This document shows positions 1 to 64,000 of a DNA stretch of 64,000 nucleotides, in pieces. Numbering within the stretch: position 1 is the first letter of the stretch; the number at the start of each line of letters is the position of its first letter. The DNA comes from Patescibacteria group bacterium. Its GTDB lineage: Bacteria > Patescibacteriota > Minisyncoccia > Phycocordibacterales > JBBTRF01. The notes beneath the pieces are model-generated. The model was not told where the DNA came from, did not search any database, and worked only from the letters and a program-made list of their open reading frames with translations. Where the stretch lies: assembly GCA_038065315.1 (NCBI GenBank), contig JBBTRF010000001.1, positions 300,776 through 364,775 on the forward strand. Direction: 5' to 3'. A program made the position numbers and the translations under genes.

Positions 1-1903
1 CCTTTTCGTCGTCGAACATAAACTCCGCGAGCGCCTTGGTGAGCTCGGTCTTCCCCACCCCGGTCGGGCCGAGGAAGATAAATGAGCCGATCGGACGGTT
101 TGGATCAGCGATACCAACACGCGAACGCTTAATGGTGTCCGAAATTTTCTTCACCGCCTCATTCTGGCCAATGATGCGCTTGTGCAAAAACTCCTCCATA
201 CGCGCGAGCTTCTTCATCTCTTCTTCAAGCATGCGATTCACCGGAATGCCTGTCCAACGCGAGACAATATCGGCAATGTCCGACTCGGTAATCTCCTCTT
301 TCAGGATACGTCGGCCAATCTGCAACTTCTTCAGACGCTTGTTCTTGCTATCGAGCTCTTTCTCAACAGCGGGGATCTTGCCATAGCGAATCTCTGCAGC
401 CTTGGCGAGGTCGGCCCGCGCCTCTGCCTGTTCTGCCTCGAGACGCAACGCTTCGAGCTCGTGCTTCGCGGTCTTAATACCAGTGATGATCTCTTTTTCG
501 TTCTTCCATTTCAATTCCAATTCCGAGGTGGTCTCGCGCAGATCGGCGATCTCTTTGTCGATCTTCTTCACGCGAGCCTTGGCGGTTTTTTTGGTCTTCG
601 CCTCATTTTTCAAAGCCTCATGTTCGATTTGCAGGCGCATAATTTTTCGACGCGTCTCTTCGAGGACCGGTGGCATGTTTTCGAGAGAAATTTTCAGCTG
701 CGAAGCGGCTTCATCGATGAGGTCGACTGCCTTGTCCGGCAAGAATCGATCCGTGATATAGCGGGTACTCAGATTGACCGAAGCGAGAATCGCTTCGTCG
801 CTGATTTTGACGCCGTGGAAGATCTCGTATTTTTCTTTCAGGCCGCGCAGGATGGCCACGGCGTCCTCCGTGCTCGGCTCGCTCACGAACACCGGCTGAA
901 AGCGGCGTGTGAGGGCCGGATCCTTCTCAATATGCTTCTGGAACTCGCGGAGCGTGGTGGCGCCGATCGCGCGAAGCTCGCCGCGAGCGAGCGCGGGCTT
1001 CAGCATGTTCGAAGCATCCATCGAACCTTCCGCAGCACCCGCACCGACGATCGTGTGGATCTCGTCGATGAAAAGAATGATCTTCCCTGCCGACTTCTCC
1101 ACTTCCTTCATGATATTTTTCAAACGCTCTTCAAACTCGCCGCGATACTTCGTACCGGCGATGAGCAAGCCGAGATCAAGCGATACCAATTCTTTGTCCT
1201 TGAGCGACTCTGGCACGTCGCCGCTCGCCATACGCAAAGCCAAGCCTTCGGCGATTGCGGTCTTGCCCACGCCCGCCTCGCCGATCAGAATGGGATTATT
1301 CTTCGTGCGTCGAGACAAAATCTGGATGAGTCGAGAGGTCTCAGTATCGCGACCGATCACTGGGTCGAGCTTGTTCTCTGCTGCGAGCTTGGTGAGGCTA
1401 CGAGTATATTTTGGAATGAATTTAAATTTTTTCGAGCCGTGCGAATCACTGGGCTTCGTCGCTTTCAATTCCTCGAGCACCTTCAATACGGCCGCACGCT
1501 CAATACGGAACTTCGCAATGATCTCCTTCACCGTCCCCTGCACTTCGAGCAACGCAATGAACAAGTGTTCAGTGGAAACAAAATCATCCTTCAACCCCGC
1601 AGCCACCTTACTCGATGCCTCTATCGCTTGAGCCAATTCTGGAGTGAGGTACAGCTGATACGACGGCGCAAGCACCGGAGTGCCCTCCGGAGATTCGATC
1701 GCATCCAAAAGAGAGTCGGTGAGGAGCACCGTATCCACCTCGAGCTTGTCCAAAATCGAAATCACCATACTTTCCTCCTGCAACACAAGAGAAATGAGGA
1801 GGTGTATCGGGTTTACGTGGTTCTGCCCGCGCTCAATAGCGAGCTCGTGGGCTCGACGGATGGCTTCCTTGGCTTTGGTGGTGAAGTGGTTGAGTGGAGG
1901 CAT
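1..1903 (-). CDS. clpB: ATP-dependent chaperone ClpB (partial; C-terminus lies upstream of window start)
   Basis: The reverse-strand translation from the ATG at 1903 gives [26 protein letters not shown]. It has two AAA+ modules ([15 protein letters not shown] and [24 protein letters not shown]) and a long coiled-coil middle domain. It is not in the ORF track because it runs off the window edge. Confidence 0.9.
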
Positions 1904-1935
1904 ATACGTAACTATATTCGCCTTCCGGCAGCAAG

Positions 1936-2721
1936 TCAAAGCCCTCTCAGCATCGCCGCCAAACTATTGATTGGCAGAAAATCTGCCGGATTGACGCCGT
2001 CTCGACGAGTCTTAATACCTACGACATCGCCATTGAGAGCAATCAAGGGTTCGGCACTATAGTTGAGCAGTGAATCGGTCTCAATGTTCGAAGGAGTGCC
2101 GTCGGAATTGGTGATGAGGCCGGTGACAGTGCTGCGAGAGATAACGTTGCGGTCTGCTCCAGCGAGCACGATCACATCTTGTCCGATCTTCACCGTATTT
2201 GAATCGCCCATTTTTATCGGCTTCAAGTGATAGTCGAGCTTCGGATCGAGACGCGCCTTGAACACGGCGACCTTAATAGCGTCATTTCGTGCCACGAGGT
2301 CGAGGTCGAGAATTTTTCCATCAGACATCACTGCCAAATACGAGCCGCCTTCCACGACAATGCTCTTGTCCGCGACGATCCAATCTTTTGATACAACAAG
2401 ACCGAGGCCAGCGAAAGTCGGCGGATCAGCATTGACCGTACCCTTGATACGGACGAGGCTCTTGGCATTCTTTTCCACCGCAGAGACTACAAGATCCTCG
2501 GCATTGGCATGACTGCCGTCTTGGGAAATGATCACTGTTGCTGGAGTGCCGCCAGGGACGACTTTTTCCACGGTGCGTTCGATGACGCGGTTGATGGTCT
2601 GGGTGACTCCCTGCGGTGCTTGCTCGACGAGCGCGACTGTCACAATGCCGGTGGCTACGGAAGTAATAAAACTGACCAATAGCGTCACGAGGACGATCTG
2701 ATGTTTCGTGAGCTCTTCCAT
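1936..2721 (-). CDS. trypsin-like (HtrA/S1C-like) serine protease, membrane-anchored, no PDZ domain
   Basis: Starts at the internal Met MEELTKHQIVLVTLLVSF (TM anchor). The protease domain is HtrA-like (DAIKVAVFKA, TNSDGTPS, VVGIKT). The upstream part of the track ORF overlaps the next gene, so the start is set at 2721, where a TACAAT box lies 9 nt upstream. Confidence 0.5.
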   Translation of the reverse strand: MEELTKHQIVLVTLLVSFITSVATGIVTVALVEQAPQGVTQTINRVIERTVEKVVPGGTPATVIISQDGSHANAEDLVVSAVEKNAKSLVRIKGTVNADPPTFAGLGLVVSKDWIVADKSIVVEGGSYLAVMSDGKILDLDLVARNDAIKVAVFKARLDPKLDYHLKPIKMGDSNTVKIGQDVIVLAGADRNVISRSTVTGLITNSDGTPSNIETDSLLNYSAEPLIALNGDVVGIKTRRDGVNPADFLPINSLAAMLRGL

Positions 2722-2734
2722 GCCGAGTATTGTA

Positions 2735-4084
2735 TCAAATGGAACGCAGCGACTCAACAAGGGCAATGATTGCGCGGTCGATGTCACGCTTGGTCGTCCA
2801 GCGGCCAAAGGAGAAGCGGAGGGCGTGCGGGGTGCGAGGCACGGAAGCGGCCGACAGGATGCCGGCGGCAATGGCGGCGGCTTGCGCGCGGCGGAGCGCG
2901 CGGATCACGTAGGATTCGTCCTCGTCGCGAAGGCAAGCGCTCTTGGTGGAGCACGCGACGCCGCGCGCATCCAATTTCAACAGTAAAAATTCGTGATCAA
3001 TTGGCGGCGCACCAACATCGGTCGGTTGAAACGAAACACTCACAATGTGCGGAGACTGGTGCTGGGAATCAATATCAGATGAGCCGTTCAAAAACAGTTG
3101 AACATGCGGAGTTTTTTTGGCGAGCTTTTCCTGCGCGTGCAGGATGAAATAATTTCGCAACTCCGTGAGTCGCGCCACCTCGCGCTCTCGCAAGCCTTCG
3201 GCAAGCTCGAGCGCCTTCGCCATTCCCACTGCTCCAGGCACATTCTCTGTCCCCGATCGCACACCGCGCTCTTGTCCGCCGCCGTACATGATCGGCATGA
3301 GTTCGATGCCACGCCGCACCCACAGCACCCCAACGCTTCGCGGGCCACACACCTTGTGACTATCGAGAGTAATCAAATCTGCACCGAGTTGCGTGGTCGA
3401 GAGCTTTGCGTAGAGCGGCGACTGACTCGCATCACAATGGAACAGCGGAAACAAGACCTGAGAGAGAGCGTTAGTATCTCTCGCGATCATTCCAGCAAGC
3501 ACATTTTCTTTTCGAGCCTTGCGCACCGCTTTCGCCACTTCGTCGATCGGTTGAACGGTGCCGATCTCGTTGTTTACCGACATCACCGAGACCAAAAATG
3601 TATTGGGGCGAAGTTTTTTGCGCAGCTCAGCAACATCAACGCTGCCGGTTGCATCAATTGAAAGATGTTCAACTGTCACGCCAACCTCGCTAAGGTGTCG
3701 CATCGATTCAAGCACAGAAGTGTGCTCGATTTCTGAGACGAGGCAGTGCAGATCGCTCGGCTTCAAGCCGTACCCACCGAGGGTCTTTGGCATGACGAGT
3801 TTTTTGAATAGACCAAAGATGGCAAGATTGTTCGCTTCGGTGCCAGTGGCCACAAACAAGATTTCGTCGGCGTGAGCATTCAGCGTGCGCGCCACCCTAG
3901 CCCGTGCTTCGGAGAGCGCACGTCGAGCGTGCACGCCATCCGCATGAATCGCCGATGGGTTGGCAAAATGCCGTTGCACGGTCTGCGCAATCTCTCGAGA
4001 CACACGAATATCCGGCGGCGTCAGTGCAGCGTAATCCAAATATATTCGTGATTTTTGGGCCAATCTATTGAGGAAATCCAACAT
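2735..4084 (-). CDS. cysteine desulfurase (class V aminotransferase, IscS/NifS-like)
   Basis: Carries the PLP-lysine region LDSHKVCGPRSVGVLWVRRG, GTENVPGAVGMAKALELA, and a C-terminal active-site Cys region. The start is taken at MLDFLN (4084), which has a GATACCAT -10-like box 8 nt upstream. Confidence 0.85.
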   Translation of the reverse strand: MLDFLNRLAQKSRIYLDYAALTPPDIRVSREIAQTVQRHFANPSAIHADGVHARRALSEARARVARTLNAHADEILFVATGTEANNLAIFGLFKKLVMPKTLGGYGLKPSDLHCLVSEIEHTSVLESMRHLSEVGVTVEHLSIDATGSVDVAELRKKLRPNTFLVSVMSVNNEIGTVQPIDEVAKAVRKARKENVLAGMIARDTNALSQVLFPLFHCDASQSPLYAKLSTTQLGADLITLDSHKVCGPRSVGVLWVRRGIELMPIMYGGGQERGVRSGTENVPGAVGMAKALELAEGLREREVARLTELRNYFILHAQEKLAKKTPHVQLFLNGSSDIDSQHQSPHIVSVSFQPTDVGAPPIDHEFLLLKLDARGVACSTKSACLRDEDESYVIRALRRAQAAAIAAGILSAASVPRTPHALRFSFGRWTTKRDIDRAIIALVESLRSI

Positions 4085-4148
4085 ACCAAGATGGTATCCC
4101 ACAACAGCGCTTTTTGCAAAAAGTCAACAAAAGAGGTATAGTATCGAG

Positions 4149-4637
4149 ATGACTTTTGATGTTAGTTCAATTCCTTTGAACCTGCTTTTGTACGCAGTTT
4201 CTGGCATTGTCCTGATACTCATCGTGCTCATTGTCCATCTGGAAGTCCGCGTCCACCGGTTGCTCGTCGGCAAGAATGCCAAGAGTCTGGAGGACACGGT
4301 ACTCCATATCAAAAAAGGGCTTGCAGAAAGCGAAGATTTTCAGCGAGAGATGGAGAAATACCTCACACTCGTAGAACGACGCTTGTCGAGAAGCACCCGC
4401 GCCGTTGAGACCGTGCGTTTCAACGCCTTCAAAGGCATCGGCGCGGGTGGCAACATGAGCTTCGCCACAGCCTACGTCAACGAAAAAGGCGACGGAGTTG
4501 TGATCTCCACCCTCAATGCCCGCGAGCGACTCGGCATCTTCGCGAAGCCCCTCAAGAATTTTATCTCAGAATTCGAACTCTCTCCGGAAGAAGAGGAGGC
4601 GATCTCAAAAGCGAAGCACGCGCTGACGATCCAATAA
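4149..4637 (+). CDS. DUF4446-like membrane protein
   Basis: N-terminal TM helix, then a conserved core (FNAFKGIGAGGNMSFATAYVNEKGDGVVISTLNARE). GGTATAGTAT lies just upstream of the ATG at 4149. The family assignment is from memory. Confidence 0.45.
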   Translation: MTFDVSSIPLNLLLYAVSGIVLILIVLIVHLEVRVHRLLVGKNAKSLEDTVLHIKKGLAESEDFQREMEKYLTLVERRLSRSTRAVETVRFNAFKGIGAGGNMSFATAYVNEKGDGVVISTLNARERLGIFAKPLKNFISEFELSPEEEEAISKAKHALTIQ

Positions 4638-4683
4638 TCCCACATCGGCCCGCCGATACCCTCACCTCCCCACTTTCATCACC

Positions 4684-6231
4684 ATGTCCAAAAAAACTCC
4701 TGCGATTTCAACGACGATCATTGAGCGACCACCGGTCGTCGCTGTCATGGGGCACATTGACCACGGTAAGTCCACCTTGCTTGACCATATTCGCAAAACC
4801 AACACCTGCGCCAAGGAAGCCGGCGGCATCACCCAACACATCGCGGCATACGAAGTTTGTCATACGCGCGGTACCAAGAAAAACCTCATCACCTTTCTCG
4901 ACACTCCGGGCCACGCCGCTTTCAAAGGCATTCGTGTCCGCGGCGCCAATGTTGCTGACATCGCCATTCTCATCGTCTCGGCCGAAGAAGGCGTGAAGCC
5001 ACAGACCGTCGAAGCACTTAATTGTATTAAGGAAGCCGGTATCCCCTACATCGTCGGCATCAACAAAATGGATTCGCCAAAGGCCAATCTCGAACGCACC
5101 AAGCAGAGCCTCGCGGAACACGAAATCTACATCGAAGGCTACGGCGGCCAGATCTCTTGGGCTGGCATCTCCGGCAAAACCGGCGAAGGTGTTCCCGAAC
5201 TCCTTGACCTCGTCCTCCTCACCGCTGAATTGGCCGAACTCAAAGGTGACCTCTCGAAAAAAGCAGAAGGTATCGTCATCGAAAGCAAGCTCGATCCGCG
5301 CAAGGGCATTTCTGGTACGCTCATCATCAAAGACGGCACCTTGAAAAAAGGAACGTTCGTCGTCTGCGACACCAGCATCACTCCAGTACGGGCGATCGAA
5401 GATTTCACGGGCGCACGCATCGAAGAGGCGCGCTTCTCTAGCCCAGTAAAGCTTCTTGGATTCGACTCCACCCCCACCATCGGCGAGATTTTCCGTGTCT
5501 TCGACAACAAACGCGACGCTGAAGCGGCGGTAGCGGAAGCAGTGACGAAGAAAAGCGCGGCAAAGATCGGAAAAAGTGGTGCGAAAAATGGAGCCGGTGC
5601 AACTGTCGCAGTCGATGCAAGCGAAAGTGTCACCATCACCCTCATCATCAAAGCCGATGTTTCCGGTACCATGGAAGCGATCCAGCATGAAATCGCCAAG
5701 ATCAAAAATGACAAAGTGCAGATCAAGCTCGTGCAGTCTGGTGTCGGCACGATCACCGAAGCGGATGTGAAGATGGCTGTAGTACAACCCGGCACGAAAA
5801 TCCTCGGCTTCAATGTTGCCGTCGATACACAAGCCAAGATGATGGGCGAGCGGTTAAACGTCGAGATGCATTCGTTCGACATCATCTACAAGCTCATTGA
5901 ATGGATCGAGGAGACCGTGACAAAAAATGTGCCGAAGATCACCGCCGAAGAAGTCTCCGGCACAGCGAAGATCCTTAAAATATTTAGCAAGACCAAAGAC
6001 AAGCAAGTGGTGGGCGGTCGTGTGCTCGGTGGTATCGTAAACATTGGTGCGGATGTACGCATCATGCGTCGTGACTCTGAAATCGGCAAAGGCAAGATCC
6101 GCGAGCTCCAGCAGAAGAAAGAGAAGGTCAGCGAGGTCAACAAAGACAGCGAATTTGGCACCATGATCGAATCGAAGATCGAGATCGCGCCTGGCGACCA
6201 GATCGAGTGTTATTCATTAGTTACTAAGTAA
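4684..6231 (+). CDS. infB: translation initiation factor IF-2 (short form)
   Basis: G-domain motifs are present: [24 protein letters not shown]. rbfA follows immediately, as is typical. Confidence 0.9.
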
Positions 6232-6256
6232 TCGAGCGGCCGTCGCTCCCCCACCC

Positions 6257-6574
6257 ATGCACCGCAAAGACGAAAAAGCCCGCGAGATTGTCCGAGCCTT
6301 GGCAGGCGACTTTTTGCAACGTGAGTCGAACGGCTCTTCGATGGTCACTGTCACCGACGTCGAAATGGGCGACCAGGGTCGACGTGCCACCGTGTATTTC
6401 ACCGTGTTGCCTGTCGACAAGGAGCACGCCGTGGTGGAATTCCTCGTCCGCAAGCGCGGCGATTTCCAAAACTACGTCCGCGAGAAGTCCCGCATCGGCC
6501 GTGTTCCCCTCTTCGACTTCGCCGTGGACAAAGGTGAGAAGCACCGCCAGCGCATTGATGAGTTGATGCGGTAG
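6257..6574 (+). CDS. rbfA: ribosome-binding factor A
   Basis: 105 aa. The sequence is RbfA-like (VTVTDVEMGDQGRRATVYFTVL...) and it sits directly downstream of infB. Confidence 0.8.
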   Translation: MHRKDEKAREIVRALAGDFLQRESNGSSMVTVTDVEMGDQGRRATVYFTVLPVDKEHAVVEFLVRKRGDFQNYVREKSRIGRVPLFDFAVDKGEKHRQRIDELMR

Positions 6575-6591
6575 TGCTAGACTGTTCGCAT

Positions 6592-6664
6592 GGCGTAGTG
6601 GCGAAGTTGGTCAACGCGGCAGTCTGCAAAACTGCTATGCGCCGGTTCGATCCCGGCCTACGCC
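6592..6664 (+). tRNA. tRNA-Cys (GCA)
   Basis: The acceptor pairs perfectly (GGCGTAG/CTACGCC). The anticodon loop CTGCAAA gives GCA. T-loop is TTCGATC. No encoded CCA. A TGCTAGACT box lies 8 nt upstream. Confidence 0.8.
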
Positions 6665-6748
6665 TCCTCAAGAAGTAAAACTCGCAGAAGTGTCGAAGTA
6701 TGGTATGGCATTCAACAGTAAAGCCGGTGTCCGCTGACATTTTCCCGT

Positions 6749-6800
6749 ACCCGCGGATTTTGCTTCCTTTTTGCATACTTTTGGAAGCAAAATCCGCGGG
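6749..6800. repeat. perfect 18-bp stem hairpin (CCCGCGGATTTTGCTTCC ... GGAAGCAAAATCCGCGGG) between tRNA-Cys and tRNA-Leu
   Basis: An exact inverted repeat with a ~15-nt loop. There is no trailing T-tract on either strand. Confidence 0.6.
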
Positions 6801-6871
6801 CACTCAAAATCACCGCGACACCCCCACTCGCCTCATCCTCGTATTCAAAAAATATGATACTCTAATAAAAA

Positions 6872-6954
6872 GCCCGGGTGGCGTAATTGGTAGCCGCGCA
6901 CCACTTAAAATGGTGTTCCCAAAAGGAATGTGGGTTCGAGTCCCACCCCAGGCA
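6872..6954 (+). tRNA. tRNA-Leu (TAA), type II with long variable arm
   Basis: Anticodon stem-loop CACCA-CTTAAAA-TGGTG. Variable arm TTCCCAAAAGGAA. T-arm GTGGGTTCGAGTCCCAC. The acceptor has one C-A mismatch. Confidence 0.7.
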
Positions 6955-6955
6955 C

Positions 6956-7372
6956 ATGATAAATGAAATCGAAAAACATCTGAAAAATTTGGACTGTCTC
7001 GTACTACTCACTGACGACCTCAAAAAGGCGGCGGCGTTTTACCAATCGCTCGGTTTCGATTGTATCCGCTCCGATGGCAAAGGCGTGATGCTCAAACTTG
7101 GCGCTTTCGAGATCCATTTTCACGAAAAGGAGGAATATGCTCTTGGCTTTAGAAAAAACTTGCCCACCGACTTGCATCACAGCAAGAAAGGCCTGGGTGT
7201 TTTAATTCAAATCGAGGTAGATAACGCAGAGACCTATCACACGGAATTGCTGGCGAAGGGGCTGAGACCGATTGAATCACCTGAAAAAATGCCTTGGGGC
7301 AACATCGAATTTGGCATTCAGGACCCAGACGGATACACTCTTTGTTTTTATGAGTTGCCGAAAGCACAGTAG
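6956..7372 (+). CDS. VOC/glyoxalase-bleomycin-resistance family protein
   Basis: Starts at MINEIEKH immediately after tRNA-Leu. The length and pattern fit the glyoxalase fold (EIHFHEKEE...IEFGIQDPDGYTLCFYE). Confidence 0.55.
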   Translation: MINEIEKHLKNLDCLVLLTDDLKKAAAFYQSLGFDCIRSDGKGVMLKLGAFEIHFHEKEEYALGFRKNLPTDLHHSKKGLGVLIQIEVDNAETYHTELLAKGLRPIESPEKMPWGNIEFGIQDPDGYTLCFYELPKAQ

Positions 7373-7411
7373 ACAGAGTTGACGCAGGAACAAAAGAGCG
7401 TAGCATTAGAA

Positions 7412-8215
7412 ATGGACCGGCGTGTGCCGAATCCTCTTTTCAAAACAACAACCCTCAACACAAGGAGGTCGACGGTGAACGCAACACTACCAGAAACAAC
7501 AAGGACGTCTGGCCAGGACACGAACCTGACAAGCAGTCGTCATCGCGGTCACAACAACACCAAACACACCGGCGGTATTCGGCAGAACAGCCGTGAACGC
7601 CGGTGGGCACAGCGACACGATTCCCTGCGCGCCACGATCCTCCAGAACTGCGGACTCATGCCGCTCACCGCAAGCGAAGCGGAGCAGCACAGGCTACAGG
7701 TGAAGCAGCAATTCTTCGCCGACCTCGCTGAATGGGTGCGGACGTCGCCGACGTTGGCTCGTCAACTCGCCATGAGCTGGAAGTTTCCGGCGATCATCAT
7801 GAGTCTCGGCTTCCTGCTCGGCTTGGCTTTTGGTAGCATGTTCGCTTGGGTTGGCCTGGCATCTGTGTATGCCTTTGGCGGCTGGTTGAAAGAGGCCATC
7901 AAGGAAGCCTCGGATACCAAGGCTTACCGCCATGAAGCGAGCACAAGAATCGCAGCTTACGCCAAGTGGAAGGTCGGGCAGAGTTGGACATGCAAACCCT
8001 ATGAGATGTTCCTCTTGCTATCAGCACTCAAAGCCCCCGAGAAACTCCAGCAGGCAGTGCTGAAGATCGAAGCTCGGCATCCAGATGCAGAGTTCGAGCT
8101 AGAGACCTTCGACGAAGACCCGATACTGTCGGTTCGGCGCCCGAAGATGACTGGCGGCTACGAACACTACGTGCTCGGCGCTTGGGGCCTGCCGGAGAAG
8201 TTCACGTTCCGCTGA
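7412..8215 (+). CDS. hypothetical protein with central TM segments (GC-rich)
   Basis: The track ORF (7379) starts at TTG. The first ATG is at 7412 (MDRRVPNP). The N-terminus is basic and Ser/Thr-rich. I recognise no domain. Confidence 0.35.
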   Translation: MDRRVPNPLFKTTTLNTRRSTVNATLPETTRTSGQDTNLTSSRHRGHNNTKHTGGIRQNSRERRWAQRHDSLRATILQNCGLMPLTASEAEQHRLQVKQQFFADLAEWVRTSPTLARQLAMSWKFPAIIMSLGFLLGLAFGSMFAWVGLASVYAFGGWLKEAIKEASDTKAYRHEASTRIAAYAKWKVGQSWTCKPYEMFLLLSALKAPEKLQQAVLKIEARHPDAEFELETFDEDPILSVRRPKMTGGYEHYVLGAWGLPEKFTFR

Positions 8216-8382
8216 GCGAGAAGCCAGCAAAGGCTCGGCAAGACTCAGACTCGAAAATCCGAAGCGGTGCGCCCGTCTCGGCCGTGCACAATGCCGGCAA
8301 GCTGGACGTGCCGATCGCTCTTCGCAATCCCTCGCTCGGCCAAGCCTGACCACGACGTCTCGCACTGCATCACTTCGACACC

Positions 8383-8425
8383 CTCACGCGTCGCCCCGTT
8401 TCACGTGGGCGGCGCTTTTTTCTTG
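8383..8425 (+). terminator. rho-independent terminator (CGCCCCG...CGGGCGGCG + T7)
   Basis: A GC stem followed by TTTTTTCTT. Confidence 0.5.
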
Positions 8426-8461
8426 CGAATCCCCCAGAAATCTGTTATATTTTCCCGACAT

Positions 8462-8534
8462 GCACCTATAGCTCAGTTGGTAGAGCATCCGCCTCTTAAG
8501 CGGTAGGTCGTAGGTTCGAATCCTACTGGGTGCA
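8462..8534 (+). tRNA. tRNA-Lys (CTT)
   Basis: Sequence GCACCTATAGCTCAGTTGGTAGAGCATCCGCCTCTTAAGCGG...GGTTCGAATCCTACTGGGTGCA, which folds as a cloverleaf with anticodon CTT. A TGTTATATT box lies 12 nt upstream. Confidence 0.85.
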
Positions 8535-8541
8535 CCTGACG

Positions 8542-8572
8542 AAACAAATCCGGACCATTCCCGGATTTTTTC
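8542..8572 (+). terminator. rho-independent terminator after tRNA-Lys
   Basis: AAATCCGG-accattc-CCGGATTT followed by TTTTTC. Confidence 0.6.
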
Positions 8573-8697
8573 GTACAGGTGCAAGCCGGAGGCATGTTTT
8601 GTCAGCAGGCAAAACAGCCGAGGCGGGGTCGAGGAAATTTCTGAGCGACGGCGAAGAAATTATCCGTGACCACTCAAATATGCTACGATACCCCTAT

Positions 8698-8781
8698 GCG
8701 CGGGTGGTGAAATGGCAGACACGCTTGCCTTAGGAGCAAGTGCCGCAAGGCATGGAGGTTCAAGTCCTCTCCCGCGCACCA
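8698..8781 (+). tRNA. tRNA-Leu (TAG), type II, CCA encoded
   Basis: Sequence GCGCGGGTGGTGAAATGGCAGACACGCTTGCCTTAGGAGCAAG...GGTTCAAGTCCTCTCCCGCGCACCA. The anticodon loop CTTAGGA gives TAG. A TGCTACGAT box lies 8 nt upstream. Confidence 0.8.
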
Positions 8782-8785
8782 TATG

Positions 8786-8817
8786 AAAAATGGCCGACTC
8801 TCTGTCGGCTTTTTTTC
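8786..8817 (+). terminator. rho-independent terminator after tRNA-Leu
   Basis: GGCCGAC-tctct-GTCGGC followed by TTTTTTT. Confidence 0.7.
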
Positions 8818-8821
8818 ATAC

Positions 8822-8945
8822 CAAAGCGGAGAGGACTTGAAAGCCGGAAGAAAAGCTTCGGGGAAGCTTTTCTGAGGCGGGGCCGAGAGGCTTCGAGCAC
8901 AGCGAGAAGAACTCGTGGCCAAGCCTCTCCCGCGCACCACTTGAC
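8822..8945 (+). repeat. tRNA-Leu-derived remnant / tRNA-like element
   Basis: Contains an inverted copy of the tRNA-Leu T-arm (GCGGAGAGGACTTGAA), an 11-bp hairpin (AGAAAAGCTTC-GGGG-GAAGCTTTTCT), a second inverted repeat (GAGAGGCTT...AAGCCTCTC), and a direct copy of the tRNA 3' end (CCTCTCCCGCGCACCA). Confidence 0.5.
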
Positions 8946-9007
8946 GAAGTACCGTATTACTGATATGCTACTTTTTGTTCTCAACCAAAACTGCGGTCTT
9001 TGAAACC

Positions 9008-9385
9008 ATGAAAATCTTCATCGCGGAAGACGAGCTATCGCTCGCCAGAGTCCTCTCTGAATTCCTGCCAAAAGCCATTGAGGGGGCTGATGTGACTCTC
9101 AAGGCTGACGGCATCGAAGCCGTTACCACATTGCAGGTCATCGCCACTGGCGACAAAGCCAATTGGCCAGACGTCATCTTGAGCGACTACCACCTCGGAG
9201 GCCTCAATGGCGACGCGGTCCTCCAAGTCGGGGCAAAGCTCTTCCCTAGCGCTCAGCTCATCCTTATGAGCGGCGCTGCGGATGCGGACAATATCGAGCG
9301 CGCACGAGCAACGATTTCTCGGCCATTTCTCTTCCTAAGCAAGCCCTTCATGCTCAGCGAACTGCTTGCCCTGATCAAGGCCTGA
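9008..9385 (+). CDS. stand-alone response-regulator receiver (REC/CheY-like) domain protein
   Basis: Begins MKIFIAEDE. The phosphoacceptor Asp context is VILSDYHLGGLNGDAV. Also LILMSGAAD and FLSKPF. There is no output domain and no kinase nearby. Confidence 0.7.
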   Translation: MKIFIAEDELSLARVLSEFLPKAIEGADVTLKADGIEAVTTLQVIATGDKANWPDVILSDYHLGGLNGDAVLQVGAKLFPSAQLILMSGAADADNIERARATISRPFLFLSKPFMLSELLALIKA

Positions 9386-9407
9386 GGCGACATTCGCTCC
9401 TCTCACT

Positions 9408-9450
9408 CCCGCCCTTTCCGGCCATCACCGGAAAGGGCGTTTTCTTTTGC
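9408..9450 (+). terminator. rho-independent terminator
   Basis: CGCCCTTTCCGG-ccatca-CCGGAAAGGGCG followed by TTTTCTTTTG. Confidence 0.75.
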
Positions 9451-9653
9451 CCGCACAACAACCGGCACACCCAAAACCGTGCCTCAACAAAGCCATTCCA
9501 CGACACCCGCTACCACTCCTTCCGCCACTTGACTTTTACCTTTTTATATGCTATCATTCACACCAGAACAACCGGCGCCGAACAACTCAAAAAAAGCGCC
9601 AGAAACCCCTGCCCGAAGCGGCAAAACCGCTTCCCTGACAACCTAGCAAAACT

Positions 9654-11063
9654 ATGAAACACAAAATCCTCGGCGCGCTCACGATCTTCTTCGGACTGAG
9701 CTTCGTCATCCTCGCTTCGATCAATCACTTCGGCGGGTTCAAAAACCTGCCCGAGTTCCACATGCCGGACATTAGCATTTGGGACAAGCTACCTAACTGG
9801 TCGCTTCCCGATTGGAGTTCGCTGATGTGGACACTGGTGGCCATTGCCACCACACTGTGGCTCGTCTTCCTCGTCTTCGGAGCCTACGGGTTAGCGAAAC
9901 GAGGTAAGTTCTTCAAGTTTGCCAGTGAAAATGAACTTTTCACCTTCATCAACGGTGATGACGCACCTGTGAGATTCGTCTCCGGCGTGCGCGGCGTGTT
10001 TGTTGTCCAGCACGGACCTGACATTGGCGTAGTGAAAGAAATTCCTCCCAAGTCACTCCCTGCTGGAGCCACTGTCACCGAACGGGAACAGTGGGCAAAA
10101 GACACCGCGGACTACGAACAACATTACGAAGCATACCTCAAGGGTAACGCCTGGTGGCCAATGCGAATGCTGGAGAAGTGGCTTTTGATGCCAATGTTCA
10201 ATGCTTGGTGGATCGGGATTTATCCCTTCTTCCAACTACGGAAATACCCTCTCGCCTACAACAAATTGGTGAAGGACCCCGGAACAGCATCGGGAGGCAT
10301 CGACTACCACCTAACGCCGAAGATCGGCGAGGCGAAGTCAGTGTTCTACATCAGCACGCTAGGCATTTCGTTCACCGATCTCGAAAGTGCGGGACCGGAG
10401 AATCAAGTGATTCCAACGAAGCTCGTGCTCCTCGTGACCTTTCAGGCACGAAACATCCACAAAATGCAATACCGAGTCGGGAGCAATACCTGGGTCGATA
10501 TGGCAACTGGAGCCATTAAGGATGTCGTCCGCGAGCGTGTAGCGATGCATACCTACTTCGAACTCTTGCGCAACAAGTATCATGATTGCACGCCAGCCAC
10601 GGTGGGAAAAACTCCTCGTGGAGAAATCATTGATGGGGTGAAGGATATCGTCAACAACGGTAATGCCCACAACCCGTCACTGACCACCTCCGTTGGCGTT
10701 GAAGTCACTGAAATTCGCGTCTTAGACGTTGATCTCGGCAGCGAGATTGGCGCCCAGAGGGAGACACTGACAGCAGCAATGATGGCTGGCACGATTGCGG
10801 ACGCGAATGGCAAGGCCGCCGTGATAACCGCGACACACAAAGCGGCTGCGGACCTCGCAGAAGGCCAGGCCAAGAATCAAGTGCTCAGAGATCGGCTCCA
10901 AGCCTATACGCAAAACCCTGCTGCTACAGCAGGACTCTTCGCTGATTCAGTTGCCTCAATCGGCACGCTGGCACTCGGAGATGAAGCGGCGAAGCGGCTA
11001 CTGGTGACTGTCCCTGCGACACCACCACGGCCAACACCGCCGCCCACCCCGGCTCGTCCATAA
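9654..11063 (+). CDS. hypothetical membrane protein with Pro-rich C-terminal tail
   Basis: ATG start. N-terminal TM helices. The 469-aa protein ends in PATPPRPTPPPTPARP. No confident domain. Confidence 0.45.
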   Translation: MKHKILGALTIFFGLSFVILASINHFGGFKNLPEFHMPDISIWDKLPNWSLPDWSSLMWTLVAIATTLWLVFLVFGAYGLAKRGKFFKFASENELFTFINGDDAPVRFVSGVRGVFVVQHGPDIGVVKEIPPKSLPAGATVTEREQWAKDTADYEQHYEAYLKGNAWWPMRMLEKWLLMPMFNAWWIGIYPFFQLRKYPLAYNKLVKDPGTASGGIDYHLTPKIGEAKSVFYISTLGISFTDLESAGPENQVIPTKLVLLVTFQARNIHKMQYRVGSNTWVDMATGAIKDVVRERVAMHTYFELLRNKYHDCTPATVGKTPRGEIIDGVKDIVNNGNAHNPSLTTSVGVEVTEIRVLDVDLGSEIGAQRETLTAAMMAGTIADANGKAAVITATHKAAADLAEGQAKNQVLRDRLQAYTQNPAATAGLFADSVASIGTLALGDEAAKRLLVTVPATPPRPTPPPTPARP

Positions 11064-11086
11064 CAACGAAAGAAACGGAGTAATCT

Positions 11087-11794
11087 ATGAGCTACCTCAT
11101 TGTAATACTGGCAATCATCGCCGGCGGCATTGCCGTCTGGAAGACCATCGGGTGGGCAAATCCGAGTGGTGCCTCTACAGCCACTAACCCACCAACCACC
11201 GGAGCAAATCCTGCGACCGGCGGCACAGCAGGCGCTCCCGCTACACCCACCGCCGCCGACATCAGGGCCGCAGCAGAAGCAGCCATCAGGCAACGGGTGG
11301 AGCTACGAAAGATCCAACTCAAGACCGCCGGCCTAGTCTGGAAGTGGGTCTGGAGTATCGGACTCCTCGCAAGCCTCGGCTTCGGCATCTGGGCCATCTG
11401 GATCCGTCCGCAAGCGAATGGCCTCACACCCTCGCAAGAGTTCGTGGCCAGCTCCGGAGCATCGGTAACGCCGCCCAAGGTCTCATACACCTTCGCGGCA
11501 TACAAGTCGGGCTCGAACGAAGAAATTCGTTGCCGAGCCTGGGTGCTCAACGAAGTGCGCGGCGACCACCCACACATGTGGTTCAGCGTCGAGCGCTTCA
11601 TGCAAGGCCGGCCTGTCGTCGTCCTCTACAAGTGGGACGGCCGAAAGAAAGCCGGCACTTGGGAGGACGAAGGCGATCGCACCCGCGGCGAGTTCACGGG
11701 CGACATCGACCCACGAGATCCGAACCGGTTCGCCGGGGAGATCTTTGCGGAAGGCACCACCTTCCGCTACTTCCTTCAACGGAAGATCGAATAG
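11087..11794 (+). CDS. hypothetical membrane protein (two TM, Thr/Pro/Gly-rich linker)
   Basis: An RBS-like AAACGGAG sits before the ATG. No domain recognised. Confidence 0.45.
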   Translation: MSYLIVILAIIAGGIAVWKTIGWANPSGASTATNPPTTGANPATGGTAGAPATPTAADIRAAAEAAIRQRVELRKIQLKTAGLVWKWVWSIGLLASLGFGIWAIWIRPQANGLTPSQEFVASSGASVTPPKVSYTFAAYKSGSNEEIRCRAWVLNEVRGDHPHMWFSVERFMQGRPVVVLYKWDGRKKAGTWEDEGDRTRGEFTGDIDPRDPNRFAGEIFAEGTTFRYFLQRKIE

Positions 11795-11827
11795 TAGTGG
11801 TTGAGGCTCTACAGCCCCACCCCAACG

Positions 11828-11870
11828 CAAAGAGCGCGACACCCGGTTGGTGTTGCGCTCTTTTTTCTTT
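11828..11870. terminator. bidirectional terminator between convergent units
   Basis: AGAGCGCGACAC-ccggttgg-TGTTGCGCTCT, flanked by a T-tract on the + side. Confidence 0.55.
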
Positions 11871-11904
11871 GCCTTTATATTTTTTGCGGGATGGCCCGCA
11901 CTAC

Positions 11905-12162
11905 CTAGAACACTGAGACTCCGACCGTGGCGCCAATGAGACTCACAATGGCCTTGGCCGTCACCATGATCGCGAGACCGACAACCCCCCACGTCATGTG
12001 CCTCACCCCGAGTGCTCGCGCATCTTCATTGTCAGCGCCTCTCACGTATTGGAACACGCCCCAGAGGAAGACAAGGAAGGCGACGGCGTATGCCAGCTTC
12101 AGCACCGGATTGACCACTGCTTCTGCGAGCTTTGAAATCAATGAGTCGGTGGCGCTGGACAC
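11905..12162 (-). CDS. VirB2/TrbC-like (T4SS-type) pilin-like protein, short paralog P1 (no signal peptide)
   Basis: 85 aa, GTG start. Carries the conserved core FLWGVFQYVRGADNEDARA...WGVVGLAIMVTAKAIVSLI shared with four upstream paralogs. Confidence 0.5.
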   Translation of the reverse strand: MSSATDSLISKLAEAVVNPVLKLAYAVAFLVFLWGVFQYVRGADNEDARALGVRHMTWGVVGLAIMVTAKAIVSLIGATVGVSVF

Positions 12163-12183
12163 GGGATATATACAGTGACTGAA

Positions 12184-12564
12184 TTACTGGAGAGTGTCTA
12201 AGGTTGGTGCTGTCAGACCCTGTTCTTCTAAGTTAAACGTCTTTTTTAACAAAGTCACGAGTCCGTACACAGAGACCATCACGAAGATTCCGACAATACC
12301 GTACAAGATAGTGCTCTTCGCCTTTTCTTTCTTCTCCTCGTCGTCACCCATGATCACATACTGGAGTACCCCATAGAGGAAATACACAACGGCACAAGCA
12401 ATAAGAAAGGGTACTGCATAGTCTAGGAATGAACGGAATAATTGCGCAATGCCACCAAGACCTTGGGTTGTATTTTCAAAGTCGGTACTCACTGCCGCAA
12501 ACACCGAAATCGGAGCCATGAGAGCAGCCGCTGCTGCTGACATTCCGTAAAAAAGCTTTTTCAT
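12184..12564 (-). CDS. VirB2/TrbC-like pilin-like protein, paralog P2 (signal peptide)
   Basis: Starts at the internal ATG (MKKLFYGMSAAAAALMAPISVFAA), which reads as a signal peptide. Core: YFLYGVLQYVIMGDDEEKKEKAKSTILYGIVGIFVMVSVYGLVTLL. Confidence 0.6.
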   Translation of the reverse strand: MKKLFYGMSAAAAALMAPISVFAAVSTDFENTTQGLGGIAQLFRSFLDYAVPFLIACAVVYFLYGVLQYVIMGDDEEKKEKAKSTILYGIVGIFVMVSVYGLVTLLKKTFNLEEQGLTAPTLDTLQ

Positions 12565-12701
12565 ACGTAAAATTGAATAAACTGCTGATAATAAAGTAAT
12601 ACACTTCTTAAAGGCAAAGATATTACCTCCCGACATTATACCAGCCCCTAGAATGGCGACAAACCAAGGGTGTGGACAGGCAGACCGGAGCGCCGCGGCG
12701 G

Positions 12702-12965
12702 CTAGAACCCAACAAAAAAGGTATTGATCACCAAGCGCACCAATCCCCACACGGAAAACATCACGGCCAAGCCGATGATGCCGTAGATCATCATATCCCT
12801 GCCCTCTTTCACTTTGTCCTCACTGGCACCGGCCAAAATATACTTCTGTACACCATAGAGAAAGGCGACAATCGCGGTAGCAAACAATAGGGGTGCCAAA
12901 GTACCGCCAATAATGTCGTACAAGACATCGATGAAGTCTTTGAAATCGGTGACGCCGTTGAGCAT
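12702..12965 (-). CDS. VirB2/TrbC-like pilin-like protein, short paralog P3 (no signal peptide)
   Basis: 87 aa. Core: AFLYGVQKYILAGASEDKVKEGRDMMIYGIIGLAVMFSVWGLVRLV. Lies 5 nt after the stop of P4. Confidence 0.5.
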   Translation of the reverse strand: MLNGVTDFKDFIDVLYDIIGGTLAPLLFATAIVAFLYGVQKYILAGASEDKVKEGRDMMIYGIIGLAVMFSVWGLVRLVINTFFVGF

Positions 12966-12970
12966 GAATG

Positions 12971-13369
12971 TTAGATATTACTGACGCTCTTCACTGTATT
13001 CTCAATAATCCTCGCGATGATCTCCGCACTAAGCAGCACAGCAGTACCCACCGCCGCCCACTTGAGGGTGCCGTGCGCCTTGCCCACCTTTTCCTCATCA
13101 CCCTGCGCGGTCACATACAAAAAGCCGCCGTAGATGAAGTAGAGCACTGCGATGATGGCGCCGAGGCGACTCACCAGCTTTAGGATATCGGCAAGGAGAT
13201 CTTCGATAGAGTTTGCCTTGAGCGGATTGGAGAAACTGAGAGCTTCGTTTGTGACCGACGCATGGACCAATGGTACAGCAACAGTGAGAAGTACTCCGGC
13301 CACCAAACAATGCGCCATGAGTTTCTTGAAGATAGGTTTGAACTGCCTCGTGTGTGAGAAGTATTTCAT
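12971..13369 (-). CDS. VirB2/TrbC-like pilin-like protein, paralog P4 (signal peptide)
   Basis: 132 aa with an N-terminal signal/TM (LVAGVLLTVAVPLVHA). Core: YFIYGGFLYVTAQGDEEKVGKAHGTLKWAAVGTAVLLSAEII. Confidence 0.6.
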   Translation of the reverse strand: MKYFSHTRQFKPIFKKLMAHCLVAGVLLTVAVPLVHASVTNEALSFSNPLKANSIEDLLADILKLVSRLGAIIAVLYFIYGGFLYVTAQGDEEKVGKAHGTLKWAAVGTAVLLSAEIIARIIENTVKSVSNI

Positions 13370-13373
13370 GTCT

Positions 13374-13859
13374 CTATTTTATCTCAATTGTGTTCCCTTT
13401 CAAAATCGGGTAGCTCACCTGATTCAATAAGGCTTGCAATAAAGTCGTAACAATCAGCCACGCCGCCAAGATAATACAGAAGCCGATAGCGACGTTGGTA
13501 AAGATTGTATGCGCCTGCCCGACCTTCCCCTCATCGCCAGCGGAAGTCATATAGAGGTAGCCCGCATAGGAGAGGAGCAGGATAACGGCGGGGACGGAGA
13601 GGTAGAAGGCAAAATTGACCACATTCTTGGCGAGCAACACCACATCAGCGAAGGTACATTCGTGCGCCGCGGCGGTATTGTCGGGGTTATCAAAGTCACC
13701 ACAGACGATGAGGTTTGGCTTCTGAAGCCCGAAGAAACCGTTACTAGCTGCTGCGACAGGTGCCGGAATAAGGATGGCAGAGAACGACAGAAAGAGGAGC
13801 GCGGACAGCAAGCTCGAGAGGACGACTGAAGCGGCGATTTTTCTAAAAAAAGGGTGCAT
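13374..13859 (-). CDS. VirB2/TrbC-like pilin-like protein, paralog P5 (signal peptide, longest)
   Basis: 161 aa. Signal peptide AASVVLSSLLSALLFLSFSA, with two Cys in the ectodomain. Core: YAGYLYMTSAGDEGKVGQAHTIFTNVAIGFCIILAAWLIV. Confidence 0.55.
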   Translation of the reverse strand: MHPFFRKIAASVVLSSLLSALLFLSFSAILIPAPVAAASNGFFGLQKPNLIVCGDFDNPDNTAAAHECTFADVVLLAKNVVNFAFYLSVPAVILLLSYAGYLYMTSAGDEGKVGQAHTIFTNVAIGFCIILAAWLIVTTLLQALLNQVSYPILKGNTIEIK

Positions 13860-13863
13860 GTGT

Positions 13864-15162
13864 TTATCGTAGCAAAGCCTGGAGCTCTTGGGAGGCCGCG
13901 CTCACGGCCTCGCTTGGGCGATATTTGCCGGAAGTGACACTTTCGATCATGCGCTTGAAGATCGCACCAGTAGCGACTGGTTCAGGATCGATCCAGCTGC
14001 GAGCGATGAGAGAGGATCGGTACGATACGGCGAGAGCAGGGTCGGCCGGCGCCGTCGCGAGCAAGTCCCGACGCGACGGCGCGAACCCTGTCTGCTGAGC
14101 AAACGTACTGACAAATGTCTGATCAGCCAAGATAGAGAGCACCTGGAAAGCACCGACCGGATCCTTTCCCGCCTTCATCAAGGCCAAGCCATAGAGCTTG
14201 CCGTACACCATCGGCACCTTCACGTCGCGCGGTTGTGGCAAAGCGGTGATATCAAAATTGAGATTTGGATTCTTGCGAAGCAACGTCTCATTCTCGCTAG
14301 CGAAGGCAAAGTAGGTGGCAAGATTGCCGGCCAAAAAGAAGTTCTGCGCGTCACCGATGGCCCGATTCCATGTAAATGTCGTTTTCGAAGGGTTAGAAAA
14401 TTGCGTGTAGAAAGCCACTACAGAGACTGCTGGAATATCGGAGACTCCTTTAGGGCGATCAGACAACGTGCTAGAGAATGCACCATTCTGGTCAATCTTT
14501 GTAATAGGGGTTCCGGCCTGCAACAGCAGTGCTGAGAGGGTGTCTTTCGCATTCGAAATGTTTACCACCTCGCCAAACGGCACAGCGCTTTGGGTAATAT
14601 TGCCCGCCGCGTCTTTTTTGGTGAGCTGAGGTGCTAATGTGAGAAATTCATCCCAATGCTTTGGCGGATTGGCTAAACCAGCAGTGTTGAAGATGTCTTT
14701 GTTCCAATACATCACGAGCGGATCGCTCACGAAAGGCAGCGCCCAGACGCCGCCGGACATCTCATACAGGCGAGCCTGGTCACTAAAGGTATCTCGGAAG
14801 GTGCGGAGCGGCAGGCTCGCCTCCGGGATAGGCAAGATACGCCCCTGCTGGCGAAACAAGCTGGTGTGTGGAAGTAGCACCGCATCCGGACCGACCCCAG
14901 AAGCCAGAGCCTCGGTGAGTTCGCGATCAAAATCTTTCTCCTTCTTTTCGACATAATTGATAGCAAGCCGCTGTGGCAACACTTGATTTACCGTAGAAAC
15001 CACCTGAGCAAAATCACCTGCCGGCAAAGTACCCCACAAAGTGATCGCCATCAAGCCTTTGCTTGAAGAACCTTTAAATGTCGCAAACACCACCAAGGCC
15101 ACGAGCACCGCTCCGGCAAATATGCCGGTGAGGACGATCTGAAACGTGGTCATATTTTTCAT
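13864..15162 (-). CDS. extracellular solute-binding protein (ABC-type, family 1-like), TM-anchored, orphan
   Basis: N-terminal TM, then a ~400-aa periplasmic-binding-protein-like fold (WNKDIFNTAGL..., GNLATYFAFASEN). No permease or ATPase genes are adjacent. 4-nt gap to pilin P5. Confidence 0.65.
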   Translation of the reverse strand: MKNMTTFQIVLTGIFAGAVLVALVVFATFKGSSSKGLMAITLWGTLPAGDFAQVVSTVNQVLPQRLAINYVEKKEKDFDRELTEALASGVGPDAVLLPHTSLFRQQGRILPIPEASLPLRTFRDTFSDQARLYEMSGGVWALPFVSDPLVMYWNKDIFNTAGLANPPKHWDEFLTLAPQLTKKDAAGNITQSAVPFGEVVNISNAKDTLSALLLQAGTPITKIDQNGAFSSTLSDRPKGVSDIPAVSVVAFYTQFSNPSKTTFTWNRAIGDAQNFFLAGNLATYFAFASENETLLRKNPNLNFDITALPQPRDVKVPMVYGKLYGLALMKAGKDPVGAFQVLSILADQTFVSTFAQQTGFAPSRRDLLATAPADPALAVSYRSSLIARSWIDPEPVATGAIFKRMIESVTSGKYRPSEAVSAASQELQALLR

Positions 15163-15686
15163 ATTTTTGTGAAGATAAGCCCGTAATGATGATCCCCTGC
15201 CGAAATGCCGCGCACATGCTGAAAGCCATTTTGCACAAAAAGCTCTTTTGTCTTCGTCTCACTCACCACTTCCTGCACCGCCGGACCAATGCCGCCAAAA
15301 GATTCTTTCCAATCCACCACCGCGACCTTTCCACCTTTTTTCACAATCCGTCGCACCTCCGCGACCAGCCCAACCTTGTCGGCCGCTTGAAACAGCACGT
15401 TCGCCACAATCACGAAATCCACAAGTTCATCGCCAATATGGGTGCCGCCACGCTGCTCGATGTTACCCCAAAGATATTCGACATTCTTCAGGCCGGCATG
15501 TTCAGCATTGGCCTTGATCTTCGCGACTAAATCGCGCTGCACCTCCACCGCATACACCCGACCCTTCTCGCCCACTGCCTGTGCCGCTGGGATCGCATAC
15601 GCCCCGACGCCCGCTCCCAAATCCGCCACCTTCATTCCAGGCATCAACCCCAGCTGATCAGTATTTTTGTGCGGGTGGGAGAACAT
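15159..15686 (-). CDS. class I SAM-dependent methyltransferase
   Basis: SAM motif I VADLGAGVGAYAIP and motif post-I VYAVEV. 4-nt overlap with the downstream gene. Confidence 0.8.
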   Translation of the reverse strand: MFSHPHKNTDQLGLMPGMKVADLGAGVGAYAIPAAQAVGEKGRVYAVEVQRDLVAKIKANAEHAGLKNVEYLWGNIEQRGGTHIGDELVDFVIVANVLFQAADKVGLVAEVRRIVKKGGKVAVVDWKESFGGIGPAVQEVVSETKTKELFVQNGFQHVRGISAGDHHYGLIFTKI

Positions 15687-15710
15687 TGTTGGCTGTGGCC
15701 AGCGAATTAA

Positions 15711-17906
15711 CTACTGCTTCACACAAATGAAACTTCTTTCCAGTGCATCTACCACAACTTTTCTGGCACCGGTACATGTGCCATTGTTTAACACGGTCCT
15801 CCTTTGTGAGTCATTTGATTCAGCGGGGCCATTAAAGTTTGCACCTGTAGGATCCACTGCACACCCCCACGAGTCGGTAGCAAGAGAGACGGTATTAAAT
15901 TGGGTCATGGTTCCCTTGCGTGTCGCCGAACCACAGATAGTGCCCGCGGCCGCTGCGGGTGCAGCGGCGGTAACATTGTTCACTCCAGCAAATTTGAAGC
16001 CAGTTTGCTGACTTAAGTTCCTATCCCGACACCCATTTATCGCGTTGGTATACGACTGAGACAAACCGACTACATCATTGATCCAGGCTCCAGTGGTAGG
16101 ATGAAAATACACAGTGAGATGCGGACCGGCATCAGAATCGCTTGAGTAAATTCTTCTTCCTGGAGTTCCCCAAGAAACAGTGTTCACTCCTTGCGCATAC
16201 ATGATCACTTTTGAAGTATCTGATGCTGACTGACACAAGATCGCATCCGGCACATCGCCCATCATGCCCTGGCCCGGGCTCATTCCTACTGTCACCGCAC
16301 CCGTCCCACTCGCTGGAGATATCGTCACCCCAGTGCCCGCAATAATCTGGGACACTCCCGCTGAGGCAGTAACAGTGTTCACCCCAGCAGAAGAGCCCAC
16401 AAAAACATTATACGTCCCGGCCGGAACAGCACAAGCGGTTCCGTCATACGCATTACTAAATCTAACCTTTACCATATTAGGACTAACCACAGAAGCATCG
16501 ATCGAAGCGCAAGGAAGTGGGGCGGTGATAGGAGTGTAATTATTATAATAATTATTAGGCAGACTCACGCTTACAGAATCGCCGACACTTGCCCCAGTAA
16601 CGGTTATCGAGTCGGAAACATACGCACCTGTAGGTGCCACGTTGCGACTGGATGCGAGAGTTAGAACACCCTTCAATACTGATCCGCCACCCGATGTTGT
16701 ACTGCCTCCTCCGCACAATTTCCATGCAGTTGAACTAAGTGTCGGACTGTTTGTAGCTCCATTTACCACCTTGTAGTAATAGCCCGGTGGCACAAGGAAG
16801 GTGATCGAATTTCTATTGGTAGAAGTAAAAATCTCTTGAGAGACGAGAGTCGATGCACTAGAGACGCCGATATAACCAGCTAAGGCATTCTGACCGCTAA
16901 ATGACGTCTCGCTTGCGGTGGCAACCACTATCAGCTGAGTGCCGCTGGTGTTCTGGTAAGTGGTCCCACTCAGCATACTTGGACCACTCTGGTTAGTTGC
17001 CTGAAAAGGATTCGCGTCACAAGAACCGACAACCGCAGGACTTGAGGTGGTACCACCACTCACCCCTCCGAGAACATACACAAAGGTGTCGACAGGTCGC
17101 GTGGTGTTGCCGTATCCAGGGAAAGACGTGAACAAGCCGCCCTGAATCTTCACCGTGTGACTTCCAGCAGCAAGACTCACTCGGCTCGAGAGATTTACCG
17201 TACCGCAGTCTGCACCATTTGATTCACCTCGGAAAGCTTTCTTGTCCTTCTCGACACCATCAACGCGCATGTACACATTGAAAATGATGGCGCCGCAGAC
17301 GTTCACTGACGAAGTGATCACCACATCGGTCGGCCCGGCGAGGGTGAATGTGCTCTCCACGTAATTTGCACTATTATTTCCAAAATCTTGCGCGCTGTAG
17401 GCGAGTGGGCCGAGAATCGCGGTGTTTGCAGGAGTTCCAGAAGGGGTAGACGGCGCAGCTGGCAATGTCTGCCAGCTTGCGAGACCACTCGCATTCGAAG
17501 TGAGCACCTTACCAGCGCCTTGTGTGCCGTCGGCGAGAGTGAGACCTAAAGAACCGAAGGTGAGGAGTTTCATCGGTGAGCCGGCGACGAAGGTGACGGC
17601 TTTCGACACAAGGAGAGTGTCAGTCGAAAGCATCGTGGTACTTGCCAAGCCGAGCACATCAAACGTGCTCGTTATTGGACTCGGTGGACTCGGCAACACA
17701 GCCGTGGTCCCGAGAAATAACGGCCCAAACTTTCGCTGCATCAATGAGCTGATATTTATTGGAGCAGACGCATTGTTTGCCGGAGGGTTGGCTGGCGCCG
17801 GTGTCCAAGACGACTGAGCCGAGAGGCTAGTGACGCCGAATCCTACAACCAGCATCAGAATCGCGACTTTGGCGACGCCAAGGAGAGAAGCGAGAATATG
17901 TTTCAT
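15711..17906 (-). CDS. large secreted Ser/Thr/Gly-rich surface protein (731 aa after signal peptide)
   Basis: Starts at the internal ATG (MKHILASLLGVAKVAILMLVVGFGVTSLSA), a signal peptide. The body is extremely S/T/G/N-rich and low-complexity, with Cys in the C-terminal ~150 aa. It heads the co-oriented cluster. Confidence 0.55.
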   Translation of the reverse strand: MKHILASLLGVAKVAILMLVVGFGVTSLSAQSSWTPAPANPPANNASAPINISSLMQRKFGPLFLGTTAVLPSPPSPITSTFDVLGLASTTMLSTDTLLVSKAVTFVAGSPMKLLTFGSLGLTLADGTQGAGKVLTSNASGLASWQTLPAAPSTPSGTPANTAILGPLAYSAQDFGNNSANYVESTFTLAGPTDVVITSSVNVCGAIIFNVYMRVDGVEKDKKAFRGESNGADCGTVNLSSRVSLAAGSHTVKIQGGLFTSFPGYGNTTRPVDTFVYVLGGVSGGTTSSPAVVGSCDANPFQATNQSGPSMLSGTTYQNTSGTQLIVVATASETSFSGQNALAGYIGVSSASTLVSQEIFTSTNRNSITFLVPPGYYYKVVNGATNSPTLSSTAWKLCGGGSTTSGGGSVLKGVLTLASSRNVAPTGAYVSDSITVTGASVGDSVSVSLPNNYYNNYTPITAPLPCASIDASVVSPNMVKVRFSNAYDGTACAVPAGTYNVFVGSSAGVNTVTASAGVSQIIAGTGVTISPASGTGAVTVGMSPGQGMMGDVPDAILCQSASDTSKVIMYAQGVNTVSWGTPGRRIYSSDSDAGPHLTVYFHPTTGAWINDVVGLSQSYTNAINGCRDRNLSQQTGFKFAGVNNVTAAAPAAAAGTICGSATRKGTMTQFNTVSLATDSWGCAVDPTGANFNGPAESNDSQRRTVLNNGTCTGARKVVVDALERSFICVKQ

Positions 17907-18127
17907 AATGAAAATAAATGCAACGGATAATAGTACCCATTTAGTATACCACTGTTCATCTGAACCAAAATCACTTTCTGGGGATTGTAAAGTCCTTGGC
18001 ATTAGCCATTTTAAGCACGTGTGGATAACTATTGACTTTTTGCGCTTTTAGAGGTAATATCAAAAACAGCTTTGACAACTCACTGCAGTGCAGCTCAACC
18101 ACAACCCCCTGCCCATGGATTTGACTT

Positions 18128-19279
18128 ATGAATGCCCTACTCAATCGGGCGCTGGTCGCCCTTGTTAGCACCCTCGCCTGCCTGACCTTGTGGTCCACGG
18201 CAGACGTTCGAGCGGCTGACGTGCTTCCAAGCACGCTCAGCCAGATTCGCACCGCGCAATTTGCGGGTGTCAACACGATCGAGGCCCTCCTCTATCGCTG
18301 GCCCCACGACTACTACGCTGTCGAGATCGTGCAACCCATCGCGCGCACCAACGTGTCCGTCTCCGGCCTCACGCCGGAAGCGTTCACCAACAAGCTTCGC
18401 GAGGTTGCGTTCCAGATGGCCTGTTTGGCAACAAACTACCCTCTGGCGAATAGCGATGGAACGAATTCAAGGTTTCTGCTGAAGACCACCGCCAAAGAGG
18501 CCGACATCCCGAGCGTCTTCGCCAGTGAAAGTCCGGATATCCCCGCGACAACACTGGAAATGGCGCAGGTCAATGTCGTCTTCCCCTTGGTCACCAATGG
18601 GGTTGGCGGCTTCCGACTTCCGGCTGACGCAACAGCGGAGACCATCCCGATCAATGTCGCTGGATACGTCTTCCTGCCGTTTCCCAACCTGAGGTATTTC
18701 GACGGCCCACCGCCGGCAACACCCTGGTATACCTGGTATCTTCTCGGATTCTCCGATCGACCGACGTGTGCTCGAGTTTTTACGAGCAACCCGGACGGCA
18801 GCACGAGCGAAGTGCTAAGCAAGACGTGGGGGAATTCGACCATCAACTATCTGGAGGAGGATCCGGCGCACTACGCCGATTACTTCGACACGGATGGGTT
18901 CAGACTCCTCCGCCTCTCCGGCATTGCCCGCATCGGTATCCACCTCTCGCTGCTCACCAACGGGACTCCGACGGTTCTTGCTCTAGAAGCAGCCGACGGC
19001 ACGTTTCCAAAGTATTGGCTCCCGACCGGACAACCGATCGGCGCGCCGGTGCTCACCAGCATTAGCCTGGTGAACGGCGCGCCGAAAGTAAGCTTCGTGG
19101 GCATCCCGGGTCGGCAAGTGGTGCTCGAGAGCGCGACGTCTCTCAGAACGGATGCTGTGTGGACCGTGAGCGCGACCTTTTCGCTCCCGGACCAACACGG
19201 CATGACCAATCACGCCTGCCCTACAAACATTGGGCCAGGTATGGGACCGCTTCGCTTCCTCCGCTTGCGTGAGCAATGA
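18128..19279 (+). CDS. secreted hypothetical protein (signal peptide)
   Basis: Signal peptide MNALLNRALVALVSTLACLTLWSTADVRA. 383 aa. No domain recognised. It is divergent from the pilin cluster. Confidence 0.5.
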   Translation: MNALLNRALVALVSTLACLTLWSTADVRAADVLPSTLSQIRTAQFAGVNTIEALLYRWPHDYYAVEIVQPIARTNVSVSGLTPEAFTNKLREVAFQMACLATNYPLANSDGTNSRFLLKTTAKEADIPSVFASESPDIPATTLEMAQVNVVFPLVTNGVGGFRLPADATAETIPINVAGYVFLPFPNLRYFDGPPPATPWYTWYLLGFSDRPTCARVFTSNPDGSTSEVLSKTWGNSTINYLEEDPAHYADYFDTDGFRLLRLSGIARIGIHLSLLTNGTPTVLALEAADGTFPKYWLPTGQPIGAPVLTSISLVNGAPKVSFVGIPGRQVVLESATSLRTDAVWTVSATFSLPDQHGMTNHACPTNIGPGMGPLRFLRLREQ

Positions 19280-19317
19280 GGATCCAAACGCATCCCACTG
19301 CAGTCAGTTTCGAAAAC

Positions 19318-19360
19318 GCAAGACGCCGCCCGGAGCAATCCAGGCGGCGTTTTTTCTTGC
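19318..19360. terminator. bidirectional terminator between the secreted protein gene (+) and gyrA (-)
   Basis: CGCCGCCCGG-agcaat-CCAGGCGGCG followed by TTTTTTCTT. Confidence 0.7.
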
Positions 19361-19394
19361 CTTATTTTCTAAAAATCGCGAGAATCACCACACC

Positions 19395-22300
19395 TTACAA
19401 ACACACCGCGCTCGCCAATGTGTCACCATCTCGCAGGCGCATAATACGTACGCCTTGGGTCTGTCGGCCGAGGACCGGAATCTCCTTGATATCGCAGCGG
19501 ATGACCTGGCTCTTTTTGGAGATGGCCACGAGCTCGTTGGCACCATCACCGACCTCGCCTTCTTTCACCTCCTTGGCAGCCGCAGCCACATCCACCACGC
19601 TCGAAGTGATGACCTTGCCGGTCTTGTCGGTGATTTTCGCGGTCAAAATACCGGAGCCGCCGCGCTTCTGCACCTTGTATTCGGAGAGCTCAGTCTGCTT
19701 GCCGTAGCCGTTGCTCATGATCACGAGCAGTGCTGGCTTTTTCATATCCTTCTTCACCACATCGGCACCAATGACGGTGTCGCCCTTTTCGAGACGCATC
19801 GCAATGACACCCATGGCTGCGCGGCCCATTTCGCGGATATCGGTTTCCTTGAATCGGATCGACTGACCTTCGCTGGTCGCAAGGATCACCTCATCGCCCT
19901 TCTCGACAAATCGTACCGACACGAGACTATCGCCAGACTCCAGACCGATAGCGATGAGGCCACTTCGTCGAACATCGTGGAAGGTTTCGGCATTCACCTT
20001 CTTGCCCACGCCATTTTTGGTGATCATGAAGAGACTGAGACCGCTTTTCTTCACCTCCTTCGGCATCGGGAGAATCGAGGTGACGCGTTCGTCGTCGGCC
20101 AGTGCCAAAAAGTTTACGATTGACTTGCCCTTGGTCGCGCGCTTGCCTTCAGGGATCTCGTACATCTTGATCTGGTACGCCTTGCCCTTGTTCGTGAAGA
20201 ACAGCATGTCCGCATGCGTGTTCGCATTCAAAATATGGGTGATGAAATCCTCTTCTTTCGTATCGAGATCCACCACACCTACACCGCCGCGCTTCTGTCG
20301 GCGATACTCGTCTGGCAAGGTACGCTTGATGTAGCCACCCGCAGTGAACACGAGCACAGAGTCCACGTCTGGGATGGTGTCCTCAGGCTTAAATTCCTTC
20401 ACACCTCCACGGATGACCTTGGTGCGTCGCTCGTCGCCATATTTTGCACGCACTTCGAGCAGTTCTTTCTTGATCACCGCCAAAATCTTCTTCGCGCTCG
20501 AGAGCAAATCCTTGAGCTCGCGAATGAGCGCCTGCACAGCGTTGAGTTCGTCTTCAATCTTCTGTCGTTCGAGGCCCGCGAGACGCGACAGCTTCATTTC
20601 CAAAATAGCAGTCGCCTGGCGGTCGGAGAATTTGAAGGTCTTCATCAAATTGAGATGCGCCTCCGGGGTGTCCTTCGACTTTTTGATCAATTTAATGATC
20701 TCGTCGATATGGTCGAGCGCTTTCTTGAGGCCGAGCAAAATATGCTCACGGTCTTCAGCCTTGCGGAGGTCAAATTCGGTGCGACGACGCACCACCACCT
20801 GTCGATGCTTAATGAATTCCTCGAGCACGCTCTTGAGCGAGAGTGTCTGCGGCACGCCGTCCACGAGGGCAACGGTGTTGAAGTGGAACGTATCTTCGAG
20901 CTGTGTGTGTTTATACAAAAAGTTCAGCACGGCCTGTGGGAAAGCACCCTGCTTGAGGTCGATCACCACGCGAATGTCTTTCGTAGACTCGTCTCGGAGG
21001 CCCTTGATACCTTCGACCTTCTTCTCGCGAACGAGGTCGGCGATGGTCAAAATAAGGTCGGCTTTGTTCACTCGATATGGGATCGAGGTGATGATAATCT
21101 GGAACGAGCCGTTCTTAGTCTCCACGATTTCCGCTTCGCCGCGCACCACCACGCCGCCGCGGCCAGTGGTATACGCATGCTTCATTTCGGCAGAAGCGTA
21201 CAGCATCGCGCCAGTCGGGAAATCCGGACCCTTCACAAATTGCAAAAGGTCTTCCGCAGAAGCATCGGAGTTGTCGATGAGATGCGTGGTCGCATCCACC
21301 ACTTCGCCGAGATTGTGCGGCGGAATGTTGGTCGCCATACCGACGGCGATACCAAGGGTGCCGTTCAAAAGGAGATTCGGGACAGCAGCCGGCAGCACGC
21401 CCGGCTCTTTTCGAGTGTTTTCGTAGTTTGGTCGGAAGTCGACAGTGTCTTTCTCAATATCCTGGAGCATCACGGTCGAGATGCGCGCCATCTTCGCCTC
21501 AGTGTATCGTTCTGCCGCGGCGCCGTCACCGTCGATTGAGTTGTGCACGAATACGCCCGCCGCCAGCGCAAAATTGTGGCTTACCGGCACAGTGAGGTCG
21601 TATACATCTTCGCGTTCGCCTGAGAATTCAACGCGAGAAACTTTGTGGTTTCCCACGAGCTCAACCGTAAGTCGGTCGAGATTAGAACCGTAATATTTAC
21701 TGAAACCAACCTCCCATGAAGTGGCCGACCTGTACGGGTACACCTTCGGACGAAATTCTTCGTAAGTCTCCTTGGAAAGCGGTACACCCTTCTCGATCAA
21801 TTTCTTGCAAACCGTGTCGAATTTCTTCTTCCCGGTCTTGTTTGTGGTGTGATTTTTGTTTCCCTTGATGATCCGCGCGTGCATCTCTTGGCGATACGCC
21901 TCATCCTGCCACAAACGCTTCAAGGTCTTGGTTGCGCGAGCCGAAAGTTCCAGACGCTTTTCTGGATGAGCTGCAATGTACTCAAGATTCACTCGACTGA
22001 GCGTCTCGATCATCTGCGCACGGTATTCAGGATTCTGCCAATTCTGCTTATTCCTTTCCGACATCGCCTGGCTATACTGCTCTTTTACGCCAGCCTTTGC
22101 ACGAAACGCCTTTCTACCTTCCGCAAGCTTCTTTACGTACTCGGGATCATTTTTATGTCGGCCAGCAGTCAGTTCGGAATGAAGTCTCCAATGATCGATC
22201 CATTGCATTCGCTGGATATTTTCTGGACTATTGTTGCCTTTATTAAAATCGACATGATGTCGGACCTTGCCGGCTGACTTGGCATATTTACCAATAGAAA

Positions 22301-23141
22301 TGTTGAGGGCATCGGCCAAATGATGCGCATACTCCCAAGTATTATCGAGAGGTTGGTAGATCATCTCGTATCCAACCATATCCGAAAGTGCACTTTCTCC
22401 TTTTTCAGAAAGACGGCTGTACAAAGGCATCAATGATTCACCTGGCTTTAGATATTGCGCCTCTTTATAATCCTGATTCTTCAGAAGGAATTTGTGGTTT
22501 AGCGTACATTTGATCTCTTTTCCATTGTCGAGCACCACCTTCATGATCTCAGCGTCCTTAATCGTCAGTCGCGGCTTTATCAATTGAGCAATTTCCACCT
22601 TTCCCTCTTTTGAAACAGTGAAGGTGTAATTTTTCTTGCCCTTCTTGTCCTCATTGATGAGTTCACCAAAAGAAAGATTGCGCCCATCAGCGAGTCGAAC
22701 TTCCGTATCTTTTGTAAAACAACCGAAGTTACCCTGGCCGATGATCAGCGGGTATCGAATCGAAAAATCCTGCGCCATCTTCACCATAGATTCATACACC
22801 GCGACGTTGCCGTGCGGGTGATATTTTCCGAGCACGTCTCCCACCACCGCCGCAGACTTTCGCGTCTTCGCGCTCGCCACCAGGCCCATCTCGTGCATTG
22901 CATACAAGATACGTCGGTGCACCGGCTTCAAACCGTCGCGCACGTCAGGCAGGGCTCGCGCAGTGATCACGGACATCGCGTAGTCCAAATACGAGTCGCG
23001 CATTTCGGTAGTGATGCTGCGACTCACCACGTTCTCGCGTGCAGGCAAAGCCGACGCCTCTGATGCGCCACTTTTTCCGCCCTTATCGCTTTTGCCTTCG
23101 CTGCCGCCCTTTGGCTTCTTGTCTGAATCTTTAGATGACAT
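19395..23141 (-). CDS. gyrA: DNA gyrase subunit A, intein-containing precursor (1248 aa)
   Basis: N-extein ends ...IIGQGNFG and the C-extein resumes SIDGDGAAAERYTEAKM, with the active-site Tyr region intact. The rest is a normal GyrA, including the C-terminal beta-pinwheel repeats. Confidence 0.95.
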   Translation of the reverse strand: MSSKDSDKKPKGGSEGKSDKGGKSGASEASALPARENVVSRSITTEMRDSYLDYAMSVITARALPDVRDGLKPVHRRILYAMHEMGLVASAKTRKSAAVVGDVLGKYHPHGNVAVYESMVKMAQDFSIRYPLIIGQGNFGCFTKDTEVRLADGRNLSFGELINEDKKGKKNYTFTVSKEGKVEIAQLIKPRLTIKDAEIMKVVLDNGKEIKCTLNHKFLLKNQDYKEAQYLKPGESLMPLYSRLSEKGESALSDMVGYEMIYQPLDNTWEYAHHLADALNISIGKYAKSAGKVRHHVDFNKGNNSPENIQRMQWIDHWRLHSELTAGRHKNDPEYVKKLAEGRKAFRAKAGVKEQYSQAMSERNKQNWQNPEYRAQMIETLSRVNLEYIAAHPEKRLELSARATKTLKRLWQDEAYRQEMHARIIKGNKNHTTNKTGKKKFDTVCKKLIEKGVPLSKETYEEFRPKVYPYRSATSWEVGFSKYYGSNLDRLTVELVGNHKVSRVEFSGEREDVYDLTVPVSHNFALAAGVFVHNSIDGDGAAAERYTEAKMARISTVMLQDIEKDTVDFRPNYENTRKEPGVLPAAVPNLLLNGTLGIAVGMATNIPPHNLGEVVDATTHLIDNSDASAEDLLQFVKGPDFPTGAMLYASAEMKHAYTTGRGGVVVRGEAEIVETKNGSFQIIITSIPYRVNKADLILTIADLVREKKVEGIKGLRDESTKDIRVVIDLKQGAFPQAVLNFLYKHTQLEDTFHFNTVALVDGVPQTLSLKSVLEEFIKHRQVVVRRRTEFDLRKAEDREHILLGLKKALDHIDEIIKLIKKSKDTPEAHLNLMKTFKFSDRQATAILEMKLSRLAGLERQKIEDELNAVQALIRELKDLLSSAKKILAVIKKELLEVRAKYGDERRTKVIRGGVKEFKPEDTIPDVDSVLVFTAGGYIKRTLPDEYRRQKRGGVGVVDLDTKEEDFITHILNANTHADMLFFTNKGKAYQIKMYEIPEGKRATKGKSIVNFLALADDERVTSILPMPKEVKKSGLSLFMITKNGVGKKVNAETFHDVRRSGLIAIGLESGDSLVSVRFVEKGDEVILATSEGQSIRFKETDIREMGRAAMGVIAMRLEKGDTVIGADVVKKDMKKPALLVIMSNGYGKQTELSEYKVQKRGGSGILTAKITDKTGKVITSSVVDVAAAAKEVKEGEVGDGANELVAISKKSQVIRCDIKEIPVLGRQTQGVRIMRLRDGDTLASAVCL
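21540..22721 (-). mobile_element. GyrA intein (394 aa) with HNH-type endonuclease domain
   Basis: Begins with Cys (CFTKDTEV...) and ends ...VFVHN, followed by a Ser. The internal HNH motif is HHVDFNKGNNSPENIQRMQWIDHWRLH. The insertion lies between GNFG and SIDGDG, about 10 aa before the catalytic Tyr. Confidence 0.85.
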
Positions 23142-23183
23142 CGTGATATGAAACGCGTGTAATAATGAGCCTCTATTCTAGCA

Positions 23184-23498
23184 CTATTCTGCCAATTTGG
23201 AGAGTTCCTCAAACTGCTTTTCTATGGTATCGAAACCTTCAGAAAAAGTCTGCGAGATCGCCTCGAATGGGCTCGCCGGCTCGACGGCTGCCGTACTCGA
23301 TGCACCCGAAGCAGTACTCGTAGCAGTATTCGTCGCCGCCTTCTGTGCCATACCATCCAAGCGCGCCTCGAAACGTTCCTTGGTCGAGACCGCCCAGACA
23401 GAAAAGATGACAAGGGTCACCACTACCGCCACCCCAAGAGCGACATTTCTTCGGTATCGATACGGCTTATTGCGCAACTCGGAGAAGAATCGTTCCAT
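23184..23498 (-). CDS. hypothetical small membrane protein
   Basis: 104 aa, one TM, Ala/Thr/Ser-rich tail. No domain. Confidence 0.3.
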   Translation of the reverse strand: MERFFSELRNKPYRYRRNVALGVAVVVTLVIFSVWAVSTKERFEARLDGMAQKAATNTATSTASGASSTAAVEPASPFEAISQTFSEGFDTIEKQFEELSKLAE

Positions 23499-23548
23499 AT
23501 GTCTATTATATAGTGTCGCCGTTCACGTGTCCCGCGCGGCAGGCGTCT

Positions 23549-24184
23549 CTATGCATTCGCCGGCTCCAACACCACCACATCGCCACTCTTCCCTTCCAAA
23601 TCCTTCTTTTTGATTGTGAGTTTGTCCACAGGTTTGGTGGTCTCGCCCGCTTCTTTCAAAAATGCCTTGAGCGCGTCTTTGCTGCCAATAGACCCAAAGT
23701 GCATTGGAATGATGAGCTTTGGTTCGAGCTTCACCGCCATCTTGTATGCTGCGGCCGGAGACAACACGCCTTCACCACCGATCGGCACGAAGAGCACGTC
23801 GATATCGTCGATCGCCTCATTGGTCTCCGCATCGAGATCCTCGCTCACCGCACCAAGAAAACAAATGTTCATATTGTCGAGACCAAGGGTGTAGATGGTA
23901 TTGAGCTTGTCCTTGCCGCCGTATTGCGACTTCGATTTGAAGCCTTTAATAAAAATACCCTTTACCTCGTATTCCCCAGGACCGGACACGATGAACGGCT
24001 TTTTCTCGCCAAATTCCAGCTGCTCTGCGCCGCTAAAATCTGGATGATTCAAGCTCACCAATCCAATGTCCGCACCGAAACGGGGCGATTTGAGCTCCGA
24101 ATCCTTGGCCGGCGGATTGAAAGCGATCACCATGTCGCCAAACTGCATCTTGAAACACTCTCCGCCTAAATATGTGATTACCAT
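23549..24184 (-). CDS. MBL-fold metallo-hydrolase
   Basis: Starts at the internal ATG (MVITYLGGECFKMQFGDM...). His/Asp metal-binding pattern (MHFGS...). TGCTATACT lies 7 nt upstream of the start. Confidence 0.65.
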   Translation of the reverse strand: MVITYLGGECFKMQFGDMVIAFNPPAKDSELKSPRFGADIGLVSLNHPDFSGAEQLEFGEKKPFIVSGPGEYEVKGIFIKGFKSKSQYGGKDKLNTIYTLGLDNMNICFLGAVSEDLDAETNEAIDDIDVLFVPIGGEGVLSPAAAYKMAVKLEPKLIIPMHFGSIGSKDALKAFLKEAGETTKPVDKLTIKKKDLEGKSGDVVVLEPANA

Positions 24185-24439
24185 AGCGGTAAAAGTATAG
24201 CATACTCGCGGCGCGGCTCCAGCGCTACGCACCTCTACAGCCGCGCCGCTTGCCTTTTCAGCCATTTTAGATATACTATCCCAACGCTCGTCAAGAGCTT
24301 TAATTGTCTTCGACCTCGATAACCCCGCGCACCAAGGCGCATGAGGGAGCCAGTCGCCACCGCACACTATATATAGTGTCGGCAAGCGACCAGGCCGGCC
24401 TCACGGCGTAGCACGGAAACGAAGTCGACATTTATATAC

Positions 24440-25690
24440 ATGTTGTTCAAGATCGGCAAAAAGGCGAAAGCCGTGCCAGTAGACGAGAAGGAAGCAAAAG
24501 TAAACGCGAAAACCGAAGCGAAGGCTGAGGTTGCGGAAGCAACTGAGACGAAAAAGTCTCCTCGCGCAGCCGGAAAAGCAGCGGCGAAAGCAGAGGCAAA
24601 GGCTGAAGCGGAGAAAGTGGCTCCAAAGAAGGCGCACCTCATGGACTCGTTCCTTGAGCAGACCGCGACTACCCCAGTAGTCGGCGACGTCGTGGAAGGT
24701 AAAGTCATAAACATCGACAAAACCGGTGTGTACATCGACTTGCCTCCATACGGTACTGGTATCATCTACGGCCGCGAGTACATCGCCGCACGAGATGTGA
24801 TCAAGAAGATCAACATCGGAGACAATGTTGCTGCCAAGGTTGTTGATGCAGAAAATGAGAACGGCTACGTTGAACTCTCCCTCAAGGAAGCTCGACAGGC
24901 CCTCATTTGGAGTGAGATCGAAGACGCGATCCGCGACCGAAAGGTGTACGAATTGCCAGTGAAGGAAGCCAACAAGGGCGGTTTGATCATCGAGTGGCAG
25001 GGCATCATGGGTTTCCTCCCAGCATCCCAGCTCAAAGCTGAGCACTACCCTCGCGTAGCTGATGGCGACAAGGATCGTATTTTGGATGAGTTGAAGAAGC
25101 TCGTCGGCCAGCGCATTGCTGTCTGCGTCATCTCTGCGATTCCAAAGGAAGGCAAGCTCATCTTCTCTGAGAAGAATCCGGATCAGAAAGACAAGCAGGA
25201 GATCATTGGCAAATACAATGTGGGCGATGAGCTCGAAGGTACTGTCACTGGTATCGTCGACTTCGGTGTCTTCGTAAAGGTGGAAGACGGCCTCGAAGGC
25301 TTGGTCCACATCTCTGAGATCGACTGGTCACTCGTCGAAGATCCTCGCACCATGTTCAAGACTGGTCAGAAGGTCCGCGTGAAGATCATCGAGATCAAGG
25401 AAGGCAAGATTTCCCTCTCTATCAAGGCACTCAAGGAGAACCCTTGGAAGGAAGCGGCAAAGAAGTACAAGAAGGACGATGTCGTGAGCGGCGTGATCAT
25501 CAAGTTCAACCGACACGGTGCCCTCGCCTCTATTGAGGAAGGCGTCGCGGGCTTGGTCCACGTCAGCGAATTCGGCGGTGAGGACAAGCTCCGCGCCAAG
25601 CTCGAACTCGGCAAAACCTACAACTTCAAGATCGCGTTGTTCGATCCGCGGGAGCAGAAGATGGCACTCGCGTTTGTCGATAAGAAGTAA
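24440..25690 (+). CDS. rpsA: 30S ribosomal protein S1 (4 S1 domains) with Lys/Ala/Glu-rich N-terminal extension
   Basis: Four S1 repeats (GDVVEGKVINID..., GGLIIEWQGIMGFLP, GDELEGTVTGIVDFGVFVKV, DVVSGVIIKFNRHGALASI). The first ~67 aa are low-complexity, so the true start is uncertain (possibly Met68). Confidence 0.8.
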   Translation: MLFKIGKKAKAVPVDEKEAKVNAKTEAKAEVAEATETKKSPRAAGKAAAKAEAKAEAEKVAPKKAHLMDSFLEQTATTPVVGDVVEGKVINIDKTGVYIDLPPYGTGIIYGREYIAARDVIKKINIGDNVAAKVVDAENENGYVELSLKEARQALIWSEIEDAIRDRKVYELPVKEANKGGLIIEWQGIMGFLPASQLKAEHYPRVADGDKDRILDELKKLVGQRIAVCVISAIPKEGKLIFSEKNPDQKDKQEIIGKYNVGDELEGTVTGIVDFGVFVKVEDGLEGLVHISEIDWSLVEDPRTMFKTGQKVRVKIIEIKEGKISLSIKALKENPWKEAAKKYKKDDVVSGVIIKFNRHGALASIEEGVAGLVHVSEFGGEDKLRAKLELGKTYNFKIALFDPREQKMALAFVDKK

Positions 25691-25711
25691 GAAATCGAAA
25701 AATACAAAACA

Positions 25712-25748
25712 AAAAGAGCTTCCCAGAGGAAGCTCTTTTTGTTTTGTA
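25712..25748. terminator. bidirectional rho-independent terminator
   Basis: AGAGCTTCC-cagag-GGAAGCTCT, flanked by T-tracts on both strands. Confidence 0.75.
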
Positions 25749-25823
25749 TTTTTACTTTTTTAACCTCTTTGTTTTTTGCACCTCCTTCAGATAATTCTCC
25801 TTCGTACTTATCTTTTTTCCGCT

Positions 25824-26603
25824 CTAGGATTCAAGTTTCTTGCGAGCATCGCCAGCAATCGTCCCACCCTTCGTAGCCGCAACTTTATTTGGAACGAACC
25901 CTTGAGCATCAGTAGTTCGAGCAATTTCTGTGGTCGCCGCCTCACCGAGCATTGAAAAGATGAGTTCTAGGTCATTCATGTGATCACGAAGATTCTCTCG
26001 CTCGAGACCTTTTAGGGTTTTATACTCATTCGGCGTCATGCCAAAAGCCGCTTTTGATATCTCGGCGGTGAGAATAGCGTATTCATTTTGCTCTTTGACG
26101 CCTCGATTCTGCCACTCGTTGGTCAATTCTTCACGAATGGTAATACCCCTCATACGCTTTTCGATCCAGGCATCATCGTAGCCCTTAGCTTTATAAAGAG
26201 CGCGAGTGCGTTTTGTGGCAAGTTCAGGGTCTTCGATCTCCTTTATGCGTTCATAGCCTACAGTAGCCAACCAACGCTTAAATGGTTCGGCTTTGGGTGA
26301 AGGGACTGACTGGATAATGCGGAACAAGCCTTCGGCGTTGGCGCAGTCAGTTTCTCGCATCTTGCCATCAGGGGCCGGCAATTTCAACTGGTGACAAAAT
26401 GTCACCAGTTGACTCCCTTCGTCTTTCAGCCTTTGCGCGAGTTTATTCCAATATTTTCTCGCAGTGAGATCATCGACTTGATCGGTAAGCGCCTGCACTA
26501 CATCCACCACCGAAAACCACCACTCATTGTTGCGGATGATTTTTCGAATCTTCGTGCCCTTAAAGACGGCGATTTTACTGATTGGATTTAGATTTTCTGA
26601 CAT
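25824..26603 (-). CDS. Bro-N domain protein (phage antirepressor / DinD-like)
   Basis: Starts at MSENLNPISKIAVFKG. The Bro-N core is KIRKIIRNNEWWFSVVDVVQAL. The C-terminal half resembles the DinD/RhuM family. TGCTATACT lies ~36 nt upstream. Confidence 0.5.
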   Translation of the reverse strand: MSENLNPISKIAVFKGTKIRKIIRNNEWWFSVVDVVQALTDQVDDLTARKYWNKLAQRLKDEGSQLVTFCHQLKLPAPDGKMRETDCANAEGLFRIIQSVPSPKAEPFKRWLATVGYERIKEIEDPELATKRTRALYKAKGYDDAWIEKRMRGITIREELTNEWQNRGVKEQNEYAILTAEISKAAFGMTPNEYKTLKGLERENLRDHMNDLELIFSMLGEAATTEIARTTDAQGFVPNKVAATKGGTIAGDARKKLES

Positions 26604-26749
26604 TCTGTTATTTCTTATATCTTGCAGTAAAGCTAGTATAGCAAAATAGTGCTCAAGAAACATATAAAAAATGTTAAAGAAAAGCCTAAGAAAAGGTAAA
26701 GAAATTATGAAGAGAAGTCCTCATCACACATCTCTGCTATACTATCGTC

Positions 26750-27496
26750 ATGTATTACACAATCATTGGAGTCGTCGTTTTCATCATTCTTGCCAGCCTT
26801 CGCCAAGTCAACCAGTACGAGCGCGGACTGAAGTTCACTATGGGCCGCTTCAGCAAGATCATGGAGCCGGGCTGGAGGATCGTTGTGCCAGTATTTCAGT
26901 CGTACCGAAAGGTTGATATGCGAGTAAAAGCTGTCGACGTGCCGGACCAGAATGCCATCACAAAAGACAATATTTCAGTCAAGGTGAATGCTGTCTTGTA
27001 CTACAAAGTCGAGTCTGCTGAAAAGGCTATTCTCGAAGTAGAGGATTTCATGTACGCCATGTCGCAATACGCTCAGACTACAATGCGAAATATCGTCGGC
27101 GAAACCACCCTCGACAACCTCCTTTCAGGCCGCGAGACCATCGCCAACCGCATTCGAGAAGTCATCTCCTCCGAATCAACCGCTTGGGGACTCAAGGTTT
27201 CTAATGTCGAACTCAAAGACGTGTCGCTTCCACCTGACATGGAGAGAACTATTGCCAAGCAAGCAGAAGCTGAACGAGAGAAGCGCGCCGTCATCATCAC
27301 CTCTGAAGGCGAGCTCGCTGCATCCGAGAACATGGCCAAAGCTGCGCAAGTACTCGCAGGATCGCCTGGCGCCCTTCACTTGCGCACCTTGCAGTCGATA
27401 AACGACATTTCATCCGATGAATCGAACACGGTCATCTTCACCCTGCCAATGGAGCTTCTGAAAGCGTTCGAGGGATTTGCGAAGAAGAATAGCTAG
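26750..27496 (+). CDS. SPFH/band-7 (stomatin/prohibitin-like) protein
   Basis: N-terminal TM, then the SPFH core (RGLKFTMGRFSKIMEPGWRIVVP...ISVKVNAVLYYKV...GLKVSNVELKDVSLP). TGCTATACT lies 10 nt upstream of the ATG. Confidence 0.85.
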   Translation: MYYTIIGVVVFIILASLRQVNQYERGLKFTMGRFSKIMEPGWRIVVPVFQSYRKVDMRVKAVDVPDQNAITKDNISVKVNAVLYYKVESAEKAILEVEDFMYAMSQYAQTTMRNIVGETTLDNLLSGRETIANRIREVISSESTAWGLKVSNVELKDVSLPPDMERTIAKQAEAEREKRAVIITSEGELAASENMAKAAQVLAGSPGALHLRTLQSINDISSDESNTVIFTLPMELLKAFEGFAKKNS

Positions 27497-27545
27497 AAAC
27501 AAAAAGAGCTTCTCTGTGTGGACATGCCGATAACGCTTATTTGAT

Positions 27546-28139
27546 TTACTCACAGCTTTTTGGTATATTGTTGTCATCTCCGCTTCCTGAAACCCCCCGA
27601 AGAAACGCCTTTGGCGAGGGAGCGACAAGAAAGTCTGCTGGACCCAGGGGAGTCCCAGTCGGACCTATCAAGTCTCCTCGCCCGAGGAGGCTTTTCAGTT
27701 CATTTCCCCCACTCATCACGGTCCCAAAATGAGTAAGGACAAAGAAGCCATTTTGTTTCTCCGCAGCGATCAAAAGAAAGGTACTTGAATCTGGAACCTT
27801 TTTGATCAAATTGATTCTGTTGGAATTCGGCGGTTCAAGTATGCCATTTCTAAAAGAACGCATATTTACCAGCGCACCATCCCAATCGTTTGCGTTTATG
27901 ACAAAATTTTCCGGAAGAAACTCTCCGTGGTCTCCCCTGATCTTATCCGCAATCATTTTACTAAAAACAAGGTCTCTTTTCTGTCCATCCTGAGAGAGAA
28001 AAGCGGGGACTACAGCAACAACTCCCACCTGGACCTTTCTCGATAGAACTAAATTAACTATTCGTAGACTTTTCCCTTCTCGTGAAGTGACGTCTCGAAT
28101 CTTCCCAGATGCAAACTGCGTTTTCTTGTCTTTTCCCAT
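27546..28139 (-). CDS. hypothetical protein
   Basis: Starts at MGKDKKTQF. TGCTACACTTTTTCCACT lies immediately upstream. No domain recognised. Confidence 0.35.
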   Translation of the reverse strand: MGKDKKTQFASGKIRDVTSREGKSLRIVNLVLSRKVQVGVVAVVPAFLSQDGQKRDLVFSKMIADKIRGDHGEFLPENFVINANDWDGALVNMRSFRNGILEPPNSNRINLIKKVPDSSTFLLIAAEKQNGFFVLTHFGTVMSGGNELKSLLGRGDLIGPTGTPLGPADFLVAPSPKAFLRGVSGSGDDNNIPKSCE

Positions 28140-28148
28140 AGTGGAAAA

Positions 28149-28157
28149 AGTGTAGCA
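28149..28157 (-). promoter_or_regulatory. extended -10 box TGCTACACT, 10 nt upstream of ATG (example of the window-wide promoter style)
   Basis: The same TGCTAyACT box sits upstream of pth (29244-29252), the MBL hydrolase (24194-24202), the SPFH gene, the Bro-N gene and others. Confidence 0.5.
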
Positions 28158-28287
28158 AGGCACCGATAGAGAAACTGCTAAGAAAAGCTAAAGTTTTACC
28201 TAAGAAGTAGTAGGGAAAACTTTAGCTTTTATGCACAGCTTCAAAACCCAAATGGTGACATTGTGTCACCATTTGTAAATCAGTACT

Positions 28288-28602
28288 TCAAAATGACTCG
28301 AGCGGGTAAACATCGAGAGCCACCTCTTCATATGGGTGTACCTTCTTTATCGCATCAATCACCCCTTCGACATTTTCCTTATCACAGACAAACTCGATTC
28401 TCTCTTCATCAACTTCTTCAAAAGCACCGATTTCGCCGATGGTTGGATTTGCTCCGTCTAGAGGAAAAAAGCGGCCTTTCCCTTTTAAGGAAAAAGAACA
28501 GTGGCTATAATTGCCAATTTTTCCTGCCCCGGCATCACCAACCACTTTCCTGAGAATATCAGCATGGCTCTCCGGAACAAATACAACAATCTTTACTTTC
28601 AT
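28288..28602 (-). CDS. small PII-like/CutA-like fold protein (possibly Nif3-insert/COG3323-like)
   Basis: 104 aa (KIVVFVPESHADILRKVVGDAGAGKIGNYSHCSF...HPYEEVALDVYPL). Its start overlaps the pth stop (TAATG). Confidence 0.35.
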   Translation of the reverse strand: MKVKIVVFVPESHADILRKVVGDAGAGKIGNYSHCSFSLKGKGRFFPLDGANPTIGEIGAFEEVDEERIEFVCDKENVEGVIDAIKKVHPYEEVALDVYPLESF

Positions 28603-29234
28603 TAAATTTGCAGCGAATTAAAGCTCCCCATCGCAACATCTCGCCCGGACAGGATGACGCAATCGAGCGCTTCGACTGCGGTCTTGATTACCTTCTTGAG
28701 CGTCTCGGCTTCGGGCTTTTTGAAATCGGCGACTATGAAATCGTTGATGAGGTCCTCACTTTCAGGCTTCTTGAGCTTGCCACCAGCAGTCGCAGGTGTG
28801 ATGCCAATGCGCAATCGGATGAATTCTTGAGTCTTCACGCCCTTAATGACGGACTCCACACCGCGATGTCCACCAGAGCTCTTGTTGAATGATACTTTCA
28901 AGCGGCCGAGCGGTAGATCGAGGTCGTCGTGGATGACCACGAGCTGCTCGGCCGCCTTCTTGCTCTTCACCGCCTTCGCCACCGACTCACCCGACTTGTT
29001 CATGAAGGTCTCCGGCTCGAGCACGACTACCTTTTCTTTCTTCATCTTTCCAGTGAGTGCATGTGCACCCTCAATCTTCCCCTCGGTCGCGAGAGCCTTG
29101 AGCATTTTATCAGCCTCAAGCTCAGGCAATCCGTGTTTTTTCACAAAAGCGTCGACGACCATGCGGCCGACATTGTGCCGCGTGTTCAGGTATTCGTCTC
29201 CGGGGTTGCCGAGGCCTGCGATAATGTATGTCAT
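28602..29234 (-). CDS. pth: peptidyl-tRNA hydrolase
   Basis: Starts MTYIIAGLGNPGDEYLNTRHNVG, the classic Pth N-terminus. TGCTACACTTTTTCCAAC lies immediately upstream. Confidence 0.9.
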   Translation of the reverse strand: MTYIIAGLGNPGDEYLNTRHNVGRMVVDAFVKKHGLPELEADKMLKALATEGKIEGAHALTGKMKKEKVVVLEPETFMNKSGESVAKAVKSKKAAEQLVVIHDDLDLPLGRLKVSFNKSSGGHRGVESVIKGVKTQEFIRLRIGITPATAGGKLKKPESEDLINDFIVADFKKPEAETLKKVIKTAVEALDCVILSGRDVAMGSFNSLQI

Positions 29235-29378
29235 GTTGGAAAAAGTGTAGCACGCGAGCAGCAGCGATGCAAAAAACATGCGCAAGCTGAAAAAATGTGT
29301 TCGTGTGACAAAAAATAATGGTGCGACACATGTCTTGCTCTTGCGTCAACTCACTCGGTCGCGCTAAAATTGCTTGCA

Positions 29379-29972
29379 ATGACCACTCTCGATACACAAG
29401 GTACAGAAACATCAACATTGAAACGATCGTTTTCTGAATTGTGGAAGTTTATCTTGATCACTCTCCTCATCGTCCTCCCTATCCGCCTCTTCGTTGCCAA
29501 ACCATTCATCGTAAATGGCCCGTCGATGGATCCAACTTTCGAGACCGGCCAATATCTGATTGTCGACGAACTCTCATATCACTTCCGCACACCACAACGC
29601 GGCGAAGTAGCAGTCTTTCAATACCCATACACGGCACCGACCGAGGCAAAACGCTTCTATATCAAACGTGTCATCGGCCTGCCGGGTGAAACTGTCGAAA
29701 TTCAATACGGCAAAGTCTCGATTCGCAATAGTTCGAGTGCCGAACCAATCATATTGGAAGAGTCGTACGTGGCAAACCATTCACTCGATAGCATGAAAAA
29801 GGTGCTCGGCGAGGATGAATATTTTGTCCTCGGCGACAACCGCCCTGCAAGCTCGGATTCGCGCTCATGGGGCGTGCTTGAAGAAAAATACATCGTCGGT
29901 CGACCTTTCGTCCGCCTGTTGCCACCGACCAAGATCAATTTCCTACCGGGCGTCGCGCATTTTACCAATTAA
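29379..29972 (+). CDS. lepB: signal peptidase I
   Basis: Carries the GPSMDPTF catalytic Ser box, a KR box (YIKRVIGLPGE) and the GDNRPASSDSR box. The track ORF begins at TTG 29370; the first ATG is at 29379. Confidence 0.85.
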   Translation: MTTLDTQGTETSTLKRSFSELWKFILITLLIVLPIRLFVAKPFIVNGPSMDPTFETGQYLIVDELSYHFRTPQRGEVAVFQYPYTAPTEAKRFYIKRVIGLPGETVEIQYGKVSIRNSSSAEPIILEESYVANHSLDSMKKVLGEDEYFVLGDNRPASSDSRSWGVLEEKYIVGRPFVRLLPPTKINFLPGVAHFTN

Positions 29973-29984
29973 CTTCTGAACACC

Positions 29985-31229
29985 ATGTCTCACGCTTCCA
30001 ACAAATTCGCCAAGGTTGAGCCGATCATCAACAAGCCGCCCGTGGTGGCAAAGGTGCTCGCGACCGGCAAGTCCGCGGAGATCGCCTCGTACTACGGCTT
30101 CGAGCTGATCAACCCACCGCGCCTCGAAAAAGTGGACATGGACAACGCTCGGAAGTTTCTTGGTATTACGTATTCGAAAAAAGACCAGCCTCTCATCAAA
30201 AAGCCACTCCTCATCCACCCAGAAGACAAAGTGGCCATCCTCCGCATGTACCACGAACAGGAAATGTTCACCTGGAGCCAGCCGGTAATGCTGTATTACG
30301 AAGGCCTCGTCCAACACGAAGGTTCGCGCAAGGCAAAGTGGCCAGGCGTAAAGACCTTTCACCTCGACGTACTCGGTACCACCAAAAGCATCGCGGAAGC
30401 GACCCTTATCAAGGGCGTTGTCGAGACATTGCGTGAGGAAGGATTTGGCGAACTGATGGTGCATGTCAACAGCATTGGCGACCGCGACTCCATGAACCGC
30501 TTCTGCCGCGAGCTCTCCAACCACTACCGCAAACATATCAGCGTACTCTCAAACCACTGCCGCCAGGCGATGAAGACGGACATCTTCAAAGTATACGAAT
30601 GTGACGACGAAAAGTGCCGCCCTGTCCACGAGAGCGCACCGAACCCGATTAATTTCCTCTCCGAATTGTCCCGCCAACACTTCCGTGAAGTGCTCGAATA
30701 TCTCGAGAGCCTTGGTATTGCATACAAGATTCACAACGGCCTGATCTGCGACCGCAACATGTGGACGCAGACCGCCTTCGAAATCCGCGAAGTGGAGACC
30801 AACACCTTGCTCGCCACCGGCATGCGCTACAACGGTATTTCCAAGAAGCTCGGCTATCGCAAAGAGATCGGTGCGGTCGGCGTGACCGTCTCATACAAAA
30901 AGCCTCGAGAAGAGGCACTGTTCAACCGCAACCGTCACAACAAAAACCCGAAAGTGTACTTCGTCCAGCTCGGCTTCGAAGCGAAGCTGAAGAGTCTCGA
31001 AGTCATCGAAATGCTCCGCAAGGCCAAAGTGCCGCTCGCCCAATCTATCGGCAAAGACAAGATTTCCGGCCAAATCCAGAGTGCTGAGAACAGCAAAATC
31101 CCTTACACCATCATCATGGGCCAAAAAGAAGCTCGCGAAAGCTCCGTGATCGTCCGCGAAATGAGCACCCGCCACCAGGAGACCATCCCTTTGGCCAAAC
31201 TGCAGGAATATTTGAAGAAAATTCGCTAG
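29985..31229 (+). CDS. histidyl-tRNA synthetase-like protein (divergent class IIa aaRS)
   Basis: Collinear with HisRS: ...HVNSIGD, LESLGIAYKIHNG, ATGMRYNGISKKLG (GGRYDGL-like). The C-terminal anticodon-binding-like domain is IPYTIIMGQKEARESSVIVREM. Motif 2 residues look substituted. Confidence 0.5.
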   Translation: MSHASNKFAKVEPIINKPPVVAKVLATGKSAEIASYYGFELINPPRLEKVDMDNARKFLGITYSKKDQPLIKKPLLIHPEDKVAILRMYHEQEMFTWSQPVMLYYEGLVQHEGSRKAKWPGVKTFHLDVLGTTKSIAEATLIKGVVETLREEGFGELMVHVNSIGDRDSMNRFCRELSNHYRKHISVLSNHCRQAMKTDIFKVYECDDEKCRPVHESAPNPINFLSELSRQHFREVLEYLESLGIAYKIHNGLICDRNMWTQTAFEIREVETNTLLATGMRYNGISKKLGYRKEIGAVGVTVSYKKPREEALFNRNRHNKNPKVYFVQLGFEAKLKSLEVIEMLRKAKVPLAQSIGKDKISGQIQSAENSKIPYTIIMGQKEARESSVIVREMSTRHQETIPLAKLQEYLKKIR

Positions 31230-31249
31230 TGTGTTAGGATACTGAAACT

Positions 31250-31507
31250 ATGATAAATGTCCAAGTAGAGAAGGGTGCCAACGAGAATAGTCTCAGTATC
31301 TTGCGACGCTTTACCAAGCGTGTACAGGGTTCTGGAGTGTTGAGCCGTGTTCGATCGATTCGATATGCTGGCCGCAACCAGTCTCCATTGAGCGTGAAGA
31401 AGCATGCGATGAACAAACTCGAAAAGCGAGATGAAGTTGAGCTCGCCATGAAGCTCGGCAAGTTCAAGCAGCCAGAGCGACGCGGCGCCAAGCCAGCAGG
31501 CCGATAA
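31250..31507 (+). CDS. rpsU: 30S ribosomal protein S21-like
   Basis: 85 aa and basic. The SLSILRRFTKRVQGSGVLSRVR pattern resembles S21. TTAGGATACT lies 8 nt upstream. Confidence 0.5.
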   Translation: MINVQVEKGANENSLSILRRFTKRVQGSGVLSRVRSIRYAGRNQSPLSVKKHAMNKLEKRDEVELAMKLGKFKQPERRGAKPAGR

Positions 31508-31544
31508 TCCACCCCTATCCGCCCCTTGGCGGACCCACTCACCC

Positions 31545-31988
31545 GTGAGCGAGACATTTTCACTCATCAATTCCACAAAGGCTACTCTTCCCGAGTGGCC
31601 TTTTGTGCAAATGAAGAACGCCATCCTCGGCGAGCAGTATGAATTGAGCGTGGCGATCGTAAGCGAGAAAAAAATTCAGGAGCTCAACCTCATACACCGC
31701 GAAAAGAATAGTCCGACCGATATTTTGTCCTTTCCACTCGACGAACAAAACGGCGAGATCTATCTCAATCTCGATTGCACAAAAAAGAAGGCTCGCGAAT
31801 TCGGCCAAACCTACGAAAATTACACCGGTTACCTATTTATCCACGGTTTGCTCCATTTGAACGGATTCGATCATGGGAGTACAATGGAGAGCGAAGAAGC
31901 CAAGTACTGCAAGGCATTTGGCATCTCCCACCCATGGCTCGCAACATCAAAGTCGGCATCGATATCGGCACCTACCAAGTCAAAGTAG
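31545..31988 (+). CDS. ybeY: rRNA maturation RNase YbeY
   Basis: Zinc motif HGLLHLNGFDH, also TDILSFPLDE. The track start is GTG; an internal ATG at 31612 (MKNAILGE) is an alternative start. Confidence 0.8.
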   Translation: MSETFSLINSTKATLPEWPFVQMKNAILGEQYELSVAIVSEKKIQELNLIHREKNSPTDILSFPLDEQNGEIYLNLDCTKKKAREFGQTYENYTGYLFIHGLLHLNGFDHGSTMESEEAKYCKAFGISHPWLATSKSASISAPTKSK

Positions 31989-33106
31989 CTGTCTCTGAAT
32001 CTGTCCTTGAAAAAGACCGGAATGTTCCGCGCATCCTGGGCGTCGGTTTTGCCGAGTCGAAGGGCATGCGTCACGGCCATATCATCAATGCCGCCGAGGT
32101 CACCCGTAGCATTCGCCTCGCGGTACAACAAGCAGAAAAGTCCGCCGGCGGTTTCAAGATCCGCAAAGCATACGTGAGTATCGGCGGTATGGGTCTCAAC
32201 AGCGTGTACGCCAAAGGCACGACGATCATCTCACGTGCCGACTCCGAGATCACCGAGCTCGATGTGAAGAAGGTGATTCAGACCAGCGAGAGCGCGTTGC
32301 CAAAAAATTTCATGGCCAATCGGCATATTATTCATGTCATCCCGACCGAATACAAAGTGGATGGCGAAGTAGTGATGGGGCGACCAGTCGGCTTCAAGGG
32401 CAACCGCCTCGAAGTGACCACGATGTTCGTGACCGCACTCGAACGCCATTTCCAAGACACCATCGCTGCTGTAAACGAAGCGGAAATCCAGATCGAAGAT
32501 ATTGTCGCCGCACCCATCGCTGCCAGCCTCGTGACACTGAACCGCATCCAGAAGACCGCCGGCTGTGTACTCGCCAACATCGGCGCCGAGACCGTGTCCC
32601 TGATCGTCTATGAGAACAATATCCCAACCTCTATCGAAGTCTTCCCTATTGGCTCCACCGATATCACCAACGACATTGCGCTTGGTTTGAAAATACCGCT
32701 TGAAGAAGCAGAAGATATCAAGCTCGGCAACACGCAAAACCTGCCGCACTCGAAGAAGAAGCTCGACGAGATCGTCGAAGCGCGACTTTCAGATATTTTT
32801 GAACTTATCGAAGCGCATTTGAAAAAGATTGGGCGCAACGGCTTGCTTCCGGCCGGCATTATTATCTCCGGCGGCGGTTCCGGCCTCGACCGCCTCCAAG
32901 ATTTCGCTCGTGCCAGCCTGCGACTCCCTTCGAAAATTGCCTCCTTCAATTTCACCTCACATTTGCGCGTGCCGATCAAGGATGCTACCTGGGCCGTCGC
33001 GTACGGTCTTTGTATTTTGGGCTTCACCAATGGCGAGGACATCACCGAGCCTCACAGCCAAACCAAAAATCTCTTCAAAAACTGGCTCAAGCAGTTTTGG
33101 CCCTAA
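31934..33106 (+). CDS. ftsA: cell division protein FtsA
   Basis: Starts at MARNIKVGIDIGTYQVKVAV, the actin-fold phosphate 1. GGMGLNS and ISGGGSGL motifs are present. Overlaps the ybeY end by ~55 nt. Confidence 0.85.
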   Translation: MARNIKVGIDIGTYQVKVAVSESVLEKDRNVPRILGVGFAESKGMRHGHIINAAEVTRSIRLAVQQAEKSAGGFKIRKAYVSIGGMGLNSVYAKGTTIISRADSEITELDVKKVIQTSESALPKNFMANRHIIHVIPTEYKVDGEVVMGRPVGFKGNRLEVTTMFVTALERHFQDTIAAVNEAEIQIEDIVAAPIAASLVTLNRIQKTAGCVLANIGAETVSLIVYENNIPTSIEVFPIGSTDITNDIALGLKIPLEEAEDIKLGNTQNLPHSKKKLDEIVEARLSDIFELIEAHLKKIGRNGLLPAGIIISGGGSGLDRLQDFARASLRLPSKIASFNFTSHLRVPIKDATWAVAYGLCILGFTNGEDITEPHSQTKNLFKNWLKQFWP

Positions 33107-33201
33107 AAGCACAGACTATTTCCCTCTGGACGTCAAGGCTTTCCTTTTTCCAAGCCTTTCTGCTATCATAAGCGCATATTCCCTTTAGCTAACGCTTATT
33201 T

Positions 33202-34419
33202 ATGGCCCAAATTAATCCAGAAGTAGAGGCTTTCGCACGGATCAAAGTGATTGGTGTCGGAGGTTCCGGCAAAAACGCAGTGAACCACATGGTCAATTCC
33301 AAGGTGCGCGGGGTTGAATTTATCGCGGTAAACACCGATGCTCAGGACCTCCAGAACTCTCTCGCGAAGAAGAAGATTCATATCGGCAAGAACCTCACTC
33401 GCGGCCTCGGCACTGGCATGAACCCAGAGCTCGGCAAGCGTGCGGCGGAAGAAACCAAAGAAGAGATCCAGGAGGCACTCAAGGGTTCAGACATGGTCTT
33501 CATCGCTTGTGGCAAGGGAGGCGGTACCGGTACCGGGGCAGCGCCAGTGGTGGCGAAGATTGCCAAGGAAATGGGCATCCTTACTATCGGCGTGGTCACC
33601 AAGCCGTTCTTCTTCGAAGGACAGCAGCGTATGAAGCACGCGGAGCAGGGTCTCGATGAGCTCAAAAAGTCTGTCGACGCACTTGTTGTTATCCCAAATG
33701 ATCGAATCTTGAGCATTGCAAGCAAGGACACCACGGCGCGACAGGCGTTTGCAATGTCCGATGAGATTTTGAAGCAGGCGGTGGAAGGTATTTCAGATTT
33801 GATTACTACTCCAGGTATCATCAACGTCGACTTTGCCGATGTTCGAGCTATCCTCGACAATGCCGGTTCAGCCCTCATGGGTATCGGTACCGCGAGCGGC
33901 GAGAAGCGTGCAGAGGAAGCAGCAAAAATGGCAATCAACTCCCCTCTTCTCGATCTTTCGATTCACGGCGCGAAGGGCGTACTCTTCTCTATCGCCGGCG
34001 GCGACGACCTCACGATGTTCGAGATTCAGGATGCGGCGAAGATCATCACCGAATCTATCGATCCAAATGCGAAGGTTATCTTCGGTACTGTGCGAGACGA
34101 AAAGCTCAAGAAGAACGAGATCAAGATCACTGTTATTGCATCCGGTTTCCCAGAACCAGGCGGCACTCCAAAGAAGAGCTTGTTTGGCGATGAATCAAAG
34201 GGCAAGATTTTCAATACCATGAGCAGCACCCCGGCTGTTAGCAAGCCAAAGGAGAAGGAGGCAGAAGTGCGTGATGTTGCCAGTGTGGTGAAAGAAGCGA
34301 TCAGCAACAGCAAAGCTCCTGAAGACAAGAAGCCAATGGTGGGCGCGACCAGTATTGCTGATGATGGGGATGATGATTGGGGCGCGGTGCCGGCGTTTTT
34401 GAGACGATCGAAGAAGTAA
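33202..34419 (+). CDS. ftsZ: cell division protein FtsZ
   Basis: GGGTGTG tubulin signature, VIGVGGSGKNAV, NTDAQDL. Confidence 0.95.
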   Translation: MAQINPEVEAFARIKVIGVGGSGKNAVNHMVNSKVRGVEFIAVNTDAQDLQNSLAKKKIHIGKNLTRGLGTGMNPELGKRAAEETKEEIQEALKGSDMVFIACGKGGGTGTGAAPVVAKIAKEMGILTIGVVTKPFFFEGQQRMKHAEQGLDELKKSVDALVVIPNDRILSIASKDTTARQAFAMSDEILKQAVEGISDLITTPGIINVDFADVRAILDNAGSALMGIGTASGEKRAEEAAKMAINSPLLDLSIHGAKGVLFSIAGGDDLTMFEIQDAAKIITESIDPNAKVIFGTVRDEKLKKNEIKITVIASGFPEPGGTPKKSLFGDESKGKIFNTMSSTPAVSKPKEKEAEVRDVASVVKEAISNSKAPEDKKPMVGATSIADDGDDDWGAVPAFLRRSKK

Positions 34420-34422
34420 AGT

Positions 34423-34537
34423 AGGAGACAGGAGAAAAGGCATTTAAAGGGACACGCGTAAAAGTCTACTGACTTTTCGCTCCGGCTCGGCCCGTCGGCC
34501 TCCGCAGTTCCCTTTAAATGCCTTTTCTCCTGTCTCT
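34423..34537. repeat. 29-bp perfect inverted repeat flanking a 56-nt spacer
   Basis: Arms: AGGAGACAGGAGAAAAGGCATTTAAAGGGA ... TCCCTTTAAATGCCTTTTCTCCTGTCTC. The spacer contains a nested hairpin (AAAAGTC-tact-GACTTTT). It starts 4 nt after the ftsZ stop. Confidence 0.7.
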
Positions 34538-34599
34538 TACATAGTTCGATTGTCTCAAAAATACCTTTTGATTTTTCTTTGTAGTATAATGTTCCAACT

Positions 34600-35526
34600 A
34601 TGATATACGACTTAGCGATTTTGGGCGGTGGACCGGCGGGAGTGGCGGCGGGAGTGTACGCGTCGCGCAAGCGTTTGAAGACAGTGTTCATCACCAAGGA
34701 TTTCTTGGGCCAGAGCTCGGTTTCGGAGGGTGTCGAAAATTGGATTGGCACCGTGAAGATCTCCGGCACCGATCTGTCGAAGAACCTAGAAGCGCATCTG
34801 CGAGCGTATGCGGGGAATATTGTGGATATCAAAGAAGGCGTTGGTGTGAAGAATGTTGCAAAGCACCCAGAAGGCTTCGCTGTCGCGACCGACGCAGGCG
34901 AATTTTTGACCAAGACCGTGCTCGTGACCACCGGCAGCCACCGACGCAAACTCGAGGGCGTGAAAGGTGCGGATGTCTTCGAACACAAAGGCCTCACCTA
35001 CTGCGCCACCTGCGACGGCCCGCTCTTTGCCGACCAGGACGTGGTGGTGATTGGCGGCGGCAATGCGGCATTTGAATCAGCAGCCCAGCTATTGGCCTAT
35101 TGCAAGAGTGTCACTCTGTTGAACCGCAGCGAGACTTTCCGTGCCGACCCGGTGACCGTGGACAAACTGCGCGCAAATCCAAAAATGAAAATCGTGACGG
35201 GTGCCGTACCCACCGAGGTGACCGGCGAGAAGTTTGTGTCAGGACTCATATACAAAGATGGGAAGACCGGGGTACTTGCGAATCTCACGGTGTCGGGCAT
35301 TTTTGTGGAGATCGGATCTCTGCCGACGACCTTTTTTGTGAAAGATGTGGCGAAGCTCAATGAATACGGAAATATTGTCGTGGATCCGCGCACCCAGCGT
35401 TCATCGACCGACGGCATTTGGGCAGCTGGCGACTGCACCGACGGCCTCTATCATCAAAACAACATTGCAGCCGGCGACGCCGTAAAGGCTCTGGAGGATA
35501 TCTACGGATACTTGCACGCGAAGTAA
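34600..35526 (+). CDS. trxB: thioredoxin reductase
   Basis: FAD motif GGGPAGVAAGVYA, redox CATC, NADPH motif VIGGGNAA. TAGTATAAT lies 9 nt upstream. Confidence 0.9.
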   Translation: MIYDLAILGGGPAGVAAGVYASRKRLKTVFITKDFLGQSSVSEGVENWIGTVKISGTDLSKNLEAHLRAYAGNIVDIKEGVGVKNVAKHPEGFAVATDAGEFLTKTVLVTTGSHRRKLEGVKGADVFEHKGLTYCATCDGPLFADQDVVVIGGGNAAFESAAQLLAYCKSVTLLNRSETFRADPVTVDKLRANPKMKIVTGAVPTEVTGEKFVSGLIYKDGKTGVLANLTVSGIFVEIGSLPTTFFVKDVAKLNEYGNIVVDPRTQRSSTDGIWAAGDCTDGLYHQNNIAAGDAVKALEDIYGYLHAK

Positions 35527-35738
35527 TTTGACAGGAATCACCCTTTCCTGTACATTCTTGGAGCTGGAGTGGGACACCTTCTAGGTTCAGACGCCTTACA
35601 AAGCTCGATTCAGGGGACTCCCCCGTCCTCCACCTCCCCGAGCGCACGAACGTCTGTTAATGTCCTGCTCCAGCGTGACGCCCTTCTGCCCCGTGCATAA
35701 GGGTGTTTTTATTGTCGCGACTGCACCGTCATTGGCGT

Positions 35739-36044
35739 CTATTTCCCAAATTTCTGTGCGCGAACCACCTCAAGCTCCGCAACCAACTCCGGATCTGTGA
35801 TACGAGTAAAACGCGAGAAGGTCTTCCCATCCTTCGTGACTGTACCCATGAACATCTCCAATGGTCGTGACTGATAGTTGGCCGGCGGCATCCACGCGCT
35901 CTCGTACAGAGGCCGATACAGCACCGTGAGCGTCCCCTCTTCAGTGTTGCGGCCAATACCGATCACTTCGTAGGTGTAGTTGTGAGGCGGCCCCTGTGGG
36001 TCGTGCTTGTAGTGGCGGTAGAAACCTTTGGTGGGCAAGTGCAT
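35739..36044 (-). CDS. DUF1653 family protein
   Basis: The GFYRHYKHD...YEVIGIGRNTEEGTLTVLYRPLY pattern matches DUF1653 (family assigned from memory). Confidence 0.6.
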   Translation of the reverse strand: MHLPTKGFYRHYKHDPQGPPHNYTYEVIGIGRNTEEGTLTVLYRPLYESAWMPPANYQSRPLEMFMGTVTKDGKTFSRFTRITDPELVAELEVVRAQKFGK

Positions 36045-36230
36045 GTGGTGAAGGGTATGAGTGAGCGTTAAGGATTATATCAAATTTTTTAAACATTAAG
36101 TTTTGAGTGTATCTCAGAGATATGAGAGAAAAGCACCACGCAAGGACAAAACCTTGTGCAGTGCTTCTCGCTAGAAATACTCTTATATAGTAACCAATCC
36201 TGTTTTAAAAGTCGACTGAATTGCTGAAGG

Positions 36231-36302
36231 TGACCCTACGGAGAGTCGAACTCCGGTTTAGTGCTTGAAAAGCACCTGTCCTAACCATTAGACGATAGGG
36301 CC
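36231..36302 (-). tRNA. tRNA-Glu (TTC)
   Basis: The reverse complement GGCCCTATCGTCTAATGGTTAGGACAGGTGCTTTTCAAGCAC...GGAGTTCGACTCTCCGTAGGGTCACC folds as a cloverleaf with anticodon TTC. Confidence 0.75.
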
Positions 36303-36437
36303 GCAAATTAGGCTTTTTTGCCAAAATTGCTCACCATTGAGCCGTCTCAATAGCGGGTTTTATCATAGCATTTTTTGAAAAATTGGCAAAAAGTGGTATC
36401 CTGAGAGACCGCAATAGACCGTCAGCATAACGCCTTT

Positions 36438-36529
<92 letters not shown>

Positions 36530-36532
36530 AGC

Positions 36533-37033
36533 ATGAAAATCCCGGAACTAAAAATAAATAGAGCAAAAGAATTAATTTATACAAGTAAGCATGTTTCACT
36601 TGCCACCACAAATGCCGACGGTTCACCTCACAATAGTCCTGTAAGATTTTTCTTTGATGACAAACTTGAAAATATATATTGGGGTTCAAATGCCGAAGCG
36701 TTACATTCTCAGAATATATTAAGAACAGGTCAGTTATTTGGGGTTCTATTTGATAGGATGGAAGTGGGTGGAGTCTTTATGAAATATGAAGGTGGTCACA
36801 TACTTGATGGAAAAGAATTGGAAATTGGACTGGAGATTACGAACGCTTCTAGGGCAAAGGAGGGAGAACAAAAAATTACTTCAGATCATTACTCAGCAGG
36901 AAGTGTTCAAAAAATGTGGTCAGCAAGAATTGCTAATTTGTGGATAAATATGCCAGTGAGAGATGAAAATGGTTTTATATTAAGAGACGAGAGGGTGGAA
37001 TTGGAAAGAAATATTTTACTAAAAAATATTTAA
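36533..37033 (+). CDS. pyridoxamine 5'-phosphate oxidase-like FMN-binding split-barrel protein
   Basis: SKHVSLATTNADGSPHNSPVRFFFDD...IYWGS pattern. Markedly AT-rich compared with its flanks. Starts 6 nt after the tRNA-Ser CCA. Confidence 0.6.
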   Translation: MKIPELKINRAKELIYTSKHVSLATTNADGSPHNSPVRFFFDDKLENIYWGSNAEALHSQNILRTGQLFGVLFDRMEVGGVFMKYEGGHILDGKELEIGLEITNASRAKEGEQKITSDHYSAGSVQKMWSARIANLWINMPVRDENGFILRDERVELERNILLKNI

Positions 37034-37080
37034 ATATAACCAAAAGAAGCTTTAACTTTTTCCAACAAACACCGCAAAGA

Positions 37081-37701
37081 ATGTCTGACACCAACATGAA
37101 ACTTCTACTTACATCAGCTGGACTGAGCAACAAGAAGATATCTAATCTTCTTGTTTCGATGCTGCAGAAAAAACCGAACGAGTGCTCCGTATTATTGGTA
37201 GCGTACGCACAAAACAACAACGAGCAATTCTACGTGAAAGAATCAAAAAAAGAATTGATCGATCTCGGTCTGTCCAGCATCTCCTTTTTTAACCTAAAAG
37301 AAAGCACTTTTGAGGAAACATGCGAATATGACCTGATCTATGTCTGCGGTGGCAACACCTTTGCCATCTTAGATCAAATGCGCGCAACCGGCATCGACAA
37401 GTTTATTACGGACTCAGTCAAAAGTGGCAAGAGTATCTATCTTGGAGTAAGTGCTGGCAGTATCATCGCCGGGCCTGATATTTTGATTGCTGGCCATGGT
37501 AGCGAGGGAGATAAAAATGAGATTGCATTAAAAGACCTGGCAGGACTTGCACTTACGAACGTATCCGTATTCCCACATTTCAAATCACACCAAAGAAGTG
37601 AAGTTGATGAGTTTAGAAATAAAGTGGATAACCCTGTAATTGAACTGACCGACGACGAAGCCGTACTTGTCGACGAAGCCGGATACCGAATCATCCGATA
37701 A
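37081..37701 (+). CDS. peptidase S51 (dipeptidase E/PepE-like), class I glutamine amidotransferase-like fold
   Basis: Begins LLLTSAGL. Ser-nucleophile region LGVSAGSIIAG, then HF. Confidence 0.65.
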   Translation: MSDTNMKLLLTSAGLSNKKISNLLVSMLQKKPNECSVLLVAYAQNNNEQFYVKESKKELIDLGLSSISFFNLKESTFEETCEYDLIYVCGGNTFAILDQMRATGIDKFITDSVKSGKSIYLGVSAGSIIAGPDILIAGHGSEGDKNEIALKDLAGLALTNVSVFPHFKSHQRSEVDEFRNKVDNPVIELTDDEAVLVDEAGYRIIR

Positions 37702-37707
37702 AAAAGA

Positions 37708-39090
37708 CTACTTCCCCCTCGGATCAAAAATCGACGGCTCTAGCGTATCGCCCCGTACGATCTGTGCGATGCGCTTGCCGCCGTAGATAGAGGGCAGGAT
37801 ACCGACGCCGTTACAGCCGAGGTTGTAGAGGAGTACGGGGTTGCACGGTTCGGCACCGACACGACGGATACCATTGGGCGTGTACCCCATCAGGCCGTGC
37901 CAAGAGAACGCGTATTCGGTAGGCTCGCCTGGGTATTTTCGATAATTTTGCCGCAAAAACATGTCGATCTTCTCACGATACTCTTCAGAGAGCTCGTCAT
38001 CGCGTGAATAGACCGCCATATTCGGCAACACCTTTTCCGGACCGCCGGTGCAGATCAGGTTGTGCGGAATATTCTTCTTTTCCTCGTGTTCGTGCGGACG
38101 GCGTGTGAGATAGAAATATGCGTCGCCGGTCGGGTCGCCGGAAATATCGTTTTCCTTCAAAAAATAGCTAATCGCGGTGGGCGGATTGTCGAGCGGTTCG
38201 ACATAGCCGGCCATGTAGCCGATACGGCCATGCACCGAATGATGAAAGCTGGTGTCAACCTCGCTGCCGCACAGATTCTGGATCGTGAAATGGGTAAAGC
38301 CATTGGTACACAGCACAATGCGCTCGCAGAGGATGGTGAAATCCCCCACCTTCACCACGCCGCCGATATCGCGGAGGATCACCGTCTTCACCGGACTCTG
38401 CTCGAAAAACGAAAAGCGGTCTTTGAATGCACTCGCGAGATACGCCAGCAATTCCTCGCACAAGAGCGCACTGTTCGTGCAACCCTTTTGGTATGAAAAA
38501 GACGCGATGTAGTCGGGATTATTGGTCTCGAGCAGGCCTAAAATGTCTGATTGCGGAGCGACGCTATACAGGTCGCGGTACATTTTTGGGATGTCATTCA
38601 GGTGGTCAAACTCCTTCGCCACGAGAATCGACTCGATCGGCAGGCCGCCCTTGAGTCGGCACGCATTGTTCTTCAATACTGTCTCTAGGTCATCCCAACC
38701 GGTACACCCTGCATAGCCAGTGAAGCGGTACAGCGGCGTCTTCAGGCCCGCATCTGCCATCATTTGGTCGATGAGGGTCCAGGCCGACTCCACAGCGCGT
38801 TGCCCGGCGATCGCCATCGTAAGGCCAAATTCTTTTGCGATGTCGTGGATGGGCCGCTCGAAATATGAGGTGATTTGGCCGGCGTTGTGGCCGCTCGCAC
38901 CATGCGCGATCTTGTCGGCTTCGAGCAGGAGTACCCGCTTGTTCGTTTCCTTGAGCAGGAAATACGCCGTGGCAATACCCGCGATACCGCCACCGACCAC
39001 CACCACATCGGTTTCCGCATCTTTATCCAACGCCACCGCCGGTCGGGTGCGCTTGAGCTGATGGATCCAAGGCGAGTGGTTTTTCAGCAT
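37708..39090 (-). CDS. FAD-dependent oxidoreductase (DAO family)
   Basis: N-terminal DVVVVGGGIAGIATAY Rossmann motif. C-terminal LYNLGCNGVGILPS. Confidence 0.75.
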   Translation of the reverse strand: MLKNHSPWIHQLKRTRPAVALDKDAETDVVVVGGGIAGIATAYFLLKETNKRVLLLEADKIAHGASGHNAGQITSYFERPIHDIAKEFGLTMAIAGQRAVESAWTLIDQMMADAGLKTPLYRFTGYAGCTGWDDLETVLKNNACRLKGGLPIESILVAKEFDHLNDIPKMYRDLYSVAPQSDILGLLETNNPDYIASFSYQKGCTNSALLCEELLAYLASAFKDRFSFFEQSPVKTVILRDIGGVVKVGDFTILCERIVLCTNGFTHFTIQNLCGSEVDTSFHHSVHGRIGYMAGYVEPLDNPPTAISYFLKENDISGDPTGDAYFYLTRRPHEHEEKKNIPHNLICTGGPEKVLPNMAVYSRDDELSEEYREKIDMFLRQNYRKYPGEPTEYAFSWHGLMGYTPNGIRRVGAEPCNPVLLYNLGCNGVGILPSIYGGKRIAQIVRGDTLEPSIFDPRGK

Positions 39091-39218
39091 GAAGATGTTC
39101 TAAAGATAGTCTAAATTGCGCTAAATATAGCAAAATAGTAGCACGCGAACTAGAAATCTGCCACGGAAACAAGGTGGAGAAAACTAGACACATGAACCAT
39201 TGATAGTATAATTTATAC

Positions 39219-39989
39219 ATGATTTCTAAGTGGTACGACAAAAAAGCTGCAGTGCTGCAATCTCGAAAGAAGGGGTTATCTTTTCGTGAATTAGAAGAGA
39301 AATTTGGCGTACCCCGCTCCACACTGAGCGGTTGGTGCAAAGAAGTTTCATTAAGTCCCTCAAATGAGGAGCGCCTTCAGAAAAAGTGGCGAAAAGGCTT
39401 GAGAAAAGGGCGCATAGGAGCAGTGCGTTGGCATAATACCCAGAAACAAATCCGAATAGATGCGGCGAAAAAATCAGCCGTCGATGTCCTGGAAAGGATC
39501 GACCTTACTGACAAGAACGTACTTGAGACACTACTCGCCTTCCTCTATTTAGGAGAGGGCTTCAAAACTACGAGCACGGGTATCGGGAATAGTAACCCAC
39601 TCATATTACAATTTTTTGTATCAATGCTGCGAAATGTCTATGAAATACCTGCGAAGAAACTGCGATGTGAACTCCACCTGCGAGCAGACCAAGACGGAGA
39701 AAAAATGAAGAAATACTGGTCGAAGTCACTTGGGATACCGATCAAAAACTTCACCTCCCCACATTTTGACAAACGCACCATTGGCTTCCCCACTTATCCG
39801 CAGTATAAAGGGGTATGTTTGGTGCGGTGTGGAAATATTGCCATACAACGAAAATTAGTATATCTTAGCGAGATAGCGTGCAAGCAAATCGTTGGGCGGT
39901 TAGCTCACTTGGTAGAGCGCGTCGTTGACGTCGACGAGGTAACAGGTTCGAGCCCTGTACCGCCCACACATGACCGCAGATACGCATAA
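39219..39989 (+). CDS. hypothetical HTH-domain protein with LAGLIDADG-like motif; ORF reads through tRNA-Val
   Basis: N-terminal HTH-like segment (SFRELEEKFGVPRSTLSGW). Internal LAFLYLGEGFKTT resembles a LAGLIDADG block. The last ~30 codons (GRLAHLVERVVDVDEVTGSSPVP) are the tRNA-Val gene translated in frame, so the true 3' end is uncertain. Confidence 0.4.
   Translation: MISKWYDKKAAVLQSRKKGLSFRELEEKFGVPRSTLSGWCKEVSLSPSNEERLQKKWRKGLRKGRIGAVRWHNTQKQIRIDAAKKSAVDVLERIDLTDKNVLETLLAFLYLGEGFKTTSTGIGNSNPLILQFFVSMLRNVYEIPAKKLRCELHLRADQDGEKMKKYWSKSLGIPIKNFTSPHFDKRTIGFPTYPQYKGVCLVRCGNIAIQRKLVYLSEIACKQIVGRLAHLVERVVDVDEVTGSSPVPPTHDRRYA
39894..39966 (+). tRNA. tRNA-Val (GAC)
   Basis: Sequence GGGCGGTTAGCTCACTTGGTAGAGCGCGTCGTTGACGTCGACG...GGTTCGAGCCCTGTACCGCCCA. 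The anticodon loop TTGACGT gives GAC. Confidence 0.85.
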
Positions 39990-41619
39990 GCATGCCGCAG
40001 GATTGATCCCGTATTTTTTGTCGACCTCGAAAAATGAATACAGTGTCTTCGTCCAGCGTCGCTCGACAGACGCCAAGCGCAATCCAAATGTTTTTGGCTT
40101 GTTTGGCGGTGGTATCGAAGCTGGTGAAACACCCGAACAGGGCCTACATCGCGAGATTCTTGAGGAGCTGAGCATTGACCTCGACAAGCCCGAGTACCGC
40201 GCGGCAGTGGCGCCGATCGGCACCTTTGATTACGCCGACTCAATCGGCAAAGTCCGCGCACACGAATACGCCCTGCCAGTGACGCCGGATTTTGCAAAGC
40301 AAGTGAAGATCGGCGAAGGTCAATATGGCATTTTTATGAGCGAAACGGAGATCCGCGAGAGTGGCGAATTTCTCGAAGGTCATCGGCAGATGATCCTCGA
40401 TTTTCTTGGGTCGATCAAAGCACCACGCATCATTCTCGGCATCGAGACGAGCTGCGACGAGACCGCACTCAGCCTCGTCCGCACACAAGGTCGCAACGTG
40501 CAGGTGCTCGGACATGAATTGATCTCGCAGATCGATGTACATCGACCATACGGCGGAGTTTTTCCGGTCCTCGCCAAGCGTGAACACGGACGCAACCTTG
40601 TGCCACTCCTAGAAAAGATCCTGTTGAATGATCCGGCACTGCCGCAGGTGGCGTGGACCGGTCCGAGCGAAGCGATCCTCGCAGAGATTCGCGTCATTCT
40701 CGCCCGTGAAGCCGAATTACTCGCGCTTTTTGAGGCATTTATTGAACGCCGATGTGCCTCTGGTGCCGCGACATCCGACAGTGCCGCATCCAACACCACC
40801 CGACCTGCCATCGACGCCATCGCTGTCACTGAAGGCCCAGGCCTCGAGCCAGCACTCTGGGTTGGCGTCGGCTTTGCAAAAGCGCTTGCACTACTTTGGA
40901 ATGTGCCGATCATCCCGATCAATCATATGGAAGGTCATGTTGTGGCCTCCCTTCTCACTACCCAGTCGCACGGTGGTCTTGCGGAGCTCGCCAAGCCGCC
41001 GCTGCCAGCGCTGGCGCTCTTGATCAGCGGCGGCCACACCGAGCTCGTACTGATCCAGGCGCTCAGCTCATATGAAATCATCGGCAAGACGCGCGACGAC
41101 GCAGTGGGCGAAGCCTTCGACAAAGTCGCGCGCATCCTCGGTCTGCCTTATCCGGGCGGCCCGCAGATCAGCACTCTTGCTAAGACGGTCACCTCGAGCC
41201 AATACACCCTGCCGCGCCCAATGATCCATTCCAAGGACCTTGATTTCTCTTTTTCCGGCCTGAAGACCGCCGCGCTCTATCTCACCAAAGAAATTGAAAA
41301 AACTCACCCCCTCACCAACACCGACAAAGCCGAAATCGCGTACGAAACCGAGCAAGCCATCGCCGAAGTGTTGACCAAAAAGACCTCGCGAGCTATTGAG
41401 CAACACAATATCCAGTCTCTCATCATCGGCGGCGGCGTCATTGCGAACACGGTGCTCCGTGAAGCCTTTGGAACGCTCGCCAAACACTATTCCATCCCCC
41501 TTTTCCTCCCAACCAACGCACTTGCAACCGACAACGCAGTCATGATCGCCGTGGCAGCCACACTGAAAGGCACGAGCGGCCAGCGAGCGCCTGTCGTGAA
41601 GGGCAATTTGTCGCTCTAG
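39970..41619 (+). CDS. tsaD: Nudix hydrolase domain fused to tRNA N6-adenosine threonylcarbamoyltransferase TsaD
   Basis: Residues ~40-65 carry a Nudix box (GGGIEAGETPEQGLHREILEELSI). From ~150 onward it is TsaD (RIILGIETSCDETALSLV, NHMEGHV, GGGVIANTVLRE). The ORF is a single continuous 549 aa. Confidence 0.8.
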   Translation: MTADTHKHAAGLIPYFLSTSKNEYSVFVQRRSTDAKRNPNVFGLFGGGIEAGETPEQGLHREILEELSIDLDKPEYRAAVAPIGTFDYADSIGKVRAHEYALPVTPDFAKQVKIGEGQYGIFMSETEIRESGEFLEGHRQMILDFLGSIKAPRIILGIETSCDETALSLVRTQGRNVQVLGHELISQIDVHRPYGGVFPVLAKREHGRNLVPLLEKILLNDPALPQVAWTGPSEAILAEIRVILAREAELLALFEAFIERRCASGAATSDSAASNTTRPAIDAIAVTEGPGLEPALWVGVGFAKALALLWNVPIIPINHMEGHVVASLLTTQSHGGLAELAKPPLPALALLISGGHTELVLIQALSSYEIIGKTRDDAVGEAFDKVARILGLPYPGGPQISTLAKTVTSSQYTLPRPMIHSKDLDFSFSGLKTAALYLTKEIEKTHPLTNTDKAEIAYETEQAIAEVLTKKTSRAIEQHNIQSLIIGGGVIANTVLREAFGTLAKHYSIPLFLPTNALATDNAVMIAVAATLKGTSGQRAPVVKGNLSL

Positions 41620-41627
41620 GGCCTTTT

Positions 41628-41636
41628 TGCTATGAT
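41628..41636 (+). promoter_or_regulatory. extended -10 box TGCTATGAT, 8 nt upstream of the valS ATG
   Basis: Same architecture as the other promoter boxes. Confidence 0.45.
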
Positions 41637-41644
41637 ACAGCGAC

Positions 41645-43876
41645 ATGAATGATAAGTTCCTGAAGCCGTATTCTCCACAGGATACCGAGGCGAATATCTA
41701 TACACGCTGGCAAGAGAGCGGTTTTTTTAATCCCGACACGCTTGCCGCGTTGGGCGCCAAAATGCCAACGGGAGGATCTGTGCCACGCTTCACCAAGCCC
41801 TTCACTATCGTGATGCCGCCGCCAAACGCCAACGGCAATCTCCACGTCGGCCACGCTCTCGCCATCGCCCTTGAGGACATCATGATCCGCTACAAACGCA
41901 TGCAGGGCTTCAAGACCCTCTGGGTGCCAGGCGCCGACCATGCCGGCTTCGAGACGCAGATCGTGTACGAGAAGAAGCTCGAGAAAGAAGGACGCTCTCG
42001 CTTCAAAATGGATCCTCAGGACCTCTACAAAGAGATTCTCGCCTTCACCCTTGAAAACAAAGGCAACATGGAAGCTCAAGTGCGCGCGCTCGGAGCTTCT
42101 TGCGATTGGTCTCGCGAGAAATTCACCCTCGATCCTGACGTCGTGGCCGAAACGCATCGCACGTTCCAGAAAATGTATGACGACGGCCTCGTGTACCGCG
42201 GCTCGCGCATTGTGAATTGGTGCTCCAAGCACGCCACCTCCCTTTCCGACGTGGAGACCGAGAGCAAGGAAAAAACCGACCCATTTTACTATTTCAAATA
42301 CGGCCCATTCACTATCGGCACCGCTCGACCAGAGACAAAATTCGGCGACAAATACGTGGTGATGCACCCAGAGGACAAGCGCTACGCCGAATACAAGCAA
42401 GGGCAGAAGATCGACCTCGAATGGATCAACGGCCCGATCACTGCGACCGTCATCAAGGACGAAGCGATCGACATGGAGTTCGGTACCGGCGTGATGACCA
42501 TCACCCCATGGCATGATGCGGTGGACTTTGGCATTGCCGAGCGACACAAGCTCGACCGCGAACAGGTTATCGACATGCGAGGCAAGCTCCTCCCTATCGC
42601 TGGCGAATTTTCGGGCCTGAAGATCGCCGAAGCTCGACCAAAAATCGTCGAGAAGCTCAGGGCCAAAGGCTTGCTCGTGAAAGTGGACGAAAAATACGTA
42701 CACAATGTCCCTGTCTGCTACAAATGCGAGACCGCGATTGAGCCGCAGATCCTCCCACAATGGTTCGTGAAGATGCAGCCGCTCGCGGAGAAGGCGATCA
42801 AAGCTGTGGAAGCTGGTGAAGTAGTCTTCCAGCCAGACAACTACCGCAAAATCTTCCTCTACTGGATGAACAACACCCTCGATTGGAACATTTCCCGACA
42901 GATTGTCTGGGGCATTCCAATTCCTGCAAAGATCTGCGACGCTTGTGGTTTTGCTGCACCTGACCTCGAGCACAAGCTCACTACTTGCCCTAGCTGCAAG
43001 ACAGCAACCCCACTCCGCATCGACACCGACACCTTCGACACCTGGTTCTCCTCGGGCCAGTGGCCACTGCTTTCGCTCGGCTATTCAAAGGGCGCTGATT
43101 GGAAGTCTTTCTACCCCACCGACGTCATGGAGACCGGTTCGGACCTGATCTTCAAATGGATCCCACGCATGGTGATCTTCGGCCTCTACCTTACCGGCAA
43201 GGCACCATTCCACACCGTATACCTCCACGGCCTCGTAAATGACGCTCAAGGCAAGAAGATGAGCAAGAGTAAAGGCAATGTCACCAATCCAACCGACCTC
43301 ATCGCCAAGTACGGCACCGACGCGCTGCGCATCGGTCTGATTGTCGGAAATACGCCTGGCACCAACCTCGCTCTCTCCGAAGACAAGATCCGCGGGTACA
43401 AAAACTTTGCCAACAAGCTCTGGAATATTAGCCGCTTCGTACTCGAGAGCACTTCCGGTCAGGGCGCGACGACCGCCTTTGCCTACGACCCCGTCTTTTC
43501 TGCCTGGTCTGAAGCTGAAAAAGCGCTCACGGCGGAAAGAGACGCCCTTGTCGCCGAGATCACGAAAGAAATGGACGACAACAAATTCTACCTCGTCGCC
43601 GAAAAGCTGTACCACTACATCTGGCACCGCTTCGCCGATGTCATCCTCGAAGACAGCAAGACGATTCTCGGATCAGCCGCTCCTAGTGCCGCTCCGACCA
43701 CCGCAACACCTGCAGACAAAACTTCTCGTGCGCAGTTTTTGCTTCATACCCATCGCGCTATCCTGAAGACGATGCACCCCTTCATCCCATTCGTGACCGA
43801 AGAGATCTGGTCCTTGCTGCCAAAGGCCACAGGCGAGCAGGAACTCTTGATGGTGGAAAAGTGGCCGACGGCGTAG
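41645..43876 (+). CDS. valS: valine--tRNA ligase (short form, 743 aa)
   Basis: HIGH motif PPNANGNLHVGHA. KMSKS motif KMSKSKGN. CP1 editing domain present. TGCTATGAT lies 8 nt upstream. Confidence 0.9.
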   Translation: MNDKFLKPYSPQDTEANIYTRWQESGFFNPDTLAALGAKMPTGGSVPRFTKPFTIVMPPPNANGNLHVGHALAIALEDIMIRYKRMQGFKTLWVPGADHAGFETQIVYEKKLEKEGRSRFKMDPQDLYKEILAFTLENKGNMEAQVRALGASCDWSREKFTLDPDVVAETHRTFQKMYDDGLVYRGSRIVNWCSKHATSLSDVETESKEKTDPFYYFKYGPFTIGTARPETKFGDKYVVMHPEDKRYAEYKQGQKIDLEWINGPITATVIKDEAIDMEFGTGVMTITPWHDAVDFGIAERHKLDREQVIDMRGKLLPIAGEFSGLKIAEARPKIVEKLRAKGLLVKVDEKYVHNVPVCYKCETAIEPQILPQWFVKMQPLAEKAIKAVEAGEVVFQPDNYRKIFLYWMNNTLDWNISRQIVWGIPIPAKICDACGFAAPDLEHKLTTCPSCKTATPLRIDTDTFDTWFSSGQWPLLSLGYSKGADWKSFYPTDVMETGSDLIFKWIPRMVIFGLYLTGKAPFHTVYLHGLVNDAQGKKMSKSKGNVTNPTDLIAKYGTDALRIGLIVGNTPGTNLALSEDKIRGYKNFANKLWNISRFVLESTSGQGATTAFAYDPVFSAWSEAEKALTAERDALVAEITKEMDDNKFYLVAEKLYHYIWHRFADVILEDSKTILGSAAPSAAPTTATPADKTSRAQFLLHTHRAILKTMHPFIPFVTEEIWSLLPKATGEQELLMVEKWPTA

Positions 43877-43912
43877 CCGCCGCGCAGTCCACAAAGGCGG
43901 TGCGACGACGAG

Positions 43913-43921
43913 TGCTATAAT
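43913..43921 (+). promoter_or_regulatory. extended -10 box TGCTATAAT, 5 nt upstream of the PrsW ATG
   Basis: Consensus TGnTATAAT with no room for a Shine-Dalgarno leader. Confidence 0.5.
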
Positions 43922-43927
43922 TGCGGC

Positions 43928-44617
43928 ATGCATCTGCCGCCGCTCAATCTCTTTTTGACCTTGCTTGCGGGCATCATTCCCCCGCTCATTTGGCTAAAAC
44001 TGTGGCTGAAAGAAGATGTGCATCCTGAACCGCGCCGACTCATCCTTACTGCTTTCATCGGCGGCATGATCGCTGTGCCCTTCGTGATCCCACTGCAAGG
44101 CTTTGTGAAGGGAGCGGTGGCCAACGCCGTGACAGTAGTCATTCTCTGGGCACTCATTGAAGAAACACTGAAATTCCTCGCCGGGTACTACACAGCCATG
44201 ACCAAAAAGGTCAACAACGAGCCGATCGACCCGGTGATGTTTATGCTCACTGCCGCCCTCGGCTTTGCGGCACTGGAAAATGTCCTCTTCATCATCAACC
44301 CGGCCATGGTCGGAGACTTATACACAGGCCTCATCACTTCCAACCTCCGCTTCGTCGGCGCCACCCTCGTACACCTTGTCTGCTCCTCTGCTGTGGGTAT
44401 TAGCCTCGGTTTGGCTTTCTACAAAAGTCGTGCGAGCAAGCTGCTCCACCTGGTGGCCGGAATTCTCATCGCCACGGCGTTGCATTCGACCTTCAATCTC
44501 CTTATAATGAATGCTACCGGAATGAGCACTTTCGGAATTTTCTTCGGGGTCTGGGTCTCGGTCATCGTCTTGGCGCTCTTTTTTGAAAAGGTGAAGCGTG
44601 TCGAGCCGACAGAATAG
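43928..44617 (+). CDS. PrsW-family intramembrane metalloprotease
   Basis: Multi-TM with the EETLKF motif, FAALEN motif and conserved His (HLVCSSAVGISLG). TGCTATAAT lies 5 nt upstream of the ATG. Confidence 0.65.
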   Translation: MHLPPLNLFLTLLAGIIPPLIWLKLWLKEDVHPEPRRLILTAFIGGMIAVPFVIPLQGFVKGAVANAVTVVILWALIEETLKFLAGYYTAMTKKVNNEPIDPVMFMLTAALGFAALENVLFIINPAMVGDLYTGLITSNLRFVGATLVHLVCSSAVGISLGLAFYKSRASKLLHLVAGILIATALHSTFNLLIMNATGMSTFGIFFGVWVSVIVLALFFEKVKRVEPTE

Positions 44618-44644
44618 GCAATAATCATCAATTATTTACATCCA

Positions 44645-45130
44645 ATGGCAAAAGAAAAGCGATCATTTTTTGAGAAGCTCACCGGCGCAGTACACGTCGA
44701 GGACGACCTCGAGCCAACGCCTCGAAAGGCCGGCGCCCATGCGTCTGAGTCGCGAAGCGATGCGGCCAAGCGCGAAGAGTGGTCAGAGGAAGGCGCTGAA
44801 GGACAGTTGCCGGTGGATGTGTACCAGACCCCTACCGATATTTTCATCAAAACGCTCATCCCAGGTACGAAAGTGGATGATTTGGACATTTCCATTACTC
44901 GCGACATGGTGACGATCAAGGGCAAGCGCGAAGCGAGCCGCGAGATCGCCGAGGATGACTACTTTTTCCGCGAATTGTACTGGGGTTCTTTTTCTCGAAC
45001 CATTCTTTTGCCGCAGGAGATTGACGTGGAGGGTGCCGAGGCCGGCGAGAAGCTCGGACTACTCACGATCCGCCTGCCAAAGATCGATAAATCTCGCCAG
45101 ACGAAGCTGAAGGTGAAGTCGGGGTACTAA
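44645..45130 (+). CDS. Hsp20/alpha-crystallin small heat-shock protein
   Basis: Alpha-crystallin domain (VDVYQTPTDIFIKTLIPGTKVDDLDISI...GLLTIRLPK). Confidence 0.85.
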   Translation: MAKEKRSFFEKLTGAVHVEDDLEPTPRKAGAHASESRSDAAKREEWSEEGAEGQLPVDVYQTPTDIFIKTLIPGTKVDDLDISITRDMVTIKGKREASREIAEDDYFFRELYWGSFSRTILLPQEIDVEGAEAGEKLGLLTIRLPKIDKSRQTKLKVKSGY

Positions 45131-45132
45131 AC

Positions 45133-45178
45133 AACAGAAAAAAGCGCGACCATCGGGTCGCGCTTTTTTCTGTTGCTT
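45133..45178 (+). terminator. rho-independent terminator
   Basis: CAGAAAAAAGCGCGACC-catc-GGGTCGCGCTTTTTTCTG. Confidence 0.75.
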
Positions 45179-45189
45179 TTTCGCTGCGG

Positions 45190-45262
45190 TGCTTGGGACC
45201 AGATTTGAACTGGTGACCCTTCCCTCTTCAGGGGAATGCTCTACCAACTGAGCTACCCAAGC
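45190..45262 (-). tRNA. tRNA-Phe (GAA)
   Basis: The reverse complement GCTTGGGTAGCTCAGTTGGTAGAGCATTCCCCTGAAGAGGGAAG...GGTTCAAATCTGGTCCCAAGCACC folds with anticodon GAA. Confidence 0.85.
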
Positions 45263-45287
45263 ATGTTGTGCGCCCTCGCACTAATGA

Positions 45288-45593
45288 TTAATTCGTGAGC
45301 TGCTTGATGAGGCCGGCGTAATTCGATGTCGCACCGCCACCAATATCCTTCACGGTGCCAGCGACATCCTGCAAACCCTCGTAGTACGGCCGGAGAGCCT
45401 GCAAAGCGACGCCGCCGAGGCCAATGATGATCACCCAGTACGCGACCTTGGCAAATCGGCCAATGAGCTGAGACCGACGGATCGAGGTCAGCATTTCGTG
45501 ATTCTCTTTGGCGAGATCGTATGTTTTTTCAAGCAATTTTCGATCCTCCGGACTCATGCCAAAGAGTATAGCAGAAATGCGAAAAACGGGCAA
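45288..45593 (-). CDS. hypothetical small membrane protein
   Basis: 101 aa, one or two TM. No domain. Confidence 0.3.
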   Translation of the reverse strand: MPVFRISAILFGMSPEDRKLLEKTYDLAKENHEMLTSIRRSQLIGRFAKVAYWVIIIGLGGVALQALRPYYEGLQDVAGTVKDIGGGATSNYAGLIKQLTN

Positions 45594-45845
45594 AATGCGC
45601 GGTCGTAGAGGGCGTTTTTAACATAAACACTTGGGCACCGAAAGAGTTTCTGAAATTTCGATGAGGTTTAGTCTTTGAGATAGGCGATGGCCTCTTTAGC
45701 AGTGGCAAAACGGGGAGAAAGATTTTTACCTTTCTTGATATCATTGAGTATCTTGTCGATACTGAATATTACTTGCGTATTCATTTATATATCATATATC
45801 TATTAGATATATACGACAACCCGTGCGGCATTATTGAGTTTCTGG

Positions 45846-45918
45846 TGCCCCCGGCCGGAATCGAACCGACATCAAATCCTTAGGACGGACTCGTTCTGAT
45901 CCATTGAACTACGGAGGC
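45846..45918 (-). tRNA. tRNA-Arg (CCT)
   Basis: The reverse complement GCCTCCGTAGTTCAATGGATCAGAACGAGTCCGTCCTAAGGATT...GTCGGTTCGATTCCGGCCGGGGGCACC folds with anticodon loop GTCCTAA (CCT). Confidence 0.75.
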
Positions 45919-45941
45919 GCATGGCCACTATATCACGAGGC

Positions 45942-46178
45942 CTATTTCACCCCAAGAGCCGCAGCGAAAGCCGGCTTGTCGAAGCCCACCATGATGCTGC
46001 CGTCGATATCGATCACTGGCACACCCATCTGACCGCTCTTCTCCACCATCTCCTTGCGCCTCGCGAGATCGCTGGCAACATTGTGCTCGGTGTACGAGAT
46101 GCCCTTCGACTTCATGAAATCTTTCGCGAGGTTGCAGTAATGACAGGTTGGGGTTGAGTAGATGGTGACGTTTTTCAT
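45942..46178 (-). CDS. glutaredoxin-like protein (CHYC active site)
   Basis: 78 aa (VTIYSTPTCHYCNLAKDFM...GVPVIDIDG). TGCTATACT lies ~34 nt upstream. Confidence 0.8.
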   Translation of the reverse strand: MKNVTIYSTPTCHYCNLAKDFMKSKGISYTEHNVASDLARRKEMVEKSGQMGVPVIDIDGSIMVGFDKPAFAAALGVK

Positions 46179-46254
46179 GCTGGTACGTGGTTAGTTGGTG
46201 AGGGTAAGTATAGCAAGAGGAGGTGGAAATGTGCAAAGTCCCTCACAAGAAATC

Positions 46255-46845
46255 TTAGATACTATAGCCCATCTTTACAAACTCTCTTCCTAGACGCTCA
46301 AAATTACCCTGATCCTTTAAGTATTCTTTGACCATTTTTACCTGCCCCTTACCTATCAAATTTCTAATATTCTTATTACTCTGTAATTTAATTTCTGGAA
46401 ATGAAAATCTTGCATCTATTCCTTGCTCCCTATCAATGACATGGAAGTGTCTATCGTGATCACTACCATGTGGATATACCCTAAAAACAAAGCCCCTCAT
46501 CCTGCCACCTACACCCTTAACAAATGGTCCACTCCAACTGAGCGGAGTCTTATATTTTTGATCGAGCGCTAAATCTTCGTCACTCTTTGAATAATGAATA
46601 ATGCAGTACATTCCCTCCAATAAGCACTCATCTGCAACATCCACATAACCTTCAATTTCATCTTTTAACTGATTTCGGTTAAACTCTTTTTCACGGCGCA
46701 ACCTAAAGATCTCGGCTTTTTTTACATACCTTCTTAACTGAAACCTGAACAGAGACAGTATCAGCGCACGAACTAGTGTTCGCAGCGATTCTCTAAAATA
46801 TACCGCCAGGGAAATTAGCACGCAGAGTAGTAAAAACCAGTACAT
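46255..46845 (-). CDS. hypothetical membrane protein with DUF4160-like C-terminus (AT-rich gene)
   Basis: Starts at the internal Met (MYWFLLLCVLISLAVYF). The C-terminal DHDRHFHVIDREQGIDARFSFPEIK resembles DUF4160 (PHFH motif). The upstream part of the track ORF overlaps the conserved repeat element, so the start is trimmed. Confidence 0.35.
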   Translation of the reverse strand: MYWFLLLCVLISLAVYFRESLRTLVRALILSLFRFQLRRYVKKAEIFRLRREKEFNRNQLKDEIEGYVDVADECLLEGMYCIIHYSKSDEDLALDQKYKTPLSWSGPFVKGVGGRMRGFVFRVYPHGSDHDRHFHVIDREQGIDARFSFPEIKLQSNKNIRNLIGKGQVKMVKEYLKDQGNFERLGREFVKMGYSI

Positions 46846-46898
46846 AACAATTAGATTATTCCATCGATTAACAAATCTTTCAAACACACTCGATGAAT

Positions 46899-47046
46899 CG
46901 GTCCTTACAGGACCAGTACGGGTTTCCCATTTTCTCGGAGCAGAACTCCTCGAAAATATGGGAGAACCCTTTCGATTCTCAGACGCAAGTGCCTCAAGGC
47001 ACTTGCTTACCCGCACAAACAAAGCCCCTTTCGGGGCGTTTGTCGT
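46899..47046 (-). repeat. tRNA-adjacent conserved structured element, copy 1 (3' of tRNA-Gly)
   Basis: On the minus strand, 32 nt after the tRNA-Gly CCA, it begins GCGGGTA (identical to the tRNA-Gly 5' acceptor) + AG. Then comes hairpin GCAAGTGCC-TTGA-GGCACTTGC, a T-arm-like GAGAATCGAAAGGGTTCTC, and ~75 nt that is ~90% identical to copy 2 at 62699-62841, ending in hairpin GGTCCTGTAAGGACC. Confidence 0.7.
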
Positions 47047-47049
47047 TGG

Positions 47050-47120
47050 TGCGGGTACTGAGAATCGAACTCAGGTCTCAACCTTGGGAAGGTCGCATTC
47101 TACCACTAAACCATACCCGC
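47050..47120 (-). tRNA. tRNA-Gly (CCC), CCA encoded (47047-47049)
   Basis: The reverse complement GCGGGTATGGTTTAGTGGTAGAATGCGACCTTCCCAAGGTTG...CTGAGTTCGATTCTCAGTACCCGCACCA folds with anticodon CCC. It is followed by hairpin GCCCC-GAAA-GGGGC + TTTGTTTG. Confidence 0.85.
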
Positions 47121-47147
47121 ATTTTTGTCGCGCACGCCGCGTCTACA

Positions 47148-47534
47148 CTACTCCGCCCCGAACAATCCCTTGATCTTCTTCCACAAGCCGGAAGCGAGGC
47201 TGTCCTCAGGAACGTCCACCTCCGTCTTTGGCGGGTCCACCAATACTACCAAATGTTCGCCGGGTTTGGCCACCCGAAAGCTATTGCGGATCTCGCGCTC
47301 CATGCCTTCCTTGGTGTTGAGCTCTTCGATCGCTTTAGCAACCTCGACTTTGCGCTGCTGGAGGTTTTGCAATTCGGTCTGTGCCCGCGCCGCTCGGTCG
47401 CGGCTCTCGGATTCTTTTCCGTACACGTTGTAGGCGGCGCGGGCAGTGAGAAAAAGAACCATCAGCAACACAAGCAAAGTCGGCCGCGAATACACCATTT
47501 CCCGAAACTGTCGTTTTTGCCTAAATTCCCTCAT
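47148..47534 (-). CDS. septum formation initiator family protein (FtsB/DivIC-like)
   Basis: N-terminal TM (PTLLVLLMVLFLTARAAY), then a coiled coil (ELQNLQQRKVEVAKAIEELNTKEGMEREIRN). Confidence 0.5.
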   Translation of the reverse strand: MREFRQKRQFREMVYSRPTLLVLLMVLFLTARAAYNVYGKESESRDRAARAQTELQNLQQRKVEVAKAIEELNTKEGMEREIRNSFRVAKPGEHLVVLVDPPKTEVDVPEDSLASGLWKKIKGLFGAE

Positions 47535-48036
47535 ATGATATGATGCAGTATATCAAAAAATACCATGCTATTCGATCCAAAACACAAGAAAAAAGTCGGC
47601 ATCGTGTGGGGCATTCTCTGCGCACTCATTATCGTGAGCATGATTCTGCTCTATATCCCGTCGCTTTTGCCATAACAATCAGATAGGTCAGCAAAAAGAA
47701 AACAGGTACCTCGAGGGTCCCTGTTTTTCGTTTCTGACACACGACGCCGGCGCTGGATCGGAAGGTTCACGGCGCTCGCTTTGGCGACTTGCGGAAGAGG
47801 CCAATGAAGCCGAGGAATAGCTTCGCGGCGGCGAAGACAAGAAAGGCGGCGGTGAGAAGCGGCCAGAACCAGATAGAGGCGCGATCTTCCTTTTCCGAAG
47901 TCACGCTGCGAAATACCGCAGAAGCACGAGACATAGTGAATGTGGGTTGAGGGTTGAATGTGAAAACAAAGAGCCGCGGACTCCTTTATCCTAGTACAAA
48001 ACGTTCATTTTTGCCACTTCAAGACGCCAGACAAGA

Positions 48037-49956
48037 CTAATCCCCCGTCTTCATCATCTTGATAAACACATCCTGCGGAATAGTCACGCCACTCCCCTCG
48101 CCACGCTCCTTCATGCGCTTTTTGCCCTCTTTCTGTTGGTCGAGCAGCTTGTTCTTTCGGCTCACGTCGCCGCCGTACAGATGCCCCGTCACATCCTTGC
48201 GGAAAGCGGAGATCGTTTTCGAAGAGATAATGCGGCCGAGCGCCTGGCCCTGGATTTTGGTGGCAAATTGCTGGCGAGGCAAAGCGGCATGCAACTTTTC
48301 TACAGCTTTCTCCGCTTCTATTTCCACTCTTCGTTTAGCAACCACCCGCGTGAACGCCGGCACAATCTCCCCTGCCACCAAAAGGTCCAAGCGCGCCACA
48401 TCAGCATCGCGCAATTCCCCAATCGTGTATGACATTGACGCAAAGCCTGAAGACACGCTCTTCACCTCGTCGAAAAAGTTGCGCATCAGCTCTCGGAGCG
48501 GCATTTCCACATCGATAGAGTTGCGATTGTCGCCAAAAGAGTGCGTCGCGAGGACATTGGCCTCATGATCATACAAAAGCTGCATCACCGGGCCGACATA
48601 TTCGGACGGACTGATGAGATTCATCGTCACCCACGGCTCGCGAATCTTTTCGATGAAGCCGTAGTCTGGAAACAGCGACGGCGAATAGTACATCTTGGTC
48701 ATACCCTGCTTGTCGGTGACCTCATAGGTGATACTTGGCATGGTCACGACCAACTGCAACTGAAATTCGCGGCGCAACCGCTCGGTGATGATTTCCAAAT
48801 GCAACATGCCAAGGAAGCCGCAGCGAAAACCGCGCCCCAACGTGCCGGAGGCTTCTTCTTCAAAGGTATATGAAGAATCGGAAAGTCGAAGTCGCTCGAG
48901 ACCTTGGCGCAGGGTGACGAATTCATCCTGGCTTTCCGGATAGATCGATGCCCACACCACCGGCTTCGGCGACATATATCCTGCGAGTGCTGGCAGTGGA
49001 TGCTTTTGCAGGGTGATGGTGTCTCCCACCGAAGCGATACCTGGTTGCTTGATACCGGTGACGATGTAGCCGATCTCTCCAGCGCCAATGGACTCTTTTT
49101 CGAGCTCTCCCGGCTGGAACACGCCCACCTCGAGCGCGAAGAATTTCTGGTCGGCCGCATTGAAGAGCAGTTGGCTGTTCTTCGAAATCGATCCGTCGGT
49201 CACGCGCACATACACAATGACTCCGCGGTGCGTCGAGTATTGAAAATCAAAAATGAGCGCACGGAAGCTCTCCTTGCCCACTTGCCCGCTGCCGTCTGGC
49301 ATTTTTCCAGCTGGGAATTCTTCCTTTGGCGGTGGCACGCGCTTGATCACTTCTTGGAGCAAATTCTCGACGCCTTCGCCAGTGCGACCGGAACATTCGA
49401 GCACCTCGCTTTCGCTGCACCCCAAGAGCTTGGCGAGCTCAGTTTTCACCTCTGGAACCCGCGCCAATGGCGAATCCACCTTGCTCACCACAGGGATGAT
49501 TTTGAGCCCAGATTCACGTGCCATACCAAGGGTGGTCAATGTCTGGGCCTGTACCCCCTGAGTGGCATCTACGAGCAAAATTGAGCCTTCCACGGCCTTT
49601 AGGGCGCGGGATACCTCGTAATAGAAGTCCACGTGGCCGGGGGTGTCGATAAGGTTCAAAATATAGGTTTCCGGACGGGTATCCGCCGGCGTTTCCACCT
49701 CCCCAATAATATGCGCATCCAAAGTGCCGCCGGCACCTTTTGGCGCCTGATAGGTGTATTCCATACGCACCGGCTGCATCTTGATCGTGATACCGCGCTC
49801 CTTTTCGAGCTCCATACTGTCGAGTACCTGGTCGCGCATTTTGCGGGCCTCGATGGTGTGGGTGATTTCGAGCATGCGGTCAGCCAACGTCGACTTGCCG
49901 TGGTCGATGTGCGCGATAATGCTGAAATTGCGGATCCGCTGGAGAGGGGTGGCCAT
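48037..49956 (-). CDS. lepA: elongation factor 4 (LepA)
   Basis: Starts at [30 protein letters not shown]-domain plus the LepA-specific C-terminal domain. The longer track ORF N-terminus (to 50088) is probably not translated. Confidence 0.9.
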   Translation of the reverse strand: MATPLQRIRNFSIIAHIDHGKSTLADRMLEITHTIEARKMRDQVLDSMELEKERGITIKMQPVRMEYTYQAPKGAGGTLDAHIIGEVETPADTRPETYILNLIDTPGHVDFYYEVSRALKAVEGSILLVDATQGVQAQTLTTLGMARESGLKIIPVVSKVDSPLARVPEVKTELAKLLGCSESEVLECSGRTGEGVENLLQEVIKRVPPPKEEFPAGKMPDGSGQVGKESFRALIFDFQYSTHRGVIVYVRVTDGSISKNSQLLFNAADQKFFALEVGVFQPGELEKESIGAGEIGYIVTGIKQPGIASVGDTITLQKHPLPALAGYMSPKPVVWASIYPESQDEFVTLRQGLERLRLSDSSYTFEEEASGTLGRGFRCGFLGMLHLEIITERLRREFQLQLVVTMPSITYEVTDKQGMTKMYYSPSLFPDYGFIEKIREPWVTMNLISPSEYVGPVMQLLYDHEANVLATHSFGDNRNSIDVEMPLRELMRNFFDEVKSVSSGFASMSYTIGELRDADVARLDLLVAGEIVPAFTRVVAKRRVEIEAEKAVEKLHAALPRQQFATKIQGQALGRIISSKTISAFRKDVTGHLYGGDVSRKNKLLDQQKEGKKRMKERGEGSGVTIPQDVFIKMMKTGD

Positions 49957-50114
49957 AAGCTCAATCATACTAGCAAAAACGGGCGAAAAGGCTAGTTTTT
50001 GGCGAAGCAGGAGGGGTGTCTCGCAGCAGAAAATAGTACCTGCGGATTTTTCATACGAAAGTATGAGAAAAGTATGAGAAATCCGCACCTATTCAAAAAC
50101 ACTGCGCGGGGCCG

Positions 50115-50642
50115 TCAAACCAAACCATCAACCTCAAACCCAATCTTCTTTTTCGGCCCCTCCGGCGGATTGATCAACCGCTTCACTACAGAATACACAC
50201 TCGAAAGCTGATCACCATGCTCTTTCTGTTTTCTCTCAATTTCTTCGATCTTGTGGGCCAAATCAGTGTGCGTGGCCAGTACTTCCCGCATTTTGATAAA
50301 AGCTCGGACAATGAAGATACTCATCTGTACCGCTCGCTGGCTTTTCAGCACCGCAGAGAGCATGGCCACGCCGTGTTCGGTGAAGACGTAGGGTAGATAA
50401 CGGCTTCCTCCACGACCAATCTTTGAGGTTTCAATTTGAAACCTCAAAGATTGGCTCTCGTCCTTTGTTAATTGAAACATAAAATCCTCTGGAAACCTTT
50501 GAATATTTCGGCGCACTGCCAAGTTCAAACTTTTAGTGGGTATGCCGTATATTTCAGCCAAATCAAAGTCCACCATCACCCGCTGGCCGCGAATGATGTA
50601 AATTTTGTGTTCGACGACATTTTGTATCGCATCTTTTTCCAC
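50115..50642 (-). CDS. ORF6N (KilA-N-like) domain protein
   Basis: The classic ORF6N motif is IRGQRVMVDFDLAEIYGIPTKSLNLAVRRNIQRFPEDFMFQL...LRFQIETSKIGRGGSRYLPYVFTEHGVAML. It is often prophage-associated. Confidence 0.75.
   Translation of the reverse strand: MEKDAIQNVVEHKIYIIRGQRVMVDFDLAEIYGIPTKSLNLAVRRNIQRFPEDFMFQLTKDESQSLRFQIETSKIGRGGSRYLPYVFTEHGVAMLSAVLKSQRAVQMSIFIVRAFIKMREVLATHTDLAHKIEEIERKQKEHGDQLSSVYSVVKRLINPPEGPKKKIGFEVDGLV
50416..50454. repeat. 39-bp perfect palindrome inside the ORF6N CDS
   Basis: CCAATCTTTGAGGTTTCAA-T-TTGAAACCTCAAAGATTGG. It encodes SQSLRFQIETSKIG, the conserved ORF6N motif. Confidence 0.8.
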
Positions 50643-50721
50643 CTATCAATTCTATCGGCCGGCAAAATACATTGCAATGCGAAAAAGATAAAGAAACACT
50701 AAAATCTTTATGAATTTTTGA

Positions 50722-51318
50722 TCAATTTTTCTTCACCCACGGCACCGGATACTTTTTCCACTCATCGAGCAGCGGTTCATCATAAAAGAATCGAGCAAAC
50801 ATTTCGGCTTCGATACGAGCACCGTTGATTGCAACGTGCGGCTTCACTTCTGCCGGCACACCACAGTACTCGGCAATCGTATCTGAATTCAAGGCAGAAT
50901 GGCCGTTCAAAGTCGGCGGCTTGATCCCCCGTCGCAACGCGTGAAAATAGCAGACGGTGTGCATATCGATCGTCCGCCTTGCAAGTGGCCAATTCACCCC
51001 CGAGCGCGCCGCCGCGGCGCGCAAAAACCCCTCGTCAAAAGATGGGATCTGTCCCGCAATCGTCCGCTCCGGACACTGCATCGCCCATTGCAAAAATTCA
51101 ATCACGATCTCCTTCTCACTTTTCTTCTTCGGATCGACAACCTGTTCCCGAGTGTACCCATTCACCGCCAGAGCCTCCTCGGCCACATGCGCGCCCTCCC
51201 AAGCTCGGCATTCGGCATAAAACTGATTCGTCGGATGATAAAAATCCACCGCACCAATAGACACTAACGAATGCTTGTTCGGGTCCACCCCAGTTGTCTC
51301 AACATCAACGACGATCAT
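50722..51318 (-). CDS. DEDD-family 3'-5' exonuclease (DnaQ-like)
   Basis: Starts at MIVVDVETTGVDP (Exo I motif). Exo II/III-like FDEGFL and H-containing motifs. A 7-nt gap before murJ supports this start. Confidence 0.7.
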   Translation of the reverse strand: MIVVDVETTGVDPNKHSLVSIGAVDFYHPTNQFYAECRAWEGAHVAEEALAVNGYTREQVVDPKKKSEKEIVIEFLQWAMQCPERTIAGQIPSFDEGFLRAAAARSGVNWPLARRTIDMHTVCYFHALRRGIKPPTLNGHSALNSDTIAEYCGVPAEVKPHVAINGARIEAEMFARFFYDEPLLDEWKKYPVPWVKKN

Positions 51319-51325
51319 CCCTGTA

Positions 51326-53005
51326 TTATAGCTGTTCCGGCTCAGGAACCAAGACATCTGCCTTCCAGATCTTTGTATGCAGCGTCCTCCACACCTGCTC
51401 CAACTCCTCGCTTTTCAACGCCTTCAACACCAACAAACAGAAGATGATACCAATGATTCCCGAACAAAAACCCTGCATAAAAATGCCGAAAACGGTATCA
51501 ACGCGAAATACGTGATCAAAAATACCAAGACATCGATAGGTCACAAAACCCATCAGTACCGAAGCCGAAAAGGTCTGAAATAGCGTGCGAAACACAGGTC
51601 GAGAGAACTCCGAAAACTCTTTATGAAAAGCCTGCCAGTGAGCAATCGTGTTCACAAACACGCCGAGCGAATACGCCAGTGCCAGCATCAATACCGAAGT
51701 TCCGGTGAGACCCTCAACCTTGAACAAAGTCTCAAAAAATAGACGGAACGCACTCCAGTGTTCGAAGGCCCAAACCAAGCCAAAGGCAAACACCACAATG
51801 AGGCCTGAGGAGAATAGGTTGATCAGCAAAGGCTTCAGTGTCTTGCCGCCAGAATAGAAAGCGCGAACAAAGAGGGTGATGAGACTCTGCGGAATGATCG
51901 ACAGAGTGAAGATCGCCAACGCTGCCGCAGTGAGGCGGGTGTCGCTCCAGTCGAAATGGCCAGTACCAAGCACGGTTCGCACTATTTGGGCGCGCAACAC
52001 GATAAACAGCACCATCACCGGCATAGACCAGAAGATGATGTGCTTTGTGGAAGCCACCATCTGCTCGACAAAGCGCTTCATGTCGCCGGTGGAAAAGAGC
52101 CGTGACAGTGTCGGAAATGCTGCCGAAGCGTAGCTCACGCCGATAATACTGAGCGGCACCGACTGCAGGTTATTTGAGAAATTAAAAATCGCAATAGAAC
52201 CGGAAGCCATGAGCGAAGCTGACGCTGTCAGAAAGAAGAGAGCAATCTGATTTGATGAGAGCGTAAGCGTCCGCGGTAGTGAGGTGAGCACCACCTGACG
52301 GATCGCCTTGAAATCGATACTTAGCAGCACACGTGGGAATAATTTCTGACTCACAATATATGGAATCTGGATACAGAGATGTAGTGCAGCACCGATAATC
52401 ACCCCCCAACCGAGACCATACAGTCCCATTGTCGGATACAGTACGATGATGCCGAATACAATTCCGAGGTTATACAACACCGGACTGAGGGCATAAAGGA
52501 AAAAGCGATTATGGATCTGCGTGATGCTCGCAAGAAAGTTTGAGAAGCCGAGAAGCAGCGGCGAGAGTAGGAGAATTCTCGACAGAGTGACAAGCTGTGG
52601 CAACGCCGGATCATTCGCAAAACCCGGTAATACGATAGGCGTAAGCCATGGCATCAAGAAAAATGCAATGATCGATACCACCACGATCGCAAAGAAGAAT
52701 ACCGAAAATGTGTGATCGATGAAGGCCCTGCCCTCTTCTTTGTTCCTTTCCATCTTCTCAATGAAGAATGGTACGAGTACCGAGATCGAGACCGTGGTGG
52801 CAATCGACACAAAGATGAAATCCGGAATACGGAAAGCCGCATAGTACACATCGATCACATTTCCTGCACCGAAGAAATAGGCGAAGAGTCTGTCGCGCAG
52901 CAGCGCTAGCAGCTGCGCTAGGAAAGCGAAGAACGCCAAAAGGTAAGCGGCCTCATGGAGACCGCTTACCTCCCGATGAAAGAAACTGAGCAAGCGCTTC
53001 ACCAT
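51326..53005 (-). CDS. murJ: lipid II flippase MurJ/MviN
   Basis: 559 aa with 14 predicted TM. N-terminal MVKRLLSFFHREVSGLHEAAYLLAFFAFLAQLLALLRDRLFAYFFGAG is typical of MurJ. Confidence 0.8.
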   Translation of the reverse strand: MVKRLLSFFHREVSGLHEAAYLLAFFAFLAQLLALLRDRLFAYFFGAGNVIDVYYAAFRIPDFIFVSIATTVSISVLVPFFIEKMERNKEEGRAFIDHTFSVFFFAIVVVSIIAFFLMPWLTPIVLPGFANDPALPQLVTLSRILLLSPLLLGFSNFLASITQIHNRFFLYALSPVLYNLGIVFGIIVLYPTMGLYGLGWGVIIGAALHLCIQIPYIVSQKLFPRVLLSIDFKAIRQVVLTSLPRTLTLSSNQIALFFLTASASLMASGSIAIFNFSNNLQSVPLSIIGVSYASAAFPTLSRLFSTGDMKRFVEQMVASTKHIIFWSMPVMVLFIVLRAQIVRTVLGTGHFDWSDTRLTAAALAIFTLSIIPQSLITLFVRAFYSGGKTLKPLLINLFSSGLIVVFAFGLVWAFEHWSAFRLFFETLFKVEGLTGTSVLMLALAYSLGVFVNTIAHWQAFHKEFSEFSRPVFRTLFQTFSASVLMGFVTYRCLGIFDHVFRVDTVFGIFMQGFCSGIIGIIFCLLVLKALKSEELEQVWRTLHTKIWKADVLVPEPEQL

Positions 53006-53021
53006 GGGGCGACCAATGGAA

Positions 53022-55430
53022 CTAGTTTTCCTCGTTTACCGGAAGCTTCTTGGTAGCTTCTTTTGGAGTCTCCTTTGCTGCCGTCGCTAGAGGATCCCGG
53101 CCGGCCTTCAAGTTGGCAAGAGCCGCCTTCACTTCCTGATTGTCTGGATTTAGTTTTTGTATCTCTTCAAACTGAACGATTGCGTCGGACCGTCGGCCAA
53201 GCTTTGAATAACTAATGCCGAGGAAGTATCGCGCGTTTGAGTATTGCGGATTCAAAGTCACTGCTCGCTCAAGAGCCGTCACCGCATCTGCGTATTGCTT
53301 GTTCGAATATTGGAGAAAACCGAGCTGGAAGAAAACTGTCGGATCGTTCTGATTGAGGAAAGCGATAGCGGAGACAGACTGGATCGCGTCCTTCAAATTA
53401 CCTTCCGCAATCTGAATCTGTGAAAGGAGATAAATCGCCTCTGAATAATTTTGCTTCATTGCAAGCGCTTGCATGACGACCTCTTTCGCCTTTGGCAAAT
53501 CCTTGTTGGTCGCTTCCAATCGAGCAAGTGCGAGAATAATCGACGGATTCTTGGCGTTCAAAGTCTGTGCCTTCTCATATGCCTGCTTCGCGCTTTCGTA
53601 TGCCTTTTCGTAGCCGAATGGTAGCAAACCTTCGTACAGCTGTCCGAGGGTGATCCAATTCTGATAATTGCCCTCATCCTGCTTGATCGCCTTCTGGGCA
53701 GCATCCAAAGTGGTCGCGAGTAATGGGGAGATTTGTGCAGTTTTCTGATCCTGCTTCAATGACTCATCGTTCAATACCGCATTGATCTTTAATACGCCAA
53801 GCTGTACCAAGCCTCGGTAGTAGCCATCTTGAGGGTCAGCGGCGATGGCATTATTCAATGCCTCTTCCCCAGCAACTAAGTCGCCCTTGGTGTTGACCGC
53901 AATAGCGGCCTGCGTAAATTGGTACGAGGCATACACCTTCTCGACGAGGTAGTAAGCAAAGGAAATAGTGCCTAACAGTACGACGATCAGTGTTGATACC
54001 GCCACAAAAGACAGCCGGGCATTCGAACCATAGTTGAATACTCGGTGTTGAAATGCACCATCTCGATGTAAGCAGGCAATGAAAATCCCGGTGAACAGAA
54101 AGGCTGTGTAGAACAAGACCTCGCTCGGAATGTATATCACCTGGAAAATCCAGAGATAGAGAGCGCCAATATACGAAGAGACAATCAGGTACTGAGTGAA
54201 CTGGTCGCGACCCTTTTTGAAGACATGGACAAAGCCGAGATAGCCAAACATACCCAAAAAGAACAGTGTCGCGAGCAATCCCAAAATACCCGTGGTCACC
54301 GCATAGGTCGGAACAAGTCCAATGCCGTAGATAAAGTCTGAACCCCAGAACACCGTCTGATTCACCTCGGCTGGCTTGAGCGCGATCCATTGGTCGACAA
54401 ATTTATTTGGACCAACACCAAAGACCGGGTCATGCTTGAGCGTCTCTTTTGCAATCTCGGCAGTGTAGGTGAAAGATGGACGCACCTCGATATCGCTGAC
54501 ATTTAAGAAACTCGCGACTTTGCCAGCACCGTCCTGTACAAACTGTGGTGCGTGATTGATCACCCATACCGGCCCCTTCGGGAAAATAAAAATGAGAGCA
54601 AACACGAACACAATGAGCGAAGCCTTTGAGAATCGTTTCGTGGCCGGAGCCTCACCTTTCTTTCGGCTAATAAAGAGGTACGAGAAGGCAATGACAGCCG
54701 AAAGACCGACAACAATCCAGACATAACTGAAGTTTGTGAGTACCAAGAAAAAAAGTGCAATCGCCAACACGACGGACCAGATGATCCTGAAGGTTTTGTT
54801 CAGAGTGAGGATTTCCAAACTAACGAGAGACAAGATGGCCACGAGACCAAAATAGATACCGAGCTCATTCAACTTACCGATAAGTGTAAAGGCTGCGGCA
54901 TTCGATATTCCAAAAGTAAGCACCTCTGGACCAAAAGTGAGACGGACAATCTGATGCAGTGCGATAAGCGAGGCTGACGAGAAGAAAGCGATGAAGAAAG
55001 CGAAAACTCGATCCTTTGTGCGGAAGAAATGAGCGGTAAAGAACAACAGTGTCGTTCCGAGGAGTATGGAAAGAGCCGTACCCACCTCGAATCTTGTACC
55101 GAAGAAGGACTGTCCAGCGTCACCAGACAAGAAAGCACTGAGGACGAAGGCGAGCAACATGATCAGTGTTGAGAGTGTAAAAAGGTTGTACGGAAGGCGT
55201 AGCTGAGAATGCCTCAGGGCATCGAAGATGAGTACGATTGCCAAGATGACAGCTACCGTAGCTAGGAGTGCCGTCTTGGAGAAGATAACAGCGACACTTG
55301 GAAAAAAGAAGATTGGCAACAGGAACGTCGCGCCGAGGAGTAGGAAAAATGACCATTTCTCGAAGCGGGCTGACCATTTTCCTGATTTCTTTTCGGCGGA
55401 CGATACAGCTGAAGCAACTTCTGGATCCAT
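53022..55430 (-). CDS. membrane protein with O-antigen-ligase-like polytopic domain and C-terminal TPR repeats
   Basis: 802 aa. The N-terminal ~480 aa are multi-TM. The C-terminal ~300 aa contain 6 or more TPR-like repeats (AYESAKQAYEKAQTLNAKNP..., ADAVTALERAVTLNPQYSNARYFLGISYSKLGRRSDAI). Confidence 0.5.
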   Translation of the reverse strand: MDPEVASAVSSAEKKSGKWSARFEKWSFFLLLGATFLLPIFFFPSVAVIFSKTALLATVAVILAIVLIFDALRHSQLRLPYNLFTLSTLIMLLAFVLSAFLSGDAGQSFFGTRFEVGTALSILLGTTLLFFTAHFFRTKDRVFAFFIAFFSSASLIALHQIVRLTFGPEVLTFGISNAAAFTLIGKLNELGIYFGLVAILSLVSLEILTLNKTFRIIWSVVLAIALFFLVLTNFSYVWIVVGLSAVIAFSYLFISRKKGEAPATKRFSKASLIVFVFALIFIFPKGPVWVINHAPQFVQDGAGKVASFLNVSDIEVRPSFTYTAEIAKETLKHDPVFGVGPNKFVDQWIALKPAEVNQTVFWGSDFIYGIGLVPTYAVTTGILGLLATLFFLGMFGYLGFVHVFKKGRDQFTQYLIVSSYIGALYLWIFQVIYIPSEVLFYTAFLFTGIFIACLHRDGAFQHRVFNYGSNARLSFVAVSTLIVVLLGTISFAYYLVEKVYASYQFTQAAIAVNTKGDLVAGEEALNNAIAADPQDGYYRGLVQLGVLKINAVLNDESLKQDQKTAQISPLLATTLDAAQKAIKQDEGNYQNWITLGQLYEGLLPFGYEKAYESAKQAYEKAQTLNAKNPSIILALARLEATNKDLPKAKEVVMQALAMKQNYSEAIYLLSQIQIAEGNLKDAIQSVSAIAFLNQNDPTVFFQLGFLQYSNKQYADAVTALERAVTLNPQYSNARYFLGISYSKLGRRSDAIVQFEEIQKLNPDNQEVKAALANLKAGRDPLATAAKETPKEATKKLPVNEEN

Positions 55431-55556
55431 GTGAGTAAAGCAATTAAACTACTGAGGAATAATGTGGCAATTATAGCAAAGGGGGTGCAGAAAAAAAAGG
55501 GAGGGCGGTGGAAAAAATCATCAAAAGAAAAACCGCCATTTCAGGCGGTTCTCCAT

Positions 55557-55975
55557 ATGTCCCACATCTATAAGCCGAATTCTGTCCGCCGGCTCGGTTT
55601 GCGCCTCGCCGGCTGAATGACCATTTATCTAGGCCGAGGATCGCTCCCCGGCTCGAGCGGCACCCCTGTCCGGCGGCATTGCTGCCGCCGGACGGTACGG
55701 CCTTGCACACAGGTAAGGATTTTGCCGTTGCACCCCTCCCGTCACCGGGAAGATTCATCTGCGACCTTTCGACCGCAGATGCCGAACCCCTTTCGGGACC
55801 CAGCGTCTCTGTTCGCACCTCTCGCTATCGCGCCCTCTTGCGAAGACCGACAGATCGGACGGGCGTTACCCGCTACCCTGCTGCCGGCGCCTTGCGGCGC
55901 CGGCGAGTGTTCGGACTTTCCTCACCAGACGGCCCTTTCGAGCGATCTGGCGCAGTCATTCAATGTAGGGACCTA
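55557..55975 (-). ncRNA. rnpB: RNase P RNA (bacterial type A)
   Basis: The minus strand shows GAGGAAAGTCCGAACAC (P4 5' strand), GGGTAACGCC, GCCTAGATAAATGGTCATTC and ACAGAATTCGGCTTATAG (P4 3' strand), collinear with E. coli M1 RNA. P2 (TGAATGAC/GTCATTCA) pairs. A terminator AACCGCC-tgaaat-GGCGGTTTTTCTTTTG follows at ~55510-55545. No real CDS lies here. Confidence 0.8.
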
Positions 55976-56271
55976 TTTAGAATACCATGTTTCTCATGAG
56001 AAGTAAATGCCGGAATACCCATCGCACCCCTTGCCGGGGTGGATGGCACAGTGGTTTCAAGTAGGTGCGGATTTTTCATACTTCCTCATACTTTGTATGA
56101 ATTTGTATGAAAAATCCGCAGGCACTATTTTCACCGCGAGAAACCCGACGAGACAGTGGTAAAACGCAAAAGGCATTCAACTGGAGCCTAGCGAGCGCGA
56201 CCGGCGCGAGCTCGAGGAATTTTCTAGCAAGAAAATATCCGTGCTCCAGGAGAATGTCTTTTGCGTTTTCC

Positions 56272-58608
56272 CTACTTCTTCGATTCGCTTGGCACCGTCT
56301 CAATCTCACATACCCCACCGGCACACGCGAGCTCTTTCTTGACTTCGGTCTCATCAGCGCGCTCGTAGGTCACAATCTTCGAGAAGTCGATGTGTTCGTA
56401 GCGCTTCGCGAGCTCATTGTACTGCACCTCGGTGATCTCCTCGTATGGAGCGAGTCGATACACGTGATTGCTTCGAGGGAGGAACGAGAGTCCACCGACG
56501 ATATCCCAATTCTTGTAGACCCAGTTGCCCACCTCAAGCCACTCGTCATCGCCGACAGAGACGGTGGTCGAAGGATTGTGCTCGGTGAAATTGACCTTGA
56601 CCTGCTTCCAGTATTCGAGCTGGTCGATCGCAGTCTGGTCATTCTTAAAAATAGAACCCTTTGGCGCTCGGACCGGGAAGTCCACGACGTAGGTAGTTGC
56701 ATTCTCGAGGGTCTGCCCTACTTCCGGATGATACTGCACGCCCTGCTCCTTGAGCATCTTGAAGAGTGCGTCGGTCGCCGCGATTCGCACTCGTCGGATA
56801 TAGAACGGTGCAAATCGTGGGTGCACGCCAGACGAACAATCCACGGTCTGAGAAAGATTTCCTGATGGCTTGGTGCAAGTGATCGAAGCGGAAGGATTGA
56901 TGCCGAAGCGCTTAGCAAACTGTTTGTTGACCTTGATCGATTCATCTCGTAATGCTCGCATTACCTCAGGCTTTCGAGATGCCGGAGAGTCCCACTGACC
57001 GGTAATTGATACCCCGAGGAGTCGCTCCTCTTCACAATTCTTCTTCCATTCCGGAGAAAGGTACATGAAATTGGTAAGAGAGGACTGGTAGGTGCCAATG
57101 ATGGTCGCCACACGGATCTTGCGCTTGAGAGATTCGAGAGTGTCTTCATGTCGCGCAACGACTTCAGTGAGGTTGCAGAATTGCTTTGATCGAAGAATGA
57201 TTTCGCCGCAAGGGTTGGTGCCATAGCTATCGATATAGCCCTTTGAAATCGCGAGGCGTCGTGCTGGCATGGTGGTCTTGAGGCCGCCTCGGTTGAAAAT
57301 ACCTCGCTCACCAGAACCCGACTTCATGAGTGCTGTCCACTCGTCGAGAAATTCGGCGTTCGAAGGCTTCTGCATGTATACCGCGGAGTTGTTAGCAAGA
57401 GAACGCTGTGGCTGGGTCATATAGAACTGTCCCTTCTTTGAATCGCGGATCTCGAGATCGTCGAGGTCAGAGAGCGAGATGAGCGCGGTTCGTCGCACAC
57501 CACCAGACACCACACCTTCGCCAATCTTGCAGATAATATCGTGCGCATCGAGGTTGCTGAGGCGTCGACCCTGTCGGCTGAGAATCTTGGTTCGAGTGAA
57601 CTGATGAATCTCCATCAATGGCGCTGGACCAGAGCTCTTGCCGCCCATAGTCTTCAGTCGTGCGCCGGCTGGTCGGAGCTCCGAGTAATCAAACTGCACA
57701 TCCTTGCCTTCGAACCACATCTTCATACCGAAGGCGAATGAATCCGCCCAACCCTCTCGGCTGTCTGGAATCACAAACTTCACCACTTCGCCGGTCTGCT
57801 CTTTAATGATCGGGAGCTTCTGCACGTTGCGAGTCTCGACAGAGAAACCGACGCCGGCTCCAGACATGGAGAGCGCCATAATCTCAGCAAAATCCTGGTA
57901 CGATTCCGGAGCGATAAATGAACAGTTGTACGCAGTGACATTGCTCTTGCGCGCCGCTGGGCCAGCGAATTGAAGAAGACGCATTGACGGCATCGCCTCC
58001 TGCTTCGCGATAGTGTCGCGCACTTCCTTGTACTCTGCCTCTTTGAGCTTGCCGCCAAGATTCTCTCGCATGAAAGACATGTAGCGATCCACGGTTTCTA
58101 CCCAAGTCTCACGACGACCTTCGGTGTCGATCCATCGAGAGTAGGTTCGGTAGTAGATAAATTCGCCGAGCGCATTGCGGAAATGGCTCTTGCTTTCCGC
58201 AGCGAGCTTGCGCACATGCTCTGGCACCTGCACACCCTTCTCGCGGAGCTTGGTGCGCTCCTGTCGATAGAGAATGTAGGCCTTTGCTGCCTTCACATAG
58301 TCGCTCATCATGAGCTGCTGCTCGATCATATCCTGCATTCCCTCCACGGTAGGAACAAAGTCAGCGTGCTTCTTGGTGATCCGGACCAATTCAGCATACA
58401 CCTTGTGTGCCACGAGCTCAGCTTCTTCCATTGAACCCTCGGTCACATCCAACATCGCCTTGTGAATCGCGTTTGAGATTCGCGAAAGATCAAACGGCGC
58501 GAGTGTGCCGTTGCGCTTCTTCACGGTCTTGATCAAGCCTCCCATTCGGGAGCTCTGCTTTGCTTCCTTGTCTTTCTTTTCTGATGATCGTGGCGCTTTT
58601 TTCGGCAT
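56272..58608 (-). CDS. nrdJ: adenosylcobalamin-dependent ribonucleotide reductase (class II, NrdJ)
   Basis: N-terminal ATP-cone-like region, RNR barrel with NPCGEIILRSKQFCNLTEV, C-terminal CAGGVCE. The start could be Met1 (58608) or Met22 (MGGLIKTV). Confidence 0.9.
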   Translation of the reverse strand: MPKKAPRSSEKKDKEAKQSSRMGGLIKTVKKRNGTLAPFDLSRISNAIHKAMLDVTEGSMEEAELVAHKVYAELVRITKKHADFVPTVEGMQDMIEQQLMMSDYVKAAKAYILYRQERTKLREKGVQVPEHVRKLAAESKSHFRNALGEFIYYRTYSRWIDTEGRRETWVETVDRYMSFMRENLGGKLKEAEYKEVRDTIAKQEAMPSMRLLQFAGPAARKSNVTAYNCSFIAPESYQDFAEIMALSMSGAGVGFSVETRNVQKLPIIKEQTGEVVKFVIPDSREGWADSFAFGMKMWFEGKDVQFDYSELRPAGARLKTMGGKSSGPAPLMEIHQFTRTKILSRQGRRLSNLDAHDIICKIGEGVVSGGVRRTALISLSDLDDLEIRDSKKGQFYMTQPQRSLANNSAVYMQKPSNAEFLDEWTALMKSGSGERGIFNRGGLKTTMPARRLAISKGYIDSYGTNPCGEIILRSKQFCNLTEVVARHEDTLESLKRKIRVATIIGTYQSSLTNFMYLSPEWKKNCEEERLLGVSITGQWDSPASRKPEVMRALRDESIKVNKQFAKRFGINPSASITCTKPSGNLSQTVDCSSGVHPRFAPFYIRRVRIAATDALFKMLKEQGVQYHPEVGQTLENATTYVVDFPVRAPKGSIFKNDQTAIDQLEYWKQVKVNFTEHNPSTTVSVGDDEWLEVGNWVYKNWDIVGGLSFLPRSNHVYRLAPYEEITEVQYNELAKRYEHIDFSKIVTYERADETEVKKELACAGGVCEIETVPSESKK

Positions 58609-58892
58609 GTGGATGATAATGGATTATGGTTAATTCTTCTTGATAAAGAATTCATTACTTCTTTATCGTGTAAAGACTATTTTACTCCAATCCATACCTC
58701 GCGCATAGGCAGTGGCAAGCGGTTTTGCGCAAGAAAATACAAAAAAGCTCCCGTGGCAATGGCATGCTGAAAATGCCTTGCAAACGAGGGCTTTTCTGGG
58801 AGATAAACGAGCGTTTTCTTTTAGAAGAATTTTATCTTCTCGATTTTTTAGACTTTTTCATCCCTTCTGTGGAAAAGTTTTCGACCTTATCC

Positions 58893-60065
58893 TCAAAAGT
58901 GCGTCGAGAGCGGTGTGCCGAGACCGGTCACGAAGTCGTAGTGCTTGCGCGCTGAACAGTAGAAGGTACAGTCGCCGTTTTTTCCGCTCACAATGTCTCG
59001 AAAAAAGTCCGCGTTCTTCTCAGAGGCTTTCGCTTTGTAAAATGATTCGTGCGAGACATTGCTGCCGATCATTTTGATCGCTGCCCAAGCCGGTGCGCCA
59101 GCACTCGTACCACCCAGCACATGCCAACCACTCTTTTTTGCCCCGGCTGAGGTAGAGAATACCGAGAAGCCGGTCTTGGGGTCAGCGGCAAAGGCCACGT
59201 CTGGGACCGCTCGCTTGCCATTGGCCTTCGAGATCACGTAATCGGCCTGGAAATTGGGTTGAATTGAATACTTACTCACCCCACCACCACTTCCCGACCA
59301 CGCTTTTTCTGAGAGCATCGAACCATCCTTCTTCAGATTAAGTGTCGTGCCGCCAACCGAGACGACATTCGGTGACGCTGCCGGCCAACTCACCCCCGTG
59401 CCACTGTCACCAGACGAAGCGAAAAAAGTGGCACCGTATTTTGAAGTGAAGTGATCTTCAAGATGGATCTGGTCAGGAAATTCTTTACCACCCCAGCTCA
59501 TGGAGATCGCTGATACATCTTTGCGACCACGTGCGTAGTCGATCGCCTCGAGCAAATCCTTCCCTTTCGCCGATTTCGCCACTACTAAAAGTATTTTGGC
59601 CTTCGGAGCGATGGCGTGTGCCCACTCAACGTCGAGTGCGCTCTCGAGAGCCCAGGTGGTGTTCGCCTTTATTTTTGGATCCATCAGGTGCTTTTCGAAG
59701 CAACCGTTTACTTTCGTACAAGCCGGCAATGAAAATTGCCCGTTGAACACGGCGAGATCTTGCTCGATCGTCGGATTGTCATATGCCGTGATGATGGCGA
59801 GGGTCTTTTTAGTAGTCGAGCTTGCAGTTGTCGAAAAGGCGGAAGCCGCGCTGGAGGCGGAGACCGGCGGCACCCGCTCAATGAGACGATAAATGCGCTT
59901 TACTTGGTCGGGCGTGAGGCCTTTTGGACTCGCACTCACCGAGCCATACGATTTAATGTCCGGCTTAGCGACAAAATCTTCCAAACCACCAATAGCTTGA
60001 GCCATTTGTGGGCTAGCGAGGCTAAAAATAATGCCGAGAGCGATGGCTGCGATAGATATATTCAT
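58893..60065 (-). CDS. secreted S8/S53-family serine peptidase (subtilase/sedolisin-like)
   Basis: Starts at Met10 (MNISIAAIALGIIFSLASPQMAQA), a signal peptide. SGDSGTG and GGTSAGAPAWA catalytic-Ser motifs. The track ORF begins at GTG 60092. Confidence 0.7.
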   Translation of the reverse strand: MNISIAAIALGIIFSLASPQMAQAIGGLEDFVAKPDIKSYGSVSASPKGLTPDQVKRIYRLIERVPPVSASSAASAFSTTASSTTKKTLAIITAYDNPTIEQDLAVFNGQFSLPACTKVNGCFEKHLMDPKIKANTTWALESALDVEWAHAIAPKAKILLVVAKSAKGKDLLEAIDYARGRKDVSAISMSWGGKEFPDQIHLEDHFTSKYGATFFASSGDSGTGVSWPAASPNVVSVGGTTLNLKKDGSMLSEKAWSGSGGGVSKYSIQPNFQADYVISKANGKRAVPDVAFAADPKTGFSVFSTSAGAKKSGWHVLGGTSAGAPAWAAIKMIGSNVSHESFYKAKASEKNADFFRDIVSGKNGDCTFYCSARKHYDFVTGLGTPLSTHF

Positions 60066-60175
60066 ATGTATGCGTGTTATTGAGTAATACACATAGCATA
60101 CAAAAAGAGCGATAGAGAAACTGCTAAGAAAGGTTCAAGAAACCGCTAAGATTTGGTAGAGAAATGATGAAGAAA

Positions 60176-62647
60176 CTAGCGCCACGTAAACGACTTCACC
60201 GCTTGATCGAAAATGAGAACATTTTTCTCGAAGTCCGCCTCATCATCAATGTAAGAAATCCAGCGTTTCATTTCATCCTTATCGATAAATACCTGCTTCA
60301 CTTTCAACTTTGGCGGAAGTTGTCCTTCGGTCCCAAATTCGCCTTGATATGACCCTACAAAGTAGGCGGCAGGGTTGCCATCAACAGTGGTCGTGCCAGT
60401 CTCAAGTAGTTTGAATCCTTTCGTCTCTCCATACCACTGCTTCCAGGAAATCACTGAGTCATCTCGGTAGTCGGCGATTGGATATTTTCTAGGATACAGT
60501 TCGGCATCGATGACGCCAACACCCATCACTCCACGAAACACGTCTTCTGATTCCAATAATGGCATGTATGACTCGACGGTTAGATTAGGAATGTCGAGCT
60601 CAGCGTTTCTTGACCACTCTTTCGGGACTGTAAGCGTGTGACCGAATTGGCGATTTTCGTACACCGCAAGGCTGTCGTCAGTATCGGTTACCGAGGAGAC
60701 AGTATCAGTTATCGTGAATGTTCGCGAGACTTTTTGTATCAATGAATCCTGGATCTCTGGACCGTTGAATCCATCGAAAGCGAGGGTGTACACCTTCCCA
60801 TTGTGGGCCGCAAAAATAGCGGTTACCGTAGATGTCGCGATATCTCCAACATCTCGAAAACTGAAAGACAGGAGGGTTGCATCGTACCCAGACAGTTTGG
60901 TAGGCTCATTTCGTTCAATAACAAAGCTCTGAGCAGCTCTCGTACTAAGGCGGATGTAGGTGTCCACAAAATCCTTTAACCCTTTCGCGTAGCGATTCAC
61001 AGAAACTCGAATTCTTTGATTATCGACTAAGAAGCCGTCGACGTCATACTCCGGCTTCACGAAGCGTGCGATGTGCCCATCTTCTGGAGTGCCCCCGACT
61101 GAAAGCCATTCGCTTGGATACTCGAGGACAAAGCCATAATCACGATTCATGTAACGACTAATATCGCCCACCGTCTTCTGAGTGTAGTATGGATACCAGG
61201 AAGCGATCATAGACCTCGCGTCTGGAAGATATTTCGAGAAATCAGCGGGAGTAGCCTCATAAGAAAGTAGGTAATAGAAGTTGCCCCTCAGGAAGAATGT
61301 TTGAAACACTTTTCGAGGACCGACGATGCTAGAAGTCGTTGAGGAAAGTCTCTCAATCACGTAGGTGATTTCTGTTGATGGATAAATTGAAATCGTACTT
61401 GTTGCGACCATCATAGAGACAACCTTCGATTTTTGGTTCTCTTTAATTGAAGAAATGAGGAAGTCTCTGAATGAATCCTCATCTTTGGCTGTCTCTGGTA
61501 AATTACCGACAGTGATGACGATGGCGGTAGTCGATGCGATCGATTTGTTATCTGGACCGAAAATAATTTGATGACCGTAGACCTCTGAATCCGACGCGAG
61601 AGCCTCGCCAGTCTTCCGCCAAGATACAGGATAATCTATCGTGAATAAATCTGTCGCGTTTTCTGAGGTAAAGTATGTTTCGTGCGGAACCACCACCTGC
61701 TCTAGCTCACTGAAGCGGTTGGCTGAGATGGCCTCTTTGAAACCGAGGTAAAAGGCGACCGAAGAAATCGTGATTAGGCCAATGATGGCGACAGCCATTG
61801 AAGCCACGAGCTTCTTCTTTCGCTTTTTGTCGAGAGCTTCATCCGGTGCAATCTCTGCGGCTCTTATCGAGCGGAGATCGTAGTAGATTTCAAATACCGT
61901 GAGGATAGAGAGTGGTGCAAAAAAGAGGAAAATGCCAGCGGCAAAAATAATTCCAGCGACAACATATACAATAATGCTAATAATCGTGCCCTTGAAAAGT
62001 ATCGCAAGGACTACTGTTGGGATCGCCAAAATAGCTGTGGCCAAAAGAGTGAGTAGGCCGACGAGGAGGGTGGTGCTGATCATTCTAAGCAACACTTTCC
62101 ACCAATACCCGCGGACCAATCTCCAGCTCCCCAAGATCGCTTGGAAACCCTTCCGCCCTTCTTCAAACAACTCGTACTGAGAAAACACTAGATATCCGGA
62201 CAAAATAATACCGGGAACAATGAAAAGAAGTGTCGCACCCGCAGTCGCTAGTGACGAAATAATAGATATAAGAATAAGTGACCAGAATAGCGGTCTTGCC
62301 TTTCTGTACGCATCTTTTATGCCGACAAACTGCCCTTTGCGAATATCGACAATACTTTTGAAAAGTGCAACCTTGGAAAGCAGGAGAAAGAGCCAAAGAA
62401 GTAGACCGAGGATAAGGGAGAGAATGATCATGGATACAGACATGCTCAAATCCCCAGTTCCCTTATCGATGGTATCTGAAAAGTTACCGAGGCGCAGACT
62501 GACATTTCCCAAACCACCGAGCAAAAAGAGCGGCCACAATTTTTTAAAATGCTCTTTGTAGAATGTGTAGGCTTTTTTTACAAGCAACGACGGACCGAGT
62601 AACGTCCTTTTCTCCACACCGAGCGGCGCGATTGTGTTTGGATCCAT
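60176..62647 (-). CDS. large hypothetical membrane protein (823 aa; N-terminal polytopic region, C-terminal extracytoplasmic domain)
   Basis: ~8 TM in the first 330 aa, then a ~490-aa soluble domain. No domain recognised. TAAGAAT lies 7 nt upstream of the ATG. Confidence 0.5.
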   Translation of the reverse strand: MDPNTIAPLGVEKRTLLGPSLLVKKAYTFYKEHFKKLWPLFLLGGLGNVSLRLGNFSDTIDKGTGDLSMSVSMIILSLILGLLLWLFLLLSKVALFKSIVDIRKGQFVGIKDAYRKARPLFWSLILISIISSLATAGATLLFIVPGIILSGYLVFSQYELFEEGRKGFQAILGSWRLVRGYWWKVLLRMISTTLLVGLLTLLATAILAIPTVVLAILFKGTIISIIVYVVAGIIFAAGIFLFFAPLSILTVFEIYYDLRSIRAAEIAPDEALDKKRKKKLVASMAVAIIGLITISSVAFYLGFKEAISANRFSELEQVVVPHETYFTSENATDLFTIDYPVSWRKTGEALASDSEVYGHQIIFGPDNKSIASTTAIVITVGNLPETAKDEDSFRDFLISSIKENQKSKVVSMMVATSTISIYPSTEITYVIERLSSTTSSIVGPRKVFQTFFLRGNFYYLLSYEATPADFSKYLPDARSMIASWYPYYTQKTVGDISRYMNRDYGFVLEYPSEWLSVGGTPEDGHIARFVKPEYDVDGFLVDNQRIRVSVNRYAKGLKDFVDTYIRLSTRAAQSFVIERNEPTKLSGYDATLLSFSFRDVGDIATSTVTAIFAAHNGKVYTLAFDGFNGPEIQDSLIQKVSRTFTITDTVSSVTDTDDSLAVYENRQFGHTLTVPKEWSRNAELDIPNLTVESYMPLLESEDVFRGVMGVGVIDAELYPRKYPIADYRDDSVISWKQWYGETKGFKLLETGTTTVDGNPAAYFVGSYQGEFGTEGQLPPKLKVKQVFIDKDEMKRWISYIDDEADFEKNVLIFDQAVKSFTWR

Positions 62648-62698
62648 GATGTTATTCTTATCAATGATACGCGAATGGTTCTGGAACGTAAAGGGATT

Positions 62699-62862
62699 CG
62701 GTCCTTACAGGACCACCCTAGAAGCTTCGGTCCTTGCAGGACCAGTACGGGTTTCCCATTTTCTTGGAGCAAAGCTCCTCGAAAATATGGGAGAACCTTT
62801 TCGAATCCCTCACGCAGGCACTCAAGTGCCTGCTTCTTTCCTCCGTTCGCTCCGCTCACTGC
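62699..62862 (-). repeat. tRNA-adjacent conserved structured element, copy 2 (3' of tRNA-Ser)
   Basis: On the minus strand, 21 nt after tRNA-Ser, it begins GGAAAGA (identical to the tRNA-Ser 5' acceptor) + AG. Then hairpin GCAGGCAC-TTGA-GTGCCTGC (compensatory relative to copy 1), GAGGGATTCGAAAAGGTTCTC, the shared ~75-nt core, and the terminal hairpin GGTCCTGyAAGGACC present twice in tandem. Confidence 0.7.
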
Positions 62863-62949
62863 GGAAAGAGAGGGATTCGAACCCTCGATACCCTTTCGGA
62901 TATACAACCTTTCCAGGGTTGCCCATTCGACCGCTCTGGCATCTTTCCA
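62863..62949 (-). tRNA. tRNA-Ser (GGA), type II
   Basis: The reverse complement GGAAAGATGCCAGAGCGGTCGAATGGGCAACCCTGGAAAGGTTG (anticodon GGA), variable arm TATATCCGAAAGGGTATC, T-arm GAGGGTTCGAATCCCTC, acceptor TCTTTCC-G. Confidence 0.8.
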
Positions 62950-62959
62950 ATATGTAGTT

Positions 62960-63163
62960 TTATACTGTCACGATCTGAATCGGCCGACTTAAGTCGCCCT
63001 TAGAAATGACATCTGAAGCACTTAGCAGCTCGATGCCGACGATGCGTCCCTCCTTATCAACGTCGGCATGGAAGCCTCCTCCCACCTCGACGGTACGCTC
63101 GATATCACCAGATCGAAAAGAGAGATACAGAGCATCGATATTTTTATCATACGTTACTTTCAT
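62960..63163 (-). CDS. DUF2283 family protein (antitoxin-like partner)
   Basis: 67 aa (MKVTYDKNIDALYLSF...GRIVGIELLSAS) matches DUF2283 (family from memory). Overlaps the upstream DUF4258 gene by 17 nt. Confidence 0.65.
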   Translation of the reverse strand: MKVTYDKNIDALYLSFRSGDIERTVEVGGGFHADVDKEGRIVGIELLSASDVISKGDLSRPIQIVTV

Positions 63164-63371
63164 GGTATGTGGTGATAATTATATATAATACTGACTCGAC
63201 AACATAAATCACGACGAGGCTCCTAGTTCCATATCTGCGAACAGCCTTTTTCCTGCCAACTCGCAAAAAGGAAATCTTTTCGGGTCGCCTCACCGTTTCG
63301 AATACCCGAAACAAGCTGACCTCCCTCTGCCGCATTCTCTCTTTCGCATGTTCAGTGTATACAATCCTCAT
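63147..63371 (-). CDS. DUF4258 family protein (toxin-like partner)
   Basis: 74 aa (MRIVYTEHAKERMRQREVSL) has the DUF4258 HAxERMxxR signature. Confidence 0.65.
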   Translation of the reverse strand: MRIVYTEHAKERMRQREVSLFRVFETVRRPEKISFLRVGRKKAVRRYGTRSLVVIYVVESVLYIIITTYHESNV

Positions 63372-63481
63372 GTTTTTGCAACAAAATGTAATAGCTACAT
63401 TGTCGCAAAAGCGCGATAGAGAAACTGCTAAAAAGCGATAAAGAAAGCGCTAAGAAATGATAAAGTTTCTATGAATTTCCG

Positions 63482-64000
63482 CTACCAACTCCCACTCGAC
63501 CCACCCCCTCCTGAACTGCCACCGCCAAAGCCTCCGAATCCACCGCCTGAGGACCCGCCTCGTCCACCACCAAACCACCATGGCGCAACGCCGTGCGATA
63601 GCATCGAACGGTGGTACGAACGCGAAAGCAGAAAGTCGAGGATTAGGCCGAGCACGATCAGAATCGCCGTCCAAGCGACGCCGGTGTAGAGAAATCCGTA
63701 GATAAAGCCAATAATAATGCCCCCGACACCGCCAAGCACTCCTCCCAACCACCACGAACGCGAGGCACCCAAAATACTGCCGACAAAACTGAAGAAAAAG
63801 AATGCGAATACCAAAATCGAGTCGAAAGAAAGTCCCATGAATCCTGATGAATGCTCGACCGACGGAACATCCGCTATTGCAGACGGATCCCCGCCCAATG
63901 CGCCGGCGATTTGGCGCACCGCGGCGCTAATGCCGCCGTAATAATCGCCGGCGCGAAACGCCGGGGTCAAAGTATTGCGAATGATCGCCCCACTCTGCGC
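63482..64000 (-). CDS. TPM-domain (YgcG-like) membrane protein, partial (N-terminus beyond window end)
   Basis: The reading frame is open to 64000. The visible part is the end of a TPM fold (AGDYYGGISAAVRQIAGALGG), TM helices, and a Gly/Ser-rich tail (GGGRGGSSGGGFGGFGGGSSGGGGSSGSW). Confidence 0.5.
   Translation of the reverse strand, partial: AQSGAIIRNTLTPAFRAGDYYGGISAAVRQIAGALGGDPSAIADVPSVEHSSGFMGLSFDSILVFAFFFFSFVGSILGASRSWWLGGVLGGVGGIIIGFIYGFLYTGVAWTAILIVLGLILDFLLSRSYHRSMLSHGVAPWWFGGGRGGSSGGGFGGFGGGSSGGGGSSGSW

Follow-up and report, generated by a model that had tools for sequence, protein, structure and literature searches.

What is the role of five tandem pilin-like genes in a Patescibacteria genome, when no secretion machinery can be recognised around them? 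Arrays of this type are known from the ultra-small Patescibacteria. Altogether 441 tandem VirB2-like arrays have been published in Patescibacteria, many of them away from virB4 (Quinonero-Coronel et al., 2025, PMC12102498), with 2-11 tandem pilin genes each and a mean mutual identity of ~25% (PMC12102498). The array described here, found in a Patescibacteria MAG, agrees with that definition, having five tandem genes of which P2-P5 are 24-30% identical to P1, and like the published arrays (PMC12102498; PMC10633639) it consists of chromosomal PF18895/TrbC-like genes without a relaxase. The tandem array as a phenomenon, including the host-range idea, is already published (PMC12102498). Here, the array was analysed in a 64-kb window, that is, the whole stretch of DNA under study, and in a comparison set of 80 species-level related loci, of which the individual counts below cover fewer each.

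An initial annotation of the window proposed a surface appendage independent of any T4SS. Its pilin family, its binding protein without a transporter and its lack of a T4SS core in the window are upheld below, while T4SS independence, antigenic variation and partnership with a giant secreted protein are not. In our reading, which we give a probability of about 0.6, the pilins may form a fixed, heteromeric set that serves a T4SS with its genes elsewhere and acts together with a solute-binding protein (SBP).

Layout of the locus

The cluster at 11905-17906 comprises eight co-oriented minus-strand genes (Table 1), and an ORF check located all of them where the initial annotation had placed them. 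Its description of tight packing holds for junctions of 4-24 nt or a 4-nt overlap, but not for the junction between P3 and P2, which measures 137 nt with P2 counted from its signal-peptide Met (the longest ORF of P2 reaches 12750) and contains a promoter-like site according to the promoter scan. The longest ORF of the giant gene reaches 18002 and would enclose its putative promoter, so the ATG at 17906 is favoured as the true start. Other, independent assemblies of this organism show the identical gene order, so the arrangement is not an assembly artefact. Among the 80 species-level loci, the usual order is gyrA-MTase-SBP-pilins, with five to seven pilin genes.

Table 1. Genes and predicted regulatory features of the cluster, in positions of the window
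Feature	Position	Strand	Description
Putative giant-gene promoter	17984..18028	-	perfect TTATCCACA box 18028-18020; TTAAAA 18014-18009; 19-nt spacer; TACAAT 17989-17984
Giant protein	15711..17906	-	731 aa; secreted, S/T/G/A-rich, modular surface protein
MTase	15159..15686	-	175 aa; small class-I SAM-dependent methyltransferase; stop overlaps SBP start by 4 nt
SBP	13864..15162	-	432 aa; membrane-anchored family-1 (carbohydrate-type) solute-binding protein; SBP_bac_1 58.4 bits, SBP_bac_8 54.9 bits
P5	13374..13859	-	161 aa; first-position class; predicted signal peptide, exposed extension of ~33 aa with Cys pair; PF18895 43.0 bits
P4	12971..13369	-	132 aa; second-position class; predicted signal peptide, exposed extension of ~28 aa; PF18895 52.1 bits, TrbC 25.2 bits
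P3	12702..12965	-	87 aa; middle class, copy number differs between species; no signal peptide in the present genome; PF18895 34.9 bits
Predicted internal promoter	12635..12678	-	box TGTCCACA 12678-12671; -35 TTGTCG 12662-12657; 16-nt spacer with TG; -10 TATAAT 12640-12635
P2	12184..12564	-	126 aa from MKKLF; penultimate-position class; predicted signal peptide, short extension, C-tail of ~19 aa; PF18895 37.1 bits
P1	11905..12162	-	85 aa; last-position pilin class; two hydrophobic helices, no signal peptide; PF18895 38.8 bits, TrbC 21.1 bits
Predicted intrinsic terminator, bidirectional	11829..11863	.	stem of 15 bp with 8 G-C pairs; 5-nt loop; stem followed by a T-run on the + strand

Pilin family membership

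Each of the five small proteins exceeds the gathering cutoff of the Pfam profile PF18895 (T4SS_pilin), with 34.9-52.1 bits against 26.6, which supports the proposal that they belong to the VirB2/TrbC-like family typical of Patescibacteria, and the array is of the Paceibacteria type; P1 and P4 also match TrbC/VirB2 (PF04956) below threshold, and the NCBI product name of P4 is "pilin". In 23 other loci, 130 of the 132 array ORFs match PF18895 at E <= 0.001, and 23 of the 132 match TrbC (best E 6.6e-9). Hydropathy, a D/E-E-x-K loop conserved in the alignment of the five paralogs and the AlphaFold hairpin agree on two hydrophobic helices with a short charged loop. By hydropathy, P3 and P1 lack the additional hydrophobic segment that P5, P4 and P2, exactly those for which signal peptides had been predicted, have at the N-terminus. 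For example, the AlphaFold model of P4 consists of a helix at 12-34 (the predicted signal peptide) and a hairpin at 55-87/92-130, the hairpin with pLDDT >90. An HMM built from the five paralogs found no further pilin copy in the window.

The VirB2, TrbC and TraA conjugative pilins of diderm T4SSs are likewise small and built of two hydrophobic helices around a short charged loop; they carry a signal peptide, which is predicted here for P5, P4 and P2. However, diderm T4SSs usually have one major pilin, encoded in the T4SS operon, whereas here the cell is of the monoderm type and five to seven distinct subunits are encoded at a distance from the core. Fold and sequence searches gave no demonstrable match to solved pilins: no solved pilin was matched in sequence, and the hairpin was not distinguishable from any other helical hairpin. 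All five paralogs match over their full length, although weakly (E 5e-7 to 9e-4, below the NCBIfam cutoff of 40 bits), the Mbov_0395 family of "pilin-like conjugal transfer proteins" (NF045849) from monoderm ICEs, including that of Mycoplasma, and plasmids. The loci of that family belong to conjugation systems of mobile elements; they have two copies and lack an SBP.

Subunit classes across related loci

Are the five paralogs then variants of one another? The best match of P5 is array position 1 in 53/59 loci and that of P4 is position 2 in 46/59, while P2 corresponds to the penultimate member in 42/58 loci and P1 to the last one in 49/58; the best matches of P3 are scattered across middle and late positions. 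The array size is almost fixed, at 5-7 pilins, and across about 60 species the paralogs are positional orthologues whose anatomy follows position. The signal peptide is present in 92% of the penultimate class and absent from the last-position class in 92% of arrays, and a Cys pair occurs in the extension of 83% of the first-position class. Identity to the orthologues of other species is 34-41%, compared with 24-30% for the paralogs within the present genome. Judged from these comparisons, the five paralogs are anciently diverged subunit classes with fixed operon places and architectures of their own, not interchangeable variants, and the array is an ancient fixed set of distinct subunits instead of a collection of fast-varying surface variants.

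This bears directly on the T4SS-independent adhesion appendage, in which the giant protein, the SBP and the pilins would act together and the paralogs would diversify for antigenic or host-range variation. We consider it improbable. In the antigenic-variation pilin families proposed for the VirB2 copies of Bartonella and Anaplasma, paralogs would be expected to be closer to each other than to orthologues, and the reverse is seen here. The recent lineage-specific duplication or turnover expected of such paralogs was not observed, orthologues being closer than paralogs and positions being fixed in 42-53 of 58-59 loci. In the comparison with locus L008, the N-terminal parts of the pilins (50-71% identical) do diverge faster than the cores (76-96%), as the proposal would have it; however, these parts include signal peptides, which are always quick to evolve, and the cores are as conserved as the SBP (87%). 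Antigenic or host-range variation is thus contradicted by the positional orthologues, the position-specific anatomy and the cores, which evolve no faster than the SBP.

The giant protein fits the same proposal in several respects. It is hypervariable and modular, its low-confidence model contains adhesin-like beta-sandwich domains similar to modules of the C1q/TNF, CBM and lambda tail-fibre types, its gene and the P2 unit have a box-type promoter in common, and the window holds no T4SS core. However, it is confined to the close relatives L001-L009, where its gene sits between gyrA and the MTase gene, and it is absent from >70 related loci; it is not a conserved partner of the pilins. No Pfam, NCBIfam or PHROGs match was obtained for it, and its homologues, only 15, are mostly of partial coverage, with a conserved N-terminal leader and stalk bearing an invariant GxxGxGKVLTS motif, and with shuffled distal modules. 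The giant gene, which is probably co-transcribed with the SBP-pilin module, is a lineage-specific modular insertion lying outside the conserved module.

The SBP and its neighbours

Which gene, then, is the constant companion of the array? The array and the SBP gene are conserved together in the relatives, since a pilin ORF directly follows the SBP gene in 73/73 related loci, and at least three pilins do so in 62/63. The SBP bears the SBP_bac_1/SBP_bac_8 fold signature, and its closest solved relative is 4r9f (MBP1), with a profile match over the full length (E 1.5e-19), so that it resembles the family-1 carbohydrate SBPs of ABC importers (MBP1, MalE, UgpB). It differs from them in its conserved transmembrane anchor, its obligate pilin-like partner genes and its occasional fusion, and in having no permease or ATPase nearby in ~80 loci. 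The N-terminus forms a single hydrophobic segment at 4-33 by hydropathy, with F7 invariant and F15 and F26 near-invariant, so the SBP appears to retain a membrane anchor. No ABC permease or ATPase was found by Pfam among ~50 other ORFs of the window, nor among the conserved neighbours in 79 loci, in keeping with the initial view of an orphan, membrane-anchored binding protein. In two species (L046 and L073), the SBP and a pilin are joined in frame in a single ORF of sensible topology. The two fusion proteins are 67% identical, and the pilin joined is of the first-position class (P5 type).

In a script count, the MTase gene lies immediately 5' of the SBP gene in 67/75 loci, with the 4-nt overlap in 25 loci; among the eight exceptions, L009 does have an MTase and was lost to the filter. 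In 7 loci the MTase gene is missing and gyrA is followed by the SBP gene. The protein matches Methyltransf_31/25/11 and is UbiE-like, and its closest solved relative, 3dh0, is labelled merely "SAM dependent methyltransferase". Because it is missing in those 7 loci, the MTase is not essential to the mechanism; it is a frequent rather than obligate member, dispensable in a sub-clade. With gyrA upstream in 56/62 loci, the conserved functional module is predicted to be the SBP and the array, usually preceded by the small SAM methyltransferase, directly downstream of gyrA.

Could this association be gene-order inertia, with the SBP and MTase genes being unrelated housekeeping genes in an old operon with the pilins downstream of gyrA? 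The whole neighbourhood (Pth, S1, Lactamase_B_3, GyrA ... RbfA, IF2) is indeed syntenic across the class, and the MTase is generic and lost in some loci. However, the adjacency of SBP and pilin genes is kept without exception though the gyrA-MTase gap tolerates insertions of up to 7 kb, the junctions of 4-16 nt within the cluster suggest translational coupling, and the in-frame fusion is retained in two species. We therefore give inertia little credence.

Promoters and terminator

A spacer of at least 60 nt precedes the penultimate pilin gene in 91% of 53 arrays (median ~104 nt), whereas the other array junctions measure 5-16 nt. In the present locus, this spacer contains an extended -10 promoter (scan score 10/12), which is predicted to drive P2-P1. 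The box was found in 32 of the 48 pre-penultimate spacers, against ~4 expected, and 31 of the 40 promoter-positioned matches to the composite of box and promoter in 79 loci precede a pilin gene. A predicted internal promoter with a TTATCCACA (DnaA-box-like) element is thus conserved ahead of the penultimate pilin. Within the window, the composite pattern occurs only at the giant-gene and P2 promoters (0.36 sites expected), and the box in both points to joint control by a single DNA-binding factor, which may be DnaA.

The terminator is placed between the P1 stop and a convergent 235-aa gene and marks the 3' end of the operon. A second, shorter terminator-like site overlaps it on the minus strand (11844-11832), and no comparable minus-strand terminator was found inside the cluster. 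Two transcription units are predicted from the spacer and box-promoter before the penultimate pilin and the terminator after P1.

Relation to type IV secretion systems

Pfam scans of ~50 other ORFs in the 64-kb window found no VirB4, VirB6, VirB11, relaxase, T4P ATPase or prepilin peptidase, as had been noted before, nor was any T4SS core gene among the conserved neighbours within 10 kb when 79 related loci were compared. Class III signal peptides, a PilB-type ATPase, PilT, a chaperone and an usher were likewise not found in the window, the pilin leaders being ordinary hydrophobic ones or absent. To conclude from 64 kb that the pilins belong to no recognisable conjugation or T4P system is an over-reach, since virB4 is widespread and often far from the pilin genes: a survey of 3035 Patescibacteria genomes counted 2474 occurrences of virB4, which in Paceibacteria usually lies close to dnaA/dnaN, and only 1135 of 1948 assemblies had pilin genes in its vicinity (PMC12102498). 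In S. epibionticum, six PF18895 genes (SEML1_0014-0019) lie beside VirB6/VirB4 and each is essential (Wang et al., 2023, PMC10633639), which fits non-redundant subunits. That array is within the T4SS locus, without an SBP or MTase gene, whereas the present one is detached from the core, downstream of gyrA and always preceded by an SBP gene. In addition, a Pontibacillus (Bacillota) plasmid carries a tandem pair of PF18895 genes, one member scoring 47.4 bits, upstream of weak VirB6 (TrbL) and VirB3 (PrgI/TraL) matches and a VirB4-type ATPase.

Would the pilins have to leave the membrane at all? In an SBP-dependent membrane complex, an uptake or sensing device replacing the missing ABC permease, the pilins, five to seven proteins of two helices each (10-14 transmembrane helices altogether), would stay in the membrane with the anchored SBP. 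The complex would work by itself or serve a T4SS-like importer as its entry port, and pilin homology would mean shared hairpin ancestry only. The constant SBP, never with an ABC permease or ATPase nearby, and the conserved residues of its transmembrane helix are consistent with such a device, as is the natural fusion: a protein anchored at each end would not easily be drawn out into a long fibre and would be more at home in a complex that stays in the membrane. Moreover, no filament of PF18895 proteins has been reported in the literature for any member, reviewers have speculated on uptake through the Patescibacteria T4SS, and Patescibacteria depend on imported metabolites. However, in Saccharibacteria and Bacillota the family is found in T4SS loci that contain no SBP gene, and the pilins of the window match no transporter family in Pfam above noise. 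With their signal peptides and their exposed extensions, which include a disulfide-type loop, they also resemble displayed subunits more than channel helices. We regard the membrane complex as rather unlikely.

Proposed function

For the heteromeric pilin set, the following route may be proposed. Sec/YidC would insert the pilin precursors, signal peptidase I would trim P5, P4 and P2, and the helical hairpins would pool in the membrane. By analogy with the published Patescibacteria systems and the other lineages, an MPF-FATA-like T4SS core (VirB4/VirB6/VirB3-like) encoded elsewhere would assemble them into a heteromeric pilus or an envelope-spanning stalk. Going by promoter position alone, P2 and P1, under their own promoter, would be the abundant subunits, and P5, P4 and P3, co-expressed with the SBP, would form a minor base or tip complex. 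The SBP domain would be held beside the first-position pilin and would bind a ligand of the carbohydrate type, which could be a glycan on the host surface or a solute that is captured. The minor pilins of T4P and T2SS form a fixed group of distinct subunits that are low in abundance and share a gene cluster, and the two-domain tip adhesins FimH and PapG join a binding domain to a pilin domain; their likeness to the SBP-pilin fusions is one of analogy only, not of homology.

In the literature searched, no earlier account was found of the link to the SBP, of orthology by position, of the internal box-promoter or of the fusion. What the 80 species-level loci newly bring to these arrays is the link with the SBP, the positional classes, the fusion, the conserved box-promoter and the recognition of the giant protein as a lineage-specific insertion.

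Organization of the gene cluster

Eight consecutive open reading frames (ORFs) were identified on the minus strand within 11905-18002, encoding a giant S/T/G-rich secreted protein, a SAM-dependent methyltransferase (MTase), a membrane-anchored solute-binding protein (SBP) and five small pilin-like paralogs, transcribed in the order P5, P4, P3, P2 and P1. Since the identical gene order was found on independent assemblies of the same organism, a groundwater Patescibacteria bacterium (MAG GCA_964355935.1), the cluster is real. The tight packing described in the initial annotation holds at most junctions, which are gaps of 4-24 nt or a 4-nt overlap, and fails at P3/P2, where the gap between P3 and P2, counted to the start at the signal peptide, is 137 nt. 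The coordinates of all features are listed in the table.

About 50 further ORFs of the window were scanned against Pfam, which identified the housekeeping genes of an intein-bearing GyrA, IF2, LepA, MurJ, a class-I aminoacyl-tRNA synthetase, TsaD, RNR, FtsA, FtsZ, Pth and signal peptidase I, and no component of a type IV secretion system (T4SS), T4P, relaxase or ABC transporter, which bears out the earlier remark that T4SS, T4P and relaxase genes are absent from the 64 kb. An HMM made from P1-P5 found no sixth pilin copy in the window. As for these other genes, the GyrA intein also occurs in the close relatives L006 and L008, while GyrA of most related species is intein-free with about 822 aa. 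TsaD, an enzyme of tRNA t6A synthesis, is fused to a NUDIX domain in one ORF, and phage-type regulatory domains (BRO-N, ORF6N/Rha-like) found amid housekeeping genes may be mobile-element remnants or domesticated regulators.

Features of the cluster, the window and the related loci (window positions unless a locus is named)
Feature	Location	Strand	Remarks
Giant protein	15711-17906	-	731 aa; longest ORF extends to 18002
MTase (class-I SAM methyltransferase)	15159-15686	-	
SBP (family 1)	13864-15162	-	one N-terminal hydrophobic anchor
P5	13374-13859	-	
P4	12971-13369	-	
P3	12702-12965	-	
P2	12184-12564	-	
P1	11905-12162	-	
Bidirectional terminator, strong	11829-11863	both	ends cluster
Composite promoter before P2	12678-12635	-	box 12678-12671
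Composite promoter before giant gene	18028-17984	-	perfect TTATCCACA box 18028-18020; -35/-10 spacing 19 nt, less ideal
One-mismatch box TCATCCACA	58616-58608		directly upstream of ribonucleotide reductase gene
383-aa secreted protein	18128-19279	+	no family match
469-aa membrane protein	9654-11063	+	convergent, downstream of array
235-aa membrane protein	11087-11794	+	convergent, downstream of array
GyrA	19395-23141	-	1248 aa; Intein_splicing domain
Phage-type regulatory domain	25824-26663	-	
Phage-type regulatory domain	50115-50642	-	
TsaD	39970-41619	+	549 aa; N-terminal NUDIX domain
823-aa protein	60176-62647	-	several N-terminal transmembrane segments, large C-terminal domain; no Pfam match
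SBP-pilin fusion	L046 10004-11686		560 aa
SBP-pilin fusion	L073 3510-5216		568 aa
Pontibacillus sp. plasmid conjugation locus (L089)	NZ_CP062975.1 11782-18096		

Family of the pilins and their link to T4SS

The five paralogs had been proposed to be VirB2/TrbC-like, and the Pfam HMM check agrees: all five score 34.9-52.1 bits against PF18895 (T4SS_pilin), above its gathering cutoff of 26.6 bits. In addition, P1 and P4 have sub-threshold TrbC/VirB2 matches, and P4 is annotated as 'pilin' by the NCBI pipeline. P2-P5 are 24-30% identical to P1, and the core common to all is F-L-x-G-V-x-x-Y ... D/E-E-x-K ... G-I-V-G; a third, N-terminal hydrophobic segment (signal peptide) is present in P5, P4 and P2 and absent from P3 and P1. 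A PDB search with the sequence profile of the pilin alignment returned rhodopsin matches only, at noise level. Tandem VirB2-like arrays have already been published for Patescibacteria, where 383 assemblies contain 441 of them, each with 2-11 genes, at a mean identity of 25% (PMC12102498). The cluster is thus a genuine Patescibacteria VirB2-like pilin array, i.e. one of a known kind.

The initial annotation went on to conclude that the pilins are not part of a recognisable conjugation system, which is an over-reach, since virB4 is often distant from the pilin genes. Pilin genes lie near virB4 in just 1135 of 1948 assemblies, and virB4, found 2474 times in 3035 genomes, is typically near dnaA/dnaN in Paceibacteria (PMC12102498). 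In S. epibionticum, six PF18895 genes (SEML1_0014-0019) adjoin VirB6/VirB4, and each of them is essential (PMC10633639; review PMC12857230). Consequently, 64 kb without a T4SS core does not prove independence from T4SS.

The family was also traced outside Patescibacteria. All five paralogs have weak but full-length matches to NF045849, the 'pilin-like conjugal transfer protein' family of Mycoplasma ICE, and the sole plasmid match of P4 is an NF045849-family gene on a Pontibacillus megaplasmid. This gene and its tandem neighbour match PF18895 with 47.4 and 23.8 bits, respectively. Downstream are genes with weak, sub-threshold similarity to VirB6/TrbL and to VirB3 (PrgI/TraL), a VirB4-type ATPase (P-loop_TraG, 84.3 bits; VirB4-like, CD1110 family according to NCBI) and a large peptidoglycan endopeptidase. 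PF18895 proteins therefore accompany monoderm T4SS cores, and such gene neighbourhoods support the T4SS link. The pilins may have been inherited with MPF-FATA-type machinery, sharing ancestry with monoderm systems and not borrowed from diderm ones. The Pontibacillus pair is hard to square with a published statement according to which virB2 homologues are missing from the T4SS classes of Gram-positives.

Conservation of the SBP-array module

By profile, the SBP is a carbohydrate-type binding protein (nearest solved relative 4r9f, E 1.5e-19), and its full-length homologues, about 40-45% identical, number several hundred. Through the alignment of these homologues, 80 loci from different species-level genomes were retrieved, labelled Taylorbacteria, Zambryskibacteria, Campbellbacteria, Paceibacter and similar. 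ORFs were called in them and searched with a pilin HMM from the five genes of the window, and 130 of 132 sampled array ORFs match PF18895. A pilin gene immediately follows the SBP in all 73 loci with sufficient flank, and at least three pilins follow it in 62/63. The MTase is immediately upstream of the SBP in 67 of 75 loci (with a 4-nt stop/start overlap in 25), and in 56 of 62 they are preceded by gyrA in the same orientation. Among the eight MTase exceptions, L009 is a filter artefact, the MTase being listed there; the other seven lack the MTase, and gyrA runs straight to the SBP. From these loci and the linkage counts, SBP and array together form the invariant core, and the idea of the MTase as an obligate pilin-modifying enzyme is weakened. 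Arrays contain five (30 loci), six (13), seven (10) or four (5) pilins, plus two smaller outliers.

The wider order is Pth - S1 - Lactamase_B_3 - GyrA - MTase - SBP - pilins, beyond which come convergent membrane proteins of unknown function, RbfA and IF2. The conserved neighbours in the related loci include neither a T4SS ATPase nor an ABC permease, and a transporter partner near the SBP was never found in the window or these loci. The main rival reading is a membrane-resident complex that depends on the SBP; the constant SBP linkage and the lack of a nearby permease speak for it, and the T4SS core beside the Pontibacillus pair speaks against it. We consider it unlikely.

Both convergent membrane proteins of the window lack Pfam, NCBIfam and PHROGs matches; homologues of the 469-aa protein occupy the same position in 28 related loci, and the 235-aa protein is lineage-specific. 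The gyrA-MTase gap, with a median of 158 nt in most relatives, ranges across L009-L088 from overlapping genes to insertions of about 7 kb of unrelated genes (e.g., L046 and L078), and behaves as an insertion hot spot beside an otherwise rigid operon.

The giant protein had been assigned to the same apparatus as the pilins. While the synteny of array and SBP stood in the relatives, that of the giant protein did not: the GKVLTS-motif giant protein and the divergent 383-aa gene are confined to the closest relatives (L001-L009), where the former is an add-on. Both, as well as the 235-aa gene, were rejected as members of the conserved module. The 383-aa gene evolves fast (54-71% identity) and probably entered by the same insertion as the giant gene. 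The giant protein, with 15 homologues and no Pfam, NCBIfam or PHROGs family, is the fastest-evolving in the cluster, with 49-65% identity over 58-81% of its length among relatives that share 93-96% identity in GyrA. Conservation covers the signal peptide and the stalk at its N-terminus, and the distal modules are shuffled or replaced. With a mean pLDDT of 49, the AlphaFold model is poor; it has two beta-sandwich domains with weak resemblance to heads of the C1q/TNF type, to carbohydrate-binding modules and to the tail fibre of phage lambda, a hint that the protein might be a variable adhesin or receptor-binding protein.

Fixed subunit classes and fusion to the SBP

The paralogs correspond to fixed positions in the arrays of other species. 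The best match of P5 is at position 1 in 53/59 loci and that of P4 at position 2 in 46/59, while P2 best matches the penultimate position in 42/58 and P1 the last in 49/58; P3 finds its best matches among the middle copies, whose number varies. Such orthologues are 34-41% identical across species, above the identity of the paralogs inside the window genome. Anatomy, scored over 53 arrays, is also position-specific. Signal peptides are present in 96% of first-position pilins, which carry an extension of about 33 aa with a Cys pair in 83%, in 91% of second-position pilins (extension about 28 aa), in 92% of penultimate ones (about 13 aa), and in just 8% of last-position ones. In the comparison with L008, a close relative, identity is 76-96% for the pilin cores and 87% for the SBP, and the N-terminal parts including signal peptides (50-71%) are the sole more variable parts. 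Positional orthology, position-specific anatomy and conserved cores argue against the suggestion that the paralogs diversified for antigenic variation; together with the essentiality of each S. epibionticum gene, they point to a putative heteromeric assembly of non-redundant subunits.

In two species, L046 and L073, the SBP frame runs into the first-position pilin, and the two fusion proteins are 67% identical. Each comprises the SBP domain, a linker of 30-40 aa in place of the signal peptide, a Cys-x13-14-Cys loop and the two-helix core, an arrangement that resembles a binding module attached to a pilin domain. The predicted topology keeps the SBP domain and the N-terminal part of the pilin outside the cell, and the natural fusion hints at contact between the SBP and the first-position pilin. 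In the transmembrane helix of the SBP, Phe residues are invariant or near-invariant.

A predicted internal promoter with a DnaA-box-like element

In 91% of arrays, the penultimate pilin has a spacer of at least 60 nt (median about 104 nt) ahead of it, and all other array junctions are 5-16 nt. The consensus in this spacer is tTATCCACA - 6-8 nt - TTGnnn - 16-17 nt (often with TG) - TAnAAT, and the 5'UTR behind it is about 50 nt long. The box occurs in 32/48 spacers, where about 4 are expected, and 31 of 40 promoter-positioned matches to the composite of box and promoter in 79 loci precede a pilin gene. The window has two composite sites (0.36 expected), both within the cluster, so for this neighbourhood the idea that the TCCACA box belongs to promoters in general was rejected. 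The second falls within the longest ORF of the giant protein, which supports the start at 17906. Within 11700-18200, no Rfam family matched at E <= 1, and the fold of the UTR is no more stable than that of shuffled sequences (z = -0.73); a known RNA element was thus rejected, and the spacer is read as a promoter.

The box TTATCCACA, the canonical DnaA-box consensus, lies 5-8 nt upstream of -35 in both cluster promoters and in the internal pilin promoter of most related species (L009-L088). These surface-structure genes may be controlled by DnaA or another box-recognising factor, and the conserved element is a candidate for a DnaA-binding test. A one-mismatch box was also observed upstream of the ribonucleotide reductase gene.

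Implications

In the literature available to search, no description of this genomic configuration was found, that is, a gyrA-linked SBP-array operon across Paceibacteria with fixed classes, occasional fusion and an internal DnaA-box-like promoter. We favour, with a probability of roughly 0.6, the reading that the pilins build a heteromeric pilus or stalk for a T4SS whose genes lie elsewhere, and that they act together with the SBP. Far more speculatively, and improbable as a whole, the SBP-coupled array would be a novel SBP-dependent machine: the carbohydrate-type SBP, tethered to the first pilin of a heteromeric VirB2-like stalk or channel, would capture a host-derived glycan or metabolite and feed it into an importing T4SS-derived conduit, with the DnaA-box promoter tying expression to replication state. 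If true, Paceibacteria would have an uptake route without an ABC permease, and the enigmatic Patescibacteria T4SS would gain a concrete role.

Much of the uncultured diversity of bacteria belongs to Patescibacteria, and the T4SS with its pilin array is one of a small number of systems proven essential to the host-dependent life of these organisms. In Paceibacteria, the largest class, the array consists of fixed, distinct subunits firmly tied to a surface protein of the sugar-binding type, a candidate ligand-binding partner amenable to expression and screening. The picture of 'variable pilins' is thereby replaced by testable hypotheses, among them that the subunits divide into major and minor ones.

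Follow-up and report, generated by a model that had tools for sequence, protein, structure and literature searches.

The window analysed here, the whole 64,000-nucleotide stretch of DNA from a Patescibacteria group bacterium, contains on its reverse strand a gyrA gene in which an intein-like segment separates two GyrA exteins (Table 1). The gene is a single open reading frame without an internal stop codon. Its product was recognized as DNA gyrase subunit A by NCBIfam NF004043 (1054 bits, cut-off of 902) and matched Pfam DNA_topoisoIV in two stretches, followed by six matches to DNA_gyraseA_C. The translated frame places the junctions of the inserted segment at GQGNFG|CFTKDTE ... AGVFVHN|SIDGDGAAAERYTEA, in agreement with the coordinates, length and junctions given in the preliminary description of this DNA. 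Alignment of the N-extein with S. aureus GyrA reached the Gly that precedes the S(M/I)DGDG motif, and Ser+1 aligned with the Ser of GNFGS(I/M)DGD in intein-free GyrA. The Tyr of the RYTEA motif is the established active-site residue of GyrA (Tyr122 in E. coli; PMC9348778). Eleven residues separate the insertion from this downstream Tyr, close to the distance of about 10 residues estimated earlier, and the RYTEA motif itself remains uninterrupted. The GC content of the intein is 46.4%, compared with 55.2% for the exteins, a foreign composition.

Table 1 Features of the intein-containing gyrA gene, with positions numbered along the window
Feature	Position	Strand	Description and basis
gyrA precursor ORF	19395..23141	-	1248 aa, composed of N-extein, intein and C-extein; stop codon included
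N-extein	22722..23141	-	GyrA residues 1-140; C-terminal end ...RYPLIIGQGNFG
Intein	21540..22721	-	394 aa, Cys1 ... His393-Asn394; precursor residues 141-534, in frame
Cys1 codon	22719..22721	-	Block A nucleophile, directly after GQGNFG; invariant in 72/72 inteins at the GyrA site
HINT N-terminal lobe	22437..22721	-	Intein residues 1-95, with T73-x-x-H76 of block B; TIGR01445 intein_Nterm, 42.7 bits (cut-off 24.5)
Endonuclease insert	21648..22436	-	Intein residues 96-358; HNH nuclease, then helical region; AlphaFold2 sub-model, pLDDT 94.1
HNH core (predicted beta-beta-alpha-metal)	22167..22274	-	Intein residues 150-185, VRHHVDFNKGNNSPENIQRMQWIDHWRLH; predicted strands and helix, profile match, conservation
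Helical region	21648..22166	-	Three [W/K]-x-[N/D]-[P/E]-[E/A]-Y-[R/V] repeats and C-terminal helices; all-helical in both AlphaFold2 models
HINT C-terminal lobe	21540..21647	-	Intein residues 359-394, blocks F/G EDVYDLTV...HNFALAAGVFVHN; TIGR01443 intein_Cterm, 23.3 bits (cut-off 15.6)
Ser+1 codon	21537..21539	-	First C-extein residue, transesterification nucleophile; translated ORF
Catalytic Tyr codon (RYTEA)	21504..21506	-	C-extein residue +12; alignment with S. aureus and E. coli GyrA RYTEA
C-extein	19395..21539	-	GyrA residues 535-1248; rest of winged-helix/tower/coiled-coil region and C-terminal beta-pinwheel

The inserted segment matched the Pfam family Intein_splicing (PF14890) with an E value of 4.9e-22 (78.8 bits, cut-off of 35.8), a similarity that, like the matches to TIGR01445 and TIGR01443, is well above what chance would produce. 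The splicing motifs for which a check had been proposed were all present, namely Cys1 of block A, His-Asn of block G and the following Ser+1. Among 72 inteins at the GyrA site, T73 and H76 of block B (T73-L-N-H76, within CTLNHKF) were invariant, as were H393 and N394 of block G (VFVH393-N394, followed by the extein Ser at precursor residue 535), and D372 was retained in 68. A structure model of the whole intein obtained with AlphaFold2 had a mean pLDDT of 89.7, and a Foldseek search with this model against the PDB returned the DnaE, DnaB, RecA and NrdJ-1 mini-inteins as well as a hedgehog HINT domain, with E values of 3.8e-7 to 1e-4. Removal of the segment yielded a GyrA sequence that aligned with residues 8-247 of the S. 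aureus protein gaplessly across the junction (E = 1.8e-97). A related metagenome contig (L081) encodes an intein-free GyrA of 840 amino acids that is 93.6% identical to the spliced protein over 833 columns and whose empty site reads GQGNFG|SLDGDG, with 49 of 66 nucleotides around the site being identical. The insertion therefore has no counterpart in the GyrA proteins of S. aureus or L081. The terminal splicing residues, the HINT sequence models, the HINT fold and the empty site in this close homolog together bear out the earlier identification of an intein. The segment is a genuine intein and, given that gyrA is essential and that the catalytic residues are intact, appears to be functional in splicing.

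Within the endonuclease insert, the models predicted two strands (intein residues 153-156 and 169-172) and a helix (residues 174-191), a topology compatible with a beta-beta-alpha-metal fold. The nuclease motif in this insert reads H155-H156 ... N163-N164-x-P-x-N168 ... H177 ... H181. Residues H155, H156, N163, N164, P166, N168, H177 and H181 were each kept in 70 or 71 of the 72 inteins at the GyrA site, and the mean identity of the endonuclease region was 48-53% across hosts from different domains of life. The window copy matched the HNH endonuclease family PHROG 7545 (E = 2.5e-7), and its match to Pfam HNH_3 fell below the gathering score (E = 0.1, 12.7 bits against 24.8). Matches to HNH_3 at E <= 0.01 were obtained for 25 of 43 relatives (best value, 1.4e-10), the window copy not being among them, and precomputed PF13392 matches are recorded for P0086, P0090, P0100 and others. 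A Foldseek search of BFVD with the endonuclease sub-model returned a Hint-domain protein of Bacillus phage SP-15 (4e-9), an HNH endonuclease (1.2e-5) and several dozen further phage proteins of the HNH or homing endonuclease type, the HNH endonuclease matches spanning 1.2e-5 to 5e-2 with a probability of about 1. The corresponding search against solved structures in the PDB gave no significant match (best E = 2.0). Neither a LAGLIDADG motif nor a match to a LAGLIDADG family was found in the insertion. The assignment of the domain as HNH rather than LAGLIDADG, as first proposed, is established only by the combination of the PHROG match, the profile similarity to I-HmuI described below, the HNH_3 matches of relatives, the fold matches to phage endonucleases and the conservation of the motif. 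The preliminary description had also referred to a clear HNH signature; the motif that it quoted, HHVDFNKGNNSPENIQRMQWIDHWRLH, corresponds to intein residues 155-181 and is indeed present, but for this copy the curated Pfam model does not support calling it clear.

I-HmuI (PDB 1U3E), a member of His-Me finger group 2, provided a point of comparison for the catalytic motif. In the alignment of a profile of the intein family to I-HmuI (1u3e), the HH motif fell on the DHK motif, which contains the catalytic His of I-HmuI, although the similarity was marginal (E = 0.0095) and I-HmuI was missed in the Foldseek search against the PDB. The window nuclease and enzymes of the I-HmuI/phage type have in common a small beta-sheet with a conserved GY...H before the HNH motif and helical modules after it, and many phage HNH homing endonucleases matched the window nuclease model by fold in BFVD. 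I-HmuI is a free-standing, intron-encoded protein, whereas the nuclease described here is nested in a HINT domain. The helical repeats of the latter, which start at intein residues 190, 228 and 271, had no detected counterpart. By analogy with modular HNH homing endonucleases, as described for group 2 (PMC5714182), this region is presumably a DNA-recognition module.

The mycobacterial GyrA inteins (Mxe/Mle GyrA, site GyrA-a; NF038098, PDB 1AM2) share with the window intein the host protein, the class-1 arrangement of Cys1 ... His-Asn and a position in one short loop that surrounds the catalytic Tyr. The mycobacterial elements are inserted directly after this Tyr (RY|T), whereas the window intein is inserted at GNFG|S, the two sites being 12 residues apart. 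Mxe GyrA belongs to the mini-inteins, and the endonucleases of the other mycobacterial GyrA inteins are of the LAGLIDADG rather than the HNH type. The precursor failed the NCBIfam model NF038098 (GyrA_w_intein; 819.3 bits, cut-off of 1850), with only extein positions aligning, and the Mxe GyrA intein was not among sequence matches of the window intein to PDB chains at E <= 10. In some relatives (P0005, P0014, P0022, P0085 and L025), another intein, separate from the first, lies 12 residues farther downstream at RY|C. The presence of both inteins in tandem shows that they are independent elements, and the difference in insertion site from the mycobacterial inteins, pointed out at the outset, is thus upheld.

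Relatives of the window intein also reside in other host proteins. Inteins of GyrB (P0057, P0058 and P0072) and of dCTP deaminase (PF22769; P0076, P0079 and P0087) were matched with query coverage of 90-100%, identity of 33-34% and E values of 1e-39 to 1e-61; for P0057 and P0058 the homology extended over the full length (34% identity, E of about 1e-59 to 1e-61). Other GyrB intein relatives were of cyanobacterial (L066, L080, P0066 and P0094) or haloarchaeal (L065, L073 and L074) origin. The GyrB inteins share with the window intein an N-terminal CF(S/T)(G/K)DT, a C-terminal HNFALA(S/A)GVFVHN|S and the same HH...NN.P.N...H...H motif, and are similar to it in size (432-435 versus 394 amino acids); the dCTP-deaminase inteins likewise have terminal motifs in common with it. 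The Synechocystis Ssp GyrB element, reportedly described by Dalgaard et al. in 1997, is said to be an HNH intein of 435 amino acids. Host and site distinguish the window intein (GyrA, GQGNFG|S) from the GyrB family (EGDSAGG|SAKQGRD), and the GyrA-site inteins form a group of their own, being 45-65% identical to the window copy compared with about 34% for the GyrB copies. Jablonska et al. (2017; PMC5714182) list the "Gyrase subunit B intein / dCTP deaminase intein" as group 22 of the His-Me finger nucleases; the host here, GyrA, is neither of the two proteins that define this group. The GyrA site represents a separate homing site used by one and the same family of inteins. A search of the literature library available to us returned no paper on the GNFG|S site and none on a biochemically characterized intein-encoded HNH enzyme of this family. 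The window intein is a further example of a known intein family and not a discovery.

The same intein was present at the same GyrA site in 67 of the best 80 GTDB loci, with carriers among CPR bacteria, DPANN archaea and Omnitrophota, and every GyrA match with a readable junction had the same junction. The rarity of the element had accordingly been overestimated in the preliminary description, given also that the GyrB/dCTP deaminase family was already catalogued (PMC5714182). An identical protein is encoded on five contigs, and its NCBI entry carries a precomputed Intein_splicing match. Among the 80 closest loci encoding GyrA, the intein was present in only 7, and the closest intein was only 64% identical to the window copy. 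Pairwise comparison of sequence identities showed a weak coupling between intein and extein values (Spearman coefficient of 0.38) and an intein identity that exceeded extein identity in 62% of pairs, including pairs of CPR and DPANN hosts. The values for intein and extein were 67% and 47%, respectively, for a Staskawiczbacteria-Nanoarchaeota pair and 59% and 49% for the window and a Micrarchaeota MAG. Ten GTDB loci carried a gyrB copy and a gyrA copy together, and shortened inteins of 302 amino acids (L089) and 323-337 amino acids (L060 and L050) were found among the relatives. The patchy distribution and the weak coupling to the exteins point to horizontal spread, whereas the identity of only 64% to the closest intein gives no sign that the element entered this genome very recently.

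The locus very probably encodes a full-length intein of class 1 in which a homing endonuclease of the HNH (His-Me finger) type is nested. It interrupts the conserved GQGNFG|S(I/V)DGD loop in the winged-helix domain of GyrA, and its splicing, endonuclease activity, target and type of cut can be predicted. The 1248-residue precursor would be translated, and its HINT domain would catalyse an N-S acyl shift at Cys1 with the aid of T73 and H76 of block B. The resulting thioester would be passed to Ser+1, and Asn394 would cyclise with the help of His393, giving rise to a functional GyrA of 854 amino acids and a free intein of 394 amino acids. The freed intein, or possibly the precursor, may then act as a nuclease through its HNH site and helical repeat region. 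We infer the roles of individual HNH residues from sequence: His156 would serve as the general base, and Asn164/Asn168 and His177/His181 would contribute to structure and metal binding. The putative target is the uninterrupted sequence GGTAACTTCGGT|TCAATCGACGGTGAC in intein-free gyrA alleles, the empty site reconstructed for this gene being CCGCTGATCATCGGCCAGGGTAACTTCGGT|TCAATCGACGGTGACGGCGCC..., and it would be recognized and then nicked or cut. Repair from the intein-bearing allele would copy the element into the cut gene (homing), and its insertion would destroy its own target site. The element belongs to a large CF(T/S)xDT...ALA(A/S)GVFVHN family, of which the HNH inteins of GyrB and dCTP deaminase have been catalogued. 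It has been passed on horizontally, its hosts including CPR bacteria, DPANN archaea, Omnitrophota and other groups.

A segment that is not an intein at all, such as a lineage-specific insertion domain of GyrA or an assembly chimera, or else an element of the LAGLIDADG type like most characterized inteins, was conceivable a priori; CPR proteins often contain unusual insertions. These readings were refuted, and we assign them virtually no probability: HINT sequence models and fold were both found, precise excision left a gapless GyrA, the same junction recurred in at least 67 independent assemblies with the identical protein on five contigs, and LAGLIDADG motif and family matches were absent. 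It is also unlikely, but deserves more weight, that the intein splices while the endonuclease within it has become inactive or is in decay, the element being vertically inherited and immobile here, late in the homing cycle; splicing would have to persist in this case because gyrA is essential. The best intein match anywhere, at 64% identity, leaves no trace of a recent invasion, the short inteins of L089, L060 and L050 indicate that endonuclease loss does occur, and the window copy lies under the HNH_3 threshold. The open reading frame is nevertheless intact and all candidate catalytic and structural residues of the HNH motif, each kept in 70 or 71 of 72 inteins, are present in it. The identity of 48-53% that the endonuclease region maintains across domains argues for purifying selection, and the absence of the intein from a GyrA that is 93.6% identical implies gain or loss on a short timescale. 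Conserved residues are a record of past selection, not of current activity.

Co-option of the intein as a post-translational regulator of gyrase, with splicing conditional on redox state (via Cys1), temperature or DNA damage and the element kept for this benefit rather than by homing alone, appears very unlikely. The insertion adjoins the catalytic Tyr in the DNA-gate loop, so that unspliced precursor should be inactive, and lineages of great diversity carry an intein at the GyrA site. Other inteins of replication and repair proteins have been suggested to undergo conditional protein splicing (PMC4760082, PMC11409957). The sequence itself contains no specific pointer to regulation, however, and no additional Cys is placed to trap Cys1, extein residues -1 to -3 being N-F-G. 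Patchiness, with 7 of 80 loci occupied, together with a conserved HNH motif is what a selfish homing element predicts, and clustering near the active site is also explained by conservation of the target.

Returning to the intein with a nested homing endonuclease, both its splicing and its HNH functions are likely still intact, given that the splicing residues are invariant and the HNH residues almost so (70-71 of 72). It is possible, if doubtful, that this "GyrA-b" (GNFG|S) HNH intein is currently active and crosses between domains of life, passing to and fro among CPR bacteria and DPANN archaea in the groundwater and sediment habitats common to them, perhaps by way of phages, which carry many relatives of the family; its endonuclease might then represent an uncharacterized homing specificity of the HNH type, with helical repeats that form a new DNA-recognition module.

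The 1248-aa product of the window gyrA gene was identified as DNA gyrase subunit A by NCBIfam model NF004043 (1054 bits against a cut-off of 902), and Pfam DNA_topoisoIV matched it in two stretches with an Intein_splicing match between them. The intervening 394 residues are delimited by the junctions GQGNFG|CFTKDTE... and ...AGVFVHN|SIDGDGAAAERYTEA, with the vertical bar marking the point of insertion; the coordinates, length, and junctions assigned to this segment in a preliminary description, which had called it an intein, were an exact match. With the 394 residues removed, the window GyrA aligned with S. aureus GyrA (8–247) without a gap over the junction (E=1.8e-97). The junction falls within the universally conserved GyrA segment GQGNFG-S(I/M)DGDGAAA(M/E)RYTEA, and the catalytic Tyr is therefore residue 12 of the C-extein. 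On a metagenome contig (Ga0172367_10000650, locus L081), a GyrA of 840 aa shares 93.6% identity with the spliced window protein across 833 columns. Its site is empty (GQGNFG|SLDGDG), and 49 of the 66 nt surrounding this site are identical to the window. The reconstructed empty target site of the window gene reads, at the junction, GGTAACTTCGGT|TCAATCGACGGTGAC. At 46.4%, the GC content of the intein is below that of the exteins (55.2%), with a sliding-window minimum of 0.43 within the intein. Readings of the 394-aa segment as an insertion domain or as an assembly chimera were rejected. Many tblastn matches showed an apparent surplus of 600 nt, suspected to be a second insertion in the C-extein, which we dismissed as an artefact of HSP joining because ORF alignments were free of any such insertion.

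Coordinates of features in the window
Feature	Position	Strand	Remarks
gyrA precursor ORF, 1248 aa	19395..23141	minus	no internal stop
Intein, 394 aa, protein residues 141–534	21540..22721	minus	between GQGNFG and SIDGDG
GyrA N-terminal extension, residues 1–35	23036..23141	minus	Lys/Gly/Ser-rich, low complexity (MSSKDSDKKPKGGSEGKSDKGGKSGASEASALPAR…)
Bro-N domain protein, 279 aa	25824..26663	minus	PF02498, 2.7e-14
Low-GC patch	~25600–27000		GC 0.39–0.49 vs ~0.52 for the window

The window is ordinary cellular DNA, with the neighbors of gyrA including genes for a Lactamase_B_3 protein, an S1-domain protein, LepA, and a class II ribonucleotide reductase. A search within the window for gyrB, further inteins of the family, and LAGLIDADG motifs found none. 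The gene for the Bro-N domain protein adjoins that for the S1-domain protein, lies in the low-GC patch, and may be phage-derived or mobile. The N-terminal extension of the window GyrA is absent from the GyrA of both S. aureus and E. coli. The counterpart of the E. coli quinolone-resistance region (residues 67–106) just precedes the intein. An identical 1248-aa protein, for which an Intein_splicing annotation is precomputed, is present in NCBI (GCA_964355935.1, CAYHFM010000001.1, 256 kb).

The insertion is a true intein. Pfam PF14890 matched it at 4.9e-22, and the N-terminal (TIGR01445) and C-terminal (TIGR01443) models both scored above their curated cut-offs. The class-1 catalytic set is complete (Cys1, T73-x-x-H76, D372, H393-N394, and Ser+1, the first residue of the C-extein), so that the block A Cys, the terminal HN, and Ser+1 sought as splicing motifs are all in place. 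Among 72 inteins at the same GNFG|S site, Cys1, T73, H76, H393, and N394 are invariant, and D372 is kept in 68. An AlphaFold2 model of the intein (mean pLDDT of 89.7) matched solved mini-inteins and the hedgehog HINT domain with E values of 3.8e-7 to 1e-4; this Foldseek comparison of the full intein with the PDB returned mostly HINT matches and is uninformative with regard to the nuclease. Canonical class-1 splicing would release the 394-aa intein and leave a GyrA of 854 aa. The loop leading to the catalytic Tyr is split by the insertion, and the precursor is therefore expected to be inactive until spliced; gyrA being essential, splicing must be efficient. As judged from sequence, the conserved intact residues show selection for splicing and cleavage rather than proving present activity.

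The preliminary description had given the nuclease nested in the intein as HNH, not LAGLIDADG, and the LAGLIDADG-type reading was rejected, with neither a motif nor a family match of this type being detected in the window intein. The description had also referred to a clear HNH signature, quoting a string that corresponds to intein residues 155–181. The curated Pfam model does not bear out this wording: HNH_3 matched the window copy below threshold (E=0.1, 12.7 bits against a cut-off of 24.8), and the endonuclease region searched alone yielded, besides this match, only noise (DUF4795, GerD). The Pfam result alone is thus not sufficient for an HNH assignment, which stands instead on five other lines of evidence. 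PHROG 7545, annotated as HNH endonuclease, matched at 2.5e-7, and two further HNH PHROGs were also hit; the HH motif of the intein aligned with the catalytic His region of I-HmuI; and HNH_3 was matched individually by 25 of 43 relatives, at best with 1.4e-10. A sub-model of residues 96–358 (pLDDT of 94.1) matched, among predicted viral structures, a Hint-domain protein (4e-9), an HNH endonuclease (1.2e-5), and dozens of phage HNH or homing endonucleases. Finally, H155, H156, N163, N164, P166, N168, H177, and H181 are kept in 70 or 71 of the 72 GNFG|S inteins, and the conserved HNH-motif residues fall on a predicted strand-strand-helix unit. Foldseek comparison of the sub-model with the PDB gave nothing significant (best E=2.0), and matches to Type I-F HNH Cascade and I-PpoI (E=3.8–6.9) were not counted as evidence. 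Overall, the HNH assignment of the nested nuclease is well supported.

The part of the insert that follows the HNH core is entirely helical and contains three repeats of the form [W/K]-x-[N/D]-[P/E]-[E/A]-Y-[R/V], which, by analogy with modular HNH homing endonucleases, we infer to recognize DNA. Once free, the intein would use its HNH site together with the helical module to nick or cut an uninterrupted target in an intein-free gyrA, and the intein-bearing allele would then serve as repair template, copying the element into the cut gene. Cleavage, the length of the target, and the type of cut are all putative attributes of the nuclease.

With regard to known inteins, those of GyrB (EGDSAGG|SAKQGRD) are full-length homologues of the window intein (34% identity, E ~1e-59 to 1e-61) and share with it the terminal motifs CF(S/T)xDT... 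and ...HNFALA(S/A)GVFVHN|S. Similar relatives are hosted by dCTP deaminase, ThyX, RadA-like, and papain-like (peptidase C1) proteins. The first HNH intein was reportedly that of Synechocystis GyrB (435 aa), described by Dalgaard et al. in 1997; the cyanobacterial GyrB inteins recovered here (L066, L080) are 435 aa in length. Group 22 of the His-Me finger nucleases is listed as [quoted passage not shown] (PF13392) (Jablonska et al. 2017, PMC5714182). Nucleases of this type, and the fact that they reside within inteins, have therefore been published already. In ten loci (L011, L015, L016, L026, L039, L041, L048, L051, L058, L062), adjacent gyrB and gyrA genes are both invaded by related HNH-family inteins, with the junctions EGDSAGG|C…HN|SAKQ and GNFG|C…HN|S, respectively, suggesting ectopic jumps between gyrase subunits.

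The window intein is not the mycobacterial GyrA intein, as the preliminary description had recognized from its different site. The mycobacterial element follows the catalytic Tyr (RY|T), whereas the window intein is located at GNFG|S; the window protein fails NCBIfam NF038098 (819 bits against a cut-off of 1850); PDB chains gave no sequence match to the Mxe GyrA intein; and both sites are occupied, 12 residues apart, in several relatives. These tandem cases (proteins P0005, P0014, P0022, and P0085, and locus L025 at about 3683–3730) carry the second intein at the classical mycobacterial site (…AAAMRY|CV(T/S)GD…), with the catalytic Tyr in the short extein between the two. A loose regular expression for an RY|C second intein hit 11 loci, and the junction context confirmed only these five. 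A GyrA fragment from the GOS marine metagenome (P0045) has an intein ending at a third, upstream site (…AHN|CLGKYHPHGD), with a precomputed LAGLIDADG_3 (PF14528) match, together with a GNWG|C HNH intein. In the literature, the survey by Novikova et al. (2016, PMC4760082) gives 50 inteins in GyrA, from Actinobacteria, Aquificae, Chloroflexi, and Proteobacteria, and Villain et al. (2022, PMC9348778) noted and then discarded 23 archaeal intein-containing GyrA sequences. A search of the accessible literature found no publication on the GNFG|S site specifically.

This site is well populated. A protein search returned >100 relatives, one of which already bears the NCBI name "intein-containing DNA gyrase subunit A", and the intein was at the identical junction in every GyrA match that reached a junction. 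The sources of these GyrA inteins were Parcubacteria and other Patescibacteria, Woesearchaeota, Nanoarchaeota, Micrarchaeota, and Omnitrophica. In GTDB contigs, with one genome per species, the family pattern occurred in at least 598 stretches, and 67 of the best 80 of these loci had the intein at GyrA GNFG|S. The exteins and inteins closest to the window copy were from CPR/Patescibacteria MAGs, and the window is therefore likely to originate from this group. Intein identity among the loci listed was highest for L001 (64%) and a Kaiserbacteria MAG (L002, 63%). Inteins of 302–337 aa at this site (L089, L060, L050) have probably lost part of the endonuclease, and others of ~465 or ~525 aa, mainly from Omnitrophota and Woesearchaeota, have extra insertions (L045, L047, L049, L052–L058, L061, L063, L064, L070).

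Among the 80 closest metagenome GyrA genes, only 7 carried the intein, ~50 had an empty site with Ser+1, and ~20 had Asn or Thr in its place (GNFG-N/T-xDGD; for example, L082, L083, L090–L092, L098, L102, L118, and L127). Asn at +1 is unable to act as the splicing nucleophile, Thr is able to do so, and alleles of this kind might also be more or less readily attacked by the homing endonuclease. Intein and extein pairwise identities were weakly coupled (Spearman 0.38), with intein identity exceeding that of the first 300 C-extein residues in 62% of pairs. A Staskawiczbacteria-Nanoarchaeota pair showed 67% identity for the intein versus 47% for the extein, and the window and a Micrarchaeota MAG showed 59% versus 49%. 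This distribution is that of an element moving horizontally, with apparent exchange between bacteria and archaea as indicated by identity comparisons, not tree reconciliation. Viral contigs yielded 388 relatives of the intein family, hosted by many different proteins. The CF(T/S)GDT…AGVFVHN family is abundant on IMG/VR viral contigs (L161–L240), and the HNH motif was present in 42 of the 59 inteins extractable there. Phages may plausibly serve as vectors.

The window intein is thus a moderately divergent HNH intein of the GyrB/dCTP-deaminase family at a second GyrA homing site, a known and widespread kind of element that holds no surprise for a specialist. It is a clean and apparently intact representative of a class that is abundant in genomes and the subject of few experimental studies, and it sits beside the catalytic tyrosine of an essential drug-target enzyme. 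Annotation pipelines and marker phylogenies based on GyrA must excise it. Engineered mini-inteins have already been derived from the GyrB relative, and others could come from the HINT domain of the window intein, which is compact and has efficient-looking CFTKDT...VFVHN|S junctions; the nested nuclease and helical repeats could likewise provide a new programmable scaffold for nicking or cutting. As a marker of CPR-DPANN gene flow, the distribution of the intein is tractable. The current understanding of inteins is unchanged, with a known family extended to another homing site, and the remaining interest lies in a little-studied intein class, its unexplored helical-repeat module, and its apparent movement between CPR and DPANN lineages.

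Follow-up and report, generated by a model that had tools for sequence, protein, structure and literature searches.

The window, by which we mean the whole 64,000-nucleotide stretch of DNA that was analysed, carries one uninterrupted open reading frame at 39970..41619 on the forward strand, encoding a 549-aa protein that consists of an N-terminal Nudix domain (residues 1-150) followed by a complete TsaD (residues 153-549). There is no stop codon or change of frame between the domains, in agreement with the single continuous ORF that an earlier note on this DNA had read from the sequence. The gene lies in a conserved order, tRNA-Val–nudix–tsaD–valS–prsW–hsp20, and the nearest relatives have the tRNA-Val–nudix–tsaD–valS locus with two separate genes for nudix and tsaD. 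The ORF had been placed directly after the tRNA gene at a distance of 4 nt; the position is correct, but the ARAGORN coordinates give a gap of 2 nt. The same spacing of 2 nt between the tRNA end and the ATG was found in the L001 and L002 loci, and 27 nt in L005. Judged from its stem and T run, a strong terminator-like hairpin 3' of hsp20 probably ends the transcription unit. In public annotation the fusion protein is described as plain TsaD, which hides the Nudix domain. All features are listed in Table 1.

Table 1. Positions of the genes, domains and signals of the nudix-tsaD locus in the window.
Feature	Position	Strand	Evidence or remark
tRNA-Val (anticodon GAC)	39894..39967	+	ARAGORN
Nudix hydrolase domain, residues 1-150	39970..40419	+	Pfam NUDIX, AF2, Foldseek, dN/dS
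Nudix box GGIEAGETPEQGLHREILEELSI, residues 47-69	40108..40176	+	Regex match; invariant alignment columns
Fusion junction A151-P152-R153	40420..40428	+	Junction comparison
TsaD, residues 153-549 and stop codon	40426..41619	+	TIGR03723, PDB matches, motifs, dN/dS
~55-aa insertion in TsaD, residues ~220-276	40627..40797	+	Split HMM/PDB alignments, lengths, secondary structure
valS (valyl-tRNA synthetase)	41645..43876	+	25 nt 3' of the fusion gene, no intervening terminator
Intrinsic-terminator-like hairpin, strong (20-bp stem and T run)	45132..45175	+	3' of hsp20

TsaD is a subunit of the tRNA A37 threonylcarbamoyltransferase. The C-terminal part of the protein was assigned to it by the NCBIfam equivalog TIGR03723 (356.8 bits, cutoff 296.1) and by Pfam PF00814 (261.4 bits, cutoff 24.8), and TsaDs in the PDB matched this half at E = 1e-65 to 1e-71. 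Motifs were located at residues 157 (GIETSCDET), 319 (HMEGH), 353 (SGGHT), 487 (GGGVIAN) and 520 (TDNA), together with GPG, DDAVGEAFDK and SFSGLKT. All of the catalytic motifs are present, and the TsaD is thus complete, as had been claimed. From what is known of E. coli TsaD, the His-x3-His pair and the Asp of S/TDN are presumed to form the metal site, and the ASKHA motifs to bind nucleotide. Bacterial TsaD (YgjD/Gcp; PDB 8IEY, 4YDU, 6N9A) is matched over its full length, with shared ASKHA and metal-site motifs, but the protein of the window differs from it in the additional 150-aa N-terminal Nudix domain, in having no TsaD start codon of its own and in an insertion of ~55 aa relative to solved TsaDs. 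The insertion appears as two extra helices in the predicted model and is common to other Patescibacteria TsaDs, which are 385-430 aa in length. No tsaB, tsaE, tsaC or sua5 was found with Pfam among the 50 genes of the 64-kb window, which represents ~8% of a 0.78-Mb contig.

The N-terminal part scored 38.9 bits against Pfam NUDIX (PF00293, cutoff 21.1) within the full protein and 42.1 bits as the domain alone, confirming the Nudix assignment. The Nudix box GGIEAGETPEQGLHREILEELSI fits GX5EX7REUXEEXGU with Ser replacing the last Gly, as had also been described. Its catalytic residues E53, R61, E62, E65 and E66 are intact and, like a MutT-like E116-G117 motif, invariant in an alignment of 10 subfamily sequences (the window protein and nine standalone relatives); the box residues, read directly, are kept in the fused proteins P0002-P0009 too. 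As the position of the last Gly varies throughout the subfamily, standalone members included (N, E, D, G, S and others), the Ser substitution is unremarkable. The AF2 model of the domain (pLDDT 90.7, pTM 0.84) has the alpha/beta/alpha sandwich fold of Nudix enzymes, with 500 PDB Nudix matches in Foldseek at E<=0.001 and TM 0.6-0.75.

The best PDB match of the Nudix profile was E. coli MutT (E = 1.3e-12). MutT (8-oxo-dGTP diphosphatase; PDB 1MUT) was matched over ~98 residues and has the Nudix box and, downstream of it, the E-G-Q-x-G motif in common with the domain, but the MutT equivalog cutoffs of 98-148 bits are well above the 30-35 bits that the domain reached (TIGR00586, 30.7-33.6 vs 97.9 bits; NF008044, 30.9-34.6 vs 148). 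At the position of MutT K39 the window protein, like most of its subfamily, has Gly, and no Asn equivalent to MutT N119 is conserved in the C-terminal region (PPANEPV) of the subfamily alignment; both residues are taken to have their generally known roles in MutT. Assignment to a specific substrate was tried with the NCBIfam equivalogs for MutT, NudG, NudI, NudC, RppH and ADP-ribose pyrophosphatase and rejected, all scores being far below cutoff (RppH, NF001936/NF001938, 18-21 bits vs 116-118). The profile-vs-PDB search and Foldseek matched only generic MutT-like Nudix enzymes. By sequence and predicted fold, the domain belongs among the generic MutT-like NTP pyrophosphatases.

In-frame Nudix–TsaD fusions recur in P0001-P0009, nine protein clusters defined at 90% identity whose sequences come from independent assemblies (NCBI, ENA, JGI and Logan; 72-100% identity), all within one narrow clade. 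MEK7645037.1 is carried by the 781-kb contig, GCA_037130265.1 has the fused form and GCA_964602975.1 the split one. Conservation in relatives, which the earlier note had proposed to check, is therefore found, and the fusion is no error of this assembly because it is present in nine clusters from several assembly sources. Among the fused relatives dN/dS was 0.06-0.09 for the Nudix domain and 0.08-0.10 for TsaD, values that are approximate since dS was saturated or nearly so (>1, or undefined in many pairs). These ratios show purifying selection on both domains, and the low value for TsaD supports retained function.

The junction takes the place of the stop/start overlap present in the split relatives. 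R153 occupies the position of the initiator Met in separate TsaDs (MIILGIETS), and this position is Arg or Gln, never Met, in the fused genes. As these genes contain no TsaD start codon of their own, every TsaD in the cell must carry a Nudix domain, and such a TsaD is evidently tolerated or useful. The window protein and P0002-P0008 share the junction S-I-x-x-P-R-[IV]-ILGIETS, and P0009 is fused through a linker ~20 aa longer. The L005 locus has the order tRNA-Val–nudix–tsaD with separate genes and an ATGA stop/start overlap. In L001 the two genes are separate, in different frames, with a 20-nt overlap; the junction differs from that of the window by 13 nt, the ancestral Met is kept at the TsaD start and the Nudix tail is like the long linker of P0009. 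The junctions among close relatives are of three types. In a neighbour-joining tree of TsaD, the split L001 nests among fused sequences, which indicates that the gene boundary changes easily. The tree is a near-polytomy and is compatible with a single fusion that was later undone in L001 as well as with several separate fusions. The full-length AF2 model has pLDDT 85-92 through the junction and a whole-chain pTM of 0.80, with the C-terminal helix of the Nudix domain running nearly straight into TsaD strand 1; the model suggests that the geometry of the two domains is fixed, not that of beads on a string.

The Nudix subfamily comprised 96 representatives at E<=1e-30; almost all of them stand alone, with lengths of 135-150 aa, and a single 50%-identity representative in the best 150 matches is a TsaD fusion. 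Nudix relatives are encoded at 63 genome loci, and tsaD adjoins the Nudix gene in one of these, the fused one; no Nudix gene was found near tsaD in L009 and L010, whose TsaDs are at 55-60% identity. Across 185,579 species representatives, a search of genome contigs with the Nudix profile returned a single close locus, and a scan of metagenomes with the same profile returned one close contig, that of P0004; neither added a new junction state. At E<=1e-25 to the subfamily profile, the same Nudix subfamily was found elsewhere in Nudix–HAD (P0262), ASCH–Nudix (P0183), Nudix–glyoxalase (P0198) and Nudix–DUF1801 (P0218) fusions and in tandem Nudix proteins (P0250, P0256). These fusions resemble the present one in combining the same small module with a neighbouring enzyme in small genomes, but their partners are unrelated to tRNA modification. 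On these sequence searches, the Nudix–TsaD pairing is confined to one rare, narrow Patescibacteria clade.

A sequencing or assembly frameshift that joined two genes was considered, as nudix and tsaD are in different frames in the close relative L001, and was rejected with practically no probability left to it: an identical protein is present on 4 contigs from three sources, the eight further clusters show the in-frame fusion in independent samples, and Arg or Gln replaces Met at the TsaD start position. The frameshift that the earlier note had wished to see excluded is accordingly absent, and both halves have low dN/dS. We also consider it very unlikely that the Nudix domain is a non-enzymatic structural or regulatory appendage of TsaD, such as one that promotes dimerisation or mimics a partner. 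Such a role would suit the short, confidently modelled junction and the loss of the canonical last Gly of the box, but the metal-binding and catalytic residues of the box and E116-G117 are invariant in the 10-sequence alignment, the box residues are retained in P0002-P0009 and the last-Gly position varies in standalone members too. Equally little weight is given to an RppH- or NudC-like RNA 5'-end pyrophosphohydrolase or decapping enzyme that TsaD recruits to tRNA or to the co-transcribed tRNA-mRNA precursor. Foldseek also matched E. coli RppH structures (TM about 0.6-0.69), and the gene begins 2 nt behind the tRNA in a tRNA-Val/valS operon; the RppH equivalog scores are nevertheless far below cutoff, the top PDB matches of the profile are MutT-type NTPases and not RppH, mature tRNAs have a 5' monophosphate after RNase P, and the subfamily is mostly standalone and without RNA-related context.

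Functional integration of the Nudix domain into t6A synthesis is regarded as unlikely. The domain could hydrolyse stray or mis-made TC-AMP, act on the ATP/ADP that gates TsaD turnover, thereby helping TsaE or taking its place, or clear N6-modified adenine nucleotides that tRNA turnover releases. Integration would be consistent with conserved adjacency that passed through translational coupling to fusion, with strictly conserved catalytic residues and low dN/dS after fusion, with a short junction modelled with confidence, and with the precedents Kae1–Bud32, TobZ and HypF, in which members of the Kae1/TsaD family are joined to pathway partners (PMC4615747, PMC9654439). Archaeal Kae1–Bud32 (MJ1130; PDB 3EN9, 2VWB) is likewise a Kae1/TsaD-family transferase fused to a second enzyme; relatives encode the two next door, and both adjacent and fused states are known (fused in 25 of 53 archaeal genomes, adjacent in 13 more; PMC4615747). 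Bud32, however, is a proven t6A subunit, is C-terminal and belongs to a widespread fusion, whereas the Nudix partner stands at the N-terminus, is not known to take part in t6A synthesis and occurs in one rare clade. TobZ and HypF, in which a YrdC-like domain is fused to a Kae1-like domain (PMC9654439), also combine a Kae1/TsaD-like domain with a nucleotide-handling domain, but their partner makes the adenylate for the Kae1-like domain, whereas a Nudix domain would destroy nucleotides, with no evident channelling logic. Integration is further opposed by the restriction of the pairing to one narrow clade, with none at TsaDs of 55-60% identity, and by the close relatives of the Nudix domain, which lie away from tsaD and either stand alone or have unrelated fusion partners. 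The interchange of fused and split states among close relatives argues against an obligatory physical coupling. Nudix enzymes are defined by substrates in which a nucleoside diphosphate is linked to X, and TC-AMP, an acyl-adenylate with a single phosphate, is outside this class. The proposal of the earlier note that the domain hydrolyses TC-AMP or ADP-ribose-like by-products finds no footing in a generic, mostly standalone MutT-like subfamily that is tsaD-adjacent in one narrow clade, where close relatives encode nudix and tsaD as separate genes. Its view that the fusion is not standard was upheld, as the fusion is absent from the t6A reviews and papers found; no paper in the literature searched links a Nudix enzyme to TsaD, t6A or TC-AMP, and the fusion is undescribed there. 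We hold it improbable that the domain is a dedicated t6A accessory, fixed on the N-domain of TsaD and hydrolysing a pathway-related adenine nucleotide. Its targets may then be TC-AMP that is in excess or off the pathway, the ATP/ADP by which TsaD is reset (part of the TsaE role) or N6-threonylcarbamoyl-adenine nucleotides released in tRNA turnover.

The reading preferred here, at a probability of about 60%, is that two enzymes which act independently were fused recently, through gene compaction, in one rare Patescibacteria clade. The fusion is real, derived from an overlapping gene pair and narrowly distributed; the class of substrate assigned to the Nudix domain, like the independence of the two activities, is our inference. 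The ancestor would have had adjacent, translationally coupled nudix and tsaD genes in the conserved tRNA-Val–nudix–tsaD–valS operon, and small indels at their boundary would have joined them in one reading frame, with loss of the start codon of TsaD. The resulting protein would comprise a MutT-like Nudix pyrophosphohydrolase, catalytically intact as far as its residues indicate, a 2-3-residue link and TsaD. The TsaD half would keep its job of transferring threonylcarbamoyl to A37 of ANN-decoding tRNAs, with TC-AMP as the donor, and the Nudix half its own as a putative house-cleaning nucleotide pyrophosphatase. The fusion would then be a by-product of compaction in a very small genome, fixing 1:1 co-expression with no new catalytic coupling. 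The adjacency of nudix and tsaD is older than the fusion and tight, with translational coupling in L005; this speaks against independence, since a functional partnership would also give tight adjacency before fusion. The fixed geometry suggested by the model and the Nudix domain borne by every TsaD of the cell count on the same side, and the substrate may yet be one related to t6A.

TsaD is universal and usually essential, and its bacterial mechanism relies on partner proteins, so any natural TsaD fusion may point to partners or regulation; in the present case the hint is weak. The locus, which exists in both the fused and the split state among close relatives, is a clean example of how indels of a few nucleotides turn translationally coupled genes into multidomain proteins, and it shows that a 150-aa N-terminal domain is tolerated by TsaD. 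If the Nudix domain acts on a nucleotide of the t6A pathway, it would be a new accessory activity for that pathway, and as a dedicated accessory it would extend a universal tRNA-modification pathway by a new component.

The 549-aa ORF at 39970..41619 (+) was found to run without interruption through a Nudix domain and a TsaD domain, as the earlier note had read it. Against Pfam, NUDIX scored 38.9 bits in the full protein and 42.1 bits with the domain alone (gathering score 21.1), and TsaD scored 261.4 bits. The NCBIfam TsaD equivalog TIGR03723 scored 356.8 bits (cutoff 296.1), and solved TsaDs were matched at E=1e-65 to 1e-71. The Nudix box GGIEAGETPEQGLHREILEELSI was located at residues 47-69 by regular expression, as were all TsaD signatures (GIETSCDET, GPG, HMEGH, SGGHT, DDAVGEAFDK, SFSGLKT, GGGVIAN and TDNA), in agreement with the motifs first noted, including Ser in place of the box's last Gly. 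This Ser is unremarkable, because the position is occupied by N, E, D, G, S and others across 166 subfamily members. The exact protein is GenBank MEK7645037.1, labeled TsaD only and present on 4 contigs, the longest of 781 kb.

A homologue search of 5.8 billion proteins, clustered at 90% identity, returned nine clusters (P0001-P0009) with 72-100% identity to the window protein, full-length coverage and lengths of 538-559 aa. Both Pfam domains were present in all nine, so the fusion is conserved in relatives. The junction peptide S-I-x-x-P-R-[IV]-ILGIETS was common to the window and P0002-P0008, and no frameshift was found between the domains. Artefactual joining of two genes was ruled out by the in-frame fusion in nine clusters drawn from NCBI, ENA, JGI and Logan assemblies. 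Among the fused relatives, Nei-Gojobori dN/dS was 0.06-0.09 in the Nudix domain and 0.08-0.10 in TsaD; these ratios are approximate because dS exceeds 1, with dN still far below dS in both parts. The low ratios, together with invariant catalytic residues of the Nudix box in the subfamily alignment, indicate that both domains are maintained.

The conserved gene order was DAO-type oxidoreductase (−), tRNA-Val, nudix, tsaD, valS, prsW, hsp20. The ATG lay 2 nt past the end of tRNA-Val in the window and in the related loci L001 and L002, the ARAGORN boundary correcting the 4 nt initially reported. No Shine-Dalgarno sequence was visible before the ATG at these three starts; after 3' processing of tRNA-Val, the mRNA would be nearly leaderless. 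At locus L005, nudix and tsaD are unfused; the two genes, whose products share 56% (Nudix) and about 64% (TsaD) identity with those of the window, overlap stop to start as ATGA, the standard layout for translational coupling. They are also separate in L001 (GCA_964602975.1; 69% and 79%), with a 20-nt overlap in different frames and a stop in the TsaD frame 16 codons 5' of its ATG; at the junction, L001 differs from the window by 13 nt. The P0009 linker is ∼20 aa longer, with the domains still fused. In a neighbor-joining tree of the TsaD part, split L001 and the fused sequences formed a near-polytomy, with L005 outside it. Small indels thus shift the boundary, and close relatives include both fused and split forms. 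Where the genes are fused, Arg (in P0009, Gln) stands in place of the initiator Met of TsaD, which can then be made only as the fusion.

The AF2 model of the full-length protein (pLDDT 89.0, pTM 0.80) placed two residues between the C-terminal helix of the Nudix domain (136-150) and TsaD strand 1 (153-160), which suggests a fairly fixed arrangement. The ∼55-aa TsaD insertion is common to other Patescibacteria TsaDs, of 385-430 aa; solved TsaDs have about 335-345 aa. It lies in the region that makes up the dimer interface in solved TsaB-TsaD complexes, and may alter partner binding in Patescibacteria.

The best solved relative of the Nudix subfamily profile was E. coli MutT (E=1.3e-12), followed by other MutTs, CoA pyrophosphatase and NudB-, NudG- and NudI-type enzymes. 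Foldseek with the confident AF2 model of the domain (pLDDT 90.7) gave generic Nudix matches only (TM 0.6-0.75). All NCBIfam equivalogs, including MutT, RppH and NudC, scored far below their cutoffs, and equivalents of MutT K39 and N119 were absent. The domain is a MutT-like Nudix in general terms, and these comparisons single out no substrate class.

When the Nudix profile was run exhaustively as an HMM against 1.84 billion representatives, 96 proteins reached E<=1e-30. Almost all were standalone and of 135-150 aa; of the best 150 matches, only one (P0005) was a TsaD fusion. The few longer subfamily members were fusions to HAD hydrolase, ASCH, glyoxalase, DUF1801 or a second Nudix, the first four types occurring in other organisms (P0262, P0183, P0198, P0218). 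The presence of HAD and ASCH among the partners may be a sign that the subfamily takes part in the breakdown of nucleotides or modified nucleosides. Across 185,579 species-representative genomes, 63 loci carried Nudix relatives; only one, in the ELA631 MAG that is also the source of P0005, was close, and only there was tsaD adjacent. A JGI metagenome scan yielded one close contig, that bearing P0004. No Nudix gene was found near TsaDs at 55-60% identity (L009, L010), nor tsaD beside more distant Nudix relatives (L006, Kaiserbacteria; L007). The pairing is a rare trait of one clade.

Coordinates of features at the fusion locus and elsewhere in the window
Feature	Position	Strand	Description
Pilin-like genes	12184..13859	−	three small genes in a row for type IV secretion system pilin-like proteins, PF18895
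GyrA gene	19395..23141	−	1248 aa, interrupted by intein (Pfam Intein_splicing, residues 150-534)
Phage-type regulator domains	25824..26663; 50115..50642	−; −	BRO-N; ORF6N/Rha-like
256-aa ORF	39219..39989	+	N-terminal helix-turn-helix (weak Pfam matches), LAGLIDADG-like motif LLAFLYLGEGF
tRNA-Val(GAC)	39894..39967		ARAGORN
ATG start 3' of tRNA-Val	39967..39972; L001 3890..3893; L002 5998..6001		2 nt spacing
TsaD insertion	40627..40797		residues ∼220-276, modeled as two additional helices that follow helix alpha-1

The 256-aa ORF follows the DAO gene and, with no stop before it, reads through tRNA-Val. A sigma-70-like promoter (11/12 match) lies just 5' of it at 39185..39212. At the corresponding position L005 has an ORF with 60% identity to it (4222..4932), and none was found in L001, L002 or L075, a patchy spread typical of a mobile homing-endonuclease-like gene. 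In L002, from a related MAG, a different LAGLIDADG_3-type gene (3412..4386) lies beside tRNA-Ser; it had no tblastn homology to the window ORF, and tRNA genes therefore seem to attract such genes in the clade. Genes with phage-type regulator domains are scattered amid housekeeping genes in the window.

The evidence best fits a recent merger, restricted to one lineage, of nudix and tsaD as overlapping and co-translated genes, after which each domain would have kept its own activity. A functional link between the domains is less likely but may exist: the adjacency of nudix and tsaD is older than the fusion, and the junction is short and well modeled. While the fusion described in the earlier note was confirmed, its proposal that the Nudix domain hydrolyses threonylcarbamoyl-AMP (TC-AMP) found no support. 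The subfamily is generic and otherwise unlinked to tsaD, and TC-AMP is an acyl-adenylate, not a nucleoside-diphosphate-X compound. No paper linking Nudix enzymes with t6A was found in the literature searched, and neither tsaB nor tsaE was found in the 64-kb window. The fusion gives TsaD, a known enzyme, a domain architecture not described in that literature.
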